64,000 nt of DNA from Gemmatimonadota bacterium (lineage in GTDB: Bacteria > Gemmatimonadota > Gemmatimonadetes > Gemmatimonadales > GWC2-71-9). How positions within the stretch are numbered: the first letter of the stretch is position 1; every line of letters starts with the position of its first letter. This document shows positions 1 through 64,000 of the stretch, in pieces. The stretch covers positions 2,510-66,509 of the forward strand of contig QHVC01000044.1 of the NCBI GenBank assembly GCA_003222205.1. The letters run 5' to 3'. The position numbers were made by a program, and so were the translations under genes. The notes below the pieces were generated by a model. The model had not been told where the DNA came from. It searched no databases and was given only the letters and a program-made list of their open reading frames with translations.

Positions 1-586
1 CCAGGGCCGTCAGCTGGTACAGCTTCTTGCGCCACCCCGACGCCACGTCGCGCACGGCGGCGATGTCGGGGACCAGCCCCAGGATCAGGAACACCGTCGA
101 GACCGTGAAGTACGTCCCGATCGCGAACTCGTCCCAGATGAGCGGCGACTTGAAGTTGGGCCACAGGCCGCGCTCGTTGGGGTACGGGAGCGTCCAGTAG
201 AAGTACCACTGGCGGCCGATGTGGATCAGCGGGAACAACGCCGCCGTCATCACGGCGAACACGGTCATCGCTTCGGCGGTGCGGTAGATCGCGGTGCGCC
301 ACCCCGAGCGAAAGAGAAACAGAATCGCCGAAATCAGGGTGCCCGAGTGGGCGATGCCCACCCAGAACACGAAGCAGGTGATGAAGACGGCCCAGTACAC
401 CGGGTGCGAATAGCCCGCCAGCCCCAGGCCATAGCGCAGCAGGTACAGCAGGCAGATGATCCCGATCGCGAGCAGGGTGACCGCCGCGCCGAGCAGCAGG
501 AAGTAGCCTTTTCCCGGGTTGCCCAGCGTGCGCGCGATGGTGCGCGTGACGAAATCGTAGGTGACGCGTCCCGACGGCTGGGCCAT
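1..586 (-). CDS. actC: Alternative complex III subunit ActC (NrfD/PsrC-like polytopic membrane subunit); 3' end cut by window edge
   Basis: Not in ORF track because it runs off the window. Own minus-strand translation from ATG at 586..584: MAQPSGRVTYDFVTRTIARTLGNPGKGYFLLLGAAVTLLAIGIICLLYLL...HPVYWAVFITCFVFWVGIAHSGTLISAILFLFRSGWR... The helices are hydrophobic and NrfD-like. It starts 2 nt after the actB stop. Confidence 0.8.
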   Translation of the reverse strand, partial: MAQPSGRVTYDFVTRTIARTLGNPGKGYFLLLGAAVTLLAIGIICLLYLLRYGLGLAGYSHPVYWAVFITCFVFWVGIAHSGTLISAILFLFRSGWRTAIYRTAEAMTVFAVMTAALFPLIHIGRQWYFYWTLPYPNERGLWPNFKSPLIWDEFAIGTYFTVSTVFLILGLVPDIAAVRDVASGWRKKLYQLTAL

Positions 587-588
587 CG

Positions 589-3588
589 TCAGGCCGCTCC
601 CCCGCTCGGCGCGGTCACCTTGGCGAGATAGGCGATGGCGGGCCGGGTGTTCAAGCCGGCGAGCACGTGATAGCCGCGCGGGTTGTCGGAGAGTTGGCGC
701 ACGCGCGAGCGTGGATCGTTCAGGTCGCCGAAGACGATCGCCTCCGACGGGCAGCCTTGCGCGCACGCGGGGAGGAACTGCAGCTCCGCGTCGTCGAGGC
801 GGCGGTCGGCGAGGCGGGCTTCGTTCTGCTTGCCGCGGATGCGCTGCACGCAGAACGTGCACTTCTCCATGACGCCTTTCTCGCGCACCGTGACGTCCGG
901 GTTCAAGAGCAGCTGCAGCGGCTCCGGCCACGCCTCGAACTCCCCGCCCGGCTCCGCATAGTTGAACCAGTTGAAGTAGCGGACTTTGTACGGGCAGTTG
1001 TTGGAGCAGTAGCGCGTGCCGATACAGCGGTTGTAGATCTGGCCGTTGAGCCCGTCGGGCGTGTGGTACGCCGCGAACACGGGACACACGGGCTCGCACG
1101 GCGCGTTGCCGCACTGCTGGCACAGCATCGGCGTCGTGACGGCGTGCAGCGACTCCCCGTCCTTCCCGCCGGTGAAGTAGCGCTCGATGCGTATCCAGCT
1201 CATTTCACGGTGGCGGCGCACCAATTCTTCGCCGACGGTCGCGAGGTTGTTCTCCGCGTAGCAGGCGGTCACGCACGCCGAGCAGCCGGTGCAGCGCGAG
1301 AGATCGATCGCCATCGCCCAGCGCGGATGCGTGCCCGCGTAGCCGCCGAGCGCGGCCATCTCGCGCTGCGCCTCGGCCCACCCCTCCTCGGCCCCGCGCG
1401 CGTAGGCGGGCGTTTCCTCCGCTTCGAAGACGTGCTTACCGGGTCTGAGCCGCTGCGCCTGAGCGAGGGGGAGGACGTTGACGATGCCGTGGCCGTGCTC
1501 GCGCGCGTTGCCCTCGGTCGTCGCGAGGAAGACGTGCTCGGCGGTCTTGGTGACCTTGACGGCGACGACGAACGTCCGGCCGCCGGCGCGATTGGGCTCC
1601 CCCGGCAACAGATCGAACGCGTTGAACGAGCGGCCCGCCGCGTAGCGCCCGTACGCGACGTGTCCCTGCCCCGTCGGCACCGCGACCACCCGGGGCCGCA
1701 CGGTCGGGGTGATCCACACCGGCGCGCGCACCTCGCCCGCTTCCGACTTGAGCAGCACCACGTCCCCGTTCACGACCCCCCACTTGCCCGCGGTTTCCGG
1801 ATGCACCTCCGCCCAGCCGTGCCAGGTGATCTTCGAAACGGGGTCGGGCAGCTCCTGGAGCCACGGCTTGTTGGCGCCGCGGCCGTCGTGCAGCGCCGGG
1901 TGCGGGAAGACGACGGCCGTCGCATCGCCTTCTGCGAAGGGGGGCGCGGCCTCGCCCATTGCGGCGATCGCGCCCGGGCCCAGCCGCACCGACCGTGTCG
2001 CGATTTCGGTATAGACACCGCCGTGCGCCAGCGCCGCCGTCCAGAACTCCTCGAAGCTCTTGCCGCCGCCATGCCGCCGGTGCACGTCGCGCCACGCGGT
2101 CTGCAGGTAGTCCTTGAACGTTCCGGTGCGGCCCGCGGCGCGCAGGATCGCGTCGCCCGCGTGCATCGTGCCGGGGAACACGGGCGCCATGACCGGCTGC
2201 TGCAGCGCGTACACGCCGGCGCGCGGCCGCGCGTCGTTCCATTGCTCGAGGGGGTGCAGGTCGGGGAGCACGAGATCGGCGGCGCGCGCGGTCTCGTCCG
2301 GATCGGACGAGAAGCTGACCTTGAACAGCACCTTGCCCAGGGCCTGGGCGAACGCCGCGTCGGCGTGCGCCGGGTTCGCCCCGTGCACCAGCAGGACGGC
2401 GACTTTTCCGCCCGCCATGTCGCCGCGCAGCGCCGCGAGCTGGCGATAGCTGCCCGCAGCGTCCTGGGTGAGATCCGGCCCGAACTGCACGGTCCGTCCG
2501 ACGGCGCCCGCAACGTAATTGAGGATGTTCACCGCCGCCACGATCTCGGCGCCGTTCGCCGCCTGGGCGGCCACCCCGCCGGCGACGGCGAGCCCGCCAC
2601 CCGACGCCGCGAACTCGCGCGCCAGGCGCTCGATGGTCTTGGCGTCGACGCCGATCTGCGCCGCGACCTTGTCGGGCGCGTGCGCCGCGAGGGACGGGCC
2701 CAGCCGCGTCGCGTCGGCGGGCGACCGGGCGAGCCGGCGCGACACGATGACTTGGGCCATCGCGAGCGCCAGCAGGCCCTCGGTTCCCGGCGCAGCCGCG
2801 ATCCACTCGTCCGCGGAAAGCCCCGTGAGCGACAGACGCGGGCCCACGTACACGTACTTCGCCATCGAGCTGTCGGCGCCCGCCGCGAACGCGTGGGCGC
2901 GCGTGAACGCGTTCTGGAACTCGACCGGGGAGAGCCACGTCTCCATGAAGTCGGCGCCGAACGAGACGATGTACTTCGCGGCCGCGAAGTCGTAATGGGG
3001 CACGGCCGCGGTGCCGAACGCCAACCGGTTGCCCTCACGCAGCGCCTCGAGCGCGAACGACTCGAACGCGATGCGCCGCCCGCCCACGGCCCGCATCCAT
3101 TCGTCCACCAGGTCGCCGAAGGCCCCGGTCTCGTGTCCCGTGACGAACACGATCCCCTTCCCCTTCGCATCCGCGACCTTCTGCGCCAACAGCTGGATCG
3201 CCTTGTCCCAGGTCGTCTCCGCGAGCTGCCCGTTGGCTCCACGCAGCCGCGGGCCGGTGATGCGGTCGGGGTTGTAGAGGCCCTGGAGGCCGGCCTGGCC
3301 GCGGGCGCAGAGGCGGCCGCGGTTCACGGGCGAGTCAGGGTTGCCCTCGAGCTTGACGGCGCGGCCTTCGCGGACCCGAGCCCGGAGGCCGCAGCCCGCC
3401 GCGCATTCGCGGCAGGTGGTCGCGTACCACGTGGCGACGCCGGGGATCTGGTCATCCGGCGCGACGAGGTACGGGAGCAGCCGCTGGGTCGGCTCGGGGC
3501 CGATGCCGCAGCCGGAGAGCGCTGCGGCGCCACCCCCGGTAACGCCGAGGATCTTGAGGAACCGCCTGCGGTTCATCGCGTCAGTCAT
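589..3588 (-). CDS. actB: Alternative complex III subunit ActB (molybdopterin-oxidoreductase-like domain fused to a 4Fe-4S ferredoxin domain)
   Basis: 999-aa ORF with Tat signal MNRRRFLKILGVTGGGAAALSGCG. The C-terminal half carries Cys clusters (CTGCSACVTACYAEN, CQQCGNAPCEPVCP, CIGTRYCSNNCP, CTFCVQRI). ATG is preceded by GGAG. It is flanked by pentahaem actA and NrfD-like actC. Confidence 0.9.
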   Translation of the reverse strand: MTDAMNRRRFLKILGVTGGGAAALSGCGIGPEPTQRLLPYLVAPDDQIPGVATWYATTCRECAAGCGLRARVREGRAVKLEGNPDSPVNRGRLCARGQAGLQGLYNPDRITGPRLRGANGQLAETTWDKAIQLLAQKVADAKGKGIVFVTGHETGAFGDLVDEWMRAVGGRRIAFESFALEALREGNRLAFGTAAVPHYDFAAAKYIVSFGADFMETWLSPVEFQNAFTRAHAFAAGADSSMAKYVYVGPRLSLTGLSADEWIAAAPGTEGLLALAMAQVIVSRRLARSPADATRLGPSLAAHAPDKVAAQIGVDAKTIERLAREFAASGGGLAVAGGVAAQAANGAEIVAAVNILNYVAGAVGRTVQFGPDLTQDAAGSYRQLAALRGDMAGGKVAVLLVHGANPAHADAAFAQALGKVLFKVSFSSDPDETARAADLVLPDLHPLEQWNDARPRAGVYALQQPVMAPVFPGTMHAGDAILRAAGRTGTFKDYLQTAWRDVHRRHGGGKSFEEFWTAALAHGGVYTEIATRSVRLGPGAIAAMGEAAPPFAEGDATAVVFPHPALHDGRGANKPWLQELPDPVSKITWHGWAEVHPETAGKWGVVNGDVVLLKSEAGEVRAPVWITPTVRPRVVAVPTGQGHVAYGRYAAGRSFNAFDLLPGEPNRAGGRTFVVAVKVTKTAEHVFLATTEGNAREHGHGIVNVLPLAQAQRLRPGKHVFEAEETPAYARGAEEGWAEAQREMAALGGYAGTHPRWAMAIDLSRCTGCSACVTACYAENNLATVGEELVRRHREMSWIRIERYFTGGKDGESLHAVTTPMLCQQCGNAPCEPVCPVFAAYHTPDGLNGQIYNRCIGTRYCSNNCPYKVRYFNWFNYAEPGGEFEAWPEPLQLLLNPDVTVREKGVMEKCTFCVQRIRGKQNEARLADRRLDDAELQFLPACAQGCPSEAIVFGDLNDPRSRVRQLSDNPRGYHVLAGLNTRPAIAYLAKVTAPSGGAA

Positions 3589-3606
3589 AGCGTCTCCGCA
3601 GCCGTC

Positions 3607-4185
3607 CTAGAAGTGGCACGCCGTGCAGTCCTGCGTCACCTTGCGCTGGACGTGGCAGCGGACGCACCAGCCCATCTTGAGCGTCGCGACCTGGTAGATC
3701 CGCGGCTGTTTGGCGACTTCGCCGTGGCAGTTGGCGCAGGAGGCGGCGTCCGTGCCGAGCACTTTGATGTGGCGCATGTGCGGAAAGTGCACGAAGTCGG
3801 GGACGGCATAGACGCGGATCCACTCGGGGGGCGACCGATCGCGCCACGCACTCCTGATCTTCGTGATCTCGGCGCGGTGACTGTCGGTGGTGCCGTTGAT
3901 GATCTGGTGGCACCCGATGCACGTCTGCACCGAGGGAATCCCCGGCTCGCTGGAAATCGCGGCCGAGTAGTGGCAGTACATGCAGGGGATGCGGTCCTGA
4001 CCGGCGTGGATGTCGTGGCGGAAGAATATCGGCTGGCGGGGACCCTTGAGCTTCCCGGTATCGCTCTGGCTCAAGACGGGGGCTCTGAATCCCGGAGCGG
4101 CAGGCCCGCCCTGCGCCGCCACCGGGCGGGCGAGCAAGAGCACCGCGATTCCTCCCCCCCACATGCACCACTCACCCTTCGTCAT
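3607..4185 (-). CDS. actA: Alternative complex III subunit ActA, pentahaem cytochrome c
   Basis: Five CxxCH motifs (CMYCH, CIGCH, CANCH, CVRCH, CTACH) and an N-terminal hydrophobic anchor/signal. The ORF-track start 4188 is TTG; I prefer the adjacent ATG at 4185. Confidence 0.85.
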   Translation of the reverse strand: MTKGEWCMWGGGIAVLLLARPVAAQGGPAAPGFRAPVLSQSDTGKLKGPRQPIFFRHDIHAGQDRIPCMYCHYSAAISSEPGIPSVQTCIGCHQIINGTTDSHRAEITKIRSAWRDRSPPEWIRVYAVPDFVHFPHMRHIKVLGTDAASCANCHGEVAKQPRIYQVATLKMGWCVRCHVQRKVTQDCTACHF

Positions 4186-4306
4186 CAACGCGATAGCCTC
4201 GATGGCGAATGTTTACGACGTGTGGTTGTGCTGTGCTGCTGCGTGCCAGCGTGCGGGCGCCGCAATGTATCTCCGCCCGGGAACCCCGCACAAGGGCGCG
4301 GTCACA

Positions 4307-4777
4307 TCATTCGGGCCGCGCGAGGAAGTGGTGTTTCATCCGGACCACGTCGACGAACGCGTCGACGGCGTCCAGATCGCCGAAGCTGAGCCAGCACCAC
4401 CGCAGGCCTTCGGCGTGCACGCCGTCCCGCACCGCCTGCTTGATGACCCGGGGCAGCCCGTTCGCCAGCACCAGCTCCTGCTGCTCGGCTTCCGTGAGCA
4501 CGAACGTGCCGCTGGCTCCCGACTCCATGGGATGCAGGAACCCGAGCTTGCGGCCACCGACCTCGTACATCCACACCCACTTCCACGTGGTACCGAGGTA
4601 CACGACCTGCTCGGTGACGTGCTTCAGCGCCCGGAGCCCCTCGCGGGCCCGTTTGAAGCGGCCCGCCGCCCGCGACGCTAGGTCGCGCAACGGGGCGTCG
4701 ACCTTGGGCCGCTCCCGCGGGTTCAGATAGAGGTTCGTGGCCCAATACTCGGCCGGTGGCTTACTGGTCATGGGCAT
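4307..4777 (-). CDS. Hypothetical protein (156 aa), family not recognised
   Basis: ATG-initiated ORF with non-repetitive, globular-looking sequence (…VVYLGTTWKWVWMYEVGGRKLGFLHPMESGASGTFVLTEAEQQELV…). Third positions are G/C-rich, unlike the overlapping Arg/Ala-rich alternative frames. Confidence 0.55.
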   Translation of the reverse strand: MPMTSKPPAEYWATNLYLNPRERPKVDAPLRDLASRAAGRFKRAREGLRALKHVTEQVVYLGTTWKWVWMYEVGGRKLGFLHPMESGASGTFVLTEAEQQELVLANGLPRVIKQAVRDGVHAEGLRWCWLSFGDLDAVDAFVDVVRMKHHFLARPE

Positions 4778-4820
4778 GATGGCCCACCAAACCTACGGTA
4801 CGGGTCAATACCCACGTCCG

Positions 4821-4985
4821 TCACTGGGACAGACGCCGCATCCGCAGTAGCGCGAAGACGGCCCCGACCGCCAGGTAGACACCCGCCAGGGTCGTCTCGC
4901 CGCGCCCGAACGCCCGGACGGCGAGATAGACCCAGATCCCCAGCCACACGATGATCAACACCCAACCACCCCTGCTGATGGCCAT
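4821..4985 (-). CDS. Small hydrophobic protein (54 aa, two predicted TM helices)
   Basis: Below the ORF-track size cut-off. Own translation: MAISRGGWVLIIVWLGIWVYLAVRAFGRGETTLAGVYLAVGAVFALLRMRRLSQ. ATG start, G/C-rich third positions. Confidence 0.35.
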   Translation of the reverse strand: MAISRGGWVLIIVWLGIWVYLAVRAFGRGETTLAGVYLAVGAVFALLRMRRLSQ

Positions 4986-5021
4986 CGGACTCCTCCGACG
5001 CGGACTGGAAAGCGACCCGCT

Positions 5022-8000
5022 CTAATGTACGACGCGACCTGCCGCTCGCTCCAGCACGGTCCAGCGGCGCCGCAGTCCGGTCAGGGTGCGTTGCAGCGCC
5101 GCGACGCCGGCCACCGCCTGTGACGTGGGCGCGGCGTCCGTCTCCTCGACGACGTCGTACAGGCCGGCGAGCTGCCCGGCCAGCCGCGCCAGTCCCGGCT
5201 GCGCAGGCCGCCCTGGGGCCGGCTGACCGCGGGCGCCGCCGTTCTCCAAGGAGTCCGCACGGCTGTCGAGCGCCAGGAGGGAGTCCGCCCGCGGCCCGGC
5301 GCCCGCCTGATCCCGTTGATCCTTGAGACGCGCGCGCAGCGCCCGCACCTGGGCGAGCAGCGTCGAGTCCTCGCGCATCGCGTTGGCGAGCTGAGTCGCG
5401 AGGGTGTACTGCTGGACGAGACCCGCCGGGGGCGTCGTCACGCGCGGGTCCATCCGCACCGACAGCGTTTCCGCGTGGATGCGGGCGTCGACCGTGAGGC
5501 GCACGGTGTAGCGCCCGGGGACGACGATCGGGCCTCGCGGCTCGCGCGGAGTGTCGCGATACACGGCCGCGATCGGATAGCCGTGCTGCGTGGCGGCCGG
5601 CGGCGGCCCGCGTAGGTCCCACACGAACCGGTGCATCCCCGCCGCCGCCGAGAGCGGCTGGGGCGGGCGGATCCACCACGGCGGAATGTTGGCCGTCGAG
5701 TCCGGCGGCTCGGGGACGTCGTCGCTGGCGAAGCGCCGCACCACGCGGCCGGCGGCATCTCGCACTTCGAGCGCGATCGGCCCGGTGGGCGCGGTGCCGA
5801 GGAAGTAATAGAGGATCGCGCCGTCGGGCGGATTGTGCGCGGTGGGCTCGTCGGGCGGGAGCGGCGTATCGGTGTTCTTGTTCCAGCGCACGCGGTAAGC
5901 GACGCCGGGGCGGAACAGGACGACGTCAGCCGTTGCCGGTCGGCCAGCCAGCTGCCGCAGCGGAGACATGTCGTCCAGGATCCAGAACCCGCGCCCGTGC
6001 GTGGCGATCACGAGATCGTTGCCGTGGACGACCACGTCGCGGACCGATGAGGCCGGCAGGTTGAGGCGCAGCGCCTGCCAGTGATCGCCGTCGTCGAACG
6101 AGACGTACACGCTGCGTTCGGAGCCCGCGAACAGGAGTCCCCGGCGCACCGGGTCCTCGCGCACGACGTTCACGACCTCGTTCGACGGTATTCCCTCAAC
6201 GATTTCTCTCCACGTCTTTCCCCCGTCTTTGGTGCGGTAGATGTGGGGATGCACGTCGTCGAGCCGGAAGCGGTTGACGGCCGCGTACGCCTCGAGCGTA
6301 TCGACGTGCGAGGCCTCCATCAGCGACACCTTGCTCCACGGCGTCAGCGCGTCCGGAGTGACGTTCTTCCAGGTGCGCCCGCCGGTGTGCGTCACCCAGA
6401 TCAAGCCGTCGTCGGTCCCGGCCCACAGCAGGTTCCCTCGCCGGAACGACGGCGCGATCGTGTACACCACGCCGCGGTGCTGCCCGTGCTCGGGGTCGAG
6501 GCTCGTGAAGGCGCCGAGGTTCGCCGGCACGTCATAGCTGGGACGCGTCAGGTCGGGGCTGATCACCTGCCAGTGGCGGCCACCGTCCAACGTCTTGAAG
6601 ACGACGTTGCCCGCGAAGTACAGCACGTGCGGGTCGACCGGCGAGAACAGCACGGGCATCGTGCGGACGAAGCGATACTGCCCGGAGCGCACGGGGTCCG
6701 GGGCCACGTCCTGGACGTCGCCGGTGTTCCAGTCGAAGCGTGTGAGCTTGCCGCCGTAGACCAGGTTGGGGTGCAGGGGATCCGGCGCGACATACCCGTA
6801 TTCCTCTGCGCCGACGGGGTGCCACTCGCGGTCGGTGACCTGTCCGTCGTTGCCGCGGCTCGCGACGCCCGCCGAGCCGGACTCTTGTTGCCCCCCATAA
6901 ACCCAGTAGGGGAAGCGGTTGTCGGTCGCAACGTGATAGAACTGCGCAGTGGGCTGATTGTACCAGGAGCTCCACGACTCGCCGCCGTTGACAGTGACGA
7001 TCGCACCCTGATCGCTCGCGATCAGAATGACGCGGGAATCCCCCGGATCGATCCACACGCGGTGGTAGTCGTCGCCGCCGGGGGCGCCACGGAATGCCTG
7101 AAACGTCTGGCCTCCGTCCGTCGACTTCCACGTCACCACGTTGGCAACGTAGAGGACGTCCGGATTCCGGGGATCGACTCTCACCTCGTTGAAATCCCCG
7201 TCGCGCCCCCACAGGCGTGGGTCGGCGTTGACGCGGCGCCACGTCTCGCCGGCATCGTCGGAGCGGTACAGACCGCCGCTACGCGTCGCGCCTACGACGG
7301 CGTAGATGCGCTTGCCGTCGCTCGGCGCGACCCCCAAGCCGATCCGGCCCACGCCATCCTGGGCCGACGGCAGGCCGGTGCCGAGCGGCCGCCACGTCGT
7401 GCCGCCGTCGGAGGACTTGTAGAGGCCGTTGTTGGTCGACAGCGTCCACGAGCTGCCGATCTCCCACGGCGCTTGCCGCGCCGCCCACAGCACCGCGTAG
7501 ACGGTGTTGGGGTCGACCGGGTCGAAGGCCAGATCCATGCCGCCGGTGTTTTCGTCCTTGGCAAGCACCTGCAGCCACGTCGCGCCGCCGTCGGTGGAGC
7601 GGTAGATACCGCGCTCGGGGTTCGGACCGTACGGATGCCCGAGGACCGCCACGAACACGCGGTTGGGATCCTTGGGGTCGACGAGGATCGCGGGGATCTG
7701 CTGGCCCTCGCGCAGTCCCATGTTCCGCCAGGTGGCGCCGCCATCGGTGGACTTGTAGACGCCGTCGCCGACCGAGAGGTCGGGCCGCTGCAGCCCTTCC
7801 CCGCTGCCGACGTAGATCACGTTCGGGTCGGACGGGGCGACGGCCAGGGCGCCGATCGAGCCGGTGGACTGGTCGTCGAAGATCGGCGTCCACACGCGGC
7901 CGTAGTCGGTCGAGCGCCACACGCCGCCGTTGTTGACCCCGATGTAGAACAGGCCGGGATGTCCGGCGACACCGACGGCGGCCACCGTGCGCCCACCGCG

Positions 8001-8111
8001 GAACGGCCCGATGGAACGCCAGCGCAGGGCGGCGAAGCGCGCGGGATCTACGTGTTGCGCCGCGACGGAGGTCCACGCGAACGCGGCGGCTGTTACAAGG
8101 GCTCTGGTCAC
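5022..8111 (-). CDS. Secreted BNR/Asp-box repeat beta-propeller protein (sortilin/VPS10-like or BNR glycosyl-hydrolase-like)
   Basis: 1029 aa from GTG at 8111, a GTGA overlap with the upstream stop. Signal-like VTRALVTAAAFAWTSVAAQ. Repeated Asp-boxes: STDYGRVW, STDGGATW (x2), SSDGGTTW, SDDAGETW, STDGGQTF, LDGGRHW, TKDGGKTW. The ORF-track extension to 8378 is Arg/Gly-rich and overlaps the upstream gene. Confidence 0.8.
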   Translation of the reverse strand: MTRALVTAAAFAWTSVAAQHVDPARFAALRWRSIGPFRGGRTVAAVGVAGHPGLFYIGVNNGGVWRSTDYGRVWTPIFDDQSTGSIGALAVAPSDPNVIYVGSGEGLQRPDLSVGDGVYKSTDGGATWRNMGLREGQQIPAILVDPKDPNRVFVAVLGHPYGPNPERGIYRSTDGGATWLQVLAKDENTGGMDLAFDPVDPNTVYAVLWAARQAPWEIGSSWTLSTNNGLYKSSDGGTTWRPLGTGLPSAQDGVGRIGLGVAPSDGKRIYAVVGATRSGGLYRSDDAGETWRRVNADPRLWGRDGDFNEVRVDPRNPDVLYVANVVTWKSTDGGQTFQAFRGAPGGDDYHRVWIDPGDSRVILIASDQGAIVTVNGGESWSSWYNQPTAQFYHVATDNRFPYWVYGGQQESGSAGVASRGNDGQVTDREWHPVGAEEYGYVAPDPLHPNLVYGGKLTRFDWNTGDVQDVAPDPVRSGQYRFVRTMPVLFSPVDPHVLYFAGNVVFKTLDGGRHWQVISPDLTRPSYDVPANLGAFTSLDPEHGQHRGVVYTIAPSFRRGNLLWAGTDDGLIWVTHTGGRTWKNVTPDALTPWSKVSLMEASHVDTLEAYAAVNRFRLDDVHPHIYRTKDGGKTWREIVEGIPSNEVVNVVREDPVRRGLLFAGSERSVYVSFDDGDHWQALRLNLPASSVRDVVVHGNDLVIATHGRGFWILDDMSPLRQLAGRPATADVVLFRPGVAYRVRWNKNTDTPLPPDEPTAHNPPDGAILYYFLGTAPTGPIALEVRDAAGRVVRRFASDDVPEPPDSTANIPPWWIRPPQPLSAAAGMHRFVWDLRGPPPAATQHGYPIAAVYRDTPREPRGPIVVPGRYTVRLTVDARIHAETLSVRMDPRVTTPPAGLVQQYTLATQLANAMREDSTLLAQVRALRARLKDQRDQAGAGPRADSLLALDSRADSLENGGARGQPAPGRPAQPGLARLAGQLAGLYDVVEETDAAPTSQAVAGVAALQRTLTGLRRRWTVLERAAGRVVH

Positions 8112-9256
8112 GAGACTTCTCCTGGTTTCGCGATCGCTCGCGTACACGCCTTGAACCGGCCGCGATCCAGCAGGCGGCCGACGCTCTGCCCCGGGACCGC
8201 CATGCGGCCGTCCACGCTCATCGTCAGCTTGATCACGTCCACGTCGCGGCCATACCAGCGCGCGCTGGGCTCGAGGTCCGAAGGGTACACGCACTGGGGC
8301 AGCGCCGCGACCGCCAGCGCCGCCTGGGAGCCGAGCCCCGACTCGGGCATCGTGCCGGCCCACAACTTCGCCCCACATTGCTCGGCCACGCGGTAGATCC
8401 GGCAGACCTCCGTCACACCACCGACCCGGTGCACTTTGATGTTCCAGATCTTCGGCCCATCCAGCTCAGCGACCTGTCGCGCCCATGCCGCACTCCGCAG
8501 AGTCTCGTCGAGGCAGATGGGCGTCTTCAGCGTCTCGGCGAGGCGCGCGTGCCCGACGAGCTCGTCGGGCGCGAGCGGCTGTTCAATGTAGAGCAGTCCC
8601 GCCTGATCCAGCAGCCGCAGGTGGCTCTCGTGCGTGGGCCACTCGTACGCTCCGTTGGCGTCGACGGTGAGCGGCACGTCCTTGCCAGCCATCCCCTGAC
8701 GCGCGGCACGCACGGCGACCTCGTCCCATCCCGGCGCGACCTTGATCTTGACCCGCCGGTAGCCCTGGGTGAGGGCGTCGTACACCTGACGGGTGAGCGT
8801 TGCCGGCTGCCGGTCGACCGGGATCCCTACCGCGACGCCACATGGCACGCTCGCCGCCGCCGGGACGGCGAGGCGCTGGGCCAGGAGCTGGGCGAGGCCG
8901 ACGTTGCTGCGCGCCGCCTCCAGGTCCCACGCCGCCGTCTCGACACCCGCGCGCGCGAACGGATTGCCGCGCACGCCCTCGCGCAGTGCCGCGTCCACCT
9001 CCTCGGGTCCGGCGAACTCCCGGCCCACGACGCGCGGGATCAGGACGCGCCGCACGAGGTCGGTGGCTCCCGGGAGCGTCTCCTCCGAGTAGAACGGCAG
9101 CTCGAACGGCGGCGACTCGCCGTACCCCGCGCGCCCGTCCTCGTCGTGAAGCACGACGACGAGCGAGCGGCGCTCGGTCATCGCGCCGCCCGAAATGACG
9201 AACGGCTCGAGTAGCGGCAGCGTCAGCTCGAGCAGCTCAGCGCGGGCGATGCGCAT
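8108..9256 (-). CDS. Enolase-superfamily enzyme, MLE subgroup (o-succinylbenzoate synthase / N-acylamino-acid racemase / dipeptide epimerase-like)
   Basis: KxK motif (RVKIKVAPG), metal ligands in TVDANGAY, YIEQPL and ICLDETL, and a second catalytic Lys in WNIKVHRVGG. Start placed at MRIARAELLELTLPL (Met12 of the ORF); 9289 is also possible. Confidence 0.8.
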   Translation of the reverse strand: MRIARAELLELTLPLLEPFVISGGAMTERRSLVVVLHDEDGRAGYGESPPFELPFYSEETLPGATDLVRRVLIPRVVGREFAGPEEVDAALREGVRGNPFARAGVETAAWDLEAARSNVGLAQLLAQRLAVPAAASVPCGVAVGIPVDRQPATLTRQVYDALTQGYRRVKIKVAPGWDEVAVRAARQGMAGKDVPLTVDANGAYEWPTHESHLRLLDQAGLLYIEQPLAPDELVGHARLAETLKTPICLDETLRSAAWARQVAELDGPKIWNIKVHRVGGVTEVCRIYRVAEQCGAKLWAGTMPESGLGSQAALAVAALPQCVYPSDLEPSARWYGRDVDVIKLTMSVDGRMAVPGQSVGRLLDRGRFKACTRAIAKPGEVS

Positions 9257-10412
9257 CGGGCACGAGGTCGAGAAAGCGCAGCTCGCCACCCCGCCGCTCC
9301 AAGGTGCCCTGATCCTCGAGCTCCAGGAGGCACGCGACGAGGCCGTCGGCAGGGTCGAAGATCAACTTGTGGAGCGCGCGCTGCGTGCGCGAGCCGTGCG
9401 TCGCCGGATACTCGCTCAGCGGAAGCTGAAAGAAGGTGTGAAGCTGAACGGCACTACAGCCACGTCGCGCATACTCGATGAGGATGCGACCGGATTGAAT
9501 ATTCCCCGTCCCGCACAGTTCCGGCATTACCAACCCCGGGCGCGAGCCCGGGGTGGCAACGCCGCCTCGGCTTGGGGCTCGGTCCAAGACCCGCAGGTTG
9601 CGGTCGCTCAGATCCCAGCCCCCATACGCGACGCCGAGATCCTCGTCGAAGAGCCGGTTGAAGACGACCAGCGTGTCGGCTGTGCCCGCCGCTTGCAGCA
9701 TCTCGAGCTGGAAGTCGTCGTCGAAGCGGGCGTTCATCAGTTTCACCCCGAGCCGCACGGGGGCGTGGCGGCGGATCCGCTCCGGCACCTCCCGCAGCCA
9801 CCGCAGCACCTGGGCGCGGTCCGCGGCGAGGGGGTCGCCGGCGAGCGTCGGCGAGAAGTCTTTTTCGAGATGCAGCGGCCCATCGCCCCACGCCGCGGCG
9901 AGCGACTGCGTCGTGAAGCGATACTCCCCGTCGCGAAACGGCTCATTGAGCTTCGGCAGGTGGTACTTCACCGACGGCACCACCAGCAGCCGGCCCGCTC
10001 GCGTCAGATCGCGCCCCGCGCGCACGAGCGCCAGGTAATCGTCGAACGAGCGATCCCACCCCCGGCCCTTCCACGTCACCGTCCACCCGTCGGCGCCGCT
10101 CGCGGCCCGGCGTTGCTCGACCTTCATCTTGGTCTCGTGGATGGCCCAGGCGGCCATCGACTGATCGCCGGCGTCGTCCTGCGCGATCACCGTCTTGAGG
10201 ACCGCGAATGCGAGCCCCGCCTCGGCATCTTCCTCGAGCTGTTTCGCGTTCAGCGACAGCTGTCCGGACCCTTTCCCGATCGGATGCGGCAGGGTCGCGC
10301 CAAGGTAATGCGCCGAGAGGTCGAGGTGGTACGTCTCGCGGACGTGGCTGGCGAAGTTGCGTGGCAGCGAGCGCCCGAAGCGCTCGAAATCACGCGCGAG
10401 CTGCGCGCGCAT
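9237..10412 (-). CDS. Dihydroorotate-dehydrogenase-like TIM-barrel protein (function unknown)
   Basis: LPHPIGKGSGQLSLNAKQLEEDAEAGLAFAVLKTV and C-terminal GTGNIQSGRILIEYARRGCSAVQLHTFF follow the DHOD/DPD-family pattern. The start (10412 vs 10448) is uncertain. Confidence 0.6.
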   Translation of the reverse strand: MRAQLARDFERFGRSLPRNFASHVRETYHLDLSAHYLGATLPHPIGKGSGQLSLNAKQLEEDAEAGLAFAVLKTVIAQDDAGDQSMAAWAIHETKMKVEQRRAASGADGWTVTWKGRGWDRSFDDYLALVRAGRDLTRAGRLLVVPSVKYHLPKLNEPFRDGEYRFTTQSLAAAWGDGPLHLEKDFSPTLAGDPLAADRAQVLRWLREVPERIRRHAPVRLGVKLMNARFDDDFQLEMLQAAGTADTLVVFNRLFDEDLGVAYGGWDLSDRNLRVLDRAPSRGGVATPGSRPGLVMPELCGTGNIQSGRILIEYARRGCSAVQLHTFFQLPLSEYPATHGSRTQRALHKLIFDPADGLVACLLELEDQGTLERRGGELRFLDLVPDAHRPR

Positions 10413-11277
10413 CGCGGACGGCCCGGCGGACGGCCTCACGCTCGGCATCCGGCAGCGGCGGTCCCCAGGGATCGTCGCAAGCGTCGTCGGGGATCACGCC
10501 CTCGGCGGCGAGCGCCCAGAGCATACGACGGATATACCCTTCCACCGGAGCTGCGAACGTCGTCGAGCCAAAGGCGTCGAGCAGAGACGTCAAACGGAAA
10601 AACGTCTCGTACTCCCGGTTGCGCCAGCCCAAGAGCACCTGCGCCTGCAAGTCAGTCAGCGCCGATCCCATCCCGATCAGGGCGGCGCGCGCGCCCATCA
10701 TGATGGAGTAGCCGAGAAAGCGGTCCTCGCCGGTGATGAGCAGCCGGTCGGGATGCTCCCGCAGGGCGGCGGCGAGGCGCTGAAAGGTGACCACCGAGTC
10801 GAGCGTCGCGACCTTGATGCCGATCACGTTCGGCAAAGCGAGGATCGCGTGCAGGGTGGCGTCGTCGTAGGGGATACCGCCTGCCGCGTCGTACAGATAG
10901 AAGGCGATGACGGGCAGCTCCGCGCTCAGCGCGTCGTGGTAGGCGGCGGCGTCAGCGCGCCGCGGAAATGCGAGGAGGGCGTCGGCGCCGCCCGCCCGGG
11001 CCTCGCGCGCCATCTCCACCGAGTTGGCGCCGGCGACGATCACCTTGTCGGGAATCGCGCCGCGCCACGTTGCGAGCACAACCCGGCGCTGCTCGGCGGA
11101 GAGGTGCAGGCCCCGCCCCGTGTGCGCCCACACCGCCACGCCGGCGACTGGCTGCGCCGCCATCCAGCCCGCGTAGGCGCGCTGTGCGTCTTCGGCGATG
11201 GCGGCTTTGCGAAACGGCACCGGCACCGCCGGAACGAGGCCCGACTCGAGACGGCGTCGGACCGATGGATTATCCAA
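10390..11277 (-). CDS. DapA/NAL-family class I aldolase (dihydrodipicolinate synthase-like)
   Basis: GLVPAVPVPF...VAGVAVWAHTGRGLHLSAEQRRVV...VIVAG, plus the Schiff-base lysine context VIGIKVATLD. TTG start at 11277 overlaps the upstream stop by 8 nt. Confidence 0.7.
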   Translation of the reverse strand: MDNPSVRRRLESGLVPAVPVPFRKAAIAEDAQRAYAGWMAAQPVAGVAVWAHTGRGLHLSAEQRRVVLATWRGAIPDKVIVAGANSVEMAREARAGGADALLAFPRRADAAAYHDALSAELPVIAFYLYDAAGGIPYDDATLHAILALPNVIGIKVATLDSVVTFQRLAAALREHPDRLLITGEDRFLGYSIMMGARAALIGMGSALTDLQAQVLLGWRNREYETFFRLTSLLDAFGSTTFAAPVEGYIRRMLWALAAEGVIPDDACDDPWGPPLPDAEREAVRRAVRDARAARA

Positions 11278-12043
11278 GCACGCCCTGCGTCACGTTGCCC
11301 GATTCGATGGCCGCCCGATCGCGCTGGCTGAGATCGAGCAGATCCAGCTTCGCCACCGCATTCTCGGGGATCCGCAGCGGCTGGCCCGTCCCGAATACGA
11401 ACCGCTCGACCCCCACGGTAGCGATCAGATGGGCGAGGTGGTCCTCGGGCGGGCCCCAGATCCACGCGATGTCCCACCACACGCGCGCCTGCTCGGCGGC
11501 CGTCGAGCCCCAATGCACTTCCTCGATGAACGGGCGGTCGGCATGGGTGATGACCAGCCGCACGTCGGGATCGCTGCGCAGCAGCGCCCGCACCGAGGCC
11601 GCCGCGAGCTCGGGCACGAGGTCATGCGGGTGCCGCTGGCGCGCGTCCTCCAGCCGCACCGTCATCAGTAGCGGCAGCTTCGCGGCCCCGCACGCGGCGG
11701 CGAGCACCCGCATTTCGTCGCCGACGGGGGCGAGCCCGAAGTGGTGCGGGTCGCAGCGGACCGCCGGGGCGCCGCGCGTGGCGGCGTCGCTCAGCGCTTC
11801 TTCCCAGTGCGGCAGTGCCGGGTGCACGCACGGCACCGGCTCGAGGCGCTCGTGCGCGTCCGCCGCCTCGTACAGCCAGGTGTTGCCCTCCGTCGGGTCG
11901 CGCCAGAACAGACTCGGAAGGTGCGTCACCCACGCCGTGTCGATGCCGGTGCGATCCATCGCGGCGAGCAGCGCCTCCGGCGAGGTTCCGGGCACGCGGC
12001 GCCACGGGTAGGCACCGAGGAAGCCGTTGACGTCGAGGCGCAT
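11270..12043 (-). CDS. Amidohydrolase-2 (TIM-barrel metal-dependent hydrolase) family protein
   Basis: Starts MRLDVNGFLGAYPW at 12043 with an ATGA overlap on the upstream stop. 257 aa, ending ...FVFGTGQPLRIPENAVAKLDLLDLSQRDRAAIESGN. The ORF-track 5' extension to 12649 lies inside the upstream gene. Confidence 0.7.
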   Translation of the reverse strand: MRLDVNGFLGAYPWRRVPGTSPEALLAAMDRTGIDTAWVTHLPSLFWRDPTEGNTWLYEAADAHERLEPVPCVHPALPHWEEALSDAATRGAPAVRCDPHHFGLAPVGDEMRVLAAACGAAKLPLLMTVRLEDARQRHPHDLVPELAAASVRALLRSDPDVRLVITHADRPFIEEVHWGSTAAEQARVWWDIAWIWGPPEDHLAHLIATVGVERFVFGTGQPLRIPENAVAKLDLLDLSQRDRAAIESGNVTQGVLG

Positions 12044-12843
12044 CAGTCGCCGGGGAAACTGCGAGGCGGGAAGATCCGTGCCGCGTTCTTCCAGCGGATC
12101 AGCTCCAGCGGCTCGGGCGGCAGCAGGCGCTCGAGATACCGCAGCTTGGCCCACCCCGTTTCCATCGTCATATCGGTCCCCCACAGCAGCCGCTCGGCAC
12201 CCACCGCGGCGAGACACGCCTCGAGCATCCCCCCGTCCACGCCGCTTCCCGAGAGATCCACGAGCACGTTCCCGTGCCGCGACACCACCGCCAGCGAGTG
12301 CAGCCAGTCCCCGCCCCCGCCGATATGGGCGAGAATGAAATGCACCGTGGGATGTCGGGCGGCGAGGTGGCACAGCTCGGCGGCGTCGGACGCCTCCTGG
12401 CCCGGCCAGTCCCGACGACGGTGCTGCCAGATGTGGTGGAGGATCGGCAGCCCGTGTCGAGCGCCGGCGGCGCAGATCGGATCGAGCAGCGGATCGGTGG
12501 CGCGACGGCTCGCGGCGAGCTTGATGCCGACGGCGCCGGCCGCGCGGCCCCGCTCGATCTCGGCAAGCGCGTGGTCCGGGTAGTTCGGGTTGACACAGAC
12601 ATAAGTGCGGACGCGCCGGGGCTGCTCGCGCTGCAGGCCGAACGCCCACTCGTTGCCGTAGGTCACGTCGGCGGGCGACGGGAAGTACGTGGGGGAGCTG
12701 CGGCCGAACGTGCCGAGCACCGAGTTGAGGTGCACGGTGATTCCGATGCGTTCCCCGGCCCGGAGGCGGCTGGCGTTGTACTCGCGCCAGTCGGCCCGCG
12801 CGCTGCGCTCGGGGAAGAAGTGGGCGTGGACGTCGATGAGCAT
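12043..12843 (-). CDS. Amidohydrolase-2 family protein
   Basis: Starts MLIDVHAHFFPE (HxH metal motif) at ATG 12843. Also has ILHHIW, ILAHIGGGGDW and LLWGTDMTME motifs. Confidence 0.75.
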   Translation of the reverse strand: MLIDVHAHFFPERSARADWREYNASRLRAGERIGITVHLNSVLGTFGRSSPTYFPSPADVTYGNEWAFGLQREQPRRVRTYVCVNPNYPDHALAEIERGRAAGAVGIKLAASRRATDPLLDPICAAGARHGLPILHHIWQHRRRDWPGQEASDAAELCHLAARHPTVHFILAHIGGGGDWLHSLAVVSRHGNVLVDLSGSGVDGGMLEACLAAVGAERLLWGTDMTMETGWAKLRYLERLLPPEPLELIRWKNAARIFPPRSFPGD

Positions 12844-12856
12844 GTCGAGCAGGAAT

Positions 12857-14020
12857 CTACGCGTCGCGCAGCACCTCGCCCAGGATTTCCAGGGTCCGGT
12901 CGATAACGCCGTCATCATGGGCCAGCGACACAAAGTTGTACGCCGTCCGCTTGAACAAGAGGCCCCGCCGCGCGCAGCCGACCGCTACCGCCCGGGAAAC
13001 GTCCTCGCTCGCGAACTGCAGGAAGCTCATCGCGGCGACCCCGCCGACCCCGACGACGCGCTCCGCGTGGTCGCGTTGCAGCCGGTGGAGGCCGTGGAAC
13101 AACCGCGTCCCCACCCGCTGCAGGTGCTCGCACACCTGCTCGCGCTCGAACACGGCGAGCGTCGCCTGGGCCGCCGCGAGCGCCACCGCCTCCGTCGCCA
13201 GCGTCGAGGAGATCCAGGTGCGGTGGGCGTGCTCCATCAGTTCGGCCCGACCACCCACCACCGCCAGCGGGAACCCGTTCGCCAGCGCCTTACCCAGCAC
13301 CGCGAGGTCCGGCTGGACCCCCCAGCGCTCGGCGGCGCCGCCGATGGCGATACGGAACGCCGTCTTGATCTCGTCGAAGACGAGCACGGCGCCGGCGCGC
13401 CGCGTCTCCGCCCGCAGCGTTTCGAGCCACTCCCGGCTCGGCTCGCTGACCACCAGCGGTTCGACGACGACCGCCGCCAGCCGGGACCCCGCGTCGCGGA
13501 TCATCCCTCGCGCCAGCGCGGCGTCGTTGAAGGGCAGCTCGGCGAACACGGCGCTCGTCCCCGCGGGTACGCCCTCCGCCCGCCCCTGCGACCAGTCGAG
13601 CCAGCCGTGATAGCCGCAGCCGAACACGAGCTCGCGGCCCGTCGCCACACGCGCCAGCCGCACCGCTGCCGCCACGGCTTCCGCCCCGGTCTTGAGAAAC
13701 CGCACGCGCTCGAGCCACGGAATCCGCCGCGCCAGCGCCTCGGCGAGCTCCGCCTCGAGGACCGGCGGCAACGGGCCCACGACGCCGGCGTCGAGCGCCA
13801 CCTGCGCGGCGCGGTTCACGGCTTCGTGGCCGTACCCCAGCGCCACCGCACCGAGGGCCATGACGTAGTCCAGGTACTCGCGGCCGTCCGCGTCCCAGAC
13901 CCGGCAGCCCCGCGCGCGCGTCATGCGGCGCGGGACGCCCGGCTCATCGCCCGCGCCGAACAGCGCGTCGGGACGCTTACTGCCGGTCGAGGTGAACCCG
14001 GGGATCCGCGAGTCGCTCAC
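12857..14020 (-). CDS. Class-III (PLP) aminotransferase, glutamate-1-semialdehyde aminomutase-like
   Basis: VWDADGREYLDYVMALGAVALGYGH, FLKTGAEAVAAAVRLAR, VFDEIKTAFR and the lysine context AVLGKALANGFPLAVVGG. The start is uncertain: GTG 14020 is chosen, and ORF-track 14086 overlaps the upstream gene by 110 nt. Confidence 0.75.
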   Translation of the reverse strand: MSDSRIPGFTSTGSKRPDALFGAGDEPGVPRRMTRARGCRVWDADGREYLDYVMALGAVALGYGHEAVNRAAQVALDAGVVGPLPPVLEAELAEALARRIPWLERVRFLKTGAEAVAAAVRLARVATGRELVFGCGYHGWLDWSQGRAEGVPAGTSAVFAELPFNDAALARGMIRDAGSRLAAVVVEPLVVSEPSREWLETLRAETRRAGAVLVFDEIKTAFRIAIGGAAERWGVQPDLAVLGKALANGFPLAVVGGRAELMEHAHRTWISSTLATEAVALAAAQATLAVFEREQVCEHLQRVGTRLFHGLHRLQRDHAERVVGVGGVAAMSFLQFASEDVSRAVAVGCARRGLLFKRTAYNFVSLAHDDGVIDRTLEILGEVLRDA

Positions 14021-14726
14021 CGTATTTGCCGATCTCGATGGCCATCGCCCGCAGCAGTTTCGCCTCCCGCTGGTCCAACGGCACACGGTGCACGACCTCG
14101 CGCACGGTGCGCATGATCTGCTCGCGGTCGCGAGTCTTGAAGAACTCGACCACGGCGAGCGCCCGCTCCACGTCCGCGAACAACCGCTCCAGCTCCTCTA
14201 CCGTCGCGGGGGGTGCCGCCCGCCGCGGCGCCTTGAACGGGCGTTCCTCGGCCCCCCCGGCCAGCGCCAGCTCGTAGAGCGTCACCGCCACCGCGTGCCC
14301 CAGGTTCAGGCTCGCGTAGTCGGGCGCCGTGGGAATCGTGACGAGGCGGTGGCAGCGGTCCAGCGCCTCGTTCGAGAGCCCTTTGTCCTCCCGCCCGAAC
14401 AGCAGCGCCACCGCGCCGGTCTCCGCGGCGGCGAGCAGCTCGGCGGCCGCGGCCCGGGGGCGCTGCACGTTGCGCTTGACGCTGCGGCCGCGGGCCGTGA
14501 AGCCGACCACGTGGACGCAGTCCGCGAGGGCGTCCTCCAGGCGCTCGAACACGCGCACCCGCGCCAGCAGGTCGCGCGTCTGGTGCGCGATGCCCTCGAC
14601 CCGATACGCGTCGTACTCCCGCGGCGCGACGAGCCGCAGGTCCTGGAAGCCGAAGTTCTTCATCGCCCGCACCACGTGGGCGATGTTGACCAGATCCTGC
14701 GGTTCATCCAAGACTGTGATGATCAT
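13977..14726 (-). CDS. SpoU/TrmH-family RNA 2'-O-methyltransferase (TrmJ-like)
   Basis: Starts MIITVLDEPQDLVNIAHVVRAMKNFG (ATG 14726). Also LLFGREDKGLSNEAL and IPTAPDYASLNLGHAVAVTLYE, the SPOUT knot motifs. Confidence 0.8.
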   Translation of the reverse strand: MIITVLDEPQDLVNIAHVVRAMKNFGFQDLRLVAPREYDAYRVEGIAHQTRDLLARVRVFERLEDALADCVHVVGFTARGRSVKRNVQRPRAAAAELLAAAETGAVALLFGREDKGLSNEALDRCHRLVTIPTAPDYASLNLGHAVAVTLYELALAGGAEERPFKAPRRAAPPATVEELERLFADVERALAVVEFFKTRDREQIMRTVREVVHRVPLDQREAKLLRAMAIEIGKYGERLADPRVHLDRQ

Positions 14727-14728
14727 AC

Positions 14729-14764
14729 GTCCGACCGTCCGACAGTCCGGCGGCTCATCCGACC
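14729..14764. repeat. Tandem octamer array GTCCGACN (3 units + partial) filling the heparinase/trmJ-like intergenic gap
   Basis: Read directly: gtccgacc gtccgaca gtccggcg gctca tccgacc. It lies between the trmJ-like start (14726) and the heparinase stop (14755-57). Confidence 0.9.
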
Positions 14765-17514
14765 AGCTCCAAGATCCCGAAACGCTCCGCCGCCTGCCGA
14801 TCCCCCTGCAACCACACCCACCCATCTCCGCCGCTCCAGACCAGCTGCCCCGCCCGCCGCTCCCGCCCGGGGAGCATCTCGTTGACGATCAGATCGAACC
14901 CGATCCGGCCCCCGAAATGGGCGCGGAACGGCCCGGGCCACGCGATCGCGACGGTGAGGTGGTAGCCGGTCTCCGTGCGCCGCCACCCGCCCCGCACGCC
15001 GCTGGGGTCCCCGGGCGACTCCCCCGCGCCGCGCGCGCGCACGCGGCCGCCGTCTGCCGGCTCCGGCACCACCAGGTATCCGAACGTAGCCGCGCCGTCC
15101 ACGTCGCGCAGATACAGCTGCACCCCGTCGGCGTGGATGTCGTCGGGCTCGTTGTCGAGTCGCAGCGGCGGCGCATCGCCGGCCCGGAAGCAGACGTCCG
15201 GCTTCGTCACGTCGACCGCGACGTACAGCGCCTCGTCATCCCAGCCGGCGTAGGCGAGCGCCGATAGCTGCGCTGGTCCCACATATGGCTCTTCGGCGCG
15301 CCGGTACTGGTCCTCGGCGTCGAGCCGCAGCGGCTCGGACAGGTCGAAGCCCTCGAGCGTGCCGTCGAGCGCCGGCGGATGCGCCACGCGGTACGCGGCG
15401 CCGGTGGGTGGCCGCGCCGGGTCGATCTCGAGAATCGGTTTGAACGGGGGCTCGCTCTCGACCGGTCCAGCCAGCTGCACCGTCCCGGCCGGCGTCTGGA
15501 CTCGCCAGCTGGTCCCGTCATCGTGATGGCGCTCGACGCCCTTCGCGGTCGTGATCTCGACCGCACCGCCAGCGACCGTCATGCCATGCACTGCGGTCTC
15601 GCCCGTCGTCGGCTCGAGCACGGCCACCAGCCGCGCGTTGCGCCCGCGCACGCGCAGCAGGTAAAACGTCGCCTGGCTCCCGCTGCCCGGGACGCCCGGC
15701 CCCTCGGCGCGGAGCAGCTCGGCCGCGGAGCCGAGATGCAGCGTCAACCGCGCGCCGGCCGCCGCGTGCTCGATCACGATGGGCACCGCGTCCCTCCCCT
15801 CGGGGACGAAGCGCTCCACGCGTGAAACGAACTCGTCCGCGAGCTCGCCAGGCTCCCACCTCCCCGGCAAGGTCACATCCCCACGTCCCGCCAGGTGGTA
15901 GGGGAGCTCGAGCAGGCGCTCCTCGCCGCCCGTCAGCTCGATCACATCAACGAGATACGCCGGCCCGGAGACGACGGCGCGGTTGAGCGGTCCCCATCGC
16001 CCCCGGACCCAGGCCCAGTCTCCCCCCTCCGGCGCGTCGAAGGCTTCACAGACGGCGTCGCTCATGGGCTGAGACTCGCCGCCCAAGCGCGGCGCATTGT
16101 GGGAGAGTGTGGACCGATACCAGAACAAGTCGCGGGAAACGTACGAGCCGGTGCCGGGATCGGGCAGCCAGTGGACGCCGTCCGCATGGAGCGTGAGGTG
16201 GAGCCGGTCGGGGTGGCCGTGGCCGCCGCCGTAGGGCCCGCACTCGAGGCTTGCGTAGCGGGCGCCCGAGCGCAGGATCGCGAGTCCCTGACTCGGGAGG
16301 AGCACGCTCTCCGGGCGCCACGGCTCGGCGTCGGGGAGGGCGGGAGGCATCTCGAGGAGTGACCACCACGAGAGCGAGATGCGGGATGGGGGATGGGGGA
16401 TGGGGGCGATCGGCGCATCGTGAAGATAGGACTCGAACAACTCGAGTTTGGTGGCTGGTGCCTGATACAGAGCCTGGAGCCAACCCGACACCTCCCGCGT
16501 CCCCCATCCCGCATCCCCCATCCCGAGTCTTCCCAACCCCACCTCCCACGTCTCCAGATACATCGGCTGCGCGAGCGAAATGCCGAAACGCGAGTCCTTC
16601 CGCGCCGGAAACGTCAGATCGGGGAGGGCGCTGCGCGCCGGCGCGAGCAGCGCCAGCGTGATGCGCTCCCGCAGCTGCTCGTCGGCGAAGCAGTCGAGTC
16701 CCGCGAGCGCCGCCCACCCCGCACCGGTGAGCAGGCCGCGCAGAGCGAAGAGGTGGTAGTTCTCGCCCTCGTACCACAAGCCGTCGGCCCGGAAGCCGCG
16801 CAGGTGCTGGACCAGGCCCGTCGCGTCCTCGATGGCGCGCCGCGCCAGTCCTTCGTCCTCGAACCACACGGCGATGGCGGCGAGGGCGGCGTTGTTCCAG
16901 GTCTGACGGTTGGAGAAGCCCTCGTCGAAGTCGCCGATCAGCGTGGCCGCCTCGTCGGCGACGATGTTGACGCCGCGTTCCGTCGCTTCGTCCAGCGCTC
17001 CCGCCGCCCGCAACAGCCAGGCGGCGCTCACGTAATTCAGCACCCAGAGCGACTCAAGGTAAGTCGAAAAGAACAGCCGGCTCGGGCCGAGCACGTTGTC
17101 CGCGTTGGGATACCGGAAGTAGCGCGCGGCATAGGCGGAGAGGATGTCGCGCGCGCGCGCGCCCGCCGCCGGGGCGCCGCCCAGGGCTGCGAGCGCGGCA
17201 AGGTGGGCCGCCCGCTCGGCCAGCCACAGGTGTTGGTACTTGGCCCAGGCGCGGTCGTGACGGATACCGCGAGCCACCTCGCCGCACCGTGGGCAACGGT
17301 GCGCGTCCGGGCTCCAGGGGTCAAACACGAGCGCCGTCCCATCCTTCGGGCACACGCCCCCGTCCATCGAGAGCAGCGCCTTATGCTCGGGCACGGGCGG
17401 CAGCCGCGCCAGCAGCGGAGCCGCGCGCTCCGTGAGGTGCGCGAGGAGGCGTTGCAAGTCCGGCGCCGCCGCAATTTCCAGGCGGCGCTCCGCCAGCCGC
17501 TCCGCCGTCACCAC
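14755..17514 (-). CDS. Heparinase II/III-like polysaccharide lyase family protein with C-terminal carbohydrate-binding-like domain
   Basis: 919 aa. N-terminal alginate-lyase-like helical region, then LECGPYGGGHGHPDRLHLTLHADGVHWLPDPGTGSY (Hepar_II_III pattern). The C-terminus DGTLEGFDLSEPLRL...AYAGWDDEALYVAVDV resembles CBM9/DOMON-type modules. The CDS contains the in-frame repeat element 16378-16524. Confidence 0.75.
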   Translation of the reverse strand: MVTAERLAERRLEIAAAPDLQRLLAHLTERAAPLLARLPPVPEHKALLSMDGGVCPKDGTALVFDPWSPDAHRCPRCGEVARGIRHDRAWAKYQHLWLAERAAHLAALAALGGAPAAGARARDILSAYAARYFRYPNADNVLGPSRLFFSTYLESLWVLNYVSAAWLLRAAGALDEATERGVNIVADEAATLIGDFDEGFSNRQTWNNAALAAIAVWFEDEGLARRAIEDATGLVQHLRGFRADGLWYEGENYHLFALRGLLTGAGWAALAGLDCFADEQLRERITLALLAPARSALPDLTFPARKDSRFGISLAQPMYLETWEVGLGRLGMGDAGWGTREVSGWLQALYQAPATKLELFESYLHDAPIAPIPHPPSRISLSWWSLLEMPPALPDAEPWRPESVLLPSQGLAILRSGARYASLECGPYGGGHGHPDRLHLTLHADGVHWLPDPGTGSYVSRDLFWYRSTLSHNAPRLGGESQPMSDAVCEAFDAPEGGDWAWVRGRWGPLNRAVVSGPAYLVDVIELTGGEERLLELPYHLAGRGDVTLPGRWEPGELADEFVSRVERFVPEGRDAVPIVIEHAAAGARLTLHLGSAAELLRAEGPGVPGSGSQATFYLLRVRGRNARLVAVLEPTTGETAVHGMTVAGGAVEITTAKGVERHHDDGTSWRVQTPAGTVQLAGPVESEPPFKPILEIDPARPPTGAAYRVAHPPALDGTLEGFDLSEPLRLDAEDQYRRAEEPYVGPAQLSALAYAGWDDEALYVAVDVTKPDVCFRAGDAPPLRLDNEPDDIHADGVQLYLRDVDGAATFGYLVVPEPADGGRVRARGAGESPGDPSGVRGGWRRTETGYHLTVAIAWPGPFRAHFGGRIGFDLIVNEMLPGRERRAGQLVWSGGDGWVWLQGDRQAAERFGILELVG
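16378..16524. repeat. Inverted pair of GATG(G/C)GG heptamer arrays flanking a 95-nt spacer, in frame inside the heparinase-like CDS
   Basis: Left arm 16378-16405: gatgcgg gatgggg gatgggg gatgggg. Right arm 16501-16524: c ccccatc ccgcatc ccccatc cc. The total of 147 nt equals exactly 49 codons of the minus-strand CDS. Confidence 0.9.
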
Positions 17515-18521
17515 GCGCGCACCCCCTCGCGCGCCCAGGCCATCGGCAGCACCGTAGCCCCGGCGGCGCGGGCCGCCGCCACCGCGGGCCGCGGGTCGTC
17601 GCCCGTGAGGAAAAACATCGTCCCCCCCGCGCCGGCACCGGCTGCCTTCCCGCCCAGCACCCCGGCCCCGGCCATCGCCGCCTCGAGGCGCGCCATCTCC
17701 TCGGTGCGCATCTCGGGATCGAGCTGCTGTTGCCGCTCCCAGTTCTCGCTGAGCAGGGCGCCGACGCGCGCGAAGTCCGCGGCACGGAGCGCTTCAGCCA
17801 TGCCCTCGGCGAGGTCCTTCATAGCGCGCAGGGCGCCGGTGACGCCGCGATCGCCCCGCTCGTACGCCGCCATCACCCGCGCGATCGTGTCGCCGGAGAC
17901 GCGAGAGTGTCCCGTGTAGCCCAGCACGGTCCTCCGCTCCAACGCGGCCGCGAACGCCGCATCGAGCGTGACCGGTTCCACGCCCACGTCGGGATCGCGG
18001 AACGTCAGGCGGTTGACGCCTCCCAGCGCCGCGGCAAACTGGTCCTGTTTGCCCCCGGGAATCCCGGCCTCATGCGTCTCGAGGTGCCAGCCGTGCTCGG
18101 CGGCCTCCCGCGCCTCGAGCCGCTCCTGGCGCGCCGCCGCCAGCACGGCGATGAGCGCGACGTCGAGCGCCCCCGACGTCCCGAGCCCGGAGCCGGGCGG
18201 CGCGTCCGCGCGCGTGGTGAGCGTGAAGCGGCCGGTGACCGGAAACATTCGCAGGGCCGCCTTATGGAGGTTCAACCGGCCGTCGAGCACCAGTCCGCCC
18301 GAGTCGGCGCACTCGAGCTGTTGCCCCAGGTCCTCGGCCACGAGGCGGATCAACGTGCCGCCGAGTGTGAGCTCCGCATGGGCGCGCAGGCCGATGGTCG
18401 CGTTGACGACCACCCCGCCCTCTCGCGACGAGAACGGCGGCACGTCCGTCCAGCCGCCGGCGAGGTCGAGGCGCACCGGCGCCTCGGCGCGGTACGTCGT
18501 CGGCAGCTCGCGACGTCTCAC
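17508..18521 (-). CDS. GHMP-family sugar kinase
   Basis: APVRLDLAGGWTD and the GHMP motif PPGSGLGTSGALDVALIAVL. GTG at 18521 forms a GTGA overlap with the upstream stop. The ORF-track extension to 19415 lies inside the binding-protein gene. Confidence 0.75.
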   Translation of the reverse strand: MRRRELPTTYRAEAPVRLDLAGGWTDVPPFSSREGGVVVNATIGLRAHAELTLGGTLIRLVAEDLGQQLECADSGGLVLDGRLNLHKAALRMFPVTGRFTLTTRADAPPGSGLGTSGALDVALIAVLAAARQERLEAREAAEHGWHLETHEAGIPGGKQDQFAAALGGVNRLTFRDPDVGVEPVTLDAAFAAALERRTVLGYTGHSRVSGDTIARVMAAYERGDRGVTGALRAMKDLAEGMAEALRAADFARVGALLSENWERQQQLDPEMRTEEMARLEAAMAGAGVLGGKAAGAGAGGTMFFLTGDDPRPAVAAARAAGATVLPMAWAREGVRAW

Positions 18522-19960
18522 GGCGCGATCCACCAGCGGCTCAGCGTCCCGAGCTCGCCCCGCAGGTCCATCGTCACGCCTTGCACGCGCCGGTTCATAC
18601 CGTTCACGCCGCGTGCGTGATACAGCCACGCCACCGGCAGGCGCTCCGCGAACAGCCGCTGCGCGGCAGTCGGGTCGCGCGGCACGGGAATGCCGGTCAG
18701 GTCGCCCATCGGTTGCAGGTAGCCGAGCCCGGGGTCGCCGGGGAGGCTCATCACCGCCGCCTGGAAGTCGTGGCGCGGCCCGTACACACGGTCGTTGAAC
18801 GCCGACAGCTCGAGCAGGCGGATCGAGACGTCGAAACCGACGGCCGCGAGCCGCGCCTGGAGCATCTGTTCCAGCGCGCCCTCGCCGCTCCCCACGCTGA
18901 GCATCTCGAAACGCGGCCGGCGGCCCGCGAGCAGGGCGCGCGAAGAGTCGGGCGCGGTGGGTAACCGGGGGACGGAGAGATACTGCGGCAGGAGCGGGGG
19001 CACGGGACCATCCGCGATCGACGCGAACCCGAACGCATAGCCGTCGACGATCTCCCGGCGGTCGATCGCCAGCGCGGCGGCAAGACGCACCTTGGGGTCG
19101 TCGAACGGCGTGCGCCGCGTGTTGAACACCAGACCGTACGGGAGGATCATGGGGTAGTCGAGCACCGCCAGGTCCGGGTCGCGGCGGACGTAGGCCGTGT
19201 GCGCGGCGGTGATGCCGGCGAAGTCCAACTCCCCCGCGACCAGCGCCGCGAGCTTGGCCGTGGGCTCGTCCACCACGACGACGATGAACCGCTGCAGCCG
19301 TGGCGGCCCGCCCAGCGCCGCGGGAAAATCCGGGTTCGCGACGAACACCCAGCGGCGATGCGGCTCGTGGGTGACGAAGCGGAACGGTCCGTTCCCAATG
19401 GGACGCGCGTTCCACGCCGCCTCGCGCAGGCGGGCGTGCGGGACAGAGTCGAGCAGGTGCGCCGGGAGAATCGCCAGATCCGTGAGCACGTCGGGGAAGC
19501 CGCGCTGCGCCTCGCCGAACCGGAGCACGACCGTGGACTCGTCGGGCGCGCGCACGGCGGCGATCGGCGCGACGTCATTCCAGCGAGGGTATCCCGTCAC
19601 GGAGTCCCGGGCCGCATCGAGCGTCCACGCGACGTCCCGCGCGGTCGTAAGAGCGCCGTCGTGCCACCGGACGCCGCCGTGCAAGTGCAGGGTCAGCTCG
19701 CGCCGATCCGGCGACCACTGCCACGCTCGGGCGAGGTAGGGACGCGGCGTCATGGTGGAGTCGTAGCGGGCCAGCGTGGTGAGGAGCGCGAACTTCTGCA
19801 CCTGCCGGGCCAGCGGATGCTGGCCGACCAGTGGGTTGATGCTCTGGAGATCGGCGCCGGACGCGAACAGCACGGTCGCGCCGCGACGGGCGGCGCCGGC
19901 GGCGCCGCACCCCCACAGCCCCGCGAGCGCGAGCAGCGTCCCGGCCGTCCGTCGTCGCAC
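18518..19960 (-). CDS. ABC transporter substrate-binding protein, family 5 (peptide/oligosaccharide/nickel type), lipoprotein
   Basis: Lipobox LLALAGLWGCG. Also RWHDGALTTARDVAWTLD, GNGPFRFV and VVVVDEPTAKLAALVAGELDFAGI, typical of DppA/OppA-like SBPs. GTG start. Confidence 0.85.
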   Translation of the reverse strand: MRRRTAGTLLALAGLWGCGAAGAARRGATVLFASGADLQSINPLVGQHPLARQVQKFALLTTLARYDSTMTPRPYLARAWQWSPDRRELTLHLHGGVRWHDGALTTARDVAWTLDAARDSVTGYPRWNDVAPIAAVRAPDESTVVLRFGEAQRGFPDVLTDLAILPAHLLDSVPHARLREAAWNARPIGNGPFRFVTHEPHRRWVFVANPDFPAALGGPPRLQRFIVVVVDEPTAKLAALVAGELDFAGITAAHTAYVRRDPDLAVLDYPMILPYGLVFNTRRTPFDDPKVRLAAALAIDRREIVDGYAFGFASIADGPVPPLLPQYLSVPRLPTAPDSSRALLAGRRPRFEMLSVGSGEGALEQMLQARLAAVGFDVSIRLLELSAFNDRVYGPRHDFQAAVMSLPGDPGLGYLQPMGDLTGIPVPRDPTAAQRLFAERLPVAWLYHARGVNGMNRRVQGVTMDLRGELGTLSRWWIAP

Positions 19961-20005
19961 GCGTGGATTCTAGCGGCGCGGGGCGGGCCGCGCGAGATTC
20001 GCCCG

Positions 20006-20983
20006 ATGCTGCGCATGCTGTGGCAGCGCGCGCTCGTCGGGGTTGCCGTCGTCACCGGCGTCGTCACGCTCACCTTCCTTCTTCTCCACGCCGCACCCGG
20101 CGATCCCGCCGAGCGGCTGCTCGGACCCGCCGCCGCCCCCCAGCAGGTGGAGGCCGTCCGCCATGCCCTGGAGCTCGACCGCCCCCTGACGGTGCAGTAC
20201 GCGAGCTGGCTCCGCCGCTTCGTCCGCGGCGATTGGGGAACGAGCATCACCACGGGGCGGCCGGTGGGTGCGATGCTGCGCGCCGCGTGGCCCGCGACGG
20301 CGCGCCTCGTGGCGCTGTCGCTGCTGCTCTCGTACGCGCTCGGATTGCTCGTGGGCGCGGTCCAGGCCGCGCGTAGCCGCGCGCGTCTCGATACCACGCT
20401 CTCCGTGGCGACCGTCACGCTCTTCGCCCTCCCCGGCTTCTGGCTCGGCCTGATGCTGATCATGGTGTTCACCTACTGGCTGCGTGTGTTGCCCGCCTTT
20501 GGAGCCGCCGGCATGGACGCCGATTTTCTCAGCGGCTGGGCGCGGATCGCCGACCAGCTGCGCCATCTCGCGCTCCCGCTGCTCACCCTGACGCTCATCG
20601 GCGTGGGCGGCACCGCGCGCTTCGCGCGCGGCGCGATCCTCGACGTGCTGGCGCAGCCGTTCGTCGCGGCGGCCCGCGCGAAGGGGGTGTCCGAGTCGCG
20701 CGTGCTCGCCCGGCACGTGCTCCGTAACGCGCTGGGCCCAATGCTCATCCTGCTCGGCCTGTCGCTCCCGGCCCTGTTCTCGGGCGCCGTGCTCGTCGAG
20801 ACGGTGTTCGCGTGGCCCGGCGTCGGCCGGGTGATGGTCGAGGCGGTTCAGAGCCGGGACTACCCGGTGGTGATGGCCGCGACCGCGGTGAGCGCGCTGC
20901 TCGTCGTGGCGGGGAACATCCTGGCCGACGTCCTCGCCGCGTGGGCCGACCCGCGCGTGCGCGGCGCGGCGCGGGAGGCGTGA
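20006..20983 (+). CDS. ABC transporter permease (DppB/OppB-like)
   Basis: Starts MLRMLWQRALVGVAVVTGVVTLTFLLLHAAPGDP at ATG 20006. The ORF-track start 19199 is a spurious extension antisense to the SBP gene. Confidence 0.85.
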   Translation: MLRMLWQRALVGVAVVTGVVTLTFLLLHAAPGDPAERLLGPAAAPQQVEAVRHALELDRPLTVQYASWLRRFVRGDWGTSITTGRPVGAMLRAAWPATARLVALSLLLSYALGLLVGAVQAARSRARLDTTLSVATVTLFALPGFWLGLMLIMVFTYWLRVLPAFGAAGMDADFLSGWARIADQLRHLALPLLTLTLIGVGGTARFARGAILDVLAQPFVAAARAKGVSESRVLARHVLRNALGPMLILLGLSLPALFSGAVLVETVFAWPGVGRVMVEAVQSRDYPVVMAATAVSALLVVAGNILADVLAAWADPRVRGAAREA

Positions 20984-21822
20984 TGCGACTCCGCGATCCC
21001 CGCGCCCTGTTCGGGCTCACCGTCCTGGCCGCCGTGGCGATCGCCGCCATCGCCGCGCCGGTCGTCACCGCCGGGAATCCCAACGCGCAGCGCGATATCG
21101 TCGCCACACGGTTCCTCCCCCCGCTCACCGCCGATCTCCATGGGACGTTCCACCCACTGGGGACCGACCGCTTCGGGCGCGACGTGTGGACCCGGCTCGT
21201 CTACGGGGCTCGCATCTCGCTCGGCGTCGGGCTGCTCGCCGTGGTGATCTCGGTGGCGATCGGCACCGCCGTGGGCGCGGCGGCGGGCTACCTGCGCGGC
21301 TGGCCCGCCATGGGACTGCTCGGCTTCACCGATTTCGCCCTCGCCCTCCCCCGGCTCGTGCTGCTGCTGCTGCTCGCCGCCCTGTGGCAGCCGAGCGCCG
21401 CGCTGGTGGTCGTGGTCCTGGGCCTCACGGGGTGGATGCCGATCGCGCGCTTGGTGCACGGCGAGGTCCGGGGCCTGGCGGTCCGGCCGTTCGTCGAAGG
21501 GGCGCGGGCGCTCGGCGCCAGGCGCGCCCGCGTGCTGTGGCGGCACATCCTCCCCAATGCCCTGACGCCCGTCATCGTGGCGGCGGCGCTGGGTGTCGGC
21601 AACGCGATCTTGCTCGAAGCCAGCTTGTCCTACCTGGGACTGGGGGTCCAGCCCCCCACGGCTTCGTGGGGAAGCATGATCGCTTCAGGGCGCGACACCC
21701 TGGTCAACGCTCCGTGGGTCGTCACGGCGCCCGGCCTCGCGCTGGTGCTCGTCGTGGTCGCGTGCACGCTCCTGGGCGACGCCCTGCGCGATGCGTTGGA
21801 CCCGGGGGCCGCGAAGCGTTAG
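20983..21822 (+). CDS. ABC transporter permease (DppC/OppC-like)
   Basis: Starts MRLRDPRALFGLTVL with a TGATG overlap on the upstream stop. Also GTDRFGRDVWTRLVYGARISL and the EAA-like loop ARALGARRARVLWRHILPNA. Confidence 0.85.
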   Translation: MRLRDPRALFGLTVLAAVAIAAIAAPVVTAGNPNAQRDIVATRFLPPLTADLHGTFHPLGTDRFGRDVWTRLVYGARISLGVGLLAVVISVAIGTAVGAAAGYLRGWPAMGLLGFTDFALALPRLVLLLLLAALWQPSAALVVVVLGLTGWMPIARLVHGEVRGLAVRPFVEGARALGARRARVLWRHILPNALTPVIVAAALGVGNAILLEASLSYLGLGVQPPTASWGSMIASGRDTLVNAPWVVTAPGLALVLVVVACTLLGDALRDALDPGAAKR

Positions 21823-22502
21823 CTGTCCGCCAGCCGACGCAGTGCCGACGCTTCGATTTCGTGGCCGCCCTCGAACACCTGCGTTCGGAACGGAATCGCC
21901 CGCTCCGTGAGCCGCCGCTCGATCCCGGCGAGCACCTTCGGCGTGATGTACGCGTCCTGCTTCCCGGTCACGATCGTGGTGCGCAGTCGTTTGAATCGTT
22001 GCTCCGCGGCGACGAGGTCGAGATCCGGCGGCAGCTCACCGCCCCACAGCACCAGGTCGTCGAGGCGCGCCGTCCCCAGCGCCGCCCAGCGGCTCACCGT
22101 GGCCGCGCCCTGCGAGAACCCCAGCGCCCGGATGCGGACCTCAGCCGCAGCGCCGCGAACGACCTCCGCATGGACCGCGTCCAGGTATTTCACGTAGTCC
22201 GCGATCTCGTTGAGCCGGTCCTCACGCGTCATCCACGTCGCGCCGACCGGCTGTTCGCGATGCTGCCCATCGCCCACGTAGAATCGCGACAGTCCTTCAG
22301 GCGCCACCACGACCCGCGGGCCGTCCGCAATCGGCTCGAACCGCTTGAGGAACCGCGCGGCCAGCTGCCCGTATCCGTGGCACACGAACCAGATCTCCGC
22401 CGCCTGTGAGGGATCTCCCAGGACGAAGTAGCGTGCGCTTCGCGCAACGCTGATATGTCGCTCGCTTGGTTCATTCCGCATTCCGCACTCCGCATTCCGC
22501 AT
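21819..22502 (-). CDS. Alpha/beta-hydrolase (phospholipase/carboxylesterase-type esterase)
   Basis: WFVCHGYGQ, the nucleophile elbow LGFSQGA, and C-terminal FEGGHEI. ATG 22502 overlaps the GH38 stop (TAATG). The first 11 codons are encoded by the heptamer array, and a second in-frame ATG lies at 22481. Confidence 0.7.
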   Translation of the reverse strand: MRNAECGMRNEPSERHISVARSARYFVLGDPSQAAEIWFVCHGYGQLAARFLKRFEPIADGPRVVVAPEGLSRFYVGDGQHREQPVGATWMTREDRLNEIADYVKYLDAVHAEVVRGAAAEVRIRALGFSQGAATVSRWAALGTARLDDLVLWGGELPPDLDLVAAEQRFKRLRTTIVTGKQDAYITPKVLAGIERRLTERAIPFRTQVFEGGHEIEASALRRLADS

Positions 22503-22506
22503 TACG
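22472..22506. repeat. Tandem heptamer array CATTCCG x5 (= CGGAATG on the coding strand) at the GH38/esterase junction
   Basis: cattccg cattccg cactccg cattccg cattacg. The last unit contains the GH38 stop and the esterase ATG (TAATG). Confidence 0.9.
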
Positions 22507-25129
22507 TGATCTGGATAGTGACGATCTCGTACGGCTTCGCCACGAACCGCAGGGTGCGGCCGCGGTGCTCGAGGACGAGCGCCTGGGACTCCCGCTCGTC
22601 GGCGCGCACGCGGTGCGCCGTCCGGACCCCTTCAGTGAAGCGCCACGCCCCGGCCGTTTCCCGGTCCGTCGCGTTGTAGCAGCGCAGCACGAACCCCGAG
22701 CCGTTCTGCGCCGGCTTGACCGCGGAGAGAATGAGCCCCGTCCCCTCGAGGACGATCTCCCCGCCCAGGATCGCCAGTGGCCCGGCGTCCCGCAGCCAGC
22801 GCCCGCGCACCGGAAGAAATGCGTCCTCCCAGTGCTCGGTGATCCGGTCGCCGCGCTCCAGGTCCTCCGCCGACACCGGCACGATGGCCAGCTCGATCCG
22901 CTCCGGTCCGAGGCACTGGGCGCCCGGCGTCGCCGTCGGCCAGCCGGCGTGCCCCCGGCGCGCCGGCAGATCGCCGCGGGAGAGCTGGCCCACGGCGCGG
23001 AGCAGCGTCACGAGCAGATCCCCCCCGGGCGTCCACTCGTACTCGAAGAACCCCGGAGCCAGGATCGCGAGGCCGCGCTTCCCCTCGGCCGCGGCGACGA
23101 AGCGGTGCGCCGGGGCCGTGCGCACGGGAGTCTCCAGCGGAAACTCCGCGGGATCCGCCGTCACGGGCAGCCGCGGCTCGAGCCCGAAGGCCGCTCCCGC
23201 CAGGGCGGGCACGCCGGATAACGCCGTGGGCACGCGTGCGCGCAGGCGGTGATCAGTCGCACCGTTGTCGAGATGCAGGATGCAGCGAATGATAGGGCTG
23301 TCGGCGTGCAGGACCACCACGAGCCGAGCGGCGTACTGCCGGCCCTGGGTCCAACGCGCCTCCAGGGCGGCGACCAACGGCCCCGCCGCGAGCCGCCGGA
23401 CGGCGATCGGCCCCGTGCTCCGCCGGAGGCGGTCGTGCACGGGCGGGCAGTAGGTGTAGGTGTCGCCGGCATCGCCGCCGTCCTCCAAGCGCAGCACGTC
23501 GAAGAATCGCTCGCCGCTGCGGCGATCGTGCAGCGCCAGCGCCCCCGTCGCTTCGAACGTCACCTCGACGAGCCGGTTTGTGAGCGTGCGGCCCCGAGCG
23601 TCGACCCGATCCGCATCCGACATCCGCACCGGCCCAACCACTGTGAGGGCCGCGCAGCCCAGACCGGGCACGGGGGGCGCGCGAAACGCCACGCGCACCC
23701 CGTCCACCTCGTCCTGGTCGGGATAGTGGCGGGTCGCGTCGCGACGCTCGAGCGCCTGGCGTCGGTCCAGCACCTGCACCGGAATCGGCCGCCCGTCCAA
23801 GCCCGCGAGCGCGAACGCGCGGTACCCCGGCCCCACCCTCGGCTGCCGGCCCGCCGGGGCGCCTACGACCACATCGCGACGGAAGAACTCGGCGTCGGCG
23901 ATCACCACGCCGCCCCGCGAGCGCGCCGCGGGGTTCCACAGCACCAGCGCGGGCGCTGCGTCCTCCGCGCGCTCGCGGGCCGCGTCGGGATCGTGACCCG
24001 CCAGCTCGTCGAGGGATGCCCGCGCGACTTCCTGGGCATAGCTCTCCACCGCGGCGAGCCGGATCTCCGTTTCGGCTGCCACCGTGTCGCTCACGCAGCC
24101 GCCGATCGTGTCGTGGAACTGGCAGGCGAGCAGGGTACGCCACGCGGTCTCGAGCAGCGGCCGGCGGTCCGCGCCGCCGCGGCGCCGGGCCAGTGCGGCG
24201 AGCGGCTCGGCGTGACGCTCCAGCCACAGCTCCGCGCGGGCGTGGCGGCGTTTCTGCGGCGCGCGCGTCCCGTGCACGCCCTGCAGCGTCCAGGCGTAGC
24301 GATACGACCAGCGCAGCTCTCCCGCCAGCGGCGCGGCCTTCGCGGTGTCGGCCGCGGCGAGCGAGAGGAATTCATCGAGCCGGGAGATGCGCACGGCGTA
24401 GTCCGGCTCCAGCGCCGCGAGCAGGTCGCGCAGGCGCGGCAGCTCCGGGTGCGCCGCGTGGTGATCCGCGCCGACGAACACCGCGACGTGTTTCGACGCC
24501 GCCCGCGCGACCAGCGCTTCGCGTACCGGCGGCCATGCCACGGCCAGCCGCTCCGCATCCGCCGGGAGCGCCGCGCCGATCTCGTAGCCCTCGGGGGACA
24601 GGTGCCACACGATCGCTTCCTGGCCGTCGCGCCCGCGCCAGCGGTACAGGTCGCGCTCCTGTCCCGGCTCCCCGCCGAGCCCGCGCCACAGCACGCCGGC
24701 GCGGATGCCGAATTCCCGCGCCAGGCTCGGCCAGACCGCCGGGTGCCCGAACGCATCGGGGGAGTACAGCGCTTCGCTGCGCCCGCCCCAGTGGTCGGCA
24801 TCGGCCGCACCGAGGAGCAGGTTGCGCACGAGCGACTCCCCGGACGGGATCTGCTCGTCGGCCAGAACGTACCAGGGTCCCACCTGCAGGCGGTTGGTTT
24901 TCACCAGGGCTTTGACGTCGGCCTCGCGGTCGGGCCGGGCGCGCACATAGTCCTCGAGCAGGATCGTCTGGCCGTCGAGGAGGAAGCTGCGGTAGGCGGG
25001 GTCGGCGGTGAGGCGCGTGACGAGGTCGTCCAGCGCCGGCACGAGGCGCGCGTGGAGCGCCGCCCGCGGGAGATACCACTCGCGGTCCCAGTGGGTGTGG
25101 GCGATCAGGTGAAAGACGAGGCTGCTCAT
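22502..25129 (-). CDS. Glycoside hydrolase family 38 (alpha-mannosidase-like)
   Basis: N-terminus MSSLVFHLIAHTHWDREWYLP, then YVLADEQIPSGESLVRNLL and SPDAFGHPAVWPSL: the GH38 catalytic-domain pattern. 875 aa. Confidence 0.85.
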   Translation of the reverse strand: MSSLVFHLIAHTHWDREWYLPRAALHARLVPALDDLVTRLTADPAYRSFLLDGQTILLEDYVRARPDREADVKALVKTNRLQVGPWYVLADEQIPSGESLVRNLLLGAADADHWGGRSEALYSPDAFGHPAVWPSLAREFGIRAGVLWRGLGGEPGQERDLYRWRGRDGQEAIVWHLSPEGYEIGAALPADAERLAVAWPPVREALVARAASKHVAVFVGADHHAAHPELPRLRDLLAALEPDYAVRISRLDEFLSLAAADTAKAAPLAGELRWSYRYAWTLQGVHGTRAPQKRRHARAELWLERHAEPLAALARRRGGADRRPLLETAWRTLLACQFHDTIGGCVSDTVAAETEIRLAAVESYAQEVARASLDELAGHDPDAARERAEDAAPALVLWNPAARSRGGVVIADAEFFRRDVVVGAPAGRQPRVGPGYRAFALAGLDGRPIPVQVLDRRQALERRDATRHYPDQDEVDGVRVAFRAPPVPGLGCAALTVVGPVRMSDADRVDARGRTLTNRLVEVTFEATGALALHDRRSGERFFDVLRLEDGGDAGDTYTYCPPVHDRLRRSTGPIAVRRLAAGPLVAALEARWTQGRQYAARLVVVLHADSPIIRCILHLDNGATDHRLRARVPTALSGVPALAGAAFGLEPRLPVTADPAEFPLETPVRTAPAHRFVAAAEGKRGLAILAPGFFEYEWTPGGDLLVTLLRAVGQLSRGDLPARRGHAGWPTATPGAQCLGPERIELAIVPVSAEDLERGDRITEHWEDAFLPVRGRWLRDAGPLAILGGEIVLEGTGLILSAVKPAQNGSGFVLRCYNATDRETAGAWRFTEGVRTAHRVRADERESQALVLEHRGRTLRFVAKPYEIVTIQIT

Positions 25130-25182
25130 CGGCGAGCAAGGTTGCCCTTCCCCAGCCCCCGGCGCCAGGGGATATTCGCCCC

Positions 25183-27492
25183 ATGCGCAAATACCTCTGG
25201 CTGCTCATTCCGGCGACGCTCGCGGCGGCGGTCGCGGCACGGCGCCTCGTGCCCGGCGCACTCGCGGGGGGCGACGTGCTCCTCCCCTCAGGCTGGCGCA
25301 TCCATCCCGCCGGCCGACAAGTCCCCGTCGGCACGCTGCCGCTGAACCTCGTCGTGCTCGGTGATGGCTCGCTCGCCGTCACCAACAACGGCTACGCCGC
25401 GAACGGTCTCATGGGAATCGCCCCCGAGTCCGCGGCCGTGACCTGGCTGGTGCCGCTGCGCGCGGCGTGGCTGGGATTGGCCCGCGCGGGCGATACGCTG
25501 TGGGCGAGCGGCGGGGTGACGAGCCGGGTGTACCGTTTCGTGCCCAACGGGTCGGCGTGGACCGCCGACTCGATCGTGCTCGCCGACTCGATGACGCGGC
25601 TGTTCGTGGGCGGCCTTGCCGTCGTGCCCGGCCGTGGACTCATCGCGGCCGTCGGCAACCTCAACGACTCGGTCTACCTCATCGACGCCGCGACGCTCAG
25701 GCGCCGAGGCGCGTTCGCCATCGGGCACAGGCCGTACACCGTCGTCGCCGACTCGAGCCACCTGTACGTGAGCAACTGGGGCGACTCCACGGTGTCGATC
25801 ATCAATCTGTCCGACAGTCCGGCGGTCCGACCGTCCGACCATTTTGTGGGCCCCCATCCCTCGGCGCTGGCCCTGCACGGCCGCGAGCTGTTCGTCGCGC
25901 TCGCGGGCGCGAACGGCGTGGCGCGTGTGGATCTGGCGACGGGCCGCGTGCTGGAACAGCTCACCGTCGCCCTAGCGCCGCGCGCTCCCGTGGGCAGCGA
26001 CCCCAACGCGCTCGCCCTCGCCCCCGACGGCCGCACGCTGTACGTGGCGATGGCCGGCAACAACGCCGTCGCGGTGGTGCGGCTTTCCGCCCGCGCGATG
26101 CGCGTCGTGGGCCTCATTCCCGCCGGCTGGTATCCCACCGCTGTGGCGGTCGCCGCCGACGGCCGCACGCTCTACGTCGCCAACGGCAAGGGACAGGGCT
26201 CCGCGGCGAACGCCGACGGCAAGTACATCGGCAACCTCATCACCGGCTCAGTGTCGATCATCCCTGTGCCGGACTCGGCCGCGTTGGCCAAGTTCACTCG
26301 GCAGGTGTACGCGCTGAGCCCTTACTCGAACCCGCAGATCCGTCCGACGGTCCGACAGTCCGTCCGTCCGACTATTCGGCATGTCGTTTACGTCATCCGT
26401 GAGAACCGCACCTACGACCAGGTATTCGGCGACGTGCCGACGGGGAACGGCGATCCGGCGCTCGCGATCTTCAACGACAGCGTCACGCCCAACGCCCACG
26501 CCCTCGCCCGGCGCTGGGTGCTGTGCGACAACTTCTATGTGGACGGCGAGGTCAGCGCCGACGGCCACCAGTGGTCCACGCGTGCATTCGCGGGCGACTA
26601 CAACGAGAAGACGTGGCCGGCGATCTACGGCGGCCGCCGCAACGACAACCTCGAGGACGGCGAGGACGTGAAGAACCCGCGCGACGCGTATCTCTGGGAC
26701 GCGGCGCGGCGCAAGGGGCTGTGGGTCGTCAACTTCGGCGAGTTCACCGATGCGGATTCGAGCCACCACTACGACTCGAAGATCAGCGGGCTCAAAGGCA
26801 TTACCGCGGCCAACTACCCGGGCTGGGACCTGGCGATCGCGGACACCGTGCGCGCGCGCCTGTTCGCCGACTCGGTGGACAGCTGGGACCGGCAGGGCCG
26901 CTTCCCCGACCTCGTGGTCCTGTACCTGCCGCGCGACCACACCGAGGGCCGCCGCGGCGGCGCCCTCACGCCGCGCGCGATGGTGGCCGACAACGATCTC
27001 GCCCTGGGCCGCGTGGTCGCGCGCCTGTCCCGCTCCCCGGCGTGGCGGTCCCTCGCGCTCTTCGCCCTCGAAGACGACGCCCAGAACGGCCCCGACCACG
27101 TCGACGCGCACCGCTCGATCCTCGTCGTCGCGTCGCCATGGGCGCGCCGCGGCGCGGTGGACAGCACCTTCTACACCACCAGCTCCGTGGTGCGCACGAT
27201 CGGCCTGCTCCTCGGGATCGGTCCCCTCAGCCAGTACGATGCCGGCGCTGCGCCGCTCTGGAACGCCTTCGACTCGCGGCCGGACTCGGCACCGTTCCAT
27301 GCCCCGCCCGCACGGTGGCGGCTGGACGAGCGCAACCCGGTCGCCTTCCGTTCCCGCGTCCTCGACCGCGACCTCGCAGGCCCCGACCGCGCAGACGAAG
27401 CAACGCTGAACGCCGAGATCTGGACGAGTGTGCGCCCGCGCGAGCGCGTGCCCACGCCGCGCCGCGCCTTGGGCGTCGCCGCCGGGAACTAG
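25183..27492 (+). CDS. Secreted fusion protein: YVTN/YncE-like beta-propeller + phosphoesterase (phospholipase C / acid phosphatase family) domain
   Basis: Signal MRKYLWLLIPATLAAAVA. Propeller repeats (LYVSNWGDSTVSII, LYVAMAGNNAVAVV, LYVANGKGQG) are followed by VVYVIRENRTYDQVFGD and VSADGHQWS phosphoesterase motifs. Contains two in-frame GTCCGACN arrays. Confidence 0.8.
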   Translation: MRKYLWLLIPATLAAAVAARRLVPGALAGGDVLLPSGWRIHPAGRQVPVGTLPLNLVVLGDGSLAVTNNGYAANGLMGIAPESAAVTWLVPLRAAWLGLARAGDTLWASGGVTSRVYRFVPNGSAWTADSIVLADSMTRLFVGGLAVVPGRGLIAAVGNLNDSVYLIDAATLRRRGAFAIGHRPYTVVADSSHLYVSNWGDSTVSIINLSDSPAVRPSDHFVGPHPSALALHGRELFVALAGANGVARVDLATGRVLEQLTVALAPRAPVGSDPNALALAPDGRTLYVAMAGNNAVAVVRLSARAMRVVGLIPAGWYPTAVAVAADGRTLYVANGKGQGSAANADGKYIGNLITGSVSIIPVPDSAALAKFTRQVYALSPYSNPQIRPTVRQSVRPTIRHVVYVIRENRTYDQVFGDVPTGNGDPALAIFNDSVTPNAHALARRWVLCDNFYVDGEVSADGHQWSTRAFAGDYNEKTWPAIYGGRRNDNLEDGEDVKNPRDAYLWDAARRKGLWVVNFGEFTDADSSHHYDSKISGLKGITAANYPGWDLAIADTVRARLFADSVDSWDRQGRFPDLVVLYLPRDHTEGRRGGALTPRAMVADNDLALGRVVARLSRSPAWRSLALFALEDDAQNGPDHVDAHRSILVVASPWARRGAVDSTFYTTSSVVRTIGLLLGIGPLSQYDAGAAPLWNAFDSRPDSAPFHAPPARWRLDERNPVAFRSRVLDRDLAGPDRADEATLNAEIWTSVRPRERVPTPRRALGVAAGN
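25809..25840 (+). repeat. In-frame octamer array GTCCGACN x4 in the propeller domain
   Basis: gtccgaca gtccggcg gtccgacc gtccgacc, encoding ...LSDSPAVRPSDH... Confidence 0.9.
26342..26373 (+). repeat. In-frame octamer array GTCCGACN x4 in the propeller/phosphoesterase linker
   Basis: gtccgacg gtccgaca gtccgtcc gtccgact, encoding ...RPTVRQSVRPT... immediately before the VVYVIRENRTYD domain start. Confidence 0.9.
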
Positions 27493-28796
27493 AGCCGGGC
27501 GAGATCTCCGAGGTCTTCCGGGCGCGCGAGGTGTACATGTGCGACCCGGCGCTGCTTCGCGAGCAGCGCCCGGATATCGCCGAGCGCCTGCGCGTGTTTC
27601 AACTCTCCGAAGCTGCGCTGCATCTCGGGGATCCCCACGTCCTCCGCGTCGTCCGCGGTCACCACCAGGAACAATCCGGTGTTGGGCCCTCCCTTGTGGA
27701 GCTGACCTGTCGAGTGGAGGTAGCGTGGACCGAACGCTGCGGTCGTGACACACCCCAGCGCATCCCCCCATGCGGTGCGCACCCGTTCCATCGCGGTCGC
27801 GACCGCCGGGCGCGGCGGCAGGTAAGCGAGCAGCGCCACGTAGTCCCCCGGCCGCGCCGCCGCGCGCAACGCCCGCGGCGACAAGGTGCGAGGAATCTCC
27901 GCCCGCTCTCCCCGCGGTCGCTGCAGCTCGGCACGCGCGAACGCTTTCGCCGCTTCCACGTCGGGCTGGTCGAACGCGTTTACGCCCAGCTGCTCGCACA
28001 ACGCCCACGTGGCGTGCTCCCACCGCAGGAACTCGGCGCCCAGGTCCAGCGGGTCCGCGGAGAACTCGGTGACGGCCTGCACATCCGCCGTCGCGGCATT
28101 CCCCCCGACGACCGGGATCACCCCCTTGCCGTTCTTGCCCGAGCTTTCCGCCACCAGCTGCTCGATCCAGTCGGCGAGCCGCGCAACCGGCGGCGGCGGC
28201 CGGAGCGCCACCTTGTCGCGCCCGCCGAGCGCCGCCGCGGCTACCGCGCGACCACACTGCTGCGCTGCTTGCGCGTCGACGCGGGCCGCGCGCGCGAGCA
28301 GCTCCGGGCCGTCCACCTCCACCAACGCCGCCGGCAGCATGCCCACGACGGTCAGCGCCGCGTAGCGCCCGCCGACATCCGGCGGATGCGCGAAGACCGC
28401 CCGAAAGCCCGCCCGCCGCGCAAGCGTCTCCAGGGGACTTCCGGGATCGGTGACCGCGACGAACTGCCCGGCGGCGGCGCGCGCCGCGAAGTAGCGGTAC
28501 GCCGCGAGCGTCTCAACGGTGGTGCCGGACTTGCTGGCGATGAGGAATAGCGTGCGCGCGAGCGGCGCCCGGCGCTCGGCGTCGAGCACCGCGCCGGGAT
28601 CGGTGCTGTCCAGCACGTCGAAGGCCGTGGCGCCGAACGCCTGCGCCAGCACCGCCGGCGCCAGGCTCGAGCCGCCCATACCGCAGAGCAGTACGCGCGT
28701 CAGGCCCTCGTCCCGCACCGCGGCGGCGAATGCGGCCAGCTCCGGCCACTGCGCGCGCGACGCCCGGGGCGCATCGATCCAGCCCAGCCCGCTCAT
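27489..28796 (-). CDS. pgi: Glucose-6-phosphate isomerase (short bacterial type)
   Basis: LLCGMGGSSLAPAVLA, FLIASKSGTTVETL and GGRYAALTVVGMLPAAL, the SIS/PGI motifs. 435 aa. Confidence 0.8.
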   Translation of the reverse strand: MSGLGWIDAPRASRAQWPELAAFAAAVRDEGLTRVLLCGMGGSSLAPAVLAQAFGATAFDVLDSTDPGAVLDAERRAPLARTLFLIASKSGTTVETLAAYRYFAARAAAGQFVAVTDPGSPLETLARRAGFRAVFAHPPDVGGRYAALTVVGMLPAALVEVDGPELLARAARVDAQAAQQCGRAVAAAALGGRDKVALRPPPPVARLADWIEQLVAESSGKNGKGVIPVVGGNAATADVQAVTEFSADPLDLGAEFLRWEHATWALCEQLGVNAFDQPDVEAAKAFARAELQRPRGERAEIPRTLSPRALRAAARPGDYVALLAYLPPRPAVATAMERVRTAWGDALGCVTTAAFGPRYLHSTGQLHKGGPNTGLFLVVTADDAEDVGIPEMQRSFGELKHAQALGDIRALLAKQRRVAHVHLARPEDLGDLARL

Positions 28797-28869
28797 GGCG
28801 GCCGAAACTTAATGGGCCGGGGCCTCCCTCGCCCTCCGCGCCGCCGTTAGGTTAGCCTCACAGGTTCCC

Positions 28870-30612
28870 GTGCTCCTCCGCGGCCGGCTCTCCCGATCCC
28901 TCTTCGCGACGTCCGCCCTCTCGCTCGCCGCCGCGGTGGTCGCCTACCTCATCGCGCCGCACGAGCTCTGGTCCCGAGCCCTGATCGCGGGATTGCTGGT
29001 CATCGCGGGCGGCTTGCTCGGCCTGCAGGTGGTGTCCACCCTCCGCGCCGACCGCCGCTATGCGACGCTGCTCGAGCGCGAAGTCGCCGCGCAGACCCGC
29101 TCGCTGATGGATTCGCTCGCCGCCACCGCCGCCGCCGAGCACAACGTCCGCTCGCTGATGGAGGCCGTCCCCGACGCCATCGTCGTGCTCGACCCGGAAG
29201 GCCGGGTCCTCGACCAGAACCCCTCGGCACGCGCCATGGTCGCGGTGCATCCGCCGCCGGGGACGCCCCCCGGCCACTCGGCGTTCGAGTCTCTCGATCG
29301 GCACGCCGCCGCGCACGTGCGGACGAACCTCGACGCGGCGTTTCGCGGCGAGGTGCGCCGGTTCGAGGTCCCCTTCACCCACACGGACGGCGGCATGGGG
29401 ATGCGCAGCGTCATCTACGCCCCCGTGCGCGAGGGCGGGAAGATCCGCAAGGTCCTGGCCCTCGTGCGCGACGTGAGCGAGCAGCGGCGTACCGATGCGC
29501 AGCTGCAGCAAGCCGAGAAGCTCGCGGCGATGGGCCAGCTCGTCAGCGGCGTCGCCCACGAGATCAACAATCCCGCGGCGATCATCTCCGGATTTGCCGA
29601 GACCCTGCTCCTCGGCGACATGGACGAGGAGCAGCGCGACATGGTGCGGATGATCCGCGACGAGGCCCAGCGCATCGGCCGCATCACGTCCAACCTCCTC
29701 GCGTTCGCGCGCAGCGGCGGCAAGGAGCGGGGCCTCGTCGACCTGAACGACATCGTGCAGCGCACCTTCGCCCTGCGCTCCTACTACCTCACGACGCTGA
29801 ACATTCTGGTGAAACTCGATCTCGATCCCGACAGCCCCAGGACCTGGGCGAACGGGTCGGAGATGCAGCAGCTGCTGCTCAACCTGTTGATCAACGCCGA
29901 GCAGGCGTTGCTGACCGTGCCCCCGCCCCGCAGCATCGTGCTCCGCACCCGGACGGTCGACCAGAATGTGCTGCTGCAGTGTGTGGACACGGGCCCGGGC
30001 GTGGCGCCGGAGCTCCGGTCCAAGATCTTCGATCCCTTCTTCACAACGAAGCCCGAGGGCGTGGGCACAGGCCTCGGCCTCTCCATCTGCTATGGCATCG
30101 CCCGCGACCATGGGGGCAGTATCTGGGTGGACTCCACGCCCGGCGCCGGCGCGACGTTCACGGTGTCGCTCCCACGCGACCCCCGCGCTGCGCCGCGGCC
30201 CGCCGCTCCCCCGCCGGAGCCGGCCACGGCGCCCGCCCCGCACCTCAAAGTGCTCGTCGTGGACGACGAGGTCGGGCTGCGACACGCCGTGGTCAGTTTC
30301 CTGGAGCGCCGCGGGTTCGCAGCGCTCGGCGTGGGCGACGGACGGGAGGCGCTGGAGACGCTGGGGCGCGAGTCCCCGCCCCCGGACGTCATCGTCACGG
30401 ACGTGCGGATGCCCGGCATGGGAGGCCGGGAGTTCCTTGCGCGCCTGCGCGCCGAGCACCCCCAGCTCGCACGCCGGCTCGTGTTCTCCACCGGCGACAC
30501 CTTCGCACCAGAGACTGCGGCGCTGTTGCAGGAAGCCGGGGGCGCGGTGCTCGTGAAGCCCTTCGATTTCTCGCAGCTCGAGACCGTGATCCGCGCTATC
30601 GCCGCGGCCTGA
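28870..30612 (+). CDS. Hybrid sensor histidine kinase / response regulator
   Basis: Two N-terminal TM segments. PAS-like SLMEAVPDAIVVLDPEGRVLDQNPSARAMV, H-box VSGVAHEINNPAAII, N/G boxes LLNLLINAEQAL, DTGPGV and GVGTGLGLSI. C-terminal receiver KVLVVDDE...VTDVRMPGMGG. GTG start. Confidence 0.85.
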   Translation: MLLRGRLSRSLFATSALSLAAAVVAYLIAPHELWSRALIAGLLVIAGGLLGLQVVSTLRADRRYATLLEREVAAQTRSLMDSLAATAAAEHNVRSLMEAVPDAIVVLDPEGRVLDQNPSARAMVAVHPPPGTPPGHSAFESLDRHAAAHVRTNLDAAFRGEVRRFEVPFTHTDGGMGMRSVIYAPVREGGKIRKVLALVRDVSEQRRTDAQLQQAEKLAAMGQLVSGVAHEINNPAAIISGFAETLLLGDMDEEQRDMVRMIRDEAQRIGRITSNLLAFARSGGKERGLVDLNDIVQRTFALRSYYLTTLNILVKLDLDPDSPRTWANGSEMQQLLLNLLINAEQALLTVPPPRSIVLRTRTVDQNVLLQCVDTGPGVAPELRSKIFDPFFTTKPEGVGTGLGLSICYGIARDHGGSIWVDSTPGAGATFTVSLPRDPRAAPRPAAPPPEPATAPAPHLKVLVVDDEVGLRHAVVSFLERRGFAALGVGDGREALETLGRESPPPDVIVTDVRMPGMGGREFLARLRAEHPQLARRLVFSTGDTFAPETAALLQEAGGAVLVKPFDFSQLETVIRAIAAA

Positions 30613-33235
30613 GCGGCACCTCGACCCCGGACGCGCCGACGCCATTGACCGTCGGGGTCAGCGTGAGGCGGACCGGCACGGCGTCCATGCCCAGCACCTC
30701 GAGCGCCCGCGGATCCACGGTGAGATCGTAGTCCCCCGGCTTGACGCCCAACACATAGAACCCGCCGTCACTGAAGGTCGTAAACGTACGACGCGCACCG
30801 GTCCGCCGCTCCGTCAACGTCAACGTCACGCCCGGCACACCGTGGCCGTCGGCGACCACTCGGCCTTCGACCACACCGGCCTGCACGATCGGGACGTCGA
30901 GCAGGGTGAAACGGTTCGGGCCGGGGACCAGACTCACGGACCCGTACGCGGGGACGGTCAGCGGCGACTCCAGGCTCAGCGAGTCCACCGACACGAGGAT
31001 TGTCTCGAACGGCACGACATCCCATACACGGAAAACGCCGTTGGAATCGGCGGCGGCGCCGCGGGTCCCCACTTGCACCCGGACCCCCGGCAAGAGCGGC
31101 TCGCCCGGGTCGAGCCGGCCGTTGCCGTTCTGGTCGAGAAACACCCGCCCGGCGACTCCCGAGCGCTCCAACGAAGGCCCTGGGGCCGTCCGCACCAGCC
31201 CCGTCGCCCGGTCCCACAGCAACGAGCCCTGCACGAACTGGGTGCCGGTGGCCGCGCCGCCCGCCCGGGCGTCCACAGCCGTGACGCTCCGGAGGGCCGG
31301 GAGGACTGAAGTCAGGAAGAGATGATAGACCGCGCCGGGGCTGCCCCGCGTCCACGATGTCCCGAGCTCCAACCGCACCCCCGGCCACAGCGGCCTGCCG
31401 GCGAAGGCTTCGAAGCTCGCCAGGCGCGCCGGTCCGTCCAGCGCTTCACTCACCGCTCCGCGCAGCCATACCGATCCCAGTAGCCGACCCCACGACGACC
31501 GCGGCAACACGTAGGTGGAGAGGGCCATCGCGGTTCGGGCCGGCTGGCCTGGATCCCAGCGGGTGCGCACCTCCGGGAGGAGCCGCATTTCGCCCGTCTG
31601 AACCGAGGCGCCGAGACGCGCTTGCGTTTGGGCGCCGGCGGTGGTCAGCGTGCGTTCGAGGGCCCCATCGAAGAAAAAGTACCCCGCGCTCGGCATCGGC
31701 CGGACGAACGCGTCGAGCGTCCACCGGGCCGTGCGACCCGCCAGCGTGAGGATCGGGGCGCGCGTGCCGGTCGCGAAGCGCGTGTAGCCACCCGTCAGCC
31801 GCAGGTCCACCGTGGGCTCGAACCGCACCTCGCCCGTCGCGAACGCGCCCTGCACCGCCATCGCGTCGACCGCCCACGCGTTCGTGGGGTTCGTCGTGAC
31901 GCCGATGTACGGATGGGACAGGTCCCCGAGAGAATCGCGCCAGAACCGGTCGTACCCGAGCTGCACGGTCCAGCGGTCGCCGCCGCCGTAGCGGAGATCG
32001 AGGTTCGCGACGCTCCGGCACTGCAGCGTCCGACAGGAGCCGCCCGACGCGCCGTATTCGAAGCGCTTGGCCGGGAGCAGCTCGCTCAAGACGCGGTACG
32101 TGCGATTGAACTGACGCAGCTCCCCCAACGGACCGTAGGCGAGGAAATCCACGGGGTTCTCACCGTAGCGCACCGGCAGCTCGATCGCGTACCGCCCCCC
32201 GGCGTCGGCCGAATCCACGGCCACCAGCTCCCCGCCGCGATACGCTTCGATCGACCACCCCGGCGCCAACTCTCCCACGTACTGCTGGCTGCCGATGAGC
32301 GACGGGCGGACGAACGGCGCGTTGGTGAGGGACAGGCCGCGGATCTGAAACAGGTTCGGGCCCGTGGTGACGCCGTCCCCAACGCGCACCTGCCGGAGCC
32401 ATGACCGCTCCTCCCATACCCCCGTCCACGACCCCTCCAGCCGGGCTGCGCCCGAGTGCACGGGACCGAGACTCGCGACGCCCAGTTCCAGCGACCCGCC
32501 GAGCAGATCCGCACCCAGCGTCGCCGTGTAGGTAGCGCCCTGCACCGGCGCCTCGCTCGGCGCCAGCACCGAGTAGTCGAGGACGAGCCCGTCGAGGCGC
32601 CGACGTTCCGCGGGAAGCGCGAGCTCGGCGCTCTGCAACTCGACGCGGCGCAGGAACGCCTCGCGCGCCGCCTGGCGCTGCGCTCGCAGCCCCGCGGGGA
32701 ACACCGTGGGATCCACGATCGCAACCGTCAGGTCGGTCCAGTCGACGAGGATCGGGGTGCTGAAGAGGTCGCCGAGCCGCTCCGCGCCCACATACAAGAG
32801 CCCATCGCGAAACAGCAGAAACTCAGGTTCAATCCGCACCCGGCGCTCGCCCAGGATCATGGTGTCGCGATGCGCGTCGATGACCAGCCGGCGACCGCCG
32901 GGATTCATTACCGCATCGAGCCGGCCCTCGGGGGAAAGCCGGTACGCGACCTCACCGAGCTGAAGGACTTCCGTGATCGGGACGAGCGCCTCGGTTCGCG
33001 CGCGGAACGCCTGCACCGTGCGACTCGCCAAGCGCCCCATGCGCAGCTCGACGATCACCGCCTCCACGGAATCGGCGCCAGCGACGGTGTCGCTCATGGC
33101 GGAGGAGACAAACCGGACCGGACTGCCGTTGGGCGCCGTCGGGGCTACAGAGCTGCCGCCGAGTCGAGGCCCTGCGAAGCCGGCCAGCAGCACGAGCGGC
33201 GCAACAACGAACGCCGTGCTCCGGCCGGTACGCAT
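30596..33235 (-). CDS. Outer-membrane usher-like protein of the pilus operon (879 aa)
   Basis: Signal MRTGRSTAFVVAPLVLLAGFAG. The middle region GELAPGWSIEAYRGGELVAVDSADAGGRYAIELPVRYGENPVDFLAYGPLGELRQFNRTY reads like an usher plug domain, flanked by amphipathic beta-strand sequence. The C-terminus has two Ig/CarboxypepD_reg-like modules (GRVFLDQNGNGRLDPGEPLLPGVRV; GRVVADGHGVPGVTLTL...GFYVLGVKPGDYDLTV). Last gene of the operon, 3 nt after subunit C. Confidence 0.55.
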   Translation of the reverse strand: MRTGRSTAFVVAPLVLLAGFAGPRLGGSSVAPTAPNGSPVRFVSSAMSDTVAGADSVEAVIVELRMGRLASRTVQAFRARTEALVPITEVLQLGEVAYRLSPEGRLDAVMNPGGRRLVIDAHRDTMILGERRVRIEPEFLLFRDGLLYVGAERLGDLFSTPILVDWTDLTVAIVDPTVFPAGLRAQRQAAREAFLRRVELQSAELALPAERRRLDGLVLDYSVLAPSEAPVQGATYTATLGADLLGGSLELGVASLGPVHSGAARLEGSWTGVWEERSWLRQVRVGDGVTTGPNLFQIRGLSLTNAPFVRPSLIGSQQYVGELAPGWSIEAYRGGELVAVDSADAGGRYAIELPVRYGENPVDFLAYGPLGELRQFNRTYRVLSELLPAKRFEYGASGGSCRTLQCRSVANLDLRYGGGDRWTVQLGYDRFWRDSLGDLSHPYIGVTTNPTNAWAVDAMAVQGAFATGEVRFEPTVDLRLTGGYTRFATGTRAPILTLAGRTARWTLDAFVRPMPSAGYFFFDGALERTLTTAGAQTQARLGASVQTGEMRLLPEVRTRWDPGQPARTAMALSTYVLPRSSWGRLLGSVWLRGAVSEALDGPARLASFEAFAGRPLWPGVRLELGTSWTRGSPGAVYHLFLTSVLPALRSVTAVDARAGGAATGTQFVQGSLLWDRATGLVRTAPGPSLERSGVAGRVFLDQNGNGRLDPGEPLLPGVRVQVGTRGAAADSNGVFRVWDVVPFETILVSVDSLSLESPLTVPAYGSVSLVPGPNRFTLLDVPIVQAGVVEGRVVADGHGVPGVTLTLTERRTGARRTFTTFSDGGFYVLGVKPGDYDLTVDPRALEVLGMDAVPVRLTLTPTVNGVGASGVEVPLRPRR

Positions 33236-33238
33236 CGA

Positions 33239-33760
33239 TCAGTAGGACAGCGACACGATGATCGTCCCCTGGTAGATGCCGGGTTTCGCCGCCGCTGCAG
33301 GGGTCACCGTGCCGCCGATCCAGATGTACATGTTCGGGTTGGCCGGCGGGCCGAGGCGCCCTACCGTGCCGACGCTGGGGTTGAACGTGGTGGCGCCCGC
33401 CGGGCTGTTGGTGGCGCGGCGCCACAGCGCCGATGTCGCGCTGAAGGCGATCGGCATCGTCGAACCGGGTTGCGCCTGGATGTTGGTGAGCTGGGTTGGC
33501 AGCGTGAAGCTGATGTTCACGAAGGCGTTGGCGTTCCCTGTGACCTGCCATTCGCCGGCCGCGGCCTGGTTGGGTGCAACCGCGGTCGCCACGCCCTTGG
33601 GCACCGACCCGAAGTTCAGCTGCGAGAGCGTCGCAATCGTCATCCCCACGGTCACGACCACCGCGTCGGCCGAGATGGTGGCGGCGTTCTGCCCTGCCGC
33701 CGGGTGTGTCCCCGCGGCGGCCAGGACGCCGAGCACGATCCCCAGCCGGCGCGGTGTCAC
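33239..33760 (-). CDS. Pilus subunit C, DUF4402/SCPU-like secreted protein
   Basis: GTG 33760 forms a GTGA overlap with the chaperone stop. Signal RRLGIVLGVLAAAG. Shares LNFGSVPKGV, AGEWQVTGNANAFVNISFTLP and the C-terminal KPGIYQGTIIVSLSY with the two paralogs. Confidence 0.6.
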   Translation of the reverse strand: MTPRRLGIVLGVLAAAGTHPAAGQNAATISADAVVVTVGMTIATLSQLNFGSVPKGVATAVAPNQAAAGEWQVTGNANAFVNISFTLPTQLTNIQAQPGSTMPIAFSATSALWRRATNSPAGATTFNPSVGTVGRLGPPANPNMYIWIGGTVTPAAAAKPGIYQGTIIVSLSY

Positions 33761-34620
33761 GGAACCCGCACCGCGACCGAATCCCGAACGACCGCCGCCG
33801 GCAACACGACCGCCGGCTCGAGATCCTCCCGATCCGTGTCCACGGTCAGCTTCAGCCAATAGCGCCCGGCCGGCAACACGCCGACCGGGGCCACGTACCG
33901 CGGCTCCATCACGTAGTAGACACCGATCGGAAAGGCGAACCGTGCGCGCTCCCGACCCGCGGAATCCACCAGCGTCCCGCGCACGGTACCGATGAACGCC
34001 GCGTTACCCTGGCGCTCGAGACGCGGCCGGACCTCGAGCGAGTCGCCGACGACGGCGGCGCGCAGCCGGGTCACCGCGACTCCCGTCCGCACCGGACCCT
34101 TGCGGTAGTTGACCCCGATGATGGTCCGGACTTCGAGCGTCAAGCCGATCTTGATCCCCGTGTCGGCGACGCCCGTCACCGGCACCACGCCGCCCTTGAC
34201 GGCGATCACGAGCCGCAGCCAGTACTCGCCGTCGGGCAACCCCGGTGGGGGCGAGGCGAGGAGCCGGATCGTCTGGCGCTCCCGCGGCGCCACCGTGAGG
34301 CGGCGAGGGAACGCCTGGACCCAACGCGCCGCCGACGGTTGACCGGAATCCGCTGCGGCGGGCGGCAGCACCATGCGCCCGGCCGAATCGCTGGTCGGCA
34401 TGCCGTGCAGCCGCAGCCCGCCGAGGGAGTCCGTCTCGGGGTAGCCGAAGAAGGTCGCGATCGTGACCTCGGCCGCCTCCGTGTTCGGGTTGTACAGCGT
34501 GACGACACCGCTGTTGGACCGGGAGTTCATGAACACTGCGTGGGGCGCGACCATCACGCCCTGCGCGGCGAGTGGTGCCGCGACGGCCCCGAGCACGACG
34601 AGCCAAGAGCGCCGGATCAT
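33757..34620 (-). CDS. Periplasmic pilus chaperone-like protein (PapD-like, 287 aa)
   Basis: Signal MIRRSWLVVLGAVAAPLAAQG. The mature N-terminus VMVAPHAVFMNSRSNSGVVTLYNPNTEAAEVTI matches the chaperone pattern (v.v.P..v.f....g.v.l.N.....v.v). Beta-rich throughout. ATGA overlap with the subunit B stop. Confidence 0.55.
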   Translation of the reverse strand: MIRRSWLVVLGAVAAPLAAQGVMVAPHAVFMNSRSNSGVVTLYNPNTEAAEVTIATFFGYPETDSLGGLRLHGMPTSDSAGRMVLPPAAADSGQPSAARWVQAFPRRLTVAPRERQTIRLLASPPPGLPDGEYWLRLVIAVKGGVVPVTGVADTGIKIGLTLEVRTIIGVNYRKGPVRTGVAVTRLRAAVVGDSLEVRPRLERQGNAAFIGTVRGTLVDSAGRERARFAFPIGVYYVMEPRYVAPVGVLPAGRYWLKLTVDTDREDLEPAVVLPAAVVRDSVAVRVP

Positions 34621-35087
34621 GGGAAGTACGCCACTGTCAGCGCCAGCGTGCCCGTGTAGGGGCCCGCCCGCTGTGAAGTGCTGGGCTGCGCCGTCCCGCC
34701 GATGAAGACGGAGCCGCGCCCATTCTTGTTCAGCGTTGCCAGGAAGGGTTGGTTCGGATCGAAGGCGACCTGGCTGCCGATCGCCTGAGTGCTGGAGTAG
34801 CCGGCATCGCTGCCGCCGAACGTCAGCGGCATCGTCGCGGGGGCCGGCCCCGTCATCACCAGCGGCAGCGCGAACGTCAGCAGCACCTGGTTGCTCTTGG
34901 CGCCGACGAGGTCAAATTGGCCGCTGTTGGTCGGATCCGTTCGCAAGATGACGCGCGGCACCCCTGGGAGGACCGTGCCAAACGTGAGGTCCCGCACCCG
35001 CGAGACCGTCAGCGGACGGCCTTGAGCAGCGAGAGGCGCGACCCCGGACCCCAGGGCCAGCAGGAGAAGCGGCAACGACCGGATCAT
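34617..35087 (-). CDS. Pilus subunit B, DUF4402/SCPU-like, lacking the N-terminal extension
   Basis: Signal MIRSLPLLLLALGSGVAPLAAQ. LTFGTVLPGV, SGQFDLVGAKSNQVLLTFALP and C-terminal RAGPYTGTLALTVAYFP. GAGGG lies 6 nt upstream of the ATG. Confidence 0.6.
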   Translation of the reverse strand: MIRSLPLLLLALGSGVAPLAAQGRPLTVSRVRDLTFGTVLPGVPRVILRTDPTNSGQFDLVGAKSNQVLLTFALPLVMTGPAPATMPLTFGGSDAGYSSTQAIGSQVAFDPNQPFLATLNKNGRGSVFIGGTAQPSTSQRAGPYTGTLALTVAYFP

Positions 35088-35115
35088 GGCTTGCCCTCGG
35101 CGCCTCCACTCGTGA

Positions 35116-35156
35116 CTGCGCCGGCAGAAGGAGCCTCAGCCCCCCTGCCGGCGCAG
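35116..35156 (-). terminator. Intra-operon stem-loop after the major-subunit gene (partial terminator / mRNA-stabiliser candidate)
   Basis: Perfect inverted repeat CTGCGCCGGCAG (35116-35127) / CTGCCGGCGCAG (35145-35156) with a 17-nt loop (35128-35144). Located between the subunit A stop (35183) and the subunit B start (35087). Confidence 0.5.
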
Positions 35157-35182
35157 CGCCAGCTCGACGCCGAGGTACTCGC

Positions 35183-35677
35183 TTAGTACGTGACCGTCAG
35201 CGTGACCGAAGCCGTGTAGACGCCCGCCGGCTGGTTGCTCGCCGGGTTGACCTGGCCACCGACCCACACAAACAGCGCGCCTGTACCGCTCAGACTCGTG
35301 GACGCGCCAGCCACCGGGAACGGCGTCGCGGCTGCCGCGTTGTTCGCAGTATTGTAGCTGCCCGTGAAGTTCGCAATCGGGAGCAGGTTCAAGCCCGACT
35401 GCAGGTTAATCGGCAGCGTGAGCGACAGGTTCACCAGCGTGCTCGCCTGACCCGTCACGTCCCAACGACCGGCTGTCGCGTCGGTCGTGGCGATCGTCTT
35501 AGCGACGCCAGGGAACACGTTCCCGAAATTCAGCGACTGGCCCGTACTCACGTTGATCGGCTGCTGTACGGTCGCCGTCGCCGTGATATTGGCGTTGTTG
35601 ACCTGCGCCTGGGCAGCGGCCGTCGCGAGGACGGTCAGCGCCAGGGCGGCCAGCGTCAGCTTGGAAGCGGTGTTCAT
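35183..35677 (-). CDS. Pilus subunit A (probable major subunit), DUF4402/SCPU-like
   Basis: Start at MNTASKLTLAALALTVLATAAAQA (ATG 35677, preceded by AGAGGGA). LNFGNVFPGV, AGRWDVTGQASTLVNLSLTLP and C-terminal PAGVYTASVTLTVTY. First gene of the operon, followed by a perfect 12-bp stem-loop. Confidence 0.65.
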   Translation of the reverse strand: MNTASKLTLAALALTVLATAAAQAQVNNANITATATVQQPINVSTGQSLNFGNVFPGVAKTIATTDATAGRWDVTGQASTLVNLSLTLPINLQSGLNLLPIANFTGSYNTANNAAAATPFPVAGASTSLSGTGALFVWVGGQVNPASNQPAGVYTASVTLTVTY

Positions 35678-36049
35678 CGTTATCCCTCTCTTTATCGAGC
35701 TGTGGAACTGGTTTGCATCACTCGGAGCCCTTCCGGCGGCCCCGTTGCCGTGCCGCAACAGGGGCAAGGGGCGTGCCATGAGTGGCCAGTTCCTAGTCAT
35801 GTGTCAATTTCTTTGACGAACCCCGCCCCGAGGGGGAGCCGAAGATAGTATCGAGAGTTACGAATAACAAATGGTGACCGTCGTCAAAAAAGATTACAGT
35901 TTCGAGTCTTCCCCAGCGCTGACCATTTTTCATAACGATAACAGTAACAACAGTATAGCTTGATGAGCCTGCCGGTACGCACAATGCCTTGGTGGGGGTC
36001 AGAATCGGAGCACCTACCCTCTCAGGAGCTGGCTGTGGCGGATCGGCGG
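35678..36049. promoter_or_regulatory. Low-GC divergent control region between the pilus operon and a small secreted-protein gene
   Basis: Visibly AT-rich stretch (…gaataacaaatggtgaccgtcgtcaaaaaagattacagtttcgag…cattttcataacgataacagtaacaacagtatagc…) in an otherwise very GC-rich window. Contains direct AACAGTA repeats, and TTGACA on the minus strand at 35807..35802. No convincing -10 element found. Confidence 0.4.
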
Positions 36050-36367
36050 ATGAGCTGGACCCTCAAGACCCTGGCCCTGCTGGCGATCCCCGCTATCGGG
36101 ACTGCCCTTCAGCCGCGCGCCGCAGAAGCCCAAGCTCGTGGCACTCTGCAAGCCGTAGCCACTGTGATTGATACGCGCCCGAGCTTTGACGGACTTCGGG
36201 CCGCTCAGGCAGCCGTCTCCACCTGGAGCGGCGCAGTTGTGGCCCACGGCGATACTGTACAGACAGTGGCGCAAGTCTCGGTCGAGCCGAGACACACGGT
36301 TGCACCCGAAGCGCCCCGTTTGCAGCCCGGCGCGTTGGTCGTCACGGTGGATTTTCTCAGAAACTGA
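36050..36367 (+). CDS. Small secreted hypothetical protein (105 aa)
   Basis: Start taken at MSWTLKTLALLAIPAIGTALQPRAAEAQA (signal-peptide-like), which is Met31 of ORF 35960..36367. No family recognised. Divergent from the pilus operon. Confidence 0.4.
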   Translation: MSWTLKTLALLAIPAIGTALQPRAAEAQARGTLQAVATVIDTRPSFDGLRAAQAAVSTWSGAVVAHGDTVQTVAQVSVEPRHTVAPEAPRLQPGALVVTVDFLRN

Positions 36368-36523
36368 TCCCGAGCTTCTGCCGGAGCGTGGGAGGAAGTA
36401 GCGGGATGGCGTGCTTGATGGGCACCGATAGCGCGAAGCCGGGCGCCTGCGGCAACCCGGCACGATGGATAGAGATCACTTCCCCATTGGCGTTGAAGAC
36501 CGGGCGGGGCCGCCGCCCCAGCG

Positions 36524-36778
36524 TCAACGCGGCGGCGAAGCGACGGCCTTGTGGCGGCGATCGGGAAGCAGACGGCGCACGACCAGACTGCGTCGCAGCG
36601 CCAGCCGGCGGTCGGCGCGCACGCGGCGATCACCGCTGCTGCGACGCTCGGCGGCGAAGGGGAGCGCGACGCTGCGGCGCTCGCGCAGCCCGCGCCGATC
36701 CACGCCGGAGCGCCGGTCGGTCAGCGCACGGCGTTCGGGGGATTGTCGGCGGTCGGAGGCTGCGATCGGGCGCTGCAT
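36524..36778 (-). CDS. Small arginine-rich [DE]RR-repeat protein, paralog 1 (84 aa)
   Basis: MQRPIAASDRRQSPERRALTDRRSGVDRRGLRERRSVALPFAAERRSSGDRRVRADRRLALRRSLVVRRLLPDRRHKAVASPPR. Nine [DE]RR motifs; 26 of 84 residues are Arg. AGGAG lies 5 nt upstream of the ATG. Third positions are mostly G/C. The overlapping plus-strand ORFs are an alternative reading. Confidence 0.45.
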   Translation of the reverse strand: MQRPIAASDRRQSPERRALTDRRSGVDRRGLRERRSVALPFAAERRSSGDRRVRADRRLALRRSLVVRRLLPDRRHKAVASPPR

Positions 36779-36854
36779 ACGATCTCCTGCATAAACAAGG
36801 AAAAAGGGCCCGGAAGTTCCGGGCCCCAATAGTACCGACCGTGGCAGGTCGGGG

Positions 36855-37238
36855 CTAGTGCTCCTTCAAGCGCCCGTCGATGCCCTCGATCACTTCCCGC
36901 GGCGGACCACGCCGCTCCCAGCCGCGGTGCCGGCCGCGATCGCGCGCCTCCCACACCCCGCGTACGGCGACGCGGTCACCTTGCGGCGTGACGAAGATGC
37001 GGACGATCTCGTCCGGGCCGCGCCGCGCCCAGATGACGCGGTTCGGACCGCTCTGCTGGACCCGGTACACGACCCAGCCCCGTTGTACCAGCACCTCGCG
37101 CGTCACCACGACGACGCGCTCGGGGGGGGCGACGTAGACGTACTCGGCCGGCTCCGCGTAGACGATCTCGGCCCGGGTGTACCCCGGGACGCAGGCCGCC
37201 GCGGCCAGCAGCGGCATGAGGCCAATCGTTCGTAGCAT
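36855..37238 (-). CDS. Small lipoprotein (127 aa), function unknown
   Basis: Lipobox MLRTIGLMPLLAAAAC. GGAGGA lies 7 nt upstream of the ATG. Sequence is non-repetitive. Confidence 0.6.
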   Translation of the reverse strand: MLRTIGLMPLLAAAACVPGYTRAEIVYAEPAEYVYVAPPERVVVVTREVLVQRGWVVYRVQQSGPNRVIWARRGPDEIVRIFVTPQGDRVAVRGVWEARDRGRHRGWERRGPPREVIEGIDGRLKEH

Positions 37239-37341
37239 AGAGTGTCCTCCGTGTCAGGAAGACTCCGCCCGATGGGACGGGGTAACGCCCGTCGCGTTAA
37301 GCCGAGCGTGACGCCCTCGGTGCGGTGTATTATCGGAAACC

Positions 37342-38391
37342 ATGGACAACATCGCGCACACGCTGGTCGGCGCGGCGTTGGGGCGGGCCGTGGCCGACCG
37401 TCGTGCTCCCTACCCCGCCCTGGTCGGGGCGTTCGCCGCCAATCTGCCGGACATCATCGAACGGATCGTCGCGCCGGCCGGCCGCCGTTTCGACTACCTC
37501 ACGATGCACCGCGCGATCACGCACTCGTTGGTCGGCGCCGCCGGCCAGATCGCCGTGCTGACGCTGGCGGTGGGCGGCGCCACGACGTGGTGGGCCAGAC
37601 GCCAAGGGCGCGCCGCGCCGTCGTGGCGGTGGATCCTCGCGCTCATCGCCGCGACCGTCTCGAGTCATCTGGCGATGGATTGGCAGGGCTCGTACGGCCT
37701 GCGGCCGTTCCTGCCGTGGAACGACCGGTGGTACTACGGCGACTGGGTCGCGATCGTCGATCCCTTCTTCTGGCTGGTACCGCTCGTGGCCCTGGTGTGG
37801 GGAGAGCGACTGCACCCGGTCAGGCTGCTCTTCTTCGCGACCGCCCTCGCCGGGTGCAACGGGGTGGTACTCTCGTACGCTGAGGCCGCGTCGTGGCTGG
37901 GACCGGCGTGCGTTGCCGTCTCACTCGCAGGGCTCGCCGGCTGGACACGCCCACAAGTCGGCCCCGGCGCCCGACGCGCGATCGCGACCGGAGCGTGCGC
38001 GCTCCTCGTGATCTACACAATGGCGCAGGCGGTCGCGAGCATCCCGGTCAAGCGCGCCACGCGCGCGGCCGCCGAGCGGCGCTTCGGCGCCGGCGCCCAA
38101 TGGGCGACGCTGACCGACGTGGGGCGACCGTTCGACTGGGAGCCGGTGGTCGCGAGCCGCGACACCGTGGCCGGACCGGATTGGGCGTTGGCGCGGCATC
38201 TCGACGATCCCCGAGTGCGCGCGGCGCTGGCGACCGAGCGCGGCCAGGCGATCGCCGCATTCGCGCGGTTTCTCGTGGCGGACGTGGACTCGAGCGGGAC
38301 CGGAGTGACGGTGTTCTTGCGGGACGCGCGCTACGCGCGCACGGGACGGCGAGGTTGGGCAGCGGTGACGGTCAGGCTGGCGGGGGAGTGA
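37342..38391 (+). CDS. Membrane-bound metal-dependent hydrolase, YdjM/DUF457-like
   Basis: MDNIAHTLVGAALG...MHRAITHSLVG...SSHLAMDW: His-rich motifs within multiple TM helices. 349 aa. Confidence 0.7.
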   Translation: MDNIAHTLVGAALGRAVADRRAPYPALVGAFAANLPDIIERIVAPAGRRFDYLTMHRAITHSLVGAAGQIAVLTLAVGGATTWWARRQGRAAPSWRWILALIAATVSSHLAMDWQGSYGLRPFLPWNDRWYYGDWVAIVDPFFWLVPLVALVWGERLHPVRLLFFATALAGCNGVVLSYAEAASWLGPACVAVSLAGLAGWTRPQVGPGARRAIATGACALLVIYTMAQAVASIPVKRATRAAAERRFGAGAQWATLTDVGRPFDWEPVVASRDTVAGPDWALARHLDDPRVRAALATERGQAIAAFARFLVADVDSSGTGVTVFLRDARYARTGRRGWAAVTVRLAGE

Positions 38392-38593
38392 CGGACTCGC
38401 GGCGGTCGGCTGCGCTGCGCCGCAAGCCGAACGCGCGCCGCTCGCGGAGCCGGCGGTCGTGGCCGGACCGGCTGTCGGCAGCTACCCACTGAATCAGGAG
38501 CCGCCGGTCGGCGACGCGGCGGTCGGCGCCCCCGCGCCGGTCGGCGTGGAGACGTCGTTCACTGGTGCGCTGCTCGACGAAGCCGTCGCTCAT
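38372..38593 (-). CDS. Small arginine-rich [DE]RR-repeat protein, paralog 2 (73 aa)
   Basis: MSDGFVEQRTSERRLHADRRGGADRRVADRRLLIQWVAADSRSGHDRRLRERRAFGLRRSAADRRESVTPPPA. Seven [DE]RR motifs; 19 of 73 residues are Arg. ATG start, G/C-rich third positions, no clear SD. Its 3' end overlaps the YdjM-like gene by 20 nt (convergent). Confidence 0.4.
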   Translation of the reverse strand: MSDGFVEQRTSERRLHADRRGGADRRVADRRLLIQWVAADSRSGHDRRLRERRAFGLRRSAADRRESVTPPPA

Positions 38594-38661
38594 ACGACAC
38601 CAATCTGTGACCTGCGGCGCGTTCCGGCCAGCGGCGGGCGTCCGTTAGATTCCCCCGCGCC

Positions 38662-40368
38662 ATGATTGCCGACACCCCTCCGGTCGATGTCCTCGCCGCC
38701 GTTACGCCGGCGCTCGAGCCGGCGTTCCGCCTCGACCAGCTCGTGGCGCTGTCGCCGGAGCGCGCCCTGTACAAGGCCTGGGATCGAGCCTTGAAGCGGT
38801 TTGTGGCGCTGCGGCTACACCTGGTCGCGGGCTCACCCGGACGCGAGTGGTTCCTGCGGGAAACGGAGACCTTGGCCGCGCTCGATCACCCCGCGGTGCG
38901 GCACGTGTACGCGCTGGGCGAGGCCGCGGGCTTCGCGTATCGGACGGCGAACTGGATCGACGGGGAGAGCCTCGCGGAGGCGATCCGCCGGGGCGTCCGA
39001 CCGATCCCCTCGGTGATGTCCATCGTCCGTGACCTGCTGGGCGCCCTCGAGCACGCGCACGCCCACGGCATCATCATGCGGCGGATCGCTCCCACCACGC
39101 TGATGCTCGATCTCGCGGGGCGCGCCATCATCACCGATCTGCGGTATTCCAACTGGTGCCTGGCGCACGCGCCGGCCGACTTCGGCCCAGGGGCGGCGTT
39201 CGGCGCGCCGGAAGTGCGCGGCGGCGGCGCGGGGGATCCGGCGGCGGACGTCTACACCGTCGGCGCCCTCGTCTATTTCGCGCTGACGGCGCAGGAGCCC
39301 GCCGCCGATCCGGAGGCGATCGTCCCGCCTCGGCGACTGCGCGGGACGATTCCCGCAGCGGTCGAGCGCGTGATCCTGCGGGCGTTACGCGCCGCGCCCG
39401 GCGACCGCTACTTCACCGCCACCGAGATGCTCGAAGATTTCGTGGCCGACGCCGGCACGTTCCGGGCGCCGACGGCGGAGCCGCAGCACGGCGAATCGGG
39501 TTTCGAGCGGCGTCTGCGCCGCGCCCTGGGCGACGACTACGAGCTGCTCGAAGAGATCGGCGCGGGCGGCTTCGGGCGCGTGTACCGCGCGCGCGATCTG
39601 GGGCTGGAGCGCGATGTCGCCATCAAGGTGCTCCACCCTTCGCTGACGGCGGACCTCGGCGTCGTGGAGCGGTTTCAGCGGGAGGCGCAGCTGGCGGCGC
39701 GGCTGCGCCACCCGAACATCGTGAGCATTTACGACATCGGCGGGCGGGCGGGCCTGCAGTGGTATACGATGGAAATGGTCCCCGGCGCGAGCCTGGCGCA
39801 GCTGACCGCGACGCACGGCGCCCTACCGGTGGACCGCGTCGTCCGGATGCTCGACGAAGCCCTCTCCGCGCTGGAGCAGGCCCACGCCCTCGGCCTCGTG
39901 CACCGCGACCTGAAGCCGGAGAACCTGCTGCTCGAGCCCGATGGCCGCGTCCGCATCACGGACTTCGGCCTCGCGCTCGCCCTGCGCGGCGACGGCCGCT
40001 ACGGCGGTGCCACCTCACGCAGCGGCACCCCGCAATTCGCCAGTCCCGAGCAGCTGCTCGGCGAGAAGGTGACGCCCCGCACCGATCTGTACTCGCTGGG
40101 CGCCGTGGGCTACTTCGCCCTGCTGGGGCGGCCGCCGTTCGAGGGGCCCACCGTGGAGGCGATCCTGGCGAAGCAGACGACGGATGCCGTCCCTGACCTG
40201 CACGCCGAGCGGCCGGCGGTGGAGCGGGAGCTCGAGGTCGTGCTGCGCCGGGCGGTCGCCAGCCGGCCCGAGGAGCGGTTCCCCACGGCGGCCGCGTTCC
40301 GGTCGGCGTTGCGGGACGCGACCGGTGGCTGGTGGCGGCGCCTCTGGAAGCTGTTGCGGCCGGACTGA
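38662..40368 (+). CDS. Tandem Ser/Thr protein kinase: N-terminal pseudokinase domain + C-terminal canonical Hanks-type kinase domain
   Basis: C-terminal domain: IGAGGFGRVYRA, VAIKVL, HRDLKPENLL, DFG, SPE. N-terminal domain: kinase-like fold signatures (FGAPEV, DVYTVGALVYFAL) but no G-loop, VALR instead of VAxK, MRRIAPTT instead of HRDLKPxN, and DLR instead of DFG. Confidence 0.85.
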   Translation: MIADTPPVDVLAAVTPALEPAFRLDQLVALSPERALYKAWDRALKRFVALRLHLVAGSPGREWFLRETETLAALDHPAVRHVYALGEAAGFAYRTANWIDGESLAEAIRRGVRPIPSVMSIVRDLLGALEHAHAHGIIMRRIAPTTLMLDLAGRAIITDLRYSNWCLAHAPADFGPGAAFGAPEVRGGGAGDPAADVYTVGALVYFALTAQEPAADPEAIVPPRRLRGTIPAAVERVILRALRAAPGDRYFTATEMLEDFVADAGTFRAPTAEPQHGESGFERRLRRALGDDYELLEEIGAGGFGRVYRARDLGLERDVAIKVLHPSLTADLGVVERFQREAQLAARLRHPNIVSIYDIGGRAGLQWYTMEMVPGASLAQLTATHGALPVDRVVRMLDEALSALEQAHALGLVHRDLKPENLLLEPDGRVRITDFGLALALRGDGRYGGATSRSGTPQFASPEQLLGEKVTPRTDLYSLGAVGYFALLGRPPFEGPTVEAILAKQTTDAVPDLHAERPAVERELEVVLRRAVASRPEERFPTAAAFRSALRDATGGWWRRLWKLLRPD

Positions 40369-40380
40369 CGCTCCTGCCGC

Positions 40381-41412
40381 TCAGCGCCAGCGGAAAATCC
40401 GCAAGGCGACGGTGAAGCTCACCGCGCCCCAGAGCAGCACGATCGCCAGCGGGGCGCCGAGACTGAACAGCGACGTCCCGTCGATCATCACGGCGCGCAG
40501 CGCGTCGTTCAGCGCGGTGAGCGGCAGCGCCTTCACGAACGGCTGCATCCCCTCGGGGAAGCGCGCGTAAGAGAAGAAGGTCCCCGACAACACCCACATC
40601 GGCAGCATCACGAGGTTCATCAACCCGCTCGCCGCCTCGATCGTGCGGGCGCGGCTCGCGACCAACAGCCCGAGTCCGGCGAAGCTCAAGGACCCCAAGA
40701 CGCTCACCAAGGCCAGCGTGAGCAGCGAGCCCCGCACGCCAACCCCGAACATCAACCGCCCGAATCCGACGAGCGCCGCGACCTCGAGGACCAGGAACAG
40801 CAGGCGGGAGAGGATGAACCCGAGGAGGTAGTGGCTGCGTCGCATCGGGGTCGCCATGAAGCGCTTGAGCAGACGGTTCTTCCGCGCCAGCACGACGGTG
40901 AACCCCACGCCCCAGATGCCGCTGCCCAGGAGGTTCATCCCCAGCAGGCCGGGGATGAGGAAGTCGATGTAGCGGGATCCGGCCGCCACGACGCGATCGT
41001 CGCGCACGGCGACGACGTCGGCGCGGCCGTGTGCCGCCTGGACGGCGGCGTTCACCTCGAGCCGCGCGAGGCGACTCTCGGTGCGCGTCGAATCGTAGCG
41101 GTAGACGAGCGGCGCTCCCGGCATCACGAGAATGGCGATGCGCCCCGTCCGCAGCCGCTGGCGCGCCTCGGCGGAGTCGAGCACCGTCGCCCGCAGGCCG
41201 TGCCCCCCGCCGAGGGCGACGACGACGGCGCTGTCCCCCGGCCCGCGCAGCACCCCGATGTTCAGCTCGCCCGGCCCGCGGTTGCGGAACGCGATGCCCA
41301 GCGCGAATGCAAGCACGAGCGGGAAGCCGAACACCCAGAACACGGCGTCGGGCTCCCGGTAGAACTCGCGCAGCCGCGCCAGGGTGAGCTGAAACAGCGG
41401 ATGATCACGCAT
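40381..41412 (-). CDS. ABC-2 type transporter permease
   Basis: MRDHPLFQLTLARLREFYREPDAVFWVFGFPLVLAF... Six hydrophobic segments with a large loop after TM1. Overlaps the ATPase gene by 8 nt. Confidence 0.85.
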   Translation of the reverse strand: MRDHPLFQLTLARLREFYREPDAVFWVFGFPLVLAFALGIAFRNRGPGELNIGVLRGPGDSAVVVALGGGHGLRATVLDSAEARQRLRTGRIAILVMPGAPLVYRYDSTRTESRLARLEVNAAVQAAHGRADVVAVRDDRVVAAGSRYIDFLIPGLLGMNLLGSGIWGVGFTVVLARKNRLLKRFMATPMRRSHYLLGFILSRLLFLVLEVAALVGFGRLMFGVGVRGSLLTLALVSVLGSLSFAGLGLLVASRARTIEAASGLMNLVMLPMWVLSGTFFSYARFPEGMQPFVKALPLTALNDALRAVMIDGTSLFSLGAPLAIVLLWGAVSFTVALRIFRWR

Positions 41413-42340
41413 CGCGCAACTGTCGTCCGGTGAGCGCCAGGAAGACGTCGTCGAGCGTGGCGTGATGGGTGACGAGCAGCGACAGCTCCGCGCCGCGGCG
41501 CTCGACGAGGGCCAGGAGCGCCGGCAGCGTCCGATGCACCTCGCGGACGGTGAGACTGACGCGGTCGGTCCCGGTACGCACCGACCGTACGCCCGCCAGC
41601 CCTTGCAGCTCCGGCAGCAGCGCGCTGGTCTGCACGCCGTCGGCGAGGGCGAACTCGACCACGTGGTCGGCGCCGAGGGACGCGATCAGCTGACGCGGCG
41701 AGCCGAGCGCGATCACCCGCCCGTGGTCCATGATCGCGACGCGATCGCAGAGGCGCTCGGCCTCTTCCATATAATGCGTGGTCAACAGGACGGTGTTGCC
41801 GGCTGCTCGGAACGTCCCGATGATCTCCCAGAGCTGGCGTCGCGACTGGGGGTCGAGCCCGGTGGTCGGCTCATCGAGGAAGAGCAGCTCGGGGCGGTTG
41901 ACCAGCGCGCAGGCGATCGCGAGCCGCTGTTTCTGCCCGCCGGACAGCGTGCCGATGCGGGCGCGGCGCTTTTCCTCGAGCTGCACGAGCGCGAGCACCT
42001 CGTCCACCGTGTGGGTGCGCCGGTAGAAGCTGCGGAACAGCGCGACCGTCTCCGCGACCGTGAGCTTGTCGCCGAGCTGGGTGTCCTGGAGCTGGATGCC
42101 GAGACGCTCGCGCAGCGCGCGCCCCCGGGCCCCGTCGTCCCAACGCATCCCCAGCACCTCGACCGCTCCCGCGTCGGGGAGCGTGAGCCCTTCGAGGATC
42201 TCGATGGTCGTGGTCTTCCCAGCGCCGTTGGGGCCGAGCAGGCCGAAGCACTCGCCGGCCTCGACCGTGAGGTCGAGACCCGCGACCGCCACGACGTCGC
42301 CGTAGCGCTTGACCAGCCCTGCACACTGAATCGCCGGCAC
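41405..42340 (-). CDS. ABC transporter ATP-binding protein (ABC-2/DrrA-like)
   Basis: Walker A GPNGAGKTT, signature LSGGQKQRL, Walker B LLFLDEPTTGLD. GTG start 1 nt after the upstream stop. Confidence 0.9.
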   Translation of the reverse strand: MPAIQCAGLVKRYGDVVAVAGLDLTVEAGECFGLLGPNGAGKTTTIEILEGLTLPDAGAVEVLGMRWDDGARGRALRERLGIQLQDTQLGDKLTVAETVALFRSFYRRTHTVDEVLALVQLEEKRRARIGTLSGGQKQRLAIACALVNRPELLFLDEPTTGLDPQSRRQLWEIIGTFRAAGNTVLLTTHYMEEAERLCDRVAIMDHGRVIALGSPRQLIASLGADHVVEFALADGVQTSALLPELQGLAGVRSVRTGTDRVSLTVREVHRTLPALLALVERRGAELSLLVTHHATLDDVFLALTGRQLRDA

Positions 42341-42341
42341 G

Positions 42342-42740
42342 TCAGGCGGCGGGGGGGGGTTCCTGACCCGACGGGCGCTGGTCCTTCTCCTCCCCTTCCA
42401 TCGCCCGCTTGAGCGCGTGATCGAGCTGGATCAGGAGGTTGTTCACGCCGTCGGTCAGGCCACGGATTTTCATGTTGAGGCCGCCGCCGCGCGCGGCCAT
42501 GACCGCGAGCGAGCCGGCGACGTCGGCGATGGTGCCGATGTTGGCGGTCAAGGCCCGCTGGCGCAGGTGCGTGAGGTCGCGGGCGATGCTGCCGCAGAGG
42601 TTGTCGATGAGTTGAGACCGGGCGGCGCGGTTCGAGTCGAGCTCGGCGACCATGCCCTTGACGTGGTTCGCCACGTGCAAGAACGCGTTCACCTGCTCGA
42701 TGCGCGCAGCCTGGGCGGGACTCAGCTTCTTGCCGGCCAT
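42342..42740 (-). CDS. Hypothetical helical protein (132 aa)
   Basis: ATG-initiated ORF wedged with 1-nt gaps between the phosphodiesterase and ABC ATPase genes. Predicted helical. The C-terminus QEPPPAA is encoded by a C9 run. Confidence 0.55.
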   Translation of the reverse strand: MAGKKLSPAQAARIEQVNAFLHVANHVKGMVAELDSNRAARSQLIDNLCGSIARDLTHLRQRALTANIGTIADVAGSLAVMAARGGGLNMKIRGLTDGVNNLLIQLDHALKRAMEGEEKDQRPSGQEPPPAA

Positions 42741-42741
42741 G

Positions 42742-44337
42742 TCAATTCCCCGGCGCGAGCGCCTCGGTCAGCACGCGACCGTCGAGCAGGGACAGGGGCG
42801 AAATGCCGAGGAGGCGCGCCAACGTCGGCGCGATATCGACGGTGTTCGCCCGCCGCCCGTAGCGTCCGGGCCTGATCCCCCGACCCCACAGCATCAGGGG
42901 CACGTGGCTGTCGAGCTCCGAAGGCTGGCCGTGCTCGGCGATGCTGTCGGGCGTCCACACGGAAAACGGCTGCAGCGTCACCACGAGCAGCGCGCCGGCG
43001 TCCGCCGGAAGCTGATGGCGCCAGCGGCGGGCGACCGCATCGTCGGCGGTATCGGCGCGGGCGAGATCCGCCGGCTCGTCCGCGCGGGCGACGCCGGCCA
43101 CGCGCCGCACGCGCGCCGCCAACGCCCGGCCGATGCTGTCCACGTTCGCGCCGACCGCCGAGAGCCGGCCGTTGTCGCGCAAGAACAGAATGCCCGTGTC
43201 GAAGAGCAGCCAGGCTCGCGGGGTGCCCGTCCCGGCGGCGCGGTCCAACTCCGCGTTCGCCGCGCTCACGAGCGTGTCCAGCGCCACCGCGTGGGCGTCC
43301 GGATGCCCGTGCGCACGCGCGTACGCCGTGAAGGGCGTGACGCCGTGATCCGCCGTGAGCACGACGAGGAGGTTCTGCCGGCCGTACCGATCGATCAACC
43401 GGCCGAGAAACCAGTCGAGGTAGCGGTCGAGCCGCAGCACCTGGTCGTGGATCTCGCGGGAGTCGGGGCCGAACGCGTGGCCCACCGCGTCGGTTGTCGA
43501 CAGGCTGACGGCGAGCAGGTCGGTGGAGCGGCTGCGGCCCAGCTTCAGCGCTTCGACGCCGCTCAAGGCGAACGCGAGCGTGAGCGAATCCATCAGGGGA
43601 GCGCCCGGGAGGGCCGCGGCCGCGTTCGCGCTGTCCAGCGGCAGCGTGTGCGGGAAGGTCACGCTGCGCCCGGTGTTCTCCCACGCCTGATCGTCGACCT
43701 CGGAGTACGCCGAGTCAGGGAGCAGCAGCGTCCATTTCCAACCGGCGGCTTTGAAGGGTAGTCGCAGGGCGTTGAACGCCTGCACCCAGACGGGAAGCGA
43801 ATCGGCGTAGTACCGACTGGTGGTGAACAGGCCGTCGGCGTACCAGTAGACCTGCTCCTTCGCTGGGCCGACCGTGAGAATCGCGCCACGATCCTTGCGC
43901 GACACCGACAGCGCGCGGGCGTTGGGGTCGGTCGTCTTGAGCCAGTCGAGTAGCGCGGTGCCGCGGAAGCGGCGGGGCGAGGCGCCCGGCCCGCGGGACC
44001 CGAGCAGCGGGGCGGTCGAGTCCTGGACGCCTTCGTTGTTGATCACAATTCCGGTGTGCGCGGGCCAGCGGCCCGAGAGGATCGTCGAGTGGCCCGGCGC
44101 CGTCTCAGTGACACCGTGGTCCTGGTAGGCCGAGTCGAACACGGCGCCGTCGAGTGCCAACGTGGCGAAGCCGCCGGTGAGCTGGCTCTTCCAACGCGCC
44201 AGGTAGTCGGGACGCAGCTGGTCGACCGTGATGACGACGACCAGCTTCGGGCGCGCGGGCGGGGGGGGAGAGCCGGATCCTCCGGATGACGCTGCGCCAA
44301 GCAATCCCAGCGGCAGCGAGAGCAAGGCAAGGTGCAT
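42742..44337 (-). CDS. Alkaline phosphatase-superfamily phosphodiesterase (nucleotide pyrophosphatase / PafA-like)
   Basis: VVVITVDQLRPDYL, VTETAPGHSTILSGRWPAHTG and DAVGHAFGPDS...LTADHG metal-site motifs. Signal MHLALLSLPLGLLGAAS. The ORF-track start 44346 is TTG; ATG 44337 is preferred. Confidence 0.8.
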   Translation of the reverse strand: MHLALLSLPLGLLGAASSGGSGSPPPPARPKLVVVITVDQLRPDYLARWKSQLTGGFATLALDGAVFDSAYQDHGVTETAPGHSTILSGRWPAHTGIVINNEGVQDSTAPLLGSRGPGASPRRFRGTALLDWLKTTDPNARALSVSRKDRGAILTVGPAKEQVYWYADGLFTTSRYYADSLPVWVQAFNALRLPFKAAGWKWTLLLPDSAYSEVDDQAWENTGRSVTFPHTLPLDSANAAAALPGAPLMDSLTLAFALSGVEALKLGRSRSTDLLAVSLSTTDAVGHAFGPDSREIHDQVLRLDRYLDWFLGRLIDRYGRQNLLVVLTADHGVTPFTAYARAHGHPDAHAVALDTLVSAANAELDRAAGTGTPRAWLLFDTGILFLRDNGRLSAVGANVDSIGRALAARVRRVAGVARADEPADLARADTADDAVARRWRHQLPADAGALLVVTLQPFSVWTPDSIAEHGQPSELDSHVPLMLWGRGIRPGRYGRRANTVDIAPTLARLLGISPLSLLDGRVLTEALAPGN

Positions 44338-44348
44338 GGACAGCAAAG

Positions 44349-45557
44349 CTAACTGAACTTCGCCGGCTGCGGGGCCGTGGGGATCGGTGCGGGCTCCCGC
44401 ACCAGGCCGGTGAGCAGGAGCGCCAGCGCGATCACGCCGGCGGCGCCGTAGAACGGGACGCGGGGACCGTAGAACTGGTACGCGAACCCGGCGAGAATGG
44501 GCGCGATCACGCTGGAGACGCCGCGGAGGGCCTGCTGGACGCCGAGCATCAACCCGAACTCGTGGCGGTCCGCGTGGTGGCTGACGAGGGCGGAATTGGC
44601 CGGGAAGAGCAGCGCTGTCCCGAGTGGCAGCAGCGTCTGGAAGATGAGAAAGAGCGGGACGGACGAAGCGCGGGGAATCAGCACATAGCCGAGCGCGTAC
44701 AGCACCGCGCCGACCCGCATCGTCCGCAGCTCTCCGAGACGATCATTCACCGGCCCCACCACCCACAGGCGCATGACGACGCCGACCCCGCCGAAGACCA
44801 GGAAGAAGTAGCCGATGTTTTGCTCCGTGATCCCGAACCGCTGCGACAGGTAGAGCGCGAACACGGGCGGGGTGGCGTTGTACGCGAGCATGGCGACGGC
44901 GTAGATGATGATCGTCAGCGCCAGGGGGCGCAGCGGGTGACGGAGCACCTCCCACACCGCTTGCGAAACCGGACGCAACGGACGCGGCGCCTGAGGACCC
45001 GTCGCGGCGGGATGCTGGACGCGAGACTCCGGCAGCCAGCGCCACGCGAACGCGAAATTGATCAAACACAGGCCCGCGGCGACGAGACCAGGCGCCGCCT
45101 CACCCGCGCGCCTGGCGAACGACCCCAGCGCCGGCCCGATGATCACGCCGAGGCTTGTGGCCGCCGAGAGCCAGCCCAGCGCCTTGGCCCGCTCCTTCGG
45201 CGCCATCGTGTCGGCGACGTAGGCCTGCGCCACGCCGGTCGTGCCTCCGCCCAACCCCTGCACGAACCGTGACACGAACAGCTGCCACAACGTGCCCGCG
45301 AAGCCGAAGATGACGTACGCGACCGTCGAGGCGGCGAGACCGACGAGCAACACCGGACGGCGTCCGTGCCGGTCAGAGAGACGGCCCCAGACGGGGGAGG
45401 CGGCCAACTGCGCCACCGGGAACGAGGCCGCGAGAAACCCGATGAGGGAGGGTGTCGCGTGCAGCCGCGTGGCGTACAGTGGCATGAGCGGAAACACGAT
45501 CATCAACCCGATCATGTCCACGAAGGCGACCGCCATAAGCACGAGCAGCTTCTTCAT
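44349..45557 (-). CDS. MFS transporter
   Basis: 12 hydrophobic segments and the MFS motif GRLSDRHGRRPVLL. ATGA overlap with the upstream stop. Confidence 0.85.
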   Translation of the reverse strand: MKKLLVLMAVAFVDMIGLMIVFPLMPLYATRLHATPSLIGFLAASFPVAQLAASPVWGRLSDRHGRRPVLLVGLAASTVAYVIFGFAGTLWQLFVSRFVQGLGGGTTGVAQAYVADTMAPKERAKALGWLSAATSLGVIIGPALGSFARRAGEAAPGLVAAGLCLINFAFAWRWLPESRVQHPAATGPQAPRPLRPVSQAVWEVLRHPLRPLALTIIIYAVAMLAYNATPPVFALYLSQRFGITEQNIGYFFLVFGGVGVVMRLWVVGPVNDRLGELRTMRVGAVLYALGYVLIPRASSVPLFLIFQTLLPLGTALLFPANSALVSHHADRHEFGLMLGVQQALRGVSSVIAPILAGFAYQFYGPRVPFYGAAGVIALALLLTGLVREPAPIPTAPQPAKFS

Positions 45558-47184
45558 CGCCGCGCCCCCACGCCGAGCACCGCCGCGCTCACGAGCATCA
45601 GGATGACTCCGAAGGCCGCCGCCACGCCGATCTCGTTCACCCGGAGACTCGACATGATCTCGATGGAGATCGGCCGGTTGTCATACGTGTACAGCACGAT
45701 GGACGTCACGAAATCGCCGAGCGCCGCGACGAAGGCGAGGCTGCCCCCCGCCATCAGCGCCGGCTTGAGCAAGGGCAGCGTGACCCGCCGGAACGCTGTC
45801 CAGCGCCCCGCCCCCAGACTCGCCGCCGCTTCCTCGAGGGCCGGATCGATCTGGCCGAACCCCGCCAGCACCGCGCGGCCGGTGAGCGGCAGGTTGCGCA
45901 CCACATACGCCAGCGGCAGCAGCACCACGGTGCCGACGAGCACCCAGCGCAGGGCGAGCGGCTCGTGCACGGCGAACGTCGCGGCGAGGGCAATCGCGAA
46001 CACGGTACCCGGCAGCGCCCAAGGGAGCGCGATCAGCGTCTCGATCGGCGACCGCCACCGCCACGGGAGGCGTCGGCGCACCAGCGCCCCGGCGGCGAGC
46101 GCGATGGCGATGGCCGCGGCCGTGCTCGCCGCCGCCATCCACAGCGAGTTCAACAGCGGGGCCAGCCGATCCGGCTCGGCGAGCAGGCGTTGATAGTTCA
46201 CGAGACTGACCTGCGGGGGCAACGTCTCGGTGGTCCAGGTTCCGTAAGGAACCAGGGACACGAGGAGCAGGGTGAGGTGCGGCAGCAGTAACACGAATGC
46301 GAACAGCCAGCCCGCAGCCGCCGCGAGCCCGCGCACCGCGGGCCGGCGCAATTGGCGGCGCCGCGGGGCGATCCCCTTCCCCAGCGCGAAGAGCACGTCA
46401 CTCCCCTCGGTGCGGCGGATCAAGGCCAGCGCCACGATCGCGACGAGGGCCAGCGCGACCGTCTCGACGGTGGCGAGCGCGAGCTCGCCGTTCAGCTTCG
46501 ACGCGACGATCTGGGTCGTCATCACCCGGAACCCGCCGCCGAATACATACGGCGCACTGAAGGAGCCGAGGGCAGTCATGAACACCAGGAGCGCGGCCCC
46601 CGCCAGCGAGGGCCGCAGCAACGGCAGCGTCACCCGCCGCAGCGTGACCCACGGGCCGGCGCCGAGGGCCTGCGCCGCCTCGAGCATCGACGCATCGAGC
46701 TTCGCCAGCCCGGCTCGCGTAAAGAGGTAGAAGTACACGTACATCGAGTACGCGTGCACCAGCAGGATGGCGCCCGCGCCCTGCAGCCGCCACGGCGGCT
46801 CGGCGAGGCCGAGGAGCTGCTGCACCGCCCGCGCCACGAACCCGGACTCACCGTAAAGAAAGAGGAAGGCGATCACGCCGACGAACGGCGGCAGCACCGC
46901 CGGGAGGGCGATCAGCGAGCCCAGGGTCTTGCGCCCCGGGAACTCGAGCCACTCGAACAGAAACGCGAGCGGGATGCCGATGGCCGCGGCCAGCGCCACA
47001 CTCGCGAGGGAGATCCACACGCTTGCCCACAGCGCCTGCCACTCGCCCGGCCGGCGCGCAAACGCCGCAATGGCGTCGCCGTGCGCCGCGTCGACCCCCA
47101 CCAGCAGGATTGGATACAACACGAGCCACGCGAGCAGCAGCGTCAAGGCCGCGGCCGCCAGCACCCGTCCCCGCTCGCGCGCGG

Positions 47185-47188
<4 letters not shown>
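45554..47188 (-). CDS. Iron(III)-type ABC transporter permease (duplicated FbpB/ThiP-like)
   Basis: 544 aa with two permease halves, each carrying an EAA-like loop (LEAAQALGAGPWVTLRRVTLPLL; LEEAAASLGAGRWTAFRRVTLPLL). Confidence 0.85.
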
Positions 47189-48146
<958 letters not shown>

Positions 48147-48150
<4 letters not shown>

Positions 48151-49184
48151 CGGGCCACCGCCCCCCGGCCGCGGACGTGCTCGTCCCAGTAACGCATCCA
48201 CTCGCCGCCCTGGCCGGCGAGCAGATCCCAGTCCACGTCGGCGGGTCGCATCCGCCGGCGCACCTCGCGCGCCCAGGCGGGGAGCGAGTCGGCGGGGATG
48301 TCGCGCCGGGCGGGGAGACGGTAGACCTCGCGCGCCGCGACCAGCTGGGCGTCTACACTGCCCACCCATTCGACGAAGGCGCGCGCCGCCGCGCCGTGGC
48401 GTGCGCCGCGCACCACGGCGATGGCGTCCTCGATTACCGGAGTGCCGCTCTTGGGAAACACGTAGCCGAGCTGCAGGCCGTCGCGACGGTTGAGGAGGAT
48501 GTCCGGGAGATCCCACACCGTCACCAGCCCCTCCTGGCGCACGATCTTCTGATCGAGCAGCGGCCCGTTCAAGACGTATTCCTTGGTCTGGGCGTCCAGG
48601 CGCCGCAACCACTGGAAGCCCGCGGCCGTGTCGCCCGTCTGCTTCATGCCCCGCTCGATGATCATCCCCCAGACGGCGCGCATCGTGCCGCTCGCGAGGG
48701 GGTCGCGGATCAGCACCTTCCCCCTCCAGCGGGGCGCGAGCAGGTCGTCCCAATCCTGCGGGGCGTCCTCGGGTCGCAGCGCCTGCTCGGCGTACACGAT
48801 CACCGCGGGCGTTTCATACACGGCGAAGTAGCGATCGCCGGGGCCCCGGCCGTGCGCGTCGATCGCCCCCGCCCACGATGGCCGGAACGCCTCGAGCAGC
48901 GAGTCCTGCGCGGCGCGTGCGAAGATCGTCGCCGGTCCGCCGAACCACACGTCCGCCTGCGGATTGGCCCGCTCCGAGCGCAGGCGGTCGTAGACTTCCT
49001 GGGAGCCCATATCGAGCCAGCGCACGTCCACATCGGGATGGAGCTGCTCGAAGCGACGCTCGAACAGGGACAACAGATCGCGCCCGTGGGGGGAATAAAT
49101 GACAAGCGGCGTGCGGCCTGGCGAACCGCACGCCGCCGCGAGGACCAGCAGCGCCGCGCCGAAGGTGGGACTACGTCCCCGCAC
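48147..49184 (-). CDS. Iron(III)-type ABC substrate-binding lipoprotein (FbpA/AfuA-like)
   Basis: Lipobox ALLVLAAACG. Also LVIYSPHGRDLL, ADVWFGGP and YVFPKSGTPV patterns. Confidence 0.85.
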
Positions 49185-51651
49185 GCCGGCTTCCGAGGCC
49201 CAACAGGTTGGCGAACAGCCGATAGGCCCCCGGCACGCCGGCCGGCAGCTGCCGGAAGAAGCTCAGGCCCGTGTACACGTACACGCCTTTCCCGAGCGGC
49301 GCGACCAGCAGCCCACCCTTGAGCGGGGCCTCGCCGGGATCGTGGGTTTCCAGAACCGGGACGTAGGTCGAGTCCCAGTCGTGGGCGAAGTACAGGCCGC
49401 GCTCCTGCACCCATCCTTCCCAATCTGCGGGGCCGATCGCGTTGGGGAACTGGAAGACCGGGCTTCGCGGGTCGAGCGGCGTCACGGGGGCGGTCTCATC
49501 CGTGACGCGGTCGTGGGGCCGGGCGATGGTCAACGGATAGGGCGCGAAGTTGCTCTGGATGAACTGGTACTGCTGGTACTGCACGATCATGCGCCCGCCG
49601 GCGCGGGCGTAGTCGAGGATCCGTGCGTTGTTCGCGACCAGGGCGGTGTCGGTCTCGTAGGCCCGGCTCCCGATCACGATCGCGTCGTAGCGCGACAAGT
49701 CGCCGCGGGCGAGCGTGTCCGGGGTCAGCAGGTCCACCGGGACACCCACGCCGGCGAGGGCCTCGGGGACGCGATCGGACGCGCCGCGCACGTACCCGAC
49801 CCGGGCCAGCGGCGGCAGCGCGATGCGCGCGACGCGGATCTCCGCCGTGGAGGCGTGCACGACCGGGCGAGGCCGGATGTGCGGGTAGTCGATCACGGCG
49901 AGCGCGCCTTCCGCCCGAGCGCCCGCGGGATCCGTCGCCGTCGCCCGCGCCGCGTAGACCCCCGGCTGGACGGCGGCCGGGGGGGTCACCGCCACGCTCA
50001 CCAGCCGGGTCTCGTCCTCGCGCGCGAACACCAGCGTCTCCGCGGCGACGGGCGCCCACCCGCGCGGCACCGCGACGCTCACCCGGGCGCTCGAGGCCGC
50101 GCGCGCGCGGTTCGTCACGGCGATCGTGAAGCGGCGCTGGGCTCCCGCCGTGGCGTCGATCGGCCACACCACGAGATCGGGCGAGACGCTCACATCGAAC
50201 ACACTCGTGACGAACAACGGACGGCGGATCTCGCCCATCGCCTGGTCGCGGATGCGGTACGCCACTTCACGCCGCAACGTCAGCGGCACGCCGGCGACGG
50301 TCAGGCGCGCGACGAGCGCGAGCGGCGGCGGCTCGAACGGCTCCCCGCGCACGCTGTCCGGCACGCCGGTCCAGTCGTACAACGCGCCCACCAGGGGACG
50401 CCGCAGGAAGTACGGCTGGGATCGTTCGGCATTGGGAGCGACCGCGACGGCGAACCGCCGCGACAGCAGGGTCCCGGGGCCAGCCGCGCCACCGGTCAGG
50501 TCGAGCCGTTGCACCGACCAGCCCGCAGGCGCCGCTACGTCCAGGGCCTCGACCTGCACGGTTGCGTCGCCCGCGTTCCAGACGGTGCCCTCCACCTGCA
50601 CGCGCTCGCCGGGCACGAGGATGTCGTCGTCGGCGACGGCGTCGAGGACGACGCCCGCCGCGTCGGCAAGCGCGGTCTCAAGGAGGCGGCGCTGATCGTC
50701 GGCGTCGGCGGGGAGCGCCCGGGCGGCACGCGCGAGGAGCGGGACGAGCGCGGCGGGACGCCACGGGTTGAGCTGGCGGCGCGCCGAATCGACGATCGCC
50801 GCGAAGGCGGCCCCGCCGCGGAGCGTCGTGTCCACGCCGGCGAACAGGTCGCCCCCCCCGGCCACCCCCGCCTTCGTCTCGACCAACGCGAGCCGGATGG
50901 TGCTGGGCCCGGGGCGCTGCAGCTGGCCCATGTCCTGGGAGCGGTGGCGGCTGCGGCCGGCCATGGCGATCTGGTAGTAGGACTGCCCCGCGATCGGGTC
51001 GAGGGCGCCGGCCGGAATGCGCAAGGTGGCCGCGGCGGTGTCGAAGAACGCTGAGCGATACAGCTTGACCGGTCCCCAGGTCGAGTCCCTGAGGAGCTCG
51101 AACACCTGCTGCGCCACCAGCCCCGCGGCCTGGTGCTGGCCGTGGCCGTCGCGCGGGGTGCCGCTGAAGATCGACACGACGATCTGCGGCCGGAACCGCC
51201 GGATCACCGCGACGACGTCGCTGCGCAGGGTGTCGCGGGGCCAGAAGCGGAACGTCTCGGCGACGGTCTTGGAGTAGCCGAAGTCGTAGGCGCGGGCGAA
51301 GAACTGGTGGGCGCCGTCGAGCCGGCGCGCGGCGAGCAGTTCCTCGGTACGGATCACCCCCAGCTCGGCGCCGAGCTCGGGCCCGATCAGGTTCTGGCCC
51401 CCTTCGCCGCGGCTCAGCGAGAGATAGGCGGCCTGCGCGCCGAGACCCTTGGAGAGGTAGGTGAGGAGTTGCGTGTCTTCGTCATCAGGATGCGCCCCGA
51501 TGACGAGGACGCGCTTGGTTGCGCCGAGCTGCTCGAGGAGGTCCGCCAACGCCGCGACGCCGCCGGTGCCCGGGGGGGCGAGGCCCTGTCCCCAAGCGAA
51601 GCCGACGGCGCCGATACAAAGGAAGAGGGAGACCCCGAGCGCGCGGCGCAC
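49171..51651 (-). CDS. PIG-L/LmbE-family deacetylase domain protein with large C-terminal extension (826 aa)
   Basis: GTG 51651 (TAGTG overlap with the upstream stop). Signal VRRALGVSLFLCIGAVGFAWG. LVIGAHPDDEDTQLL and DGHGQHQAAG are PIG-L motifs. The ORF-track extension to 51996 is Arg/Gly-rich. Confidence 0.7.
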   Translation of the reverse strand: MRRALGVSLFLCIGAVGFAWGQGLAPPGTGGVAALADLLEQLGATKRVLVIGAHPDDEDTQLLTYLSKGLGAQAAYLSLSRGEGGQNLIGPELGAELGVIRTEELLAARRLDGAHQFFARAYDFGYSKTVAETFRFWPRDTLRSDVVAVIRRFRPQIVVSIFSGTPRDGHGQHQAAGLVAQQVFELLRDSTWGPVKLYRSAFFDTAAATLRIPAGALDPIAGQSYYQIAMAGRSRHRSQDMGQLQRPGPSTIRLALVETKAGVAGGGDLFAGVDTTLRGGAAFAAIVDSARRQLNPWRPAALVPLLARAARALPADADDQRRLLETALADAAGVVLDAVADDDILVPGERVQVEGTVWNAGDATVQVEALDVAAPAGWSVQRLDLTGGAAGPGTLLSRRFAVAVAPNAERSQPYFLRRPLVGALYDWTGVPDSVRGEPFEPPPLALVARLTVAGVPLTLRREVAYRIRDQAMGEIRRPLFVTSVFDVSVSPDLVVWPIDATAGAQRRFTIAVTNRARAASSARVSVAVPRGWAPVAAETLVFAREDETRLVSVAVTPPAAVQPGVYAARATATDPAGARAEGALAVIDYPHIRPRPVVHASTAEIRVARIALPPLARVGYVRGASDRVPEALAGVGVPVDLLTPDTLARGDLSRYDAIVIGSRAYETDTALVANNARILDYARAGGRMIVQYQQYQFIQSNFAPYPLTIARPHDRVTDETAPVTPLDPRSPVFQFPNAIGPADWEGWVQERGLYFAHDWDSTYVPVLETHDPGEAPLKGGLLVAPLGKGVYVYTGLSFFRQLPAGVPGAYRLFANLLGLGSRRAGT

Positions 51652-52964
51652 TATGGCGAAAGATAGACGGTTCCGCCCTTCATAACGAACCGGACGCGCT
51701 GGAGTTCCGTGATGTCCCGCAGCGGGTCGCCGGCGACGGCGACGAGGTCCGCGTAGAACCCCACGGCCACCGCCCCGAGCTCGTCCTGCTCGCCCAGCAG
51801 CTCGGCGGCCACCGTCGTGCCCGACTTGATCGCCTGCATCGGCGTCATGCCGTACTGCACGTAGTACTCGAATTCTTTGGCCTGGTTGATCTCGGTCCAC
51901 GGAAAGCCGCCGACATCGGTGCCGAGGGCGATCTTGACCCCTTTCTGGACGCCACGCTGGAACGCGCGCTTCTGGTGCTGGGTCATCGGCCCCCACACGC
52001 CGCCGCGCGGTCCCGCCACGTACCAGGCGACGGTGACCGTCGGCACCCAGTAGGCGCCCTTGGCCTTGATGACGTCGAGCAGCGAGTCGGTCATGCCGTC
52101 CCCGTGCTCGATGGTGTTGACGCCGGCACGGAGCGCCGCCGCGATGCCGTCCGATCCGATCGCGTGGGCCGCGACGCGCCGGCCCAGGCGGTGCGTTTCG
52201 TCCACGATGGCCCGCGCCTCGTCGTCGGTGAAGTTCACCCAGCTGTGCAGCCCGCTGTCGGGGCTGAAATAGTAGCGGCGGTCCGAGTAGTACTTGATCC
52301 AGTCGGCGCCGTTGGCCACCTGCTGGCGCACGGCCAACCGCGCGCCGTCGACGCCGTCGACCGGCTGGACGCCGTGCGGCATCTCGATCTCCCAGTTGCT
52401 GCTCACGATCGGGTACATCCCCGTTGGGGCCATGGCGCGGGTCGACACGAACAGTCGCGGCCCCGGGACCTCGCCGCGGTTGATGGCGCGCTTGACGTCC
52501 ACGTCGGCGTACATCGCGCCTTCGGTTTCCACGTCGCGCAGGGCCGTAAAGCCGTGCTCCAGGGAGAGGCGCGCGTTCCGGGCCGCGAGGATGGCGCGGT
52601 AGGGGATCGACTGGTACAAGAGCTGCGCGTCGTACGACTCGGAGGTGGGATCGCCCTGCAGCAACAAGTGCGTGTGCGTGTCGATGAAGCCCGGCAGCAC
52701 GGTCATCTGCGAGAGATCGATGACCTTGGCGTTCTGCGCCTGGGCCTGTACCTGGGCGAGCGGCCCGACCGCCCGGATGCGGTCGCCGTCGATGAGGATG
52801 CCGACGTTGGCTTGGGCCTGGTCGGCGCGGCCGTCGATCAGGCGGCCCGCCTTGATGAGGATGGGCTGGGGCCGGGGCGCGGGCGGCGGTGGCGGCACGG
52901 CCTGGGCCGCGAGGGGGAACGCGCGGAGCGCGAGGACCGCGCTGAGCAACATGGAACGGCGCAT
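51651..52964 (-). CDS. Secreted amidohydrolase (imidazolonepropionase / Xaa-Pro dipeptidase-like)
   Basis: ATG 52964 is preceded by GGAGG. Signal MRRSMLLSAVLALRAFPLAAQA. PGFIDTHTHLL, AAHAIG and TIEHGD metal motifs. Confidence 0.85.
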   Translation of the reverse strand: MRRSMLLSAVLALRAFPLAAQAVPPPPPAPRPQPILIKAGRLIDGRADQAQANVGILIDGDRIRAVGPLAQVQAQAQNAKVIDLSQMTVLPGFIDTHTHLLLQGDPTSESYDAQLLYQSIPYRAILAARNARLSLEHGFTALRDVETEGAMYADVDVKRAINRGEVPGPRLFVSTRAMAPTGMYPIVSSNWEIEMPHGVQPVDGVDGARLAVRQQVANGADWIKYYSDRRYYFSPDSGLHSWVNFTDDEARAIVDETHRLGRRVAAHAIGSDGIAAALRAGVNTIEHGDGMTDSLLDVIKAKGAYWVPTVTVAWYVAGPRGGVWGPMTQHQKRAFQRGVQKGVKIALGTDVGGFPWTEINQAKEFEYYVQYGMTPMQAIKSGTTVAAELLGEQDELGAVAVGFYADLVAVAGDPLRDITELQRVRFVMKGGTVYLSP

Positions 52965-53036
52965 GGAAGTACCTCCGTCGGAGCGAGCCGAATCTCCCTC
53001 TGACCGCGGGACTGTCAAGGCGGTTAGATTCTCGGC

Positions 53037-54905
53037 ATGGCCACCGCCACCGAACCCCGGCGCCCCGTCAGTGCCGCCGAAGCGCGCGACGTCGCGGAAG
53101 CAGCGCGCGAGGCGGAGTGGGCCGCGCCCAGCTTCGTCCGCGACCTGTTTCTCGGCTCGCTGCGCCTCGACCTCATCCATCCCTATCCCGACCAGGATCC
53201 CGCCGAAGTCGCTCGCGCCAAGCCGTTTCTCGATCGGCTCACGCGCCTGATGCAGGAGGTCGACGCCGATCGCATCGACCGCGAGGGCGAGATCCCCGGC
53301 GACGTCATCGCGGCGCTCAAGGCGATGGGGGCGTTCGGCATCAAGATCCCGCGCGAATACGGCGGGCTCGGTCTCGCGCAGCTGTCGTACATGAAGGCGA
53401 TGGAGCTGGTCTCGAGCGTGGACGGCTCGCTGACGGCCCTGCTCTCGGCGCACCAATCCATCGGAGTGCCGCAGCCGCTCAAGATGTTCGGGAGCGAAGC
53501 CCAGAAGCAGAAGTACTTACCGCGCCTCGCCAAGGGCGCCGTGTCGGCGTTCGCCTTGACCGAGCCGAACGTCGGCTCGGACCCGGCGGCGATGGAGACG
53601 ACCGCGGTGCCGAGCGAGGACGGGCAGGCCTGGATCTTGAACGGCGAGAAGCTGTGGTGCACCAACGGCACCATCGCCGAGCTGCTGGTGGTGATGGCGC
53701 GGACCCCGTCGCAGGTCGTCCGGGGGAAGGAGAAACGGCAGATCACGGCGTTCATCGTCGAAGCGAACACGCCCGGCGTCGAGATCCTCCACCGCTGCCA
53801 TTTCATGGGCATCAAGGCGATGTACAACGGCGTGATCCGCTTCACCAACGTGCGCGTACCGAAGGAGAACGTGCTGTGGGGTGAGGGGAAGGGCCTGAAG
53901 CTGGCCTTGATCACGCTCAACACGGGACGGCTCACGCTCCCCATCGGCGCCGTCGCCGTGGGCAAGCGCTGTCTCGAGATCGTCCGCGACTGGGCGAACG
54001 AGCGCGTGCAGTGGGGTCGCAAGATCGGCCAGCACGACGCCATCGCGCAGAAGATCGGCACGATGGCCGCGAACACGTTCGCCATGGAAGCGGTCGCCGA
54101 GCTGTGCGGTGCCATGGCCGACCGCGGCGGCTACGACATCCGGCTCGAGGCGGCGATCGCCAAGCTATACAACTCGGAGGGCGGGTGGCGGATCATCGAC
54201 GATACCGTGCAGATCCGCGGCGGCCGCGGCTACGAGACCGCCGACTCGCTGCGGGCCCGCGGCGAGAAGCCCTACCCCGTCGAGCGCATCATGCGCGATT
54301 TCCGCATCAACCTCATCTTCGAGGGCTCGAGCGAGATCATGCACCTGTTCATCGCCCGCGAGGCGCTGGACAAGCACCTCGAGGTCGCGGGCGACGTGGT
54401 GCTCCCCGGCAAGACGTTGGGCCAGCGGCTCGCCGGGCTGGTGCGCGCGGGGCTGTTCTACGCGCGCTGGTATCCGGCGCGGTGGCTGGGGTGGGGCTTC
54501 TGGCCCCGCTATCGCGAGTTCGGGCCACTGGCGCCGCACTTGCGCTACGTCGCCCGCGGGGCGCGACGGCTGGCCCGGGGGATTTTCCACTCGATGGTGC
54601 GCTTCGGCCCCAAGCTCGAATACCGTCAGGCCGTGCTGTTCCGGCTCGTGGATGTGGGGGCGGAGCTGTTCGCCATGGCGGCCGCGTGCAGCCGGGCGCA
54701 GTGGCTGCTGGGGCGCGACCCCGAGACGGGAAAGCGGGCGGTCGACCTCGCCGATCTGTTCTGCCAGCAGGCGCGGGGGCGGATCAATGCCAAGTTCGCA
54801 GGGCTGTGGCGCAACGAAGACGCGCACACGTATCGCGCTGCACAGGATGTTCTAGCAGGGAAGCACCGGTGGCTTGAGGGGGGAACGGTGGATGTGAAGT
54901 TCTAG
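53037..54905 (+). CDS. Acyl-CoA dehydrogenase (long, VLCAD/ACAD9-like with C-terminal extension)
   Basis: FALTEPNVGSDPAAM, KLWCTNG and QIRGGRGYETA motifs. 622 aa. Confidence 0.9.
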   Translation: MATATEPRRPVSAAEARDVAEAAREAEWAAPSFVRDLFLGSLRLDLIHPYPDQDPAEVARAKPFLDRLTRLMQEVDADRIDREGEIPGDVIAALKAMGAFGIKIPREYGGLGLAQLSYMKAMELVSSVDGSLTALLSAHQSIGVPQPLKMFGSEAQKQKYLPRLAKGAVSAFALTEPNVGSDPAAMETTAVPSEDGQAWILNGEKLWCTNGTIAELLVVMARTPSQVVRGKEKRQITAFIVEANTPGVEILHRCHFMGIKAMYNGVIRFTNVRVPKENVLWGEGKGLKLALITLNTGRLTLPIGAVAVGKRCLEIVRDWANERVQWGRKIGQHDAIAQKIGTMAANTFAMEAVAELCGAMADRGGYDIRLEAAIAKLYNSEGGWRIIDDTVQIRGGRGYETADSLRARGEKPYPVERIMRDFRINLIFEGSSEIMHLFIAREALDKHLEVAGDVVLPGKTLGQRLAGLVRAGLFYARWYPARWLGWGFWPRYREFGPLAPHLRYVARGARRLARGIFHSMVRFGPKLEYRQAVLFRLVDVGAELFAMAAACSRAQWLLGRDPETGKRAVDLADLFCQQARGRINAKFAGLWRNEDAHTYRAAQDVLAGKHRWLEGGTVDVKF

Positions 54906-54909
54906 GGAC

Positions 54910-55569
54910 CTAGGCTGCTTGGTGTGCAATCATGATACTCTTCAAACGTTCCGGGGCTTCTCCTACCGAATCAGCGTAGGGCATCGGGTGTCCGTCGGGT
55001 TCCATCACGATGGAGGGACAGACGAGCGGATAGTGCCGGGCGCGGATGCGCTCGGCGGCCGGCTCCGTCGCCACCGGCGTCGCGACGACCACGTCGCGGG
55101 CGCCCTGCTGCTCGGCCGCTTTAGCGGCGGCGAGCACCTTCCACGGGTAGATGAGCTGGCCGTCCACGATCACCGCGGTGCGCCCCGCGAGGCTCTTGAG
55201 GGGGCGCTGGGTGCGGTAGAGGATCAGGTCCTGCCGGACGCGGGCGCGCGACTCGTCGATCGCCGACGCGAGCTTGTCGATGAGGTTGCCGCCGGGCTGG
55301 AAGTCGGGATCGATCTCGGCGTCGGCGGCCTCGGCCATCGCGCCGATGGGAGCGAGGTTCGAGCCGAGGCGGATGAACGCCGCCACGATGACGTCGAACT
55401 GCGCGCCCATCGCCGTGGCGGCGTGCGCGGCGACCTCGACGCCTTCGGGCGTGACGCCCAACAGGACGCAGGACTGATAGCCCCGGGACGCGAGCTGCTG
55501 CCCGAGGATCGCCCCCGCGCCGGACTTGGTCGGGTAGAGGCTGGTGCGCGGCTTCGACGGGCTGGTCAT
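54910..55569 (-). CDS. Phosphoribosyltransferase-like protein (degenerate PRPP loop)
   Basis: LLGVTPEGVEVAAHAATAMGAQFDVIV and GRTAVIVDGQLIYPWKVLAAAKAAEQQGARDVVVATPV follow the PRT type-I layout, but the acidic-TG loop is not canonical. Confidence 0.6.
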   Translation of the reverse strand: MTSPSKPRTSLYPTKSGAGAILGQQLASRGYQSCVLLGVTPEGVEVAAHAATAMGAQFDVIVAAFIRLGSNLAPIGAMAEAADAEIDPDFQPGGNLIDKLASAIDESRARVRQDLILYRTQRPLKSLAGRTAVIVDGQLIYPWKVLAAAKAAEQQGARDVVVATPVATEPAAERIRARHYPLVCPSIVMEPDGHPMPYADSVGEAPERLKSIMIAHQAA

Positions 55570-55579
55570 CGCGCCCCAA

Positions 55580-55596
55580 AATAGGATGACCCTATT
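55580..55596. promoter_or_regulatory. Palindrome AATAGG-N5-CCTATT in the divergent PRTase/gltA intergenic region
   Basis: aataggatgaccctatt read directly in the 59-nt intergenic region. An operator role is speculative. Confidence 0.25.
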
Positions 55597-55628
55597 AGCT
55601 TTCGCCAGCCACTTTCCAGGACCCCGCG

Positions 55629-56915
<1,287 letters not shown>

Positions 56916-56940
56916 GGCGTGAAGGCAACATCGTAGAGGC

Positions 56941-58158
56941 TCAACGCCGTCTTCGCGCAGCCCCAGTTCGACCGCGCACCGTGACAGAGCGCCGGGGCAC
57001 AGCCGGCTCAGCGGTCCGCGGCTGCAGCGGCGCCACCGACGGCTCGAATCCCGGAATCACTTCCCGCGGGAACGTCTGCCCGATCAGCTTCTCGATGTCG
57101 GCCATGAGCAGCCACTCATCGGGTGAGAGCAGCGTGAGCGCGAGCCCCCGCGCCCCAGCCCGGGCCGTGCGGCCCACGCGGTGCACGTAGATCTCCGCAT
57201 CCGCCGGCACGTCGAAGTTCACGACCATGCGGATCCCGTCCACGTCGATCCCGCGCGCCGCGATGTCGGTCGCGACGAGGATCTCCGACACCCCCCGGCG
57301 GAACGCCTCGAGCGTGCGCGTGCGGTGGCTCTGCGCCTTATCGCCGTGGAGCGCGTGGGCGGGGATCCCTTCCTTCTTCAGGTACCCCGCCAGCTTGTCC
57401 GCGCCGTACTTGGTGCGGGTGAACACCAGCGTCTGACCCGCGGGCTTCGCCTGCAGGATCTTGGCGAGGGCGTCCCGCTTCTGAAGCTTGTCCACCGCGA
57501 CGATGACGTGCTCGATGCCGTCGGCGGCCTGGGCGCGGCGGCCGATCTCGACCGACGCGTGGCCGTTCAAGGCCGTGCGGGCGAGCGCGTCCACCTCCGG
57601 CGAGATTGTCGCGGAGAAGAGCAAGGTCTGACGCTCGACCGGCAGCTCGCGGAGGATGCGGCGTACGTCAGGGGCGAAGCCCATGTCCAGCATGCGGTCG
57701 GCTTCGTCCAGGACGAGAACCTCGAGCCGCGAATAGTCGACGTGGCCGCGCTCCATGTGGTCGAGCAGCCGGCCCGGCGTGGCGACGACGATGTCCACAC
57801 CGCGGCGCAGCGCCTGCGTCTGCGGCTCGAGCCCCACGCCGCCATAGACCGCGGCGGCGCTGAGCCGCGTGTGGCGGCCATAGGCGAGCGCGCTCTGCAA
57901 CACCTGCTCGGCCAGTTCGCGGGTAGGCACGAGAATCAGGGCCCGCAGGGTGTGGCGCGGATCGGGCGCGAGCCGCTGCAGGATCGGCAGCATGAATGCC
58001 GCCGTCTTGCCGGTCCCGGTCTGGGCGGAGCCGATGAGATCGCGACCCTCGAGGGCCAGCGGGATCGTCTCCTGCTGAATGGGAGTGGGGCGCTCGTAGC
58101 CTTCTTCGGCGACGGCGCGCAGTAATTCGGGCACGAGGCCCAGGGCTGCAAATGACAT
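56941..58158 (-). CDS. rhlE: DEAD-box ATP-dependent RNA helicase (RhlE-like)
   Basis: Starts MSFAALGLVPELL (Met22 of the ORF). Q motif PTPIQ, AQTGTGKT, DEAD, SAT, HRVGRTARAG. Arg-rich C-terminal tail. Confidence 0.9.
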   Translation of the reverse strand: MSFAALGLVPELLRAVAEEGYERPTPIQQETIPLALEGRDLIGSAQTGTGKTAAFMLPILQRLAPDPRHTLRALILVPTRELAEQVLQSALAYGRHTRLSAAAVYGGVGLEPQTQALRRGVDIVVATPGRLLDHMERGHVDYSRLEVLVLDEADRMLDMGFAPDVRRILRELPVERQTLLFSATISPEVDALARTALNGHASVEIGRRAQAADGIEHVIVAVDKLQKRDALAKILQAKPAGQTLVFTRTKYGADKLAGYLKKEGIPAHALHGDKAQSHRTRTLEAFRRGVSEILVATDIAARGIDVDGIRMVVNFDVPADAEIYVHRVGRTARAGARGLALTLLSPDEWLLMADIEKLIGQTFPREVIPGFEPSVAPLQPRTAEPAVPRRSVTVRGRTGAARRRR

Positions 58159-58344
58159 GACAAGCTTCCTCACACACACGCCCATCGCCCGGCGGCCCAA
58201 TGCCACCGGTGGCGACGTCACTGCGATTTGAACCTGGGGAATGAGACCGGGCGTGTGTACAGCGCCGGAGCCCGCTCCTGAGCGGGGCTGTCCTTCGGAA
58301 GGATGCCAGCTCGCGGTTCTTGAACTACGACTGAACCTTAACTA

Positions 58345-58420
58345 CGTGGAGGCGCTACGTCAATGAGAACCGTGGAGGAACACCGTGAAGTACGGTTCCC
58401 CTCCACGATGTCCCTCCACG
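58345..58420. repeat. Inverted array of the 13-mer family (core CGTGGAGGGA) just downstream of the TolB-amidohydrolase gene
   Basis: cgtggaggcg (58345), cgtggaggaa (58371), then inverted tcccctccacg (58397-58407) and tccctccacg (58411-58420). The central arms can pair (CGTGGAGGAACACCGT / ACGGTTCCCCTCCACG, imperfect). Confidence 0.85.
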
Positions 58421-58435
58421 GTTTCACTCGACGCT

Positions 58436-61400
58436 TTACTTGCTGTTCGGCTCCTGCCCCCACCACCACATCCTTCCCAGCGGCTTCTGGCGGGGCCAGG
58501 CCTCGTTCAACGTCTCGCCCTCGTAGAGCCGTCCGTTCTTCATCACGTAGCGGATGGTGTTGGTGTTGTGGATGTCCTCGAGCGGGTTGGCGTCGAGCAC
58601 GATGAGATCCGCGAGCTTGCCCGGCTCGATCGAGCCGAGGTCGTGCTCCATGCCGAGGGCGTGGGCGCCGTCACTGGTGCCGACCTGCAGCACCTCGTGC
58701 GGCGTCATCCCGCCCGCCGCCATCGCCCACAGCTCCCAGTGGCATCCCAACCCGTCCAATTGGCCGTGGCACCCCAGCCCGATATTGCCGCCGGCCCGCA
58801 GCACCGCCGCCGCGCCGGCGGCGATGCGGGGGAACACGTACTGGTTGTCGCGGAACCAGGGGCGCCGCTCGGCGCGCTGGTCGATCTCCTCGTGGGGGAT
58901 AAAGCGCCGGATCTTGGTGTTGTCGTGGATGTCGAAGTGCTCGTAGAAGTAGTTCTCGCTGAACGGCCCGCCGTAGGAGACGAGCAGCGTCGGGGTGTAG
59001 GTGATCCCCGATTGCGCCGTGAGTTGCACCGCGTCCTGGTAGAGCGGCATGATCGGGTAGGCGTGCTCGTGCCCCGGATACCCGTCCAGCATCTCCGTCA
59101 GGTTCATCTTGAAGTCGAGCCCGCCCTCGGTCGTCGGCATCAGGCCGAGCTCCTTGGCCGCCATGATCACCCACTGGCGCTGCTTGCGGTTCCCGGTCAT
59201 GTACTCCTTGATCCACTTGGTCCCGTAGAACTCGCTGTAGCGGCGCAGGGCGTTGCGGGTGTCGTCCAAGGTCTGGAAGTTCTCGTCCCAGAAGACGCCG
59301 GGCCCCGTGTGATAGATGCGCGGGCCGATGAGCTCGCCGGTCTCGACCTGGTCGGCGTAGGTGAGCACGTCGGTGGTGGCGGTTTGCGGATCCCGCGTTG
59401 TGGTCACGCCCCAGGCGAGGTTCGCCAGGTATTTCCAGACCTGGGTCTGGTGGATCCCCCACGTCGGCCACGGATGGGCGTGCACGTCGATGAAGCCGGG
59501 GATGATCGTCTTGCCGGCGACGTCCATCACCCGGGCGCCGGCGGGGACCGCGCAGCTGCCGCGCGCGCCCACGCACGCGATGCGATTGTCGGTGACCACC
59601 ACGTCCCCGCTCTCGATGACCTCATTCCCTTTCATCGAGACGACGCGGGCGCCCCGCAGCACGAGGCTGCCGCGCGGGACGTCGCGCGGCGCGCGGATCG
59701 TCACGTCCACGCGAGGCGGGTCGTAGGCGGGCTGTTTCTTGAGCGAATCCACGCGGGCCCGGAACGCGGAGTCGGGCTTCCAGCCCTTGGCGCTGTCCGG
59801 CTTCAAGGAGTCGGCACGCACCGAGTCGACCACGGCCTTGAGCTTCTCGGCGGAATCGGCGACGACCGGATCGTAGCGGAAGAAGCTGCGCCCGATCGAC
59901 CAGTACACCGACTTGCCGTCCGGCGCCCAACCGATGAAGTCGCCGCCGATCCGCGTCAGCCGCTTCACGGGGAACGGCGCCGAGGACGGATCGGAGACAT
60001 TGATGCTGGGCGTCTCGCCGCCGAGCTCCGGCAGCGTCACCAGGTAGACGTTGTTCCCCGCCTGCGCCAGCACGCGATCGGTGTCGGGCGCGACGAGGAT
60101 CTCGTCCGCGGGCTGCGGCTCCGAGCCCGGCCCGGGGTAGGTGTACCCGGTGACCTTGAGGTACGCGCGCCGGTCGGTGCCGTCGAAGCGGATCGAGACG
60201 AGCCCCTCCGGACCGGCGTAGTAGAAGATGCGGTTGGGGTCGCGCCCGAAATGCGGCCGCCCCCAGCCATCATAGGGCGTCACGCGCGTGGCGGCGCCGC
60301 CGGCCGCCGGGACCCAGTCCAGCTCATAGCCGGGACCGAAGTGCTCGGTGATGCGCGGCGCGCGCGGCCCCTTCACGAACACCACCTTCTGTCCGTCCGG
60401 CGACCACACGGGAACGTCGTAGAACGCCACGTCCGGCGTCAGCCGCAGTGGCGCGCCGCGGCCGTCGGCGCGGACCTTCATGAGGGTGCCGCCGTCCTCC
60501 GTCCAGGTGACGTAGGCGATCCACTGGCCGTCGGGTGACCAGGCCGGCACCTGCTCGTGCACCGTGTCGGAAGTGAGGCGCCGCGGCGTCCCGCCCGGGA
60601 GGTCCATCACGTAGAGCTTGTCGAGCGCGCTGAACACCAGCCGGCGGCCGTCGGGGGAAGTGCTCGCGTTGCGGATCTGGCGCGCCAGCACCTGCCCGGT
60701 GTCGGCGCGATTGTCGAAGCGCACCAGGGGCCCGAGGTTCTGCTCGACGTGCGCGGTGAACGGGATCTCGCTCGCCTGCCCCGTGGCGATGTCGACGCGC
60801 ATGATCTTGCCGCCGTACGCCGTGATCAGCGCCCTCGAGTCCGGCGTGAAGGCGCTGCCGGGCATCAAGTCGCGCGTGAAGCGCGACTCCTGATCGTCGT
60901 GCTGCACGGGGTACACGAGCCAGCGCTCGTCGCCCGTCGCCAGGTTGCGCAACCGCAGCCCCGTTTCGGCGTCGTAGCGCGTCGCATACACGAGCCACTT
61001 GCCGTCGGGCGACAGCACCGGGCGCATGGCGCTGCCGTAGAGGTCGGTCTGCGTGAAGATGCGTCCGGTCTGCCGGTCGTAGATGGCGAGCTGCCACAGG
61101 GGATACTGGAGGTTGTAGCCGAAGCCCCCGCGATGCCGGCTCACCCAGATGTAGCGCGGGTCGCGGCCGAACGCGGCGCTGAGCGTGTTCATCGCGGGCA
61201 CGCCGGGACGCGGCGGCGGCAGCTTCACCATGCCGGTGCCCGAGCCGCCGTCCTTGTGGTACAGCCACAACTCGTAGGTGCTGCCGAGCACGCCGCTGGT
61301 GCGCGACGCGACGATGTAGTTGCCGTCCGGGGTCCACACCGGCGAGGCGTACAGCTGGTTGCCGCCCTTCGTGAGCGCCTTGGCGTGCGTCCCGTCGGCG

Positions 61401-61783
61401 TCGCAGACCCAGATGTTCTCGCCGCCGCTGCGGTCGGAGAGGAACACGATATGCCGGCCGTCGGGCGAGTACCGGGGTTGCGAGTCGAACGCGGGCCCGG
61501 AGGTGATGCGCGTCGCGGCCCCGCCAGTCACGGGCATCGTGTACAGGTCGCCCAGCAGCTCGAACACAATTGTCTTGCCGTCGGGCGAGACGTCGAGGGA
61601 GAGCCAGGTGCCTTCGTGCGCGTCGAACTCGACCTTGCGGGTCGGCGTGAGCGGCAGCGAGTCGGTCCTCGCTCGGTGCGTCGTGTCGGCGCGCGGCGCC
61701 GGCGGGTTCTGCGCCGCAGCAGTCGAGGGCGGGGCGTACGTGAGCGCGGCGGCGGCGAACGTCGCGACGAGAACGTGGCGCAT
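58436..61783 (-). CDS. Secreted TolB-like beta-propeller + amidohydrolase fusion protein (1115 aa)
   Basis: Start at MRHVLVATFAAAALTYA (Met16). WD40-like/TolB repeats (PRYSPDGRHIVFLSDRSG, PVWTPDGNYIV, PAWSPDGQWIAYV, PVWSPDGQKVVFV). C-terminal PGFIDVHAHPW and GCHGQLDG amidohydrolase motifs. Confidence 0.8.
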   Translation of the reverse strand: MRHVLVATFAAAALTYAPPSTAAAQNPPAPRADTTHRARTDSLPLTPTRKVEFDAHEGTWLSLDVSPDGKTIVFELLGDLYTMPVTGGAATRITSGPAFDSQPRYSPDGRHIVFLSDRSGGENIWVCDADGTHAKALTKGGNQLYASPVWTPDGNYIVASRTSGVLGSTYELWLYHKDGGSGTGMVKLPPPRPGVPAMNTLSAAFGRDPRYIWVSRHRGGFGYNLQYPLWQLAIYDRQTGRIFTQTDLYGSAMRPVLSPDGKWLVYATRYDAETGLRLRNLATGDERWLVYPVQHDDQESRFTRDLMPGSAFTPDSRALITAYGGKIMRVDIATGQASEIPFTAHVEQNLGPLVRFDNRADTGQVLARQIRNASTSPDGRRLVFSALDKLYVMDLPGGTPRRLTSDTVHEQVPAWSPDGQWIAYVTWTEDGGTLMKVRADGRGAPLRLTPDVAFYDVPVWSPDGQKVVFVKGPRAPRITEHFGPGYELDWVPAAGGAATRVTPYDGWGRPHFGRDPNRIFYYAGPEGLVSIRFDGTDRRAYLKVTGYTYPGPGSEPQPADEILVAPDTDRVLAQAGNNVYLVTLPELGGETPSINVSDPSSAPFPVKRLTRIGGDFIGWAPDGKSVYWSIGRSFFRYDPVVADSAEKLKAVVDSVRADSLKPDSAKGWKPDSAFRARVDSLKKQPAYDPPRVDVTIRAPRDVPRGSLVLRGARVVSMKGNEVIESGDVVVTDNRIACVGARGSCAVPAGARVMDVAGKTIIPGFIDVHAHPWPTWGIHQTQVWKYLANLAWGVTTTRDPQTATTDVLTYADQVETGELIGPRIYHTGPGVFWDENFQTLDDTRNALRRYSEFYGTKWIKEYMTGNRKQRQWVIMAAKELGLMPTTEGGLDFKMNLTEMLDGYPGHEHAYPIMPLYQDAVQLTAQSGITYTPTLLVSYGGPFSENYFYEHFDIHDNTKIRRFIPHEEIDQRAERRPWFRDNQYVFPRIAAGAAAVLRAGGNIGLGCHGQLDGLGCHWELWAMAAGGMTPHEVLQVGTSDGAHALGMEHDLGSIEPGKLADLIVLDANPLEDIHNTNTIRYVMKNGRLYEGETLNEAWPRQKPLGRMWWWGQEPNSK

Positions 61784-61811
61784 GTCGGAACTCCGCGGTG
61801 AGAAACGACGG

Positions 61812-61953
61812 CGTGAGGGGACGAACAAAACTGAAGGCGTGGAGGGACGACGTCAACCAAACACCGTGGAGGGAAATCGTGGAGGGAAGACGTTTACGGG
61901 TTCCCTCTACGTCGTCTCTCTACGTCGTCCCTCCACGTCGTTCCTCAACGTTT
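61812..61953. repeat. Long inverted tandem array of the 13-mer family (core CGTGGAGGGA / TCCCTCCACG) between the TolB-amidohydrolase and SURF1 genes
   Basis: Left arm units at 61812 (cgtgagggga), 61838, 61865 and 61878 (cgtggaggga) on a 13-nt register. Right arm: tccctctacgtcg, tctctctacgtcg, tccctccacgtcg, ttcctcaacgttt (61902-61953). The right arm covers the SURF1 stop and its last 10 codons. Confidence 0.9.
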
Positions 61954-62609
61954 CTCTTTAGTATCGCTCCCATGCCGACGAGCACGATGCCCGCGAAGGC
62001 GAACCATTGGATCGCGTACGAGAGGTGCGGGCCGTCGCTGAGCTCAGGGGCGGGCCAAGAGACCAAGTCGGACGGCCGGACCGTCGGACTGCCTGACGGT
62101 AGAGCTTGAATCACAAACGCAGCGACGCGATATGGGAGCGAGTCCCGGAGTCGTGTAGGGTCGATGTCGCCCCTGCCCCGCGGCGCCCGGAAGGCGAGAC
62201 CGGTGACGACGCCCGAGTCGCCCTCGCGGAGCGCCGTGAGGTCCACGTGCAGCGCGTCGGCGGACGGCGCCCAGCCGCGGTCCACGAACACGGCGGCGTC
62301 CCGCGAGACCTTGAGCGGCGTGAGCAGGGCGACCCCGGGGACGCCTTCGTAGGTGCGCGCGCCCCACACCCGCTCGTGCGCGTAGTCCCAGGCGCCGGTG
62401 GCAGTGACGCGGCGGTCCCGCACGGAATCGACCGGCAGCGCCGCGGCAGTGACGGCGACCGCCGGGAGCGCTCGGCGCGCGCGCACGTCCGCGTTGCGCG
62501 CCCGGCGCTGGTGCAGGCGGTTCAGCTGCCACACGCCGGCACTCACGAACAGCGCCGCGACGACGAGCGCGATGGCGGCCCCGAGCCAGTCTTTGGAGGT
62601 GAGCTTCAC
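61920..62609 (-). CDS. surf1: SURF1-family cytochrome oxidase assembly protein
   Basis: N-terminal TM + GVWQLNRLHQRR, and C-terminal HLSYAIQWFAFAG + TM. GTG start. Contains an in-frame GTCCGACN array. The last 10 codons are encoded by the 13-mer array. Confidence 0.8.
   Translation of the reverse strand: MKLTSKDWLGAAIALVVAALFVSAGVWQLNRLHQRRARNADVRARRALPAVAVTAAALPVDSVRDRRVTATGAWDYAHERVWGARTYEGVPGVALLTPLKVSRDAAVFVDRGWAPSADALHVDLTALREGDSGVVTGLAFRAPRGRGDIDPTRLRDSLPYRVAAFVIQALPSGSPTVRPSDLVSWPAPELSDGPHLSYAIQWFAFAGIVLVGMGAILKRNVEERRGGTT
62066..62089 (-). repeat. In-frame octamer array GTCCGACN x3 in SURF1
   Basis: Minus strand: gtccgacg gtccggcc gtccgact (24 nt = 8 codons), encoding ...SPTVRPSD... 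Confidence 0.9.
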
Positions 62610-62848
62610 CGCCCCAGCATCTTGAGCTTGGCGGCGCGGGGAAGGCGCTTGATCGCCGCCTCCCGCTTCAACGCCGCTGAGCGGGTGCGGCTTCGCTCCT
62701 GATAGACAAGACGCACTGGCAGTCGGGCGCGCGTGTACCGGCTCGCGGTGCCCGCCCGGTGCGCGGCGAAGCGGCGGCGCAGATTGTTGGTGATCCCGGT
62801 GTAGAGCGACCCGTCAGCGCACCGCAGCACGTACACAAACCAGCTCAC
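62606..62848 (-). CDS. GIY-YIG nuclease-superfamily protein (UPF0213/YhbQ-like)
   Basis: WFVYVLRCADGSLYTGITNNLRRRFAAHRAG...REAAIKRL. GTG 62848 forms a GTGA overlap with the OsmC stop. Confidence 0.8.
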   Translation of the reverse strand: MSWFVYVLRCADGSLYTGITNNLRRRFAAHRAGTASRYTRARLPVRLVYQERSRTRSAALKREAAIKRLPRAAKLKMLGR

Positions 62849-63273
62849 TCCAGCTTCGCGTCCAGTGTGAAGTCGACGTTGCCCTTCAGGGCCTTCGACA
62901 CCGGGCAATTGTTCTTCGCCTCCTCAGCGGCCTTCTGGAACCCCGATTGATCGAGACCCGGCACCTTGCCGCGCGTGGTGAGGGCGATGCGGGTGATCTT
63001 CGGCGCGCCGTCCACCGTGTCCAACGTGCACGCGGCGGTCGTCTCGACGCGCGTTACCGGTTTCCCCGCCTTTTCCAGCCCCGCCGATAGCGCCATCGAG
63101 AAGCACGCGGCGTGCGCGGCGGCGATCAGCTCCTCGGGATTGGTCCCCGCTTTGCCCTCGAACCGCGTGGCGAACGAGTAGGCGCCGCCGAACGCCGCGC
63201 TGCCAGCCTTGAACGTGCCCTTGCCATCCCTGAGTCTCCCCTCCCACACGGCCATCGCTTTGCTCGTCGGCAT
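62845..63273 (-). CDS. osmC: OsmC-family peroxiredoxin
   Basis: 142 aa from ATG 63273: MPTSKAMAVWEGRLRDGKGTF...AAHAACFSMAL...NCPVSKAL, the two conserved Cys contexts. Confidence 0.9.
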   Translation of the reverse strand: MPTSKAMAVWEGRLRDGKGTFKAGSAAFGGAYSFATRFEGKAGTNPEELIAAAHAACFSMALSAGLEKAGKPVTRVETTAACTLDTVDGAPKITRIALTTRGKVPGLDQSGFQKAAEEAKNNCPVSKALKGNVDFTLDAKLE

Positions 63274-63346
63274 GGTAGTGTCGTCTCCGCGTTGGGGTGC
63301 GCCGGAAATCTGGCGGAGGCGCGCGCCCGGCGCTACGCTACGCCCG

Positions 63347-64000
63347 GTGGACGCCATCCTCCGTGCGCTCGCCGAGACGTTCGTCCCCGGGAGCGACCGC
63401 GTGGGACTGGCCGCCCGGCTCGCGGACACGATCGGCCGGCTGCCGCGCGCCGCCGACCGGGCCGAGCTGCGCACGCTGCTGGGCGTATTCGAAAACCGCC
63501 TCGCGAACTTGGCGCTCGCCGGGATTGCGAAGCCGTTCACCGCCATGACGCCGGCGCAGCGCGAGCGCTACCTCCTGGGCTGGGCCACGAGCCGGCTCGC
63601 GCTGCGCCGCAAGGGCTTTCAGGCGCTGAAGCGACTTGCCGGCGTCGTCGCGTACACGGCGGTCGACGCCGCCGGCACGAACCCGCTATGGCCGCCGCTC
63701 GGCTACCCGGGACCGCCGGGCCCGGCCCCACAGCGGCCCAAGCGCATCCGGCCGCTCGCGGTGGACCGCGACACAACGCTCGACTGCGACGTCGTCGTGG
63801 TCGGCTCCGGCGCGGGGGGCGGCGTCGTCGCCGCGGTGCTCGCCGCCGCGGGCAAGGACGTGATGGTCCTCGAGAAGGGCGGCTACTACAACGAGGCCGA
63901 CTTCACCCAGCTCGAGGGCGACGCGCTGGCGCGGATGTACGACGCGGGCGGCCTCCTCGCGACCGACGACCTCGCGATGCTCATCCTCCAGGGCAACTGC
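63347..64000 (+). CDS. GMC-family FAD oxidoreductase with N-terminal extension; 3' end cut by window edge
   Basis: Not in ORF track (open to the window end). Own translation: VDAILRALAETFVPGSDRVGLAARLADTIGRL...DCDVVVVGSGAGGGVVAAVLAAAGKDVMVLEKGGYYNEADF (GxGxxG FAD fold). The GTG 63347 start is tentative. Confidence 0.7.
   Translation, partial: MDAILRALAETFVPGSDRVGLAARLADTIGRLPRAADRAELRTLLGVFENRLANLALAGIAKPFTAMTPAQRERYLLGWATSRLALRRKGFQALKRLAGVVAYTAVDAAGTNPLWPPLGYPGPPGPAPQRPKRIRPLAVDRDTTLDCDVVVVGSGAGGGVVAAVLAAAGKDVMVLEKGGYYNEADFTQLEGDALARMYDAGGLLATDDLAMLILQGNC

Follow-up and report, generated by a model that had tools for sequence, protein, structure and literature searches.

The gene for a heparinase II/III-like protein holds, 1 kb inside its 2.76-kb coding sequence, two convergent arrays of a G-rich heptanucleotide that form an inverted repeat around a conserved coding core. 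We lean towards reading them as a microsatellite pair that is made by slippage, template switching and recombination and is tolerated in two variable segments of the protein. In our judgement the pair is kept by a mutational, 'self-renewing' process and not by selection on the mRNA.

The window, that is, the whole stretch of 64,000 nucleotides that was analysed, contains the host gene as an open reading frame at 14755..17514 of the minus strand, coding for 919 aa. Its source is a Gemmatimonadetes MAG. According to Pfam (PF07940, E=1.8e-12; PF05426 and PF06452 weak), an alginate-lyase-like N-terminal domain is followed by Hepar_II_III_C and a CBM9-like C-terminus; the array pair sits between two catalytic-fold domains. 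The database entry 'DMD71_07550 [Gemmatimonadetes bacterium]' is 99% identical. A family profile reaches PL17 alginate lyases over residues 106–266 and 411–636, which leaves residues 267–410 uncovered, so these matches are uninformative on the two variable stretches. A single-sequence search with the host protein returned no homolog of solved structure. The AlphaFold2 model, built from 25 homologs, has a mean pLDDT of 59.7 and values below 50 over residues 297–403, too poor to place the arm stretches, which may be surface loops. Judged by eye, the host protein has no signal peptide.

The hypervariable, exchangeable cassette spans 16363..16548 of the minus strand (codons 323–384, WEVGL to LSWW) and is made up of loop 1 with the 5' arm, a conserved core, and loop 2 with the 3' arm. 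In gene orientation, the sense strand of the 5' arm (16501..16530, minus strand; codons 329–338, RLGMGDAGWG) is a G-rich heptamer array, AGACTC GGGATGG GGGATGC GGGATGG GGG, and that of the 3' arm (16377..16406, minus strand; codons 370–380, APIPHPPSRIS) a C-rich one, CCCCCAT x3 CCCGCATCT. Between them lie 94 nt of ancestral coding sequence (16407..16500, minus strand; approximately codons 339–370, TREVSGWLQALYQAPATKLELFESYLHDAPIA). The order is thus G-array 5' and C-array 3'.

Re-reading the sequence gave GATGCGG GATGGGG GATGGGG GATGGGG at 16378–16405 and CCCCCATCCCGCATCCCCCATCCC at 16501–16524, just as in a preliminary description of this DNA, whose three right-arm heptamers occupy 16502–16522. 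The unit in the window arms is GGGGATG/GGGATGC. TRF reports period 7 for both, with 4.1 copies and 95% matches at 16378–16406 and 3.6 copies and 88% matches at 16500–16524. Over 30 nt the inverted arms 16377–16406 and 16501–16530 are complementary at 27 positions (90%) with a spacing of 94 nt, and the inverted-repeat search found additional pairing registers offset by 7. The pattern GATGSGGGATGSGG occurs six times in the window, always at the array pair, where 0.28 occurrences are expected; none of 100 shuffles reached six. The inverted heptamer arrays that had been described are non-random. Codon 331 begins at 16524 and codon 379 ends at 16378, and the frame reads GMGDAGWG...PIAPIPHPPSRI. Hence the 147 nt are exactly 49 codons of the 919-aa gene and the frame is kept, as had been stated; equally correct was the observation of a less GC-rich interior (G+C 0.60–0.61 vs 0.72–0.77 in the flanks).

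The further proposal, that the 147 nt were inserted in frame, did not survive the comparison with orthologs. Those with 57–84% identity have equal length and align without gaps across the 147 nt, with variation confined to the arms. No empty site was found: all 25, 67 and 130 homologs align through the region. The interior encodes a segment of about 30 residues, SWLxALY...ELFESYLHDAP, which belongs to the better conserved stretches in this part of the protein and includes seven residues invariant in 25 homologs (W345, L346, Y350, E358, F360, L364 and H365). This core is found also in an outgroup clade without arrays; the interior is thus conserved as protein where the DNA repeats are absent, a finding which the preliminary description had itself named as contrary to its proposal. 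Since the homologs share both the length and the conserved core, the 147 nt are, by sequence comparison, not an inserted unit, and added or overwritten sequence would be limited to the arms.

Mutually pairing heptamer arrays make up both arms in about 24 of 67 orthologs. Their unit differs by lineage, with at least eight types, mostly GGGA+NNN (for instance GGGGATG, CGGGAAA, GGGGAGC and GTGCGCG). The other 43 show no significant inverted repeat while the gene is intact, and the outgroup clade has none. Arrays may be one-sided (L029, L032, L055) or non-complementary (L005), and complementarity runs from perfect to none in a spectrum of birth and decay. Within a genome the arms match each other far better than between genomes (mean complementarity score 11.45 vs 6.89, reached in 0 of 20000 permutations). 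A covariation test used 19 sequences aligned on their codons without gaps, with shuffles and slid controls. Here 68.2% of the cells are paired (61.5±0.9 in shuffles), 49 cells are changed on both sides (20.5 in shuffles), and the covariation score is 0.213 compared to 0.108 in shuffles (0 of 500) and 0.067–0.124 in slid controls. Within each heptamer it is the three variable positions that covary. In 14 of the 17 orthologs of equal length, among them all that have a strong inverted repeat, the arms pair best in register 0 mod 7.

The lengths of loop 1 fall into groups of 10–12, 17 and 24–26 residues, that is, in 7-codon steps, and loop 1 of the window exceeds that of the short-loop orthologs by seven codons, equal to three heptamers. 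Phase variation, or a frameshift switch by 7-nt slippage, was rejected, as no frameshifted copy exists among 80 species representatives; 14 of these 80 loci missed the regular expression or the anchors and were read by eye, with the result that 13 were intact and one (L044) gave no match. A –1 frameshift slippery site was likewise discarded as general explanation: GGGAAAC fits X XXY YYZ, but other lineages use non-slippery units.

How one arm can come to resemble the other is indicated by two orthologs whose proteins are 85% identical. The 3' arms of both L205 and L009 have a 25-nt non-repeat insert, GCGACCGTCAGGGAGTCCTTTAGGG, in common, and its exact reverse complement is present in the 5' arm of L009 only. 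In L009 this results in a 46-nt inverted repeat and in a 5' loop longer by eight codons. The sequence of this insert and its complement points to copying from arm to arm. Much of the mechanistic weight rests on this one clear event; slippage and template switching themselves are inferred.

The cassette as a whole also moves between lineages. Strains which are 97–100% identical elsewhere in the gene can be only 53–75% identical in the cassette, while two cassettes of one allele class, though taken from different species-level clusters, are 88–92% identical. At least two discrete alleles occur in five out of ten backbone clusters, and allele classes are common to several clusters. The replaced stretch is shorter than 250 nt, sharp, and exactly coextensive with arms plus core. 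Near-identical strains with different alleles let us conclude that this short stretch was swapped by recombination. When core and backbone phylogenies are compared at deep levels, the core of L011, for example, appears nearer to that of the window than to that of its sister L012, which is suggestive of cassette exchange, although 63 nt are too few for a firm conclusion.

Heptamer arrays are not restricted to this cassette. The 64-kb window has one other period-7 array, (CATTCCG)x4.6 at 22472–22503 by TRF. Across 525 kb of related loci, period 7 is the uniquely enriched period, with 12 more such arrays outside the cassette. Such arrays are common in metagenomes, where at least 120 stretches carry the pattern in a scan. 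The 80 metagenome loci listed hold 86 arrays, 30 of which have an inverted partner downstream and one upstream; the G-array thus precedes the C-array in 30 of 31 paired arrays among the loci listed, as it does in the window. Of the further copies that the preliminary description had proposed to search for, paired heptamer arrays do exist in related genomes and metagenomes, but neither pattern search nor blastn nor tblastn revealed arms plus interior a second time in the window, and no further copy of the element was found across 205 loci.

These observations would be accounted for by the following processes. Slippage at replication would expand, contract and homogenise the 7-nt units within an arm, and the frame would survive only steps of three units (21 nt, seven codons), which is the loop-length quantum observed. 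Reverse-complement copying between the arms, by an enzymology we can only infer (intramolecular template switching or hairpin-templated repair), would hold them complementary while the unit drifts by lineage; L009 provides the one clear event. Short-patch homologous recombination would swap the whole cassette of approximately 180 nt between lineages, in line with the pattern of replaced alleles. The architecture of the arrays would then entail the 27/30-bp hairpin as well as both G4 motifs, and the protein would merely tolerate Gly-rich and Pro-rich filler in both stretches, which are variable and put up with indels. Three points do not fit easily. The arrays keep to the same two sites, and to none other in the gene, across the Gemmatimonadales clade (60–84% protein identity). 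This persistence counts against pure neutrality, because a neutral process might lose the arrays more often. The 30:1 polarity of G-array then C-array among the loci listed is not predicted by simple template switching and hints at constraint or function. Precisely bounded replacement in five independent clusters suggests selection of alleles or a break-prone structure.

A different possibility, which we consider rather unlikely but worth keeping in mind, is that selection maintains the hairpin as a cis-acting nucleic-acid structure and the arrays are the easiest route to a long stem. With a stem of about 25–30 bp and a loop of about 95 nt, it could serve as a translation pause for co-translational folding, as an RNase III or stability element, or as a structure at the DNA level. 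Pairing of the arms as a long hairpin, as suggested in the preliminary description, is indeed possible in the window gene and covaries across orthologs, and pairing that is kept with covariation in spite of sequence change is what selection on a stem would produce. The sense-strand RNA folds into a long stem (MFE –93.7 kcal/mol, z = –3.5 vs 200 shuffles). Furthermore, the toroid and beta-sandwich domains lie on either side of the site, the architecture has lasted across the clade, and the arms of L009 expanded together. In about ten related loci an orthologous intergenic heptamer hairpin, its units co-drifting like those of the intragenic arms, lies directly 3' of the stop codon of the host gene, a position typical of terminators or stabilisers. 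Against selection speak the 43 of 67 orthologs and the outgroup clade that lack a significant inverted repeat and yet have an intact gene, as well as the partnerless or non-complementary arrays. The arm mismatches in the sense-strand RNA comprise 8 G-U versus 20 A-C; there is no G-U preference and hence no wobble signature. Rfam returned no family above the gathering score, only sub-threshold miRNA-hairpin noise, and a known RNA family was therefore dismissed. An intragenic stem would, in addition, be unwound by ribosomes.

We regard as unlikely a more far-reaching interpretation, according to which convergent heptamer arrays are autonomous, self-renewing structural DNA, the work of a replication or repair process or of a factor that measures 7 nt, and form a micro-cassette exchange system. 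If true, a dedicated process builds the arrays, keeps their arms complementary and imposes the G-then-C polarity. The arrays could then stand in frame in essential-looking genes and bound a short cassette for which exchange among strains and species is favoured. The result would amount to a hairpin- or G4-bounded 'micro-cassette' recombination, for which we found no description for bacteria in the literature.

More doubtful still is that the arrays are borders which promote recombination through G4- or hairpin-induced breaks or stalls, making the segment a swappable diversification cassette, loosely analogous to G4-initiated pilin gene conversion. The sharp allelic replacement coextensive with arms plus core and the discrete allele classes recurring in five of ten clusters and shared between them would fit, and contigs break within the cassette in some assemblies (L081). 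In this genome each arm carries a canonical G4 motif, as had been noted from the letters: by motif match, both fit G3+N1-7 x4 on opposite strands (5' arm minus, 3' arm plus), with G4Hunter window maxima of 2.3 and 2.7. However, among the 24 orthologs which keep the inverted repeat, only three have the motif in both arms and ten have it in neither. The dual motif is not conserved, therefore the G4 is not the feature that is maintained, and we ruled it out as such. No silent donor cassette was found in the 64-kb window, and the protein shows no signal peptide by eye and has no obvious reason to diversify; the conserved core speaks against functional diversification as well. Any old polymorphism would, in a recombining population, also leave a peak of divergence between homogenised flanks.

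It is very improbable that the arms are recombinase sites between which the 147 nt flip and recode the protein. A short in-frame segment bordered by inverted repeats invites this idea, and the flipped reading is open in the window in the matching frame (plus-strand ORF 16251..16661). Nevertheless, the flipped version has an open frame in 17 of 24 orthologs, no better than the antisense background of about 82% in this G+C-rich gene. The forward core was present in all of the approximately 250 homologous proteins inspected, among which ten clusters at 90% identity were represented by up to 15 members each, and no flipped protein was seen. The core is conserved as protein, and the arm sequences are lineage-specific, unlike recombinase sites; an invertible segment was thus rejected.

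We give hardly any credence either to a MITE- or RPE-like in-frame mobile element, for which terminal inverted repeats and in-frame length would speak but which the ancestral core, the ortholog alignments without an empty site, the lack of any direct repeat adjoining the arms as a target-site duplication and the single copy in window and related loci rule out, also in the MITE-like form first suggested, or to a complementarity that chance or codon usage brings about in loops of Gly (GGN) and Pro (CCN), whose codons are inherently complementary but leave unexplained the 7-nt period (no multiple of 3), the antisense codon matches M/H, K/F and N/V, and the permutation and covariation results.

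Heptanucleotide repeats such as the STRR of cyanobacteria and the GGGAATC of Xanthomonas have been known for decades. Here codons provide a base-by-base anchor for the alignment over dozens of species, which is impossible for intergenic copies. This anchoring shows that the phase of the array is passed down even as its units change in sequence, that the arms change together, that at least one change is a reverse-complement copy between them, and that the whole unit acts as an exchangeable allele. The pair is a naturally occurring case of seemingly compensatory covariation which comes probably from the mechanics of mutation and not from selection on RNA structure, and calls for caution when RNAs are sought by covariation in G+C-rich genomes. 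A further lesson is that a microsatellite with a non-triplet unit can last within a gene, given three-unit steps.

Several known systems share single features with this pair. The Rickettsia palindromic element (RPE) is a multi-copy element that is inserted whole and in frame and is absent from orthologs. As with RPE, palindromic DNA is tolerated in frame within a conserved protein; unlike RPE, the centre of the window pair is ancestral and sequence was added or overwritten only in the arms. Intragenic invertons consist of inverted repeats bordering an invertible segment within genes, and pilE/pilS gene conversion in Neisseria is G4-initiated (cited in PMC4692102). With both, the cassette shares inverted repeats or a G4 motif at the border of a variable intragenic segment, and its swapping is conversion-like. 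However, no flipped orientation occurs among the homologous proteins inspected, in contrast to invertons, and the missing donor in the 64-kb window, the unconserved G4 and the absence, by eye, of a signal peptide set it apart from pilE/pilS. REP/REPIN are intergenic palindromic repeat families (PMC3116915). The heptamer arrays are likewise short hairpin-forming repeats that evolve within genomes, frequently directly 3' of genes, and the intergenic hairpins 3' of the host gene look REP-like in position, but the sequence of a REPIN family is fixed and comes with a RAYT transposase, whereas the loci here share only the architecture of 7-nt arrays. Small dispersed repeats are reportedly nested in cyanobacterial heptamer arrays, as Elhai et al. 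are said to have described in 2008.

Quasipalindrome correction is known in E. coli. Template switching creates and maintains hairpins (Monttinen & Loytynoja 2022, PNAS, PMC8794818), and such mutations were studied in rRNA, other ncRNA and genome-wide mutation clusters (PMC8794818; Loytynoja & Goldman 2017, PMC5453318). There, as would be the case here, a single event copies an arm as its reverse complement and yields perfect stems and apparent 'compensatory' changes; the 25-nt copy in L009 is the signature expected from such a mutation. Unlike in these cases, it affects paired microsatellite arrays within a protein-coding gene.

The closest relatives are the G-rich heptameric repeats described by Rehm et al. 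2015 in PLoS One (PMC4692102), GGGAATC in Xanthomonas and GGGGA(C/T)T in Nostoc (STRR). According to that article, these repeats are G4-capable with a preference for about four units per array, Xanthomonas has 70–75 convergent opposite-strand array pairs per genome that are able to form stem-loops, and unit and length vary at orthologous sites of close relatives. Paralleled here are a tandem 7-nt unit with a G3-4 tract and 3–4 variable bases in about four units, two near arrays that are convergent, G-rich on each strand and capable of a stem-loop, G4 motifs in the arms, and unit and length that differ among relatives at one site. In Xanthomonas and Nostoc 89–93% of the arrays are intergenic and they are under-represented on coding strands (PMC4692102). 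The window pair, in contrast, lies in a coding sequence, in frame, split around a conserved 94-nt coding core. With 7–11% of the Xanthomonas arrays being intragenic (PMC4692102), the intergenic location is a tendency of the class and not a strict criterion; it is in this respect above all that the window pair deviates. Further differences are the phylum, Gemmatimonadota, and the lack of a fixed unit, with at least eight types at the same two sites. The covariation of the arms, the copying event and the swapping of cassette alleles appear to go beyond the class as it is described in PMC4692102. Summarizing, the window pair is probably a heptamer pair of the Xanthomonas/Nostoc class, so far met mostly between genes in other bacteria and here located inside a gene.

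The sequence at 16378–16524 is as given in the preliminary description. An inverted-repeat search places two arms of 30 nt at 16377–16406 and 16501–16530, 90% complementary and with 94 nt between them; pairing is also possible in other registers, offset by 7 nt. Tandem Repeats Finder (TRF) reports period 7 in both arms, with 4.1 and 3.6 copies. The double-heptamer pattern GATGSGGGATGSGG has six matches in the 64-kb window (0.28 expected), all located at the element. The heptamer pair is real and its interest goes beyond that of a chance palindrome. The 147 nt lie in frame, as codons 331–379 of a gene on the minus strand (14755..17514, 919 aa), and the interior is indeed less GC-rich (G+C 0.60–0.61) than its surroundings (0.72–0.77). 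The long hairpin suggested earlier was recovered by folding of the sense RNA (long stem, -93.7 kcal/mol, z = -3.5), and both arms match the canonical G-quadruplex (G4) motif, on opposite strands; for the question of G4 versus duplex the oligonucleotide GGGAUGGGGGAUGCGGGAUGGGGG is named beside the DNA arms.

The host protein, from a Gemmatimonadetes MAG, is heparinase II/III-like (PF07940; the matches to alginate lyase at the N-terminus and to CBM9 at the C-terminus are weak) and 99% identical to DMD71_07550. Its N-terminus bears a zinc-ribbon-like motif, CPxDG...CPRCG, and no signal peptide was seen by eye. The gene order GHMP-kinase-like, heparinase-like, SpoU-type methyltransferase, class-III aminotransferase, with overlapping start and stop codons, is kept (window 17508–19415 and 13977–14825, both minus strand; orthologous loci L082–L084). 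The predicted structure was too poor to position the two variable stretches of the protein, and PL17 structures do not cover residues 267–410.

The 120 best homologs span 890–936 aa, and 24 sampled ones (66–99% identity) align across the region with gaps of only 1–2 residues. The interior encodes the well conserved SWLxALY...ELFESYLHDAP, in which W345, L346, Y350, E358, F360, L364 and H365 are invariant. Among 80 orthologous loci, taken from species-representative genomes, an outgroup clade (57–59% identity) has the core, with short flanking stretches and without the repeats. Since the core is thus conserved at the protein level even in this repeat-less outgroup, the MITE-like insertion that had been proposed is refuted for the interior, and the preliminary interpretation was right only in part. 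Variation is confined to the two flanking stretches, that is, to the arms.

To compare the arms, 67 ortholog regions were cut into loop 1 (the 5' arm stretch in gene orientation), core and loop 2 (the 3' arm stretch), together called the cassette (window 16363..16548, minus strand), and loop 1 was scored for its match to loop 2 read in reverse complement. The mean score was 11.45 within genomes and 6.89 for mismatched genomes, with none of 20000 permutations as high. A strong inverted repeat is present in 24 of the 67 orthologs, nearly all with tandem heptamers in both arms. The unit differs by lineage (GGGGATG in the window, elsewhere CGGGATG, CGGGAAA, CGGGACA, GGGGAGC, GGGGAGT, GGGAGCA, GGGGAGA or GTGCGCG), and GGGA+NNN fits most of these. 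Peptides match in antisense across the loops (for example TGNGKG and PFPVSR; GMRD and IPHP), which is not predicted from protein-level constraint. With the codons as anchor, 14 of 17 orthologs of the same length pair best in a register of 0 mod 7, among them all those with a strong inverted repeat; therefore the arrays keep their phase by descent as the sequence of their unit changes. A gapless alignment of 19 sequences has 68.2% paired stem cells (61.5+-0.9 when shuffled), 49 stem cells altered on both sides (20.5 shuffled) and a stem covariation of 0.213, against 0.108 shuffled (0/500) and 0.067–0.124 when the partner was slid by 1–3 columns. Within each heptamer, it is the three variable positions that covary.

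The process that makes the arms match can be seen directly in two loci whose proteins are 85% identical, L205 (protein P0149) and L009. In both, the 3' array is interrupted by an insert of 25 nt that is not repeat sequence, GCGACCGTCAGGGAGTCCTTTAGGG; its exact reverse complement stands at the mirror position of the 5' array in L009 only, not in L205. As a result L009 has an inverted repeat of 46 nt and a 5' loop longer by eight codons. The 5' copy of L009 is closer to the L205 version than to its own 3' arm, in which two bases have since changed. This is the signature of one reverse-complement copying event, which may have gone through template switching or hairpin-templated repair; elsewhere, template switching has been demonstrated to create and maintain hairpins (PMC8794818). 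Loop 1 lengths cluster at 10–12, 17 and 24–26 residues, and their step of seven codons, or three heptamers, is the sole slippage step which keeps the frame. Arrays are one-sided in L029, L032 and L055, L005 has arrays in both arms with non-complementary units, and complementarity among orthologs spans from perfect to background. Such features would be expected if arrays arise, are homogenised and decay in a cycle. Among 13 loci failing the regular expression or anchors and read by eye no frameshifted copies were found; L044 gave no match.

On balance, we regard the element as probably a convergent pair of heptamer microsatellites. Slippage would maintain the arrays, template switching between the arms would maintain their complementarity and short-patch recombination would act on the pair, which the host protein would tolerate at a domain boundary, where two of its stretches vary; hairpin and G4 potential would then be by-products. 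The main rival, to which we give a rather low probability, is that the stem itself is under selection, in RNA or in DNA. The mismatches between the arms in the sense RNA, 8 G-U against 20 A-C, reveal no preference for G-U, which is weak evidence against a stem kept in the mRNA by purifying selection. A G4 motif occurs in both arms in only 3 of the 24 paired orthologs and in neither arm in 10; therefore the G4 potential is real in the window but is not the conserved feature.

Recombination enters the preferred reading through discrete cassette alleles inside single protein clusters of 90% identity. The window's cluster has an allele A (GMGDAGWG...IPHPPSRI) and an allele B (GTRDPGNGTRE...VDRVPFPVSRC), with 58–75% identity in the cassette versus about 97% elsewhere in the gene. 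In a four-way DNA comparison two strains of one cluster are about 100% identical over the 2.7-kb gene and 53–70% within about 180 nt. The two B alleles compared, from different clusters, are 88–92% identical in the cassette, above their flanks (about 80–85%). At least two alleles exist in 5 of 10 clusters, and one pair differs solely in the 3' arm. Either alleles have been replaced over a short patch, or the polymorphism is old and its flanks have been homogenised; no donor copy was found in the 64-kb window. The contig MNHG01000061.1 (L081:1-60, behind protein P0121) stops within the cassette core and protein P0128 starts right past the cassette; gene calls there begin at spurious internal codons. 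Alleles present side by side could explain these breaks, as could repeats that disrupted the assembly graph.

A census of arrays with at least three copies, covering 525 kb of Gemmatimonadales loci and the window, found 25 arrays of period 7 inside the cassette and 14 outside it, of which two belong to the cassettes of loci added later. At period 4 there were 19 arrays, and at each of periods 5, 6 and 8–14 there were 0–5; such arrays are essentially confined to period 7. A second, intergenic hairpin lies directly past the stop codon of the heparinase-like gene in about ten orthologous loci (L003:4251-4380, L007:4271-4390, L011:4286-4385, L013:4303-4403, L037:4321-4441, L039:4264-4367, L060:4300-4421 and L205:3388-3495, among others). 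It consists of inverted GCGGAAY-type arrays with arms of 24–52 nt (up to 100% complementary) and loops of 26–60 nt, the units drifting together in both arms by lineage (GCGGAAC, GCGGAAT, GCGGAGT, GCGGATT, GCGAAGT). It is absent from the window's lineage, where the following gene abuts the stop codon. A metagenome scan with (GGGAWRS)x3 GGG matched at least 120 stretches; the 80 loci listed hold 86 arrays, one of them, among the matches listed, in a heparinase-like gene. Among these arrays an inverted partner lies downstream in 30 and upstream in one (controls 0/50); therefore the pairs overwhelmingly run from G-array to C-array, like that of the heparinase-like gene. Five metagenome contigs of G+C 0.18–0.23 (L101, L124, L150, L158, L164) carry (GGGGATG)n(GGGGATT)n arrays, internal in L124 and at the contig end in the other four; these resemble telomere-type repeats of eukaryotes more than arrays of the bacterial class, and they give rise to false positives in pattern scans.

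Further repeats were noted nearby. A (CATTCCG)x4.6 array at 22472–22503, which read on the other strand is of the GCGGAAT type, sits between convergent ORFs (21186..22409(+) and 22502..25129(-)) and has no inverted partner within 300 nt. The apparently intergenic hairpin at 61833–61950, with arms of tandem 13-mers (CGTGGAGGGAMGACGT and ACGTCGTCCCTCCACG; one 16-nt pair 100% complementary; TRF period 13 x3.8), is a further inverted tandem-array structure, its period unlike that of the heptamer arrays. Octamer arrays (GTCCGACN)x4 stand in direct orientation at 25805–25843 and 26338–26376, 533 nt apart, within an ORF (25183..27492(+)) with internal protein repeats of about 132–150 nt; similar octamers occur at 14728–14749, just 3' of the heparinase-like stop codon, and, in opposite orientation, at 62067–62099. 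In the orthologous locus L053 (334–487), inverted (GCTATGG)x4 and (AGCCCAC/AGCTCAC)x6 arrays (29 nt, 90% complementary, about 60–73 nt apart) stand close to where the GHMP-kinase gene begins, some 1 kb upstream of the heparinase-like gene.

Less probable still than selection on the stem is self-renewing structural DNA, kept by a dedicated replication or repair process or a factor measuring 7 nt, and bounding an exchanged micro-cassette. We keep this reading alive for three features: the architecture persists at exactly these two sites of the gene, array pairs in the metagenome loci have a 30:1 polarity, and cassette swaps are recurrent and sharply bounded. A MITE or RPE was rejected (no empty site in the orthologs, no target-site duplication and, within the window, no other copy), as was an inverton (flipped frame open in 17 of 24 orthologs, background about 82%; no flipped proteins among the homologs inspected), and no Rfam family matched the element.

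The GGGGA(C/T)T repeats of Nostoc are the cyanobacterial STRR sequences. According to Rehm et al. 2015 (PMC4692102), these and the GGGAATC repeats of Xanthomonas are heptamer units with a G-tract, in which four units are preferred and which form G4 in vitro. The same study describes the Xanthomonas arrays as 89–93% intergenic, with 70–75 convergent pairs per genome as potential stem-loops. It also reports that unit and length differ among related species, and identifies no function for the repeats. The window element has the structural features of this class. It differs in being intragenic and in frame, split around a conserved coding core, and from another phylum; moreover, its orthologous site holds several unit types, and here the covariation between the arms, the copying event and the cassette alleles are explicit.

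Follow-up and report, generated by a model that had tools for sequence, protein, structure and literature searches.

Tandem repeats whose unit is not a multiple of three are normally read, when found in bacterial genes, as phase-variation switches or as recent accidents. The contingency loci of host-adapted bacteria usually consist of longer arrays of 1–5-nt units, and display unit-number polymorphism between close strains. The short tandemly repeated repetitive (STRR) heptamers of cyanobacteria are described as intergenic and of unknown function, and are not known to form in-frame parts of conserved genes. The octanucleotide arrays described here, found in a 64,000-nt stretch of a Gemmatimonadota genome (contig QHVC01000044.1; "the window" hereafter means this whole stretch), resemble the STRR heptamers as dispersed families of 7–8-nt tandem arrays, but differ from them in lying in frame within conserved genes.

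Long simple-sequence repeats (SSRs) with units of 5–11 nt are over-represented in phylogenetically scattered free-living prokaryotic lineages with large, GC-rich genomes (Mrazek, Guo and Shah, 2007, as summarised in PMC4679880). The same summary favours an origin in a tendency to expand by slippage over any dedicated function, and most in-gene repeats of the survey have a unit length divisible by three (PMC4679880). Gemmatimonadota is absent from the lineages that this summary lists for the class (PMC4679880). The two arrays that are our main subject fit the class by their head-to-tail iteration and by a frequency above that expected from composition; they share with it a short tandem unit, lineage over-representation and, presumably, a slippage-type origin, but differ from the class as there summarised in that an 8-nt unit lies in frame in genes, at orthologous positions and across deep divergence, with turnover of unit and register. 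The heptanucleotide direct repeats TAACTGA, abundant in marine Beggiatoaceae and some cyanobacteria (PMC4679880), are also similar: they are lineage-restricted, have few units and are mostly intergenic, often just upstream of a start codon or overlapping a stop codon, and a minority are found in ORFs at permissive places (PMC4679880). The forward orientation of TAACTGA carries stop codons and is, thus, confined to ORF ends (PMC4679880), whereas GTCCGACN is open in all six frames and can therefore sit anywhere in a gene. The units and lineages also differ, and neither orthologous conservation nor unit turnover is reported for TAACTGA (PMC4679880).

Two arrays in a propeller–phosphoesterase gene

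The gene at 25183..27492 (+) is an intact ORF encoding 769 aa, and its product is identical to PYP63967.1 from a Gemmatimonadetes MAG. The protein comprises an N-terminal hydrophobic helix, a YncE/lactonase-type beta-propeller and a phosphoesterase-family domain (Pfam matches: Lactonase/YncE-type propeller and Phosphoesterase PF04185). The helix is a probable signal peptide or membrane anchor, and the product is probably exported. Array 1 (25809..25840, +) reads GTCCGACA GTCCGGCG GTCCGACC GTCCGACC and encodes LSDSPAVRPSDH (residues 209–220), and array 2 (26342..26373, +) reads GTCCGACG GTCCGACA GTCCGTCC GTCCGACT and encodes RPTVRQSVRPT (residues 387–397). Each consists of four head-to-tail GTCCGACN units in frame within the gene. 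TRF yielded a period of 8, about four copies and 82–83% matches at both sites, together with a 4-nt sub-periodicity in array 2 (period-4 reading at 26339–26370). In an AlphaFold2 model of the protein (mean pLDDT 65, but about 80–90 in the propeller part), site 1 occupies a propeller surface loop (209–217), after strand 203–208, plus the start of strand 218–221, and site 2 lies within coil 379–399, in the linker between helix 365–378 and the first phosphoesterase-domain strand (400–407, VVYVIREN). The initial annotation was, thus, correct as to the four units per site and their translations, and its placement of the arrays in a loop and a linker holds on the predicted structure.

As the initial annotation had supposed, the 8-nt periodicity was shown to be a property of the DNA, not a by-product of the peptide. 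Period-8 self-match is 20/24 in array 1 and 19/24 in array 2, and when the peptides were held fixed and recoded according to the window's own codon usage, the fractions of synonymous recodings reaching these values were 1.6e-4 and 7.5e-5, respectively. This test is calibrated: p<=0.01 was obtained for only 6 of 504 control coding windows, and at least three of these six overlap array 1 or 2. The arrays make use of rare codons (CGA and CGT, accounting for 3.6% and 6.2% of Arg codons; AGT, 3.8% of Ser; ACT, 4.5% of Thr), and a period-8 excess was found by the recoding test (p<=0.01) in most orthologues (14/21 for site 1 and 15/25 for site 2). As an isolated 7-mer, GTCCGAC shows no enrichment in the window (16 observed, 26 expected), but four tandem arrays (at least three consecutive units, with no more than one mismatch per unit) are present, versus a mean of 0.01 and a maximum of one in 200 first-order Markov simulations. 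The self-folding of arrays 1 and 2 does not exceed that expected from composition (z = -0.17 and -0.26), and the window has no Rfam match at gathering thresholds. Fold-back of a single array by the quasi-palindromic unit GTC-C-GAC was considered as a cause of expansion and rejected, because the fold of six perfect units is poorer than that of shuffled sequences (z = +2.2) and the z values of the window's arrays are about -0.2.

Unit, register and peptide in orthologues

Down to about 61–70% identity, orthologues have segments of equal length at the two sites, with an 8-nt-periodic array still present there in most of them. Both segments have about the same length in 27 of 27 aligned orthologues (69–90% identity), and distant homologues (35–56% identity) keep the length of the site-1 segment without any array. 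The ortholog loci (124 kb, including the gene itself) contain 16 arrays, every one of them at one of the two in-gene sites, and no arrays were present in 373 kb of distant-homologue loci from other lineages. The initial annotation had proposed the invasion of coding sequence by a DNA-level repeat, with the peptide segments as possible lineage-specific insertions. This proposal stands as regards the DNA-level nature of the repeat and the existence of a family extending outside genes, but a recent or lineage-specific insertion is contradicted by the constant segment length and by the presence of arrays at the same sites down to about 61–70% identity.

The unit varies by lineage (GTCCGACN, GTCCGCCN, GCCCGACC, GACCGCCG). 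At site 1, GTCCGACN is found in the window, L001 and L002, GTCCG[CT]CN in L005, L009 and L019, three perfect copies of GCCCGACC in L014 and L021, and GACCGCCG in L195; at site 2, L006 and L015 carry three perfect copies of GTCCGACC followed by GTCCGACG. The existence of perfect arrays in several diverged lineages argues for recent homogenisation rather than slow decay. Arrays have been lost at both sites in L012 and L020, and at site 2 in L014 and L021. Peptides differ (LSDSPAVRPSDH, LSVSPPVRRSAL, LTARPPDRPTAI) while the 8-nt period persists: the ancestral protein feature that the initial annotation named as its refutation would appear as the same peptide written in different codons, and the orthologues display the reverse.

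Among close relatives, there are two array-2 haplotypes, allele classes are separated by a 12-nt register shift, and array 1 is invariant within the cluster of at least 90% identity. The window and L196 are 95% identical at the nucleotide level, and 36 of their 110 differences fall within 180 nt ending in or just after array 2, a stretch in which L196 matches the allele of another lineage. Unit types are discordant with the gene phylogeny, and the apparent turnover may, therefore, partly reflect a few old allele classes moved by recombination. No orthologous locus displayed a change in unit number; besides register shifts, the only length changes at in-gene arrays were -3, +3 and +24 nt, and presence/absence in orthologues was seen only for the extra 24-nt cassettes. 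The flanks of the arrays, in the window and in orthologues, were read for inverted termini and none were seen; an 8-nt target duplication would be invisible inside an array.

Arrays in other genes and genomes

A third array (62067..62098, -), reading ...cAGTCCGAC GGTCCGGC CGTCCGAC, lies in frame in a SURF1-like gene (61920..62609, -), in which it encodes SGSPTVRPSD. This second gene was shown to behave as the host gene does. The position, register and rare codons of its array are kept in orthologues at 57–59% protein identity, and unchanged residues have identical codons in 57–86% of cases inside the array, versus 39–53% elsewhere. The retention of motif and rare codons at 57% identity might just as well result from selection at the DNA or RNA level. 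The window also contains an intergenic array (14729..14759, +), consisting of GTCCGACC GTCCGACA GTCCGGCG and a degenerate unit. It covers the 27-nt spacer between the stop codon (14755–14757) of a 919-aa gene, which it overruns, and the ATG (14726) of a TrmJ-like methyltransferase gene, both genes being on the minus strand.

In a scan of one-genome-per-species data (185,579 species genomes) for (GTCCGACN)2GTCCGAC, Gemmatimonadota accounted for 88 of the 109 stretches (81%) among the matches listed, which are in no known order. The 88 Gemmatimonadota stretches among these listed matches contain 137 arrays, 112 of which are intergenic, with 3–20 units, bearing out the expectation of a repeat family beyond coding sequence; the confident in-gene arrays number 11, with 3–4 units each (6 sense, 5 antisense). 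The intergenic copies are often arranged as inverted pairs with the capacity to form hairpins. Coding and intergenic arrays were told apart by means of a codon-likelihood gene finder, whose predictions for L190 agree with the public gene calls. The background density in array-bearing MAGs is about 17 arrays per Mb. Long arrays may contain blocks of variant units, such as three GTCCGAC followed by three GTCCGCC in L152, or GTCGGAC followed by GTCAGAC in L159 and L173, and such blocks are the usual signature of slippage. A search of the literature on octamer or tandem repeats in Gemmatimonadetes, or on the motif itself, yielded nothing relevant.

Origin and maintenance of the in-gene arrays

We consider it probable that the in-gene arrays are copies of an octanucleotide repeat, (GTCCGACN)n, characteristic of Gemmatimonadales, and that these copies are old, tolerated in a loop and a linker, and renewed in frame, with the peptide as a passenger and without a switch. 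The two host segments, a propeller surface loop and an inter-domain linker, would tolerate almost any sequence of the right length. The arrays would have been in place before the divergence of orthologues that are now about 61–70% identical, and unit and register would since have turned over, with segment length and reading frame preserved. Misaligned pairing of neighbouring units or arrays may spread variant units by repeat-driven homogenisation, with selection keeping only in-frame outcomes, in which the net length is unchanged or altered by 12 or 24 nt; an alteration of 12 nt can arise since each unit consists of two similar 4-nt halves (GTCC/GACC). Homologous recombination may also carry alleles of the arrays from one related lineage to another. 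The peptide encoded by the arrays (SDxPTVRPSD and variants) would be a passenger of the DNA repeat. Counting against this mechanism, slippage is expected to be slow because there are only 3–4 units. Furthermore, arrays outside both genes are rare in unbiased clade sequence, and the greater persistence of the in-gene copies is not what mutation alone would lead one to expect.

A phase-variable contingency locus, in which the gain or loss of a single 8-nt unit turns a secreted enzyme on or off, was suggested by the initial annotation, and is suggested by the nature of the arrays, which are tandem, lie in the coding sequence of a gene with a probably exported product and, like contingency loci, have units whose length is not divisible by three. 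Unlike contingency loci, the gene has no frame-breaking (±8-nt) variant in about 27 DNA copies from different assemblies, and none was found among 15 strain-level proteins; all 14 full-length strain-level proteins listed from the cluster of at least 90% identity have 769 aa. Two shorter proteins, P0011 (633 aa) and P0014 (707 aa), were considered as possible array frameshifts and rejected, as each of them continues in frame through the two sites. Each array has only four units (3–4 in in-gene arrays generally), array 1 is invariant in the cluster, and the same kind of array is present in SURF1, a housekeeping gene for cytochrome-oxidase assembly. A switch is, thus, highly improbable, and the initial suggestion was abandoned. 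The view that an ancestral, selected peptide motif of the (S/T)(D/V)xP(T/A)VRP type yields the DNA repeat as a side effect also has very little to commend it and was already largely refuted by the recoding tests. PTVRPSD-like peptides do turn up repeatedly, at site 1, in other orthologues at site 2, and also in SURF1, but the peptide varies widely while the periodicity persists, and this periodicity exceeds that predicted from peptide and codon usage. In addition, unrelated proteins of other MAGs have the peptide only at DNA arrays, and antisense in-gene arrays encode peptides of the VGRSDRRTV type.

Selection may instead act on the nucleic acid itself, with the arrays serving as sites for DNA- or RNA-binding factors, or as clusters of rare codons slowing translation at the loop and the domain boundary for folding or export. 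This idea would account for the deep positional conservation in two unrelated genes with rare codons kept, for the location of array 2 exactly at a domain boundary, for the array spanning the intra-operon spacer at 14729–14759, and for the arrays of other MAGs, which often immediately follow a stop codon or precede a start codon by a few tens of bases. We nevertheless judge it distinctly unlikely: the site-1 unit is not conserved, several orthologues have lost one or both arrays, in-gene arrays occur in both orientations among the matches listed, and the arrays have neither a fold of their own nor an Rfam match in the window. Recurrent invasion would be another route to the present pattern, with a small dispersed or mobile composite repeat (an octamer array joined to a 24-nt cassette or to a palindromic REP-like piece) repeatedly landing in, or converting, the same permissive sites. 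The in-gene arrays would then be replenished by copies elsewhere in the genome instead of persisting where they are. It would fit the discordance between unit types and gene phylogeny, and two observations on neighbouring sequences. In two loci from different assemblies, the phosphoesterase gene of L190 and the SURF1 gene of L192, one and the same 24-nt cassette, GCGACCGGCAGGGAGTCCTTTAGG, is interposed between units of the array. In L193, a 24-nt fragment of a REP-like element adjoins the SURF1 array, and the junction ...CGCTCAGGGCAGGCT + GTCCGAC array recurs in L182, apparently outside a gene (the REP–array junction takes the form CGCTCRGGGCAGGCT followed by GTCCGAC). Of 45 REP-like copies, 13 are no more than 100 nt away from an array, a zone making up just 3.5% of the sequence. 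However, segment length is constant in orthologues, and at site 1 also in array-free distant homologues, so each insertion would need a matching deletion of equal size; no terminal inverted repeats or target duplications were seen at the arrays (a one-unit duplication would be invisible), the cassette was seen only three times in all the sequence compared, and no further arrays that could serve as donors are present in the flanks of the ortholog loci. Recurrent invasion is, therefore, unlikely.

If the arrays are old and renewed in frame, as we favour, they provide a clean natural case of repeat-driven homogenisation under reading-frame constraint: an 8-nt repeat remains in frame at the same positions in two unrelated housekeeping-type genes, across order-level divergence, and unit, register and peptide have all changed. 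They also carry a warning for annotation, as rare-codon, low-complexity peptides like SDxPTVRPSD in Gemmatimonadota are footprints of a DNA repeat and not protein motifs.

The common 24-nt cassette in two unrelated genes needs an additional process, either array-to-array conversion or targeted insertion. Its peptide, PTATGRESFRVRPSD, had no match in other protein families at E<=10 (51-aa concatenated query), and a search of viral contigs for the cassette core, CAGGGAGTCCTTTAGGG, gave two chance matches without arrays nearby. As a speculation to which we attach little probability, the arrays might form a genome-wide network swapping 24-nt three-unit cassettes and REP-like fragments by sequence-specific conversion or by array-targeting mini-insertion, unrelated genes included. 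Such a network would add or swap 8-residue peptide segments in frame, and would constitute a previously undescribed remodelling of protein loops and linkers by simple-sequence repeats across a bacterial order; if the common cassette reflects transfer between arrays, it would point to a novel means by which genes exchange short stretches of peptide.

REP/BIME- or MITE-like palindromic repeats offer a further comparison. Inverted pairs of arrays, (GTCGGACN)n-spacer-(GTCCGACN)n, in other Gemmatimonadales MAGs form long hairpins (-28 to -29.5 kcal/mol, z of about -3.6), and some arrays are located near a REP-like element, but arrays 1 and 2 differ from such repeats in being single, direct and unpaired, without folding. 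In Microcoleus, the scan of species genomes detected GTCCGACA/GTCGGACT arrays beside hairpin elements (L109, L117 and L148).

Two octamer arrays in a phosphoesterase gene

The open reading frame at 25183..27492 on the forward strand is intact and encodes a protein of 769 aa, a 100% match to PYP63967.1 from a Gemmatimonadetes MAG, with a YncE/lactonase-type beta-propeller and a phosphoesterase domain (PF04185). Array 1 (25809-25840, + strand) consists of the units GTCCGACA GTCCGGCG GTCCGACC GTCCGACC and encodes LSDSPAVRPSDH; array 2 (26342-26373, + strand) consists of GTCCGACG GTCCGACA GTCCGTCC GTCCGACT and encodes RPTVRQSVRPT. Tandem Repeats Finder (TRF) gives both arrays a period of 8 and about four copies, with an additional period-4 reading for array 2. 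In an AlphaFold2 model of the protein (mean pLDDT 65; propeller about 80-90), array 1 corresponds to loop 209-217 and the first residues of strand 218-221, and array 2 lies within coil 379-399, which follows the last helix on the propeller side and precedes VVYVIREN, the strand that opens the phosphoesterase domain. Direct reading and translation of the sequence thus agree with the arrays and peptides described in the initial annotation, and the model with their placement in a loop and a linker.

The bare 7-mer is not enriched in the window (16 observed, 26 expected); tandem arrays of at least three units number four, where 200 Markov simulations predict 0.01. The arrays make use of rare codons (CGA and CGT make up 3.6% and 6.2% of the Arg codons, AGT 3.8% of those for Ser and ACT 4.5% of those for Thr), and when the same peptides were re-encoded with the window's codon usage, the observed 8-nt self-match was reached by 1.6e-4 and 7.5e-5 of recodings for the two arrays. 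The control behaved as expected, with p<=0.01 in 6 of 504 coding windows, at least three of these six overlapping the two arrays. It is thus the DNA, and not the peptide, that accounts for the 8-nt periodicity.

The protein has more than 5,000 homologues, the close ones belonging to Gemmatimonadales. Both array-bearing segments are present, at essentially equal length, across 27 aligned orthologues (69-90% identity), and in distant homologues (35-56%), which belong to other lineages, the site-1 segment has the same length without the array. The arrays are thus not lineage-specific insertions. The site-2 linker of these distant homologues is longer and unrelated.

An 8-nt-periodic array is found at the matching place in most of about 25 orthologue DNAs, with units that differ. 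At site 1, the unit is GTCCGACN in the window and in L001 and L002 (L numbers denote loci from other assemblies), GTCCG[CT]CN in L005, L009 and L019, GCCCGACC in three perfect copies in L014 and L021, and GACCGCCG in L195; at site 2, L006 and L015 carry three perfect copies of GTCCGACC plus GTCCGACG. The peptides vary along with the units (LSDSPAVRPSDH, LSVSPPVRRSAL, LTARPPDRPTAI). Tested against the recoding null, periodicity is in significant excess (p<=0.01) at site 1 in 14 of 21 orthologues and at site 2 in 15 of 25; the array has been lost at both sites in L012 and L020, and at site 2 in L014 and L021. Conservation of the same peptide with different codons, which would have marked an ancestral protein feature, is the opposite of what was found: the peptide changes and the DNA periodicity persists.

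Changes of length and probable recombination at the arrays

The slipped-strand on/off switch suggested for this gene finds no echo in its variation, as not one ±8-nt change was present at either array in about 27 DNA copies, and no variant breaks the frame. The changes observed are -3 nt (L001, L004, L006, L020), +3 nt at site 2 (some orthologues) and +24 nt (L190 and its protein P0004, and the homologous proteins P0010 and P0014); the +24-nt change is the one larger indel that five syntenic relatives show at an array. In the cluster of at least 90% identity, 14 of the 15 members listed have a length of 769 aa, the remaining one being a partial record. Allele classes differ by 12-nt register shifts, and a 12-nt slip would preserve the frame because the two halves of the unit resemble each other (GTCC/GACC, TRF period 4).

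Two site-2 haplotypes, QIRPTVRQSVRPTIR and RVRAVVRPTARPPVR, occur within this same cluster. The window differs from L196 (95.2% nucleotide identity) at 110 positions, 36 of which are packed into 180 nt ending in or just after array 2; divergence rises from about 3-4% to 15-34% in this tract (window 26203-26382, gene nt 1020-1200), where L196 is similar to the L195 and L002 allele. This pattern resembles a recombination tract that has one of its breakpoints at array 2, and suggests that homologous recombination carries array alleles from lineage to lineage.

A lineage-wide octamer family and its cassettes

A scan of 185,579 species, each represented by one genome, for (GTCCGACN)2GTCCGAC returned at least 109 stretches. 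Gemmatimonadota account for 88 of the 109 listed, the others being scattered over Acidimicrobiia, Opitutales, Microcoleus, Streptomyces and others. In these 88 stretches, 112 of 137 arrays are intergenic (3-20 units), and 11 lie confidently in genes, six in sense and five in antisense, with only 3-4 units; unrelated proteins with in-gene arrays show similar peptides (e.g. DSPTVRPSDP, SDRPTVRPSD). Blocks of variant units, the usual mark of slippage, occur within long arrays (L152, L159, L173). The ortholog loci from this clade contain 16 arrays, all at the two phosphoesterase-gene sites, background density elsewhere in array-bearing MAGs is about 17 per Mb, and the 373 kb surrounding distant homologues of other lineages contain none.

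Many intergenic copies are inverted pairs that form long hairpins (-28 to -29.5 kcal/mol, z ~ -3.6), which could be terminator-like or REP-like structures. In other Gemmatimonadales MAGs, such pairs lie between genes as (GTCGGACN)3-4, a short spacer and (GTCCGACN)3-4 (L081 4115-4215; L082 6665-6755; also L095, L098, L099, L122, L141, L147, L157 and L178). Several intergenic arrays end ahead of a start codon, leaving a gap of 20-50 nt that contains a TATATT-like box (L104 ~5284-5376; L126 ~2104-2220; L127 ~4255-4355; L160 ~4586-4717), and unit number could alter promoter geometry in the genes downstream.

A third array of the window lies inside a SURF1-like gene (61920..62609, minus strand; peptide SGSPTVRPSD). 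SDxPTVRPS occurs at the matching place in SURF1 orthologues down to 55-60% identity, and the DNA of two of them, L200 and L201, has three to four copies of GTCCGACN in matching register. Codon identity at unchanged residues is 57-86% within the SURF1 array, against 39-53% elsewhere.

The +24-nt insert in the L190 phosphoesterase array (6601-6624) is GCGACCGGCAGGGAGTCCTTTAGG, with the rare codons AGG and TTT and the peptide ATGRESFR. The identical cassette lies between octamer units at the matching phase of the L192 SURF1 array (4545-4568), from another assembly, and a variant with three mismatches in L191 (6529-6552); P0010 and P0014 have site-1 inserts related to it. In three further SURF1 orthologues, another in-frame insert of 24 nt lies beside the array (peptide SLRSGQAR); it is part of a palindromic, REP-like element with the core CGCT[TC]CGCTC[AG]GG, often in inverted pairs (copy beside the array in L193, 6519-6541). 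This element is over-represented close to arrays (13 of its 45 copies within 100 nt, against 3.5% of the sequence), and the REP-array junction of the SURF1 inserts is also found in L182 (~7682), apparently outside a gene. The shared cassette and junction thus point to some sequence exchange between arrays at different loci.

Origin of the arrays and other non-triplet repeats

The best-supported reading is that of an old, Gemmatimonadales-typical octanucleotide simple-sequence repeat in two unconstrained protein segments. We infer a homogenising mechanism and neutrality: periodicity would be maintained through repeat-driven homogenisation and recombination, and selection would see only frame and length, with the peptide as a passenger. 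Among four rivals, the most plausible is recurrent renewal of the arrays from a dispersed composite element, on which the shared cassettes bear. Selection for a nucleic-acid element or a rare-codon pause comes second; rare codons are indeed present, and the two phosphoesterase-gene arrays do not fold (z ~ -0.2). The phase switch, favoured by the non-triplet unit but opposed by the lack of frame-breaking variants, ranks third, and a selected peptide motif, opposed by peptides that vary with their units, last.

Two described classes come closest, the long simple sequence repeats of prokaryotes with 5-11-nt units and the direct TAACTGA repeats found in Beggiatoaceae (PMC4679880). Unlike both, the octamer arrays hold a non-triplet unit in frame within genes, stay in place over deep divergence despite turnover of unit and register, and have cassettes common to arrays in unrelated genes. 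Our literature search found no published description of these octamer repeats in Gemmatimonadota.

Other repeats were observed in the window. The spacer separating the SURF1-like gene from a tricorn-like protease gene carries a 13-nt tandem repeat, TCCCTCTACGTCG (3.8 copies, 61902-61951), and repeated CCTCCACG motifs (61780-61900); similar short motifs, CCTCCACG and TTGCTCGACG, recur in the corresponding spacer of L192 and L193. A heptamer array (CATTCCG, 4.6 copies, 22472-22503) fills the intergenic spacer from the stop codon of a GH38 mannosidase gene (22502..25129, minus) to where the following gene begins (21819..22481, minus). Arrays of related heptamers occupy the matching relative place in L007 (inverted pair AATGCGG/ATTCCGC, 152-247), L008, L190 and L194, and L195 has one 7-nt unit fewer at this spacer. 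Further non-triplet repeats are held in frame within a gene encoding 919 aa (14755..17514, minus), where GATGGGG (4.1 copies, 16378-16406) and TCCCCCA (3.6 copies, 16493-16529), as read on the + strand, encode APIPHPPSRI and GMGDAGWGTRE. In this gene, the window differs from the 96%-identical L196 and L197 by two pairs of single-base indels, at 16449/16464 (+1/-1, 15 nt apart) and, where a heptamer array ends, at 16528/16537 (-1/+1, 9 nt apart), each pair being a local compensated frameshift.

Follow-up and report, generated by a model that had tools for sequence, protein, structure and literature searches.

Two paralogous [DE]RR-repeat protein genes beside a Ser/Thr kinase gene point to an undescribed small-protein family in Gemmatimonadota

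Arginine-rich RNA-binding motifs of the phage lambda N type are single clusters of 10–20 residues that fold on one RNA hairpin. Basic repeats also occur in nucleoid proteins, as in Hc1 and Hc2 of Chlamydia and the Lys/Ala-repeat tails of actinobacterial HU, and some actinobacterial nucleoid proteins are phosphorylated by Ser/Thr kinases. In eukaryotic nuclear-speckle proteins, arginine-enriched mixed-charge domains are made of R/D and R/E repeats, and it is charge pattern and multivalency, not fold, that drive their function (bioRxiv 10.1101/771592, PMC9324279). SR/RS domains are recognized by a combined S+R content of at least 70%, and the rare bacterial RS domains in the survey accompany DEAD-box helicases (PMC9479744).

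Here, we define a conserved and hitherto unnamed small-protein family in Gemmatimonadota, a widespread, little-studied soil phylum that is nearly without molecular genetics. We analyzed a 64,000-nucleotide stretch of Gemmatimonadota DNA (the window), in which a first-pass annotation had noted two small arginine-rich ORFs:

36524..36778, minus strand: ORF1, type-1 [DE]RR hexapeptide-repeat protein gene, 84 aa
38372..38593, minus strand: ORF2, type-2 [DE]RR hexapeptide-repeat protein gene, 73 aa

The ORFs, their coordinates and strand, and their Arg and [DE]RR counts were all reproduced from the sequence. ORF1 has 26 Arg among its 84 residues, 9 [DE]RR motifs, 11 RR pairs, and a net charge of +18, and each of its 9 acidic residues lies immediately N-terminal to an RR pair; ORF2 has 19 Arg among 73 residues, 7 motifs, 8 RR pairs, and a net charge of +8. 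Across 20,000 composition-preserving shuffles, the mean number of motifs was 0.83 for ORF1 and 0.72 for ORF2, with a maximum of 5, and the two ORFs rank first and second in [DE]RR density among the 544 six-frame ORF segments of the window. Successive RR pairs in ORF1 are spaced by 6, 6, 6, 6, 11, 6, 6, 5, 6, and 6 residues. The two had been called paralogues, which BLASTP bears out (42% identity, E = 5e-9), and by profile ORF1 was assigned to type 1 and ORF2 to type 2. Databases already list ORF2 under Gemmatimonadetes MAGs as a hypothetical protein (PYP63978.1 and identical entries); the exact product of ORF1, read from its ATG or from an upstream TTG start, has no entry in a 15-billion-protein collection. 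The orthologues are P0001, P0003, and P0004 for ORF1 and P0006 and P0007 for ORF2. In some orthologues, the start-codon position reads ATA, ATC, or AGG; ATA and ATC occur there in the L003 and L109 lineages.

To judge by sequence, ORF1 and ORF2 represent the two paralogue types of a small-protein family not described before. A profile search of 1.84 billion proteins returned 93 representatives (E <= 1e-3), and 145 clusters were found in a 5.8-billion-protein collection. Members are small (mostly 58–130 aa) with RR pairs in register, and all of those with a named organism are hypothetical proteins of Gemmatimonadetes/Gemmatimonadales; none of the 120 clusters listed, of the 145 found, carries a precomputed Pfam domain. 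A hand-made DNA pattern gave at least 120 matches in GTDB genomes, 6 of which were real by hmmsearch among the matches listed, all in Gemmatimonadota MAGs, so this taxonomic picture is a sample and not a census. The first-pass annotation could assign the proteins to no family, and our searches agree: neither ORF had a credible Pfam match at E <= 1 (the sole line was HisZ-like, E = 0.59) or any NCBIfam match, and a profile of 22 family members found nothing at E <= 10 among 177,635 PDB sequences. In the literature on DRR/ERR repeats, DUF4402, and Arg-rich small disordered bacterial proteins, we found nothing on a [DE]RR family.

The repeat unit is the hexapeptide [DE]RR[SA]Gx, arranged in two blocks that flank a short hydrophobic center of the form hydrophobic-x-V-x-x-[DE]RR. 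Family-wide, RR pairs are spaced by 6 residues (n = 454), 5 residues (n = 139), or 11 residues (n = 63); the residue preceding RR is D (n = 382) or E (n = 287), and S or A, then G, follows. When we aligned 22 proteins (the 2 window ORFs and 20 others), the RR columns were in register, with 12 Arg columns invariant and 7 more at least 90% conserved. Both window ORFs fall within the family as defined by profile A3, that is, 8–11 RR pairs in register at 6-residue spacing, a hydrophobic center, and a length of ~60–110 aa. The split between type 1 and type 2 is old. A Thr lies within the last 9 residues in 45 of 61 type-2 proteins and in 22 of 69 type-1 proteins; type 2 has the tail consensus GSGL[TS]FxD-hydrophobic-TP[SA], shortened to DRRESVTPPPA in the window's ORF2, and type 1 shows no conservation of Ser/Thr residues. 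Similar repeats turn up in fusions, with an XRE-type HTH domain in P0081 (Pfam HTH_3) and with a CxxC...CxxC segment in P0084, which has no Pfam match and which we read as zinc-ribbon-like. They also form the N-terminal tail of P0040 proteins, annotated as TlpA thiol-disulfide reductases, where the hydrophobic stretch that follows the tail is read as a membrane helix.

Sequence comparison further indicates that ORF1 and ORF2 are two real protein-coding genes, transcribed separately. Scoring by codon usage prefers the mirror frame on the plus strand and cannot separate it from the sense frame; the frame was therefore judged by substitution patterns. The [DE]RR frame of ORF1 is open in the window and in L003, L007, L008, and L009, and the conservation of the reading frame in relatives, proposed as a check, held throughout the lineages compared. 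Differences in ORF1 are concentrated at the third codon position (8/14/26 and 17/19/38 at positions 1/2/3), and pN/pS in the [DE]RR frame is 0.47–0.71 for ORF1 and 0.36–0.57 for ORF2. For ORF2, all other frames are interrupted by stop codons in at least one lineage. At 17 of the 21 invariant Arg columns of ORF1, two or more CGN codons are used, and strong profile matches in the [DE]RR frame come from at least 20 independent loci (E from 1e-11 to 1e-25). The repeat had been described as constrained at the level of the protein and not of the DNA; this synonymous CGN variation and substitution pattern uphold that description, as does the lack of any tandem repeat by Tandem Repeats Finder.

We next list the elements located upstream of the two genes:

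36784..36788, minus strand: AGGAG Shine-Dalgarno sequence of ORF1, 5 nt upstream of the ATG at 36778
36805..36827, minus strand: terminator-like GC-rich hairpin and T-run, past the lipoprotein stop codon and ahead of the ORF1 Shine-Dalgarno sequence
36826..36858, minus strand: two-part promoter-like motif of ORF1, CTAGCC (36858..36853), 18 nt, TACTATTGG (36834..36826)
38600..38631, minus strand: promoter-like motif of ORF2, CTGGCC (38631..38626), 18 nt, CAGATTGG (38607..38600)

The AGGAG that had been reported ahead of ORF1 was located at 36788..36784, and the window, L003, and L007 share an unchanged GCAGGAG. A terminator scan picked out the hairpin, whose 10 pairs include 8 G-C pairs; it resembles an intrinsic terminator and is confined to these same three lineages. 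In single-sequence folds, its energy is -20.5 kcal/mol in the window (z = -3.9), -23.3 in L003, and -23.2 in L007, and the top of the stem is altered yet paired across the three. In the ORF1 motif, C-CTAGCC and TA..T.G are invariant in eight lineages, irrespective of the upstream gene. When the stretch between the kinase gene and ORF2 is aligned over six loci, five keep the motif blocks; L109, which has a type-1 gene there, aligns poorly. These motifs may act as promoters. The ORF1-type motif is not enriched across the window as a general promoter motif would be, and we therefore take it only as a conserved element of the repeat genes. Only 6 nt separate the end of the ORF2 motif from the ATG, so transcripts may carry little or no leader; we see no Shine-Dalgarno sequence upstream of ORF2. 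ORF1 had also been said to follow a lipoprotein gene; the position is right, but plain operon partnership does not hold, as the terminator-like hairpin and the conserved promoter-like motif intervene.

The genes that surround ORF1 and ORF2 in the window are as follows:

36357..36505, minus strand: C-terminal remnant of an FHA-FHA-transmembrane-trypsin protease gene, recognized by blastn against L003
36855..37238, minus strand: putative lipoprotein gene, 127 aa, with a signal-like N-terminus ending AAAAC, upstream of ORF1
37342..38391, plus strand: YdjM-family membrane protein gene (Pfam YdjM, E = 1e-24)
38662..40368, plus strand: pseudokinase-kinase Ser/Thr kinase gene, 568 aa, with two Pkinase stretches (Pfam, E = 8e-59), divergent from ORF2

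Both the divergent arrangement of ORF2 and the kinase gene, with its 68-nt gap (38594..38661), and the bracketing of the YdjM gene by the two repeat genes were found as the first-pass annotation gave them. In the N-terminal stretch of the kinase, VAIK, HRD, and DFG read VALR, MRR, and DLR, and these degenerate motifs make the label of pseudokinase-kinase reasonable. The kinase gene is adjacent or near in L001–L007, L011, L013, L024, L033, L109, L121, and L140, and it is the constant neighbor of [DE]RR genes across the Gemmatimonadota loci examined, with varying gene order; a link of the repeat proteins to the kinase, suggested earlier, is thus strengthened by a neighborhood conserved over many Gemmatimonadota lineages despite rearrangements. 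In all Gemmatimonadota loci long enough to show neighbors, the repeat gene lies between the kinase gene and either the FHA-protease gene or a DUF4402 fibre-like cluster. YdjM often accompanies the kinase gene at these loci. The 3' ends of ydjM and ORF2 overlap by 20 nt, and this convergent overlap recurs in L003 (7394..7413) and L140 (8227..8240). L003, L007, and L024 likewise carry the putative lipoprotein gene ahead of their type-1 gene. In relatives, the complete FHA-protease (656 aa, two Pfam FHA domains and Trypsin_2) is encoded downstream of the type-1 gene; when the window is aligned to L003 by blastn, 1840 nt of L003 (9292..11131) drop out cleanly, and the two sides join at window position 36505. 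ORF1 is intact although the FHA-protease gene is deleted, and it is therefore not strictly dependent on that gene. Distant repeat proteins on metagenome contigs have unrelated neighbors (DAHP synthase/epimerase and TPR-CHAT), so the link to the kinase may be lineage-specific.

AlphaFold gave ORF1 and ORF2 a mean pLDDT of 62 and 61 and a pTM of 0.16, with only the hydrophobic center reaching ~77, which is consistent with the earlier suggestion of disorder. On reading, no signal peptide was seen in the repeat proteins, and they have no Cys or His-rich site; with no confident fold either, we infer that they are cytoplasmic and intrinsically disordered. The HTH (P0081), zinc-ribbon-like (P0084), and TlpA-tail (P0040) fusions hint at nucleic-acid binding and a cytoplasmic location.

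Our best, still tentative reading is of a disordered, polycationic protein that stays in the cytoplasm and operates together with the kinase module, with polyanion binding as the probable mechanism. The RR pairs would make multivalent contacts with the polyanion, most likely RNA or DNA given the composition, and the acidic residue ahead of each pair would temper the charge. The repeat proteins may be a substrate, adaptor, or output element of the neighboring cytoplasmic pseudokinase-kinase; the FHA-protease would join this module where present, and the module would stand at the head of the DUF4402 fibre-like surface gene cluster. Phosphorylation would tune binding by reducing the net charge, and the conserved C-terminal tail of type 2, with its Thr, offers a candidate site. 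A more specific proposal, which we consider doubtful, is that they are dedicated substrates or effectors of a Gemmatimonadota pseudokinase-kinase and FHA module, in which phosphorylation or docking through the type-2 tail would switch RNA/DNA binding or condensates and so control the DUF4402 cluster.

Other functions can be proposed for Arg-rich proteins in this setting. The repeat proteins might be receptors for a nucleotide second messenger such as c-di-GMP, bound by the Arg pairs and Asp. R and D are plentiful at fixed spacing, the signaling locus adjoins surface-fibre genes, and surface-fibre processes are often controlled by c-di-GMP. PilZ c-di-GMP receptors carry the motifs RxxxR and [D/N]xSxxG in the PilZ beta-barrel. 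In the [DE]RR proteins, however, neither PilZ nor another Pfam family gave a credible match at E <= 1, no beta-barrel is predicted, and the RR-x4-RR spacing, unlike RxxxR, does not form R(i)/R(i+4) pairs; RxxD appears only at a few period-5 units, and a cyclase or phosphodiesterase gene was not seen among the neighbors listed. We regard this function as improbable.

It is very unlikely that ORF1 is instead a long Arg-rich leader peptide in which stalling at the 26 Arg codons senses arginyl-tRNA and controls the FHA-protease gene. In attenuation, a short leader ORF stands immediately ahead of the gene it regulates, and alternative terminator and antiterminator structures follow the ORF. The type-1 gene does stop 32 nt short of the FHA-protease gene in relatives, and a terminator-like hairpin is close by. 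That hairpin is the sole one, though, and lies upstream and not downstream of ORF1; the ORFs are 73–84 codons long, and the acidic residues, spacing, hydrophobic center, and other non-Arg positions are conserved, which codon counting would not need. ORF2, moreover, has no downstream gene and converges on ydjM, and in the window ORF1 is still intact with the downstream gene deleted.

Export as processed peptides, either antimicrobial-like or as a precursor that the trypsin-like protease cleaves and the ABC-2 transporter exports, we rate as very unlikely indeed. Arg-rich peptides can have antimicrobial activity, and genes for a trypsin-family protease and an ABC-2 transporter are nearby. Against this, no signal peptide or leader-core organization was seen on reading, a hydrophobic stretch ahead of the protease domain reads as a membrane helix and would put that domain outside the cytoplasm, the related repeats in P0040 are an N-terminal tail before a putative membrane helix, and the window's genome dispenses with the protease gene. 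A lanthipeptide-like or other RiPP product, a candidate prompted by the pairing of a kinase with a small peptide, was rejected: the proteins have no Cys and few Ser/Thr, and a cyclase-like gene was not seen among the neighbors.

It is extremely unlikely that plus-strand genes are the expressed ones (the RRS frame 36465..36794, or the mirror frame 36551..36832 and 38459..38665) and that the [DE]RR frame is their shadow. Codon usage scores the mirror frame at 0.24 and 0.21 against 0.10 and 0.08 bits per codon, gene callers picked the antisense ORF in L001, L002, and L004, and pN/pS of the RRS frame is similar to that of the [DE]RR frame, because the two share their wobble positions. The mirror frame, however, has a pN/pS of 1.4–3.3 and gains stops in L009 (ORF1 region) and L007 (ORF2 region). 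The RRS frame, which the first-pass annotation had named as the frame to check, is not kept open, with ORF1-region stops in L007 and L009 and ORF2-region stops in the window and L003, and has a codon score of -0.21. The protein collection holds zero plus-strand products, and the strong family-profile matches are confined to the [DE]RR frame.

Finally, the chance that the repeat is a DNA- or RNA-level element (an array of protein-binding sites or a structured RNA) with incidental ORFs is close to negligible: GAnCGnCG does recur every 15–18 nt in a very GC-rich region, but Tandem Repeats Finder reported nothing, Rfam had no match above chance (chrB-b alone appeared, sub-threshold at E = 0.58 and away from the ORFs), third codon positions are free to vary under invariant amino acids, orthologue indels are whole codons, and amino-acid conservation survives a drop in DNA identity to ~52–55%.

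The [DE]RR genes have been overlooked or mis-stranded by gene callers, with ORF1 absent from the collection and the antisense called in three related contigs. Their [DE]RR[SA]Gx register is an unusually clean sequence "grammar" under selection without a predicted fold, and their position beside the pseudokinase-kinase and FHA-protease genes makes them a concrete candidate substrate or output of Gemmatimonadota Ser/Thr signaling. If they do bind nucleic acid or form phosphorylation-dependent condensates, charge-patterned Arg-rich regulators would extend to bacteria, and if they are dedicated substrates, they would be a bacterial counterpart of kinase-tuned, charge-patterned Arg-rich disordered regulators. 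Otherwise, what remains of use is a corrected annotation and a new domain of unknown function.

How do the [DE]RR proteins compare with the systems described above? Like the Hc1/Hc2 proteins and HU tails, they are small or tail-like, repetitive, cationic, and predicted to be disordered; those sequences are Lys/Ala-rich with other repeat units, and Pfam, NCBIfam, and PDB searches showed no sequence similarity. Like lambda N-type peptides, they are short, basic, and predicted to be unfolded alone, and a GC-rich hairpin lies just upstream of ORF1, but in place of a single Arg cluster they have 8–11 evenly spaced RR pairs. With SR/RS proteins they share Arg-rich low complexity, and RS domains are linked to kinases; the S+R content is ~40% in ORF1 (26 R and 8 S in 84) and lower in ORF2, Arg is paired with Asp or Glu instead of Ser, and the locus has no helicase gene, whereas the bacterial RS domains surveyed come with one. 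Mixed-charge domains are likewise of low complexity, with Arg interleaved with Asp/Glu, and are disordered, as is predicted for the [DE]RR proteins; their condensate formation depends on length and charge pattern. ORF1 resembles the mixed-charge grammar, but R plus D/E make up only 42% of its residues, in a ratio of 26:9, which does not fit a composition mainly of alternating R and D/E. The eukaryotic domains are roughly charge-balanced. No homology between the two was found in Pfam and PDB searches. Mixed-charge domains are parts of large eukaryotic proteins, whereas the [DE]RR proteins are free-standing (about 70–90 aa), carry a net charge of +8 to +18 and a conserved hydrophobic center, and repeat strictly every six residues, each acidic residue matched by two Arg.

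The first-pass annotation had placed two paralogous arginine-rich ORFs on the minus strand, and both were found there. Its description of their surroundings also held: AGGAG lies 5 nt before the ORF1 ATG, a 68-nt gap separates ORF2 from the kinase gene, and a YdjM gene lies between the two copies. The genes concerned are as follows.

36524..36778, minus strand: ORF1, type-1 repeat gene
36855..37238, minus strand: putative lipoprotein gene
37342..38391, plus strand: YdjM gene (DMD37_04265)
38372..38593, minus strand: ORF2, type-2 repeat gene (DMD37_04270; PYP63978.1, from a Gemmatimonadetes MAG)
38662..40368, plus strand: Ser/Thr pseudokinase-kinase gene (DMD37_04275)

ORF1 encodes 84 aa, 26 of them Arg, with nine [DE]RR motifs; all nine of its acidic residues immediately precede an RR pair. 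ORF2 encodes 73 aa, of which 19 are Arg, and has seven motifs. Across 20,000 composition-preserving shuffles, the mean motif count was 0.83 for ORF1 and 0.72 for ORF2 (maximum 5), and the two ORFs took the top two ranks in [DE]RR density among all six-frame ORF segments of 60 aa or more in the whole window (n=544). The RR-to-RR spacing in ORF1 (6,6,6,6,11,6,6,5,6,6 residues) is that of a hexapeptide repeat split into two blocks. BLASTP confirmed the paralogy of the two ORFs (42% identity, E = 5e-9).

Because the window is 71% G+C, long ORFs occur in many frames, and GC3 did not separate the sense frames from their mirror frames (the exact plus-strand mirrors of the [DE]RR frames) in the window. 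We therefore judged the frame from relatives, using orthologous regions from metagenome contigs (L001-L006 and L008, which form one lineage, L007, and L009). All pairwise comparisons showed an excess of differences at position 3 of the [DE]RR frame (for example, 8/14/26 and 17/19/38 differences by codon position for ORF1, and 12/12/31 for ORF2), pN/pS in this frame was 0.36-0.71, and the frame, whose conservation in relatives had been set as a check, was open in all lineages compared. The mirror frame had a pN/pS of 1.4-3.3. The overlapping plus-strand RRS frame (for example, 36465..36794) had a pN/pS similar to that of the [DE]RR frame because wobble positions are common to both; its expression, raised in the first-pass annotation as the competing possibility, is argued against by stop codons in L007 and L009 at ORF1 and in the window and L003 at ORF2. 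The [DE]RR frame is the only one that passes all three tests. Furthermore, 17 of 21 invariant Arg columns in ORF1 and 12 of 16 in ORF2 use two to four CGN codons across lineages.

As a caveat, codon-usage log-odds scores, for which 13 long window genes served as the training set, were higher for the mirror frames (0.24 and 0.21 bits per codon) than for the [DE]RR frames (0.10 and 0.08), with -0.21 for the RRS frame, and an antisense 134-aa ORF is annotated instead of the type-1 gene on the minus strand of L001 (11662..12066), L002 (11662..12066), and L004 (6197..6601). This codon-usage preference probably explains these antisense calls, and systematic mis-annotation of the repeat family in high-GC genomes is probable. 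That the antisense, plus-strand genes are the real ones is essentially excluded, as the frame and substitution tests and the synonymous CGN variation favor the [DE]RR frame. A DNA or RNA element is likewise essentially excluded: Tandem Repeats Finder detected no DNA repeat, in keeping with the earlier view that this is not a DNA tandem repeat, Rfam gave no match above chance in the region, and Arg columns are invariant despite codons that vary across lineages. ORF1 and ORF2 are thus very probably real, conserved protein genes. ORF1, with either start, was absent from a 15-billion-protein collection, as were the three antisense ORFs.

To define the family, we searched 1.84 billion representatives exhaustively with a profile and obtained 93 matching proteins (E ≤ 1e-3), nearly all 58-130 aa long; every match inspected was a [DE]RR repeat protein whose middle contains a hydrophobic piece (for example, IPVxxDRR or VAVVVERR). 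When 22 sequences were aligned, their RR pairs fell in register, with 12 Arg columns invariant and 7 more at least 90% conserved. Across 97 proteins, RR pairs were spaced by 6 (n=454), 5 (n=139), or 11 (n=63) residues, preceded by D (n=382) or E (n=287), and followed by S or A and then G; this defines the repeat unit as [DE]RR[SA]Gx. A second search, of a 5.8-billion collection, returned 145 clusters; among the 120 listed, none had a Pfam domain and all named clusters were "hypothetical protein" of Gemmatimonadetes or Gemmatimonadales MAGs. A DNA-pattern scan of GTDB genomes, filtered with the family profile, gave at least 6 true matches among 120 matches listed, all in Gemmatimonadota MAGs. 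Searches of Pfam, NCBIfam, and PDB sequences found nothing, consistent with the initial failure to assign a known family, nor did literature searches for proteins of this kind. The family is undescribed and, as far as sampled, restricted to Gemmatimonadota.

AlphaFold2 with family alignments gave models that were almost all coil (mean pLDDT 62.4 for ORF1 and 60.9 for ORF2; pTM 0.16 for each), in which only the hydrophobic center, residues 31-40, reached a pLDDT of ~77. We read these models as predicting intrinsically disordered products with one possible contact segment.

Similar repeats are joined to an XRE-type HTH domain in one protein (P0081; Pfam HTH_3) and in another precede a CxxC...CxxC segment that has no Pfam match and appears zinc-ribbon-like (P0084). 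In proteins annotated as Marinimicrobia TlpA (P0040), they form an N-terminal tail before a hydrophobic stretch that we read as a putative membrane helix. Two homologs of ORF1 are irregular: P0002 fuses the lipoprotein in frame to the C-terminal two-thirds of ORF1, with what looks like a deletion between ...WERRG and ...VDRRG, and P0005 has its first 26 residues in common with ORF1 but is completely divergent thereafter. Recombination between repeat units or chimeric assembly may account for them.

Profiles built from three clear ortholog sets separated two old paralog types. Type 1 (ORF1-like) has a net charge of +11 to +18, one additional C-terminal repeat, and a PDRRxK tail. Type 2 (ORF2-like) has a net charge of +8 to +15 and a conserved C-terminal tail (consensus KDRRGSGL[TS]FxD[LVF]TP[SA]), which is shortened to DRRESVTPPPA in ORF2; Thr occurs within the last nine residues in 45 of 61 type-2 proteins versus 22 of 69 of type 1. 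In L015, a type-2 gene (2..220) and a type-1 gene (221..460) lie head to tail with zero gap, an arrangement consistent with tandem duplication as the origin and with a possible joint function.

All Gemmatimonadota loci of sufficient length place the repeat gene between two landmarks. The first is the pseudokinase-kinase gene, often with ydjM; the second is either an FHA-FHA-transmembrane-coiled-coil-trypsin gene (FHA-protease) or a cluster of three DUF4402 genes, a ~285-aa gene, and a ~870-aa gene with a CarboxypepD_reg domain.

Gene order at repeat-gene loci (orientation in parentheses)
Window, L003, L007: kinase (reverse), type 2 (forward), YdjM (reverse), lipoprotein (forward), type 1 (forward), FHA-protease (forward; largely missing from the window)
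L013: kinase (reverse), repeat gene (forward), DUF4402 cluster
L109: kinase (reverse), repeat gene (forward), DUF4402 gene
L011: kinase and YdjM (both reverse), repeat gene (forward)
L033, L140: kinase (reverse), type 2 (forward), YdjM (reverse)
L024: kinase (reverse), lipoprotein (forward), type 1 (forward)
L121: type 1 then FHA-protease, divergent from YdjM; kinase gene after YdjM
L080: type 1 then FHA-protease, divergent from YdjM (contig ends within ydjM)

As this adjacency survives rearrangements, we argue for a functional link, and regard a functional tie of the repeat genes to the kinase module as about as likely as not. More distant repeat proteins on metagenome contigs occur in unrelated gene contexts.

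Several other features of the locus were observed. The window lacks 1840 nt of L003 (9292..11131), almost the whole 656-aa FHA-protease gene; ~47 last codons remain (36357..36505, minus strand), and the junction, which may reflect a real deletion or an assembly artifact, falls 19 nt past the ORF1 stop codon. The type-2 gene and ydjM overlap convergently at their 3' ends by 14-20 nt in three lineages (window 38372..38391, L003 7394..7413, L140 8227..8240). At 30596..35800 (minus strand), the window carries three DUF4402 genes, a 287-aa gene without a Pfam match, and an 879-aa gene with a CarboxypepD_reg domain, in an order conserved in L001, L013, L080, and L140. This cluster resembles a chaperone-usher-like fiber locus; a literature search found no mention of DUF4402. 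A small ORF at 35960..36367 (plus strand), without a Pfam match, encodes a product with a signal-like start and the end ...VVTVDF[LS]RN; by eye, it has a counterpart beside the DUF4402 cluster of a distant relative (L140 9391..9663, minus strand) and is likely a real gene of the fiber-like cluster. Between it and the first DUF4402 gene, G+C dips to 0.54-0.56 (35700..36150) versus ~0.71 for the window.

A 10-bp GC hairpin with a T-run after it (36827..36805, minus strand; -20.5 kcal/mol, z = -3.9) separates the lipoprotein stop codon from the ORF1 Shine-Dalgarno sequence. L003 and L007 retain the hairpin, with a stem top that has changed without loss of pairing; the other lineages compared lack it. 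The hairpin is strong and looks terminator-like, and could end lipoprotein transcripts, attenuate ORF1 transcripts, or stabilize the 5' end of ORF1 mRNA. Upstream of type-1 genes, eight lineages have an invariant C-CTAGCC, 18 nt, TAnnWTnG(G) (36826..36858, minus strand, in the window) irrespective of the preceding gene. ORF2 is preceded by the related CTGGCC, 18 nt, CAGATTGG (38600..38631, minus strand), which ends 6 nt before the ATG, and no Shine-Dalgarno sequence was seen before ORF2. We infer that these two-part motifs may be promoters and that ORF2 may be nearly leaderless; the motif showed no enrichment across the window. Its second half resembles TAnnTTTG, an element of Bacteroidetes promoters. 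On the plus strand, TTAGATT (38645..38651) precedes the kinase ATG (38662) by 10 nt; it is invariant in six lineages, except for the last base in two of them, and may represent the -10 element of a kinase mRNA without a leader. The type-1 start position is ATG in the window, L007, and L009, and elsewhere ATA (L003 lineage, ~9021), ATC (L109, ~1522, minus strand), or AGG (L024, ~5456). L003 and L109 retain the Shine-Dalgarno sequence, and the L109 gene has no canonical in-frame start upstream. This suggests non-AUG initiation or unusual start selection in type-1 genes.

The repeat proteins keep a strict register, are cationic, and lack a predicted fold, and their genes are linked to a kinase locus. 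The proteins would be cytoplasmic, given that no signal peptide was seen and that a putative membrane protein has a related repeat as its N-terminal tail; an exported or processed peptide is a rival reading. Their RR pairs would bind a polyanion through multivalent contacts, nucleic acid being the likeliest because repeats are fused to an HTH domain and a CxxC segment, though nucleic-acid binding specifically is a tentative and rather doubtful proposal. Further rivals are a c-di-GMP receptor and an Arg-sensing leader peptide. The repeat proteins may also be a substrate, an adaptor, or an output of the kinase/FHA module, in which case phosphorylation would tune their charge. They are new as a family and offer a testable handle on Ser/Thr signaling in Gemmatimonadota.

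The known classes closest to them in composition are eukaryotic arginine-enriched mixed-charge domains (10.1101/771592, PMC9324279) and RS domains (PMC9479744). The repeat proteins have an S+R content of ~40%, whereas the RS-domain criterion of PMC9479744 is at least 70% over the domain. They are far more cationic than mixed-charge domains, which are roughly charge-balanced. They also have a strict six-residue period and a hydrophobic center. The repeat proteins resemble these classes but probably belong to neither, and we rate them as arginine-rich, charge-patterned disordered proteins.
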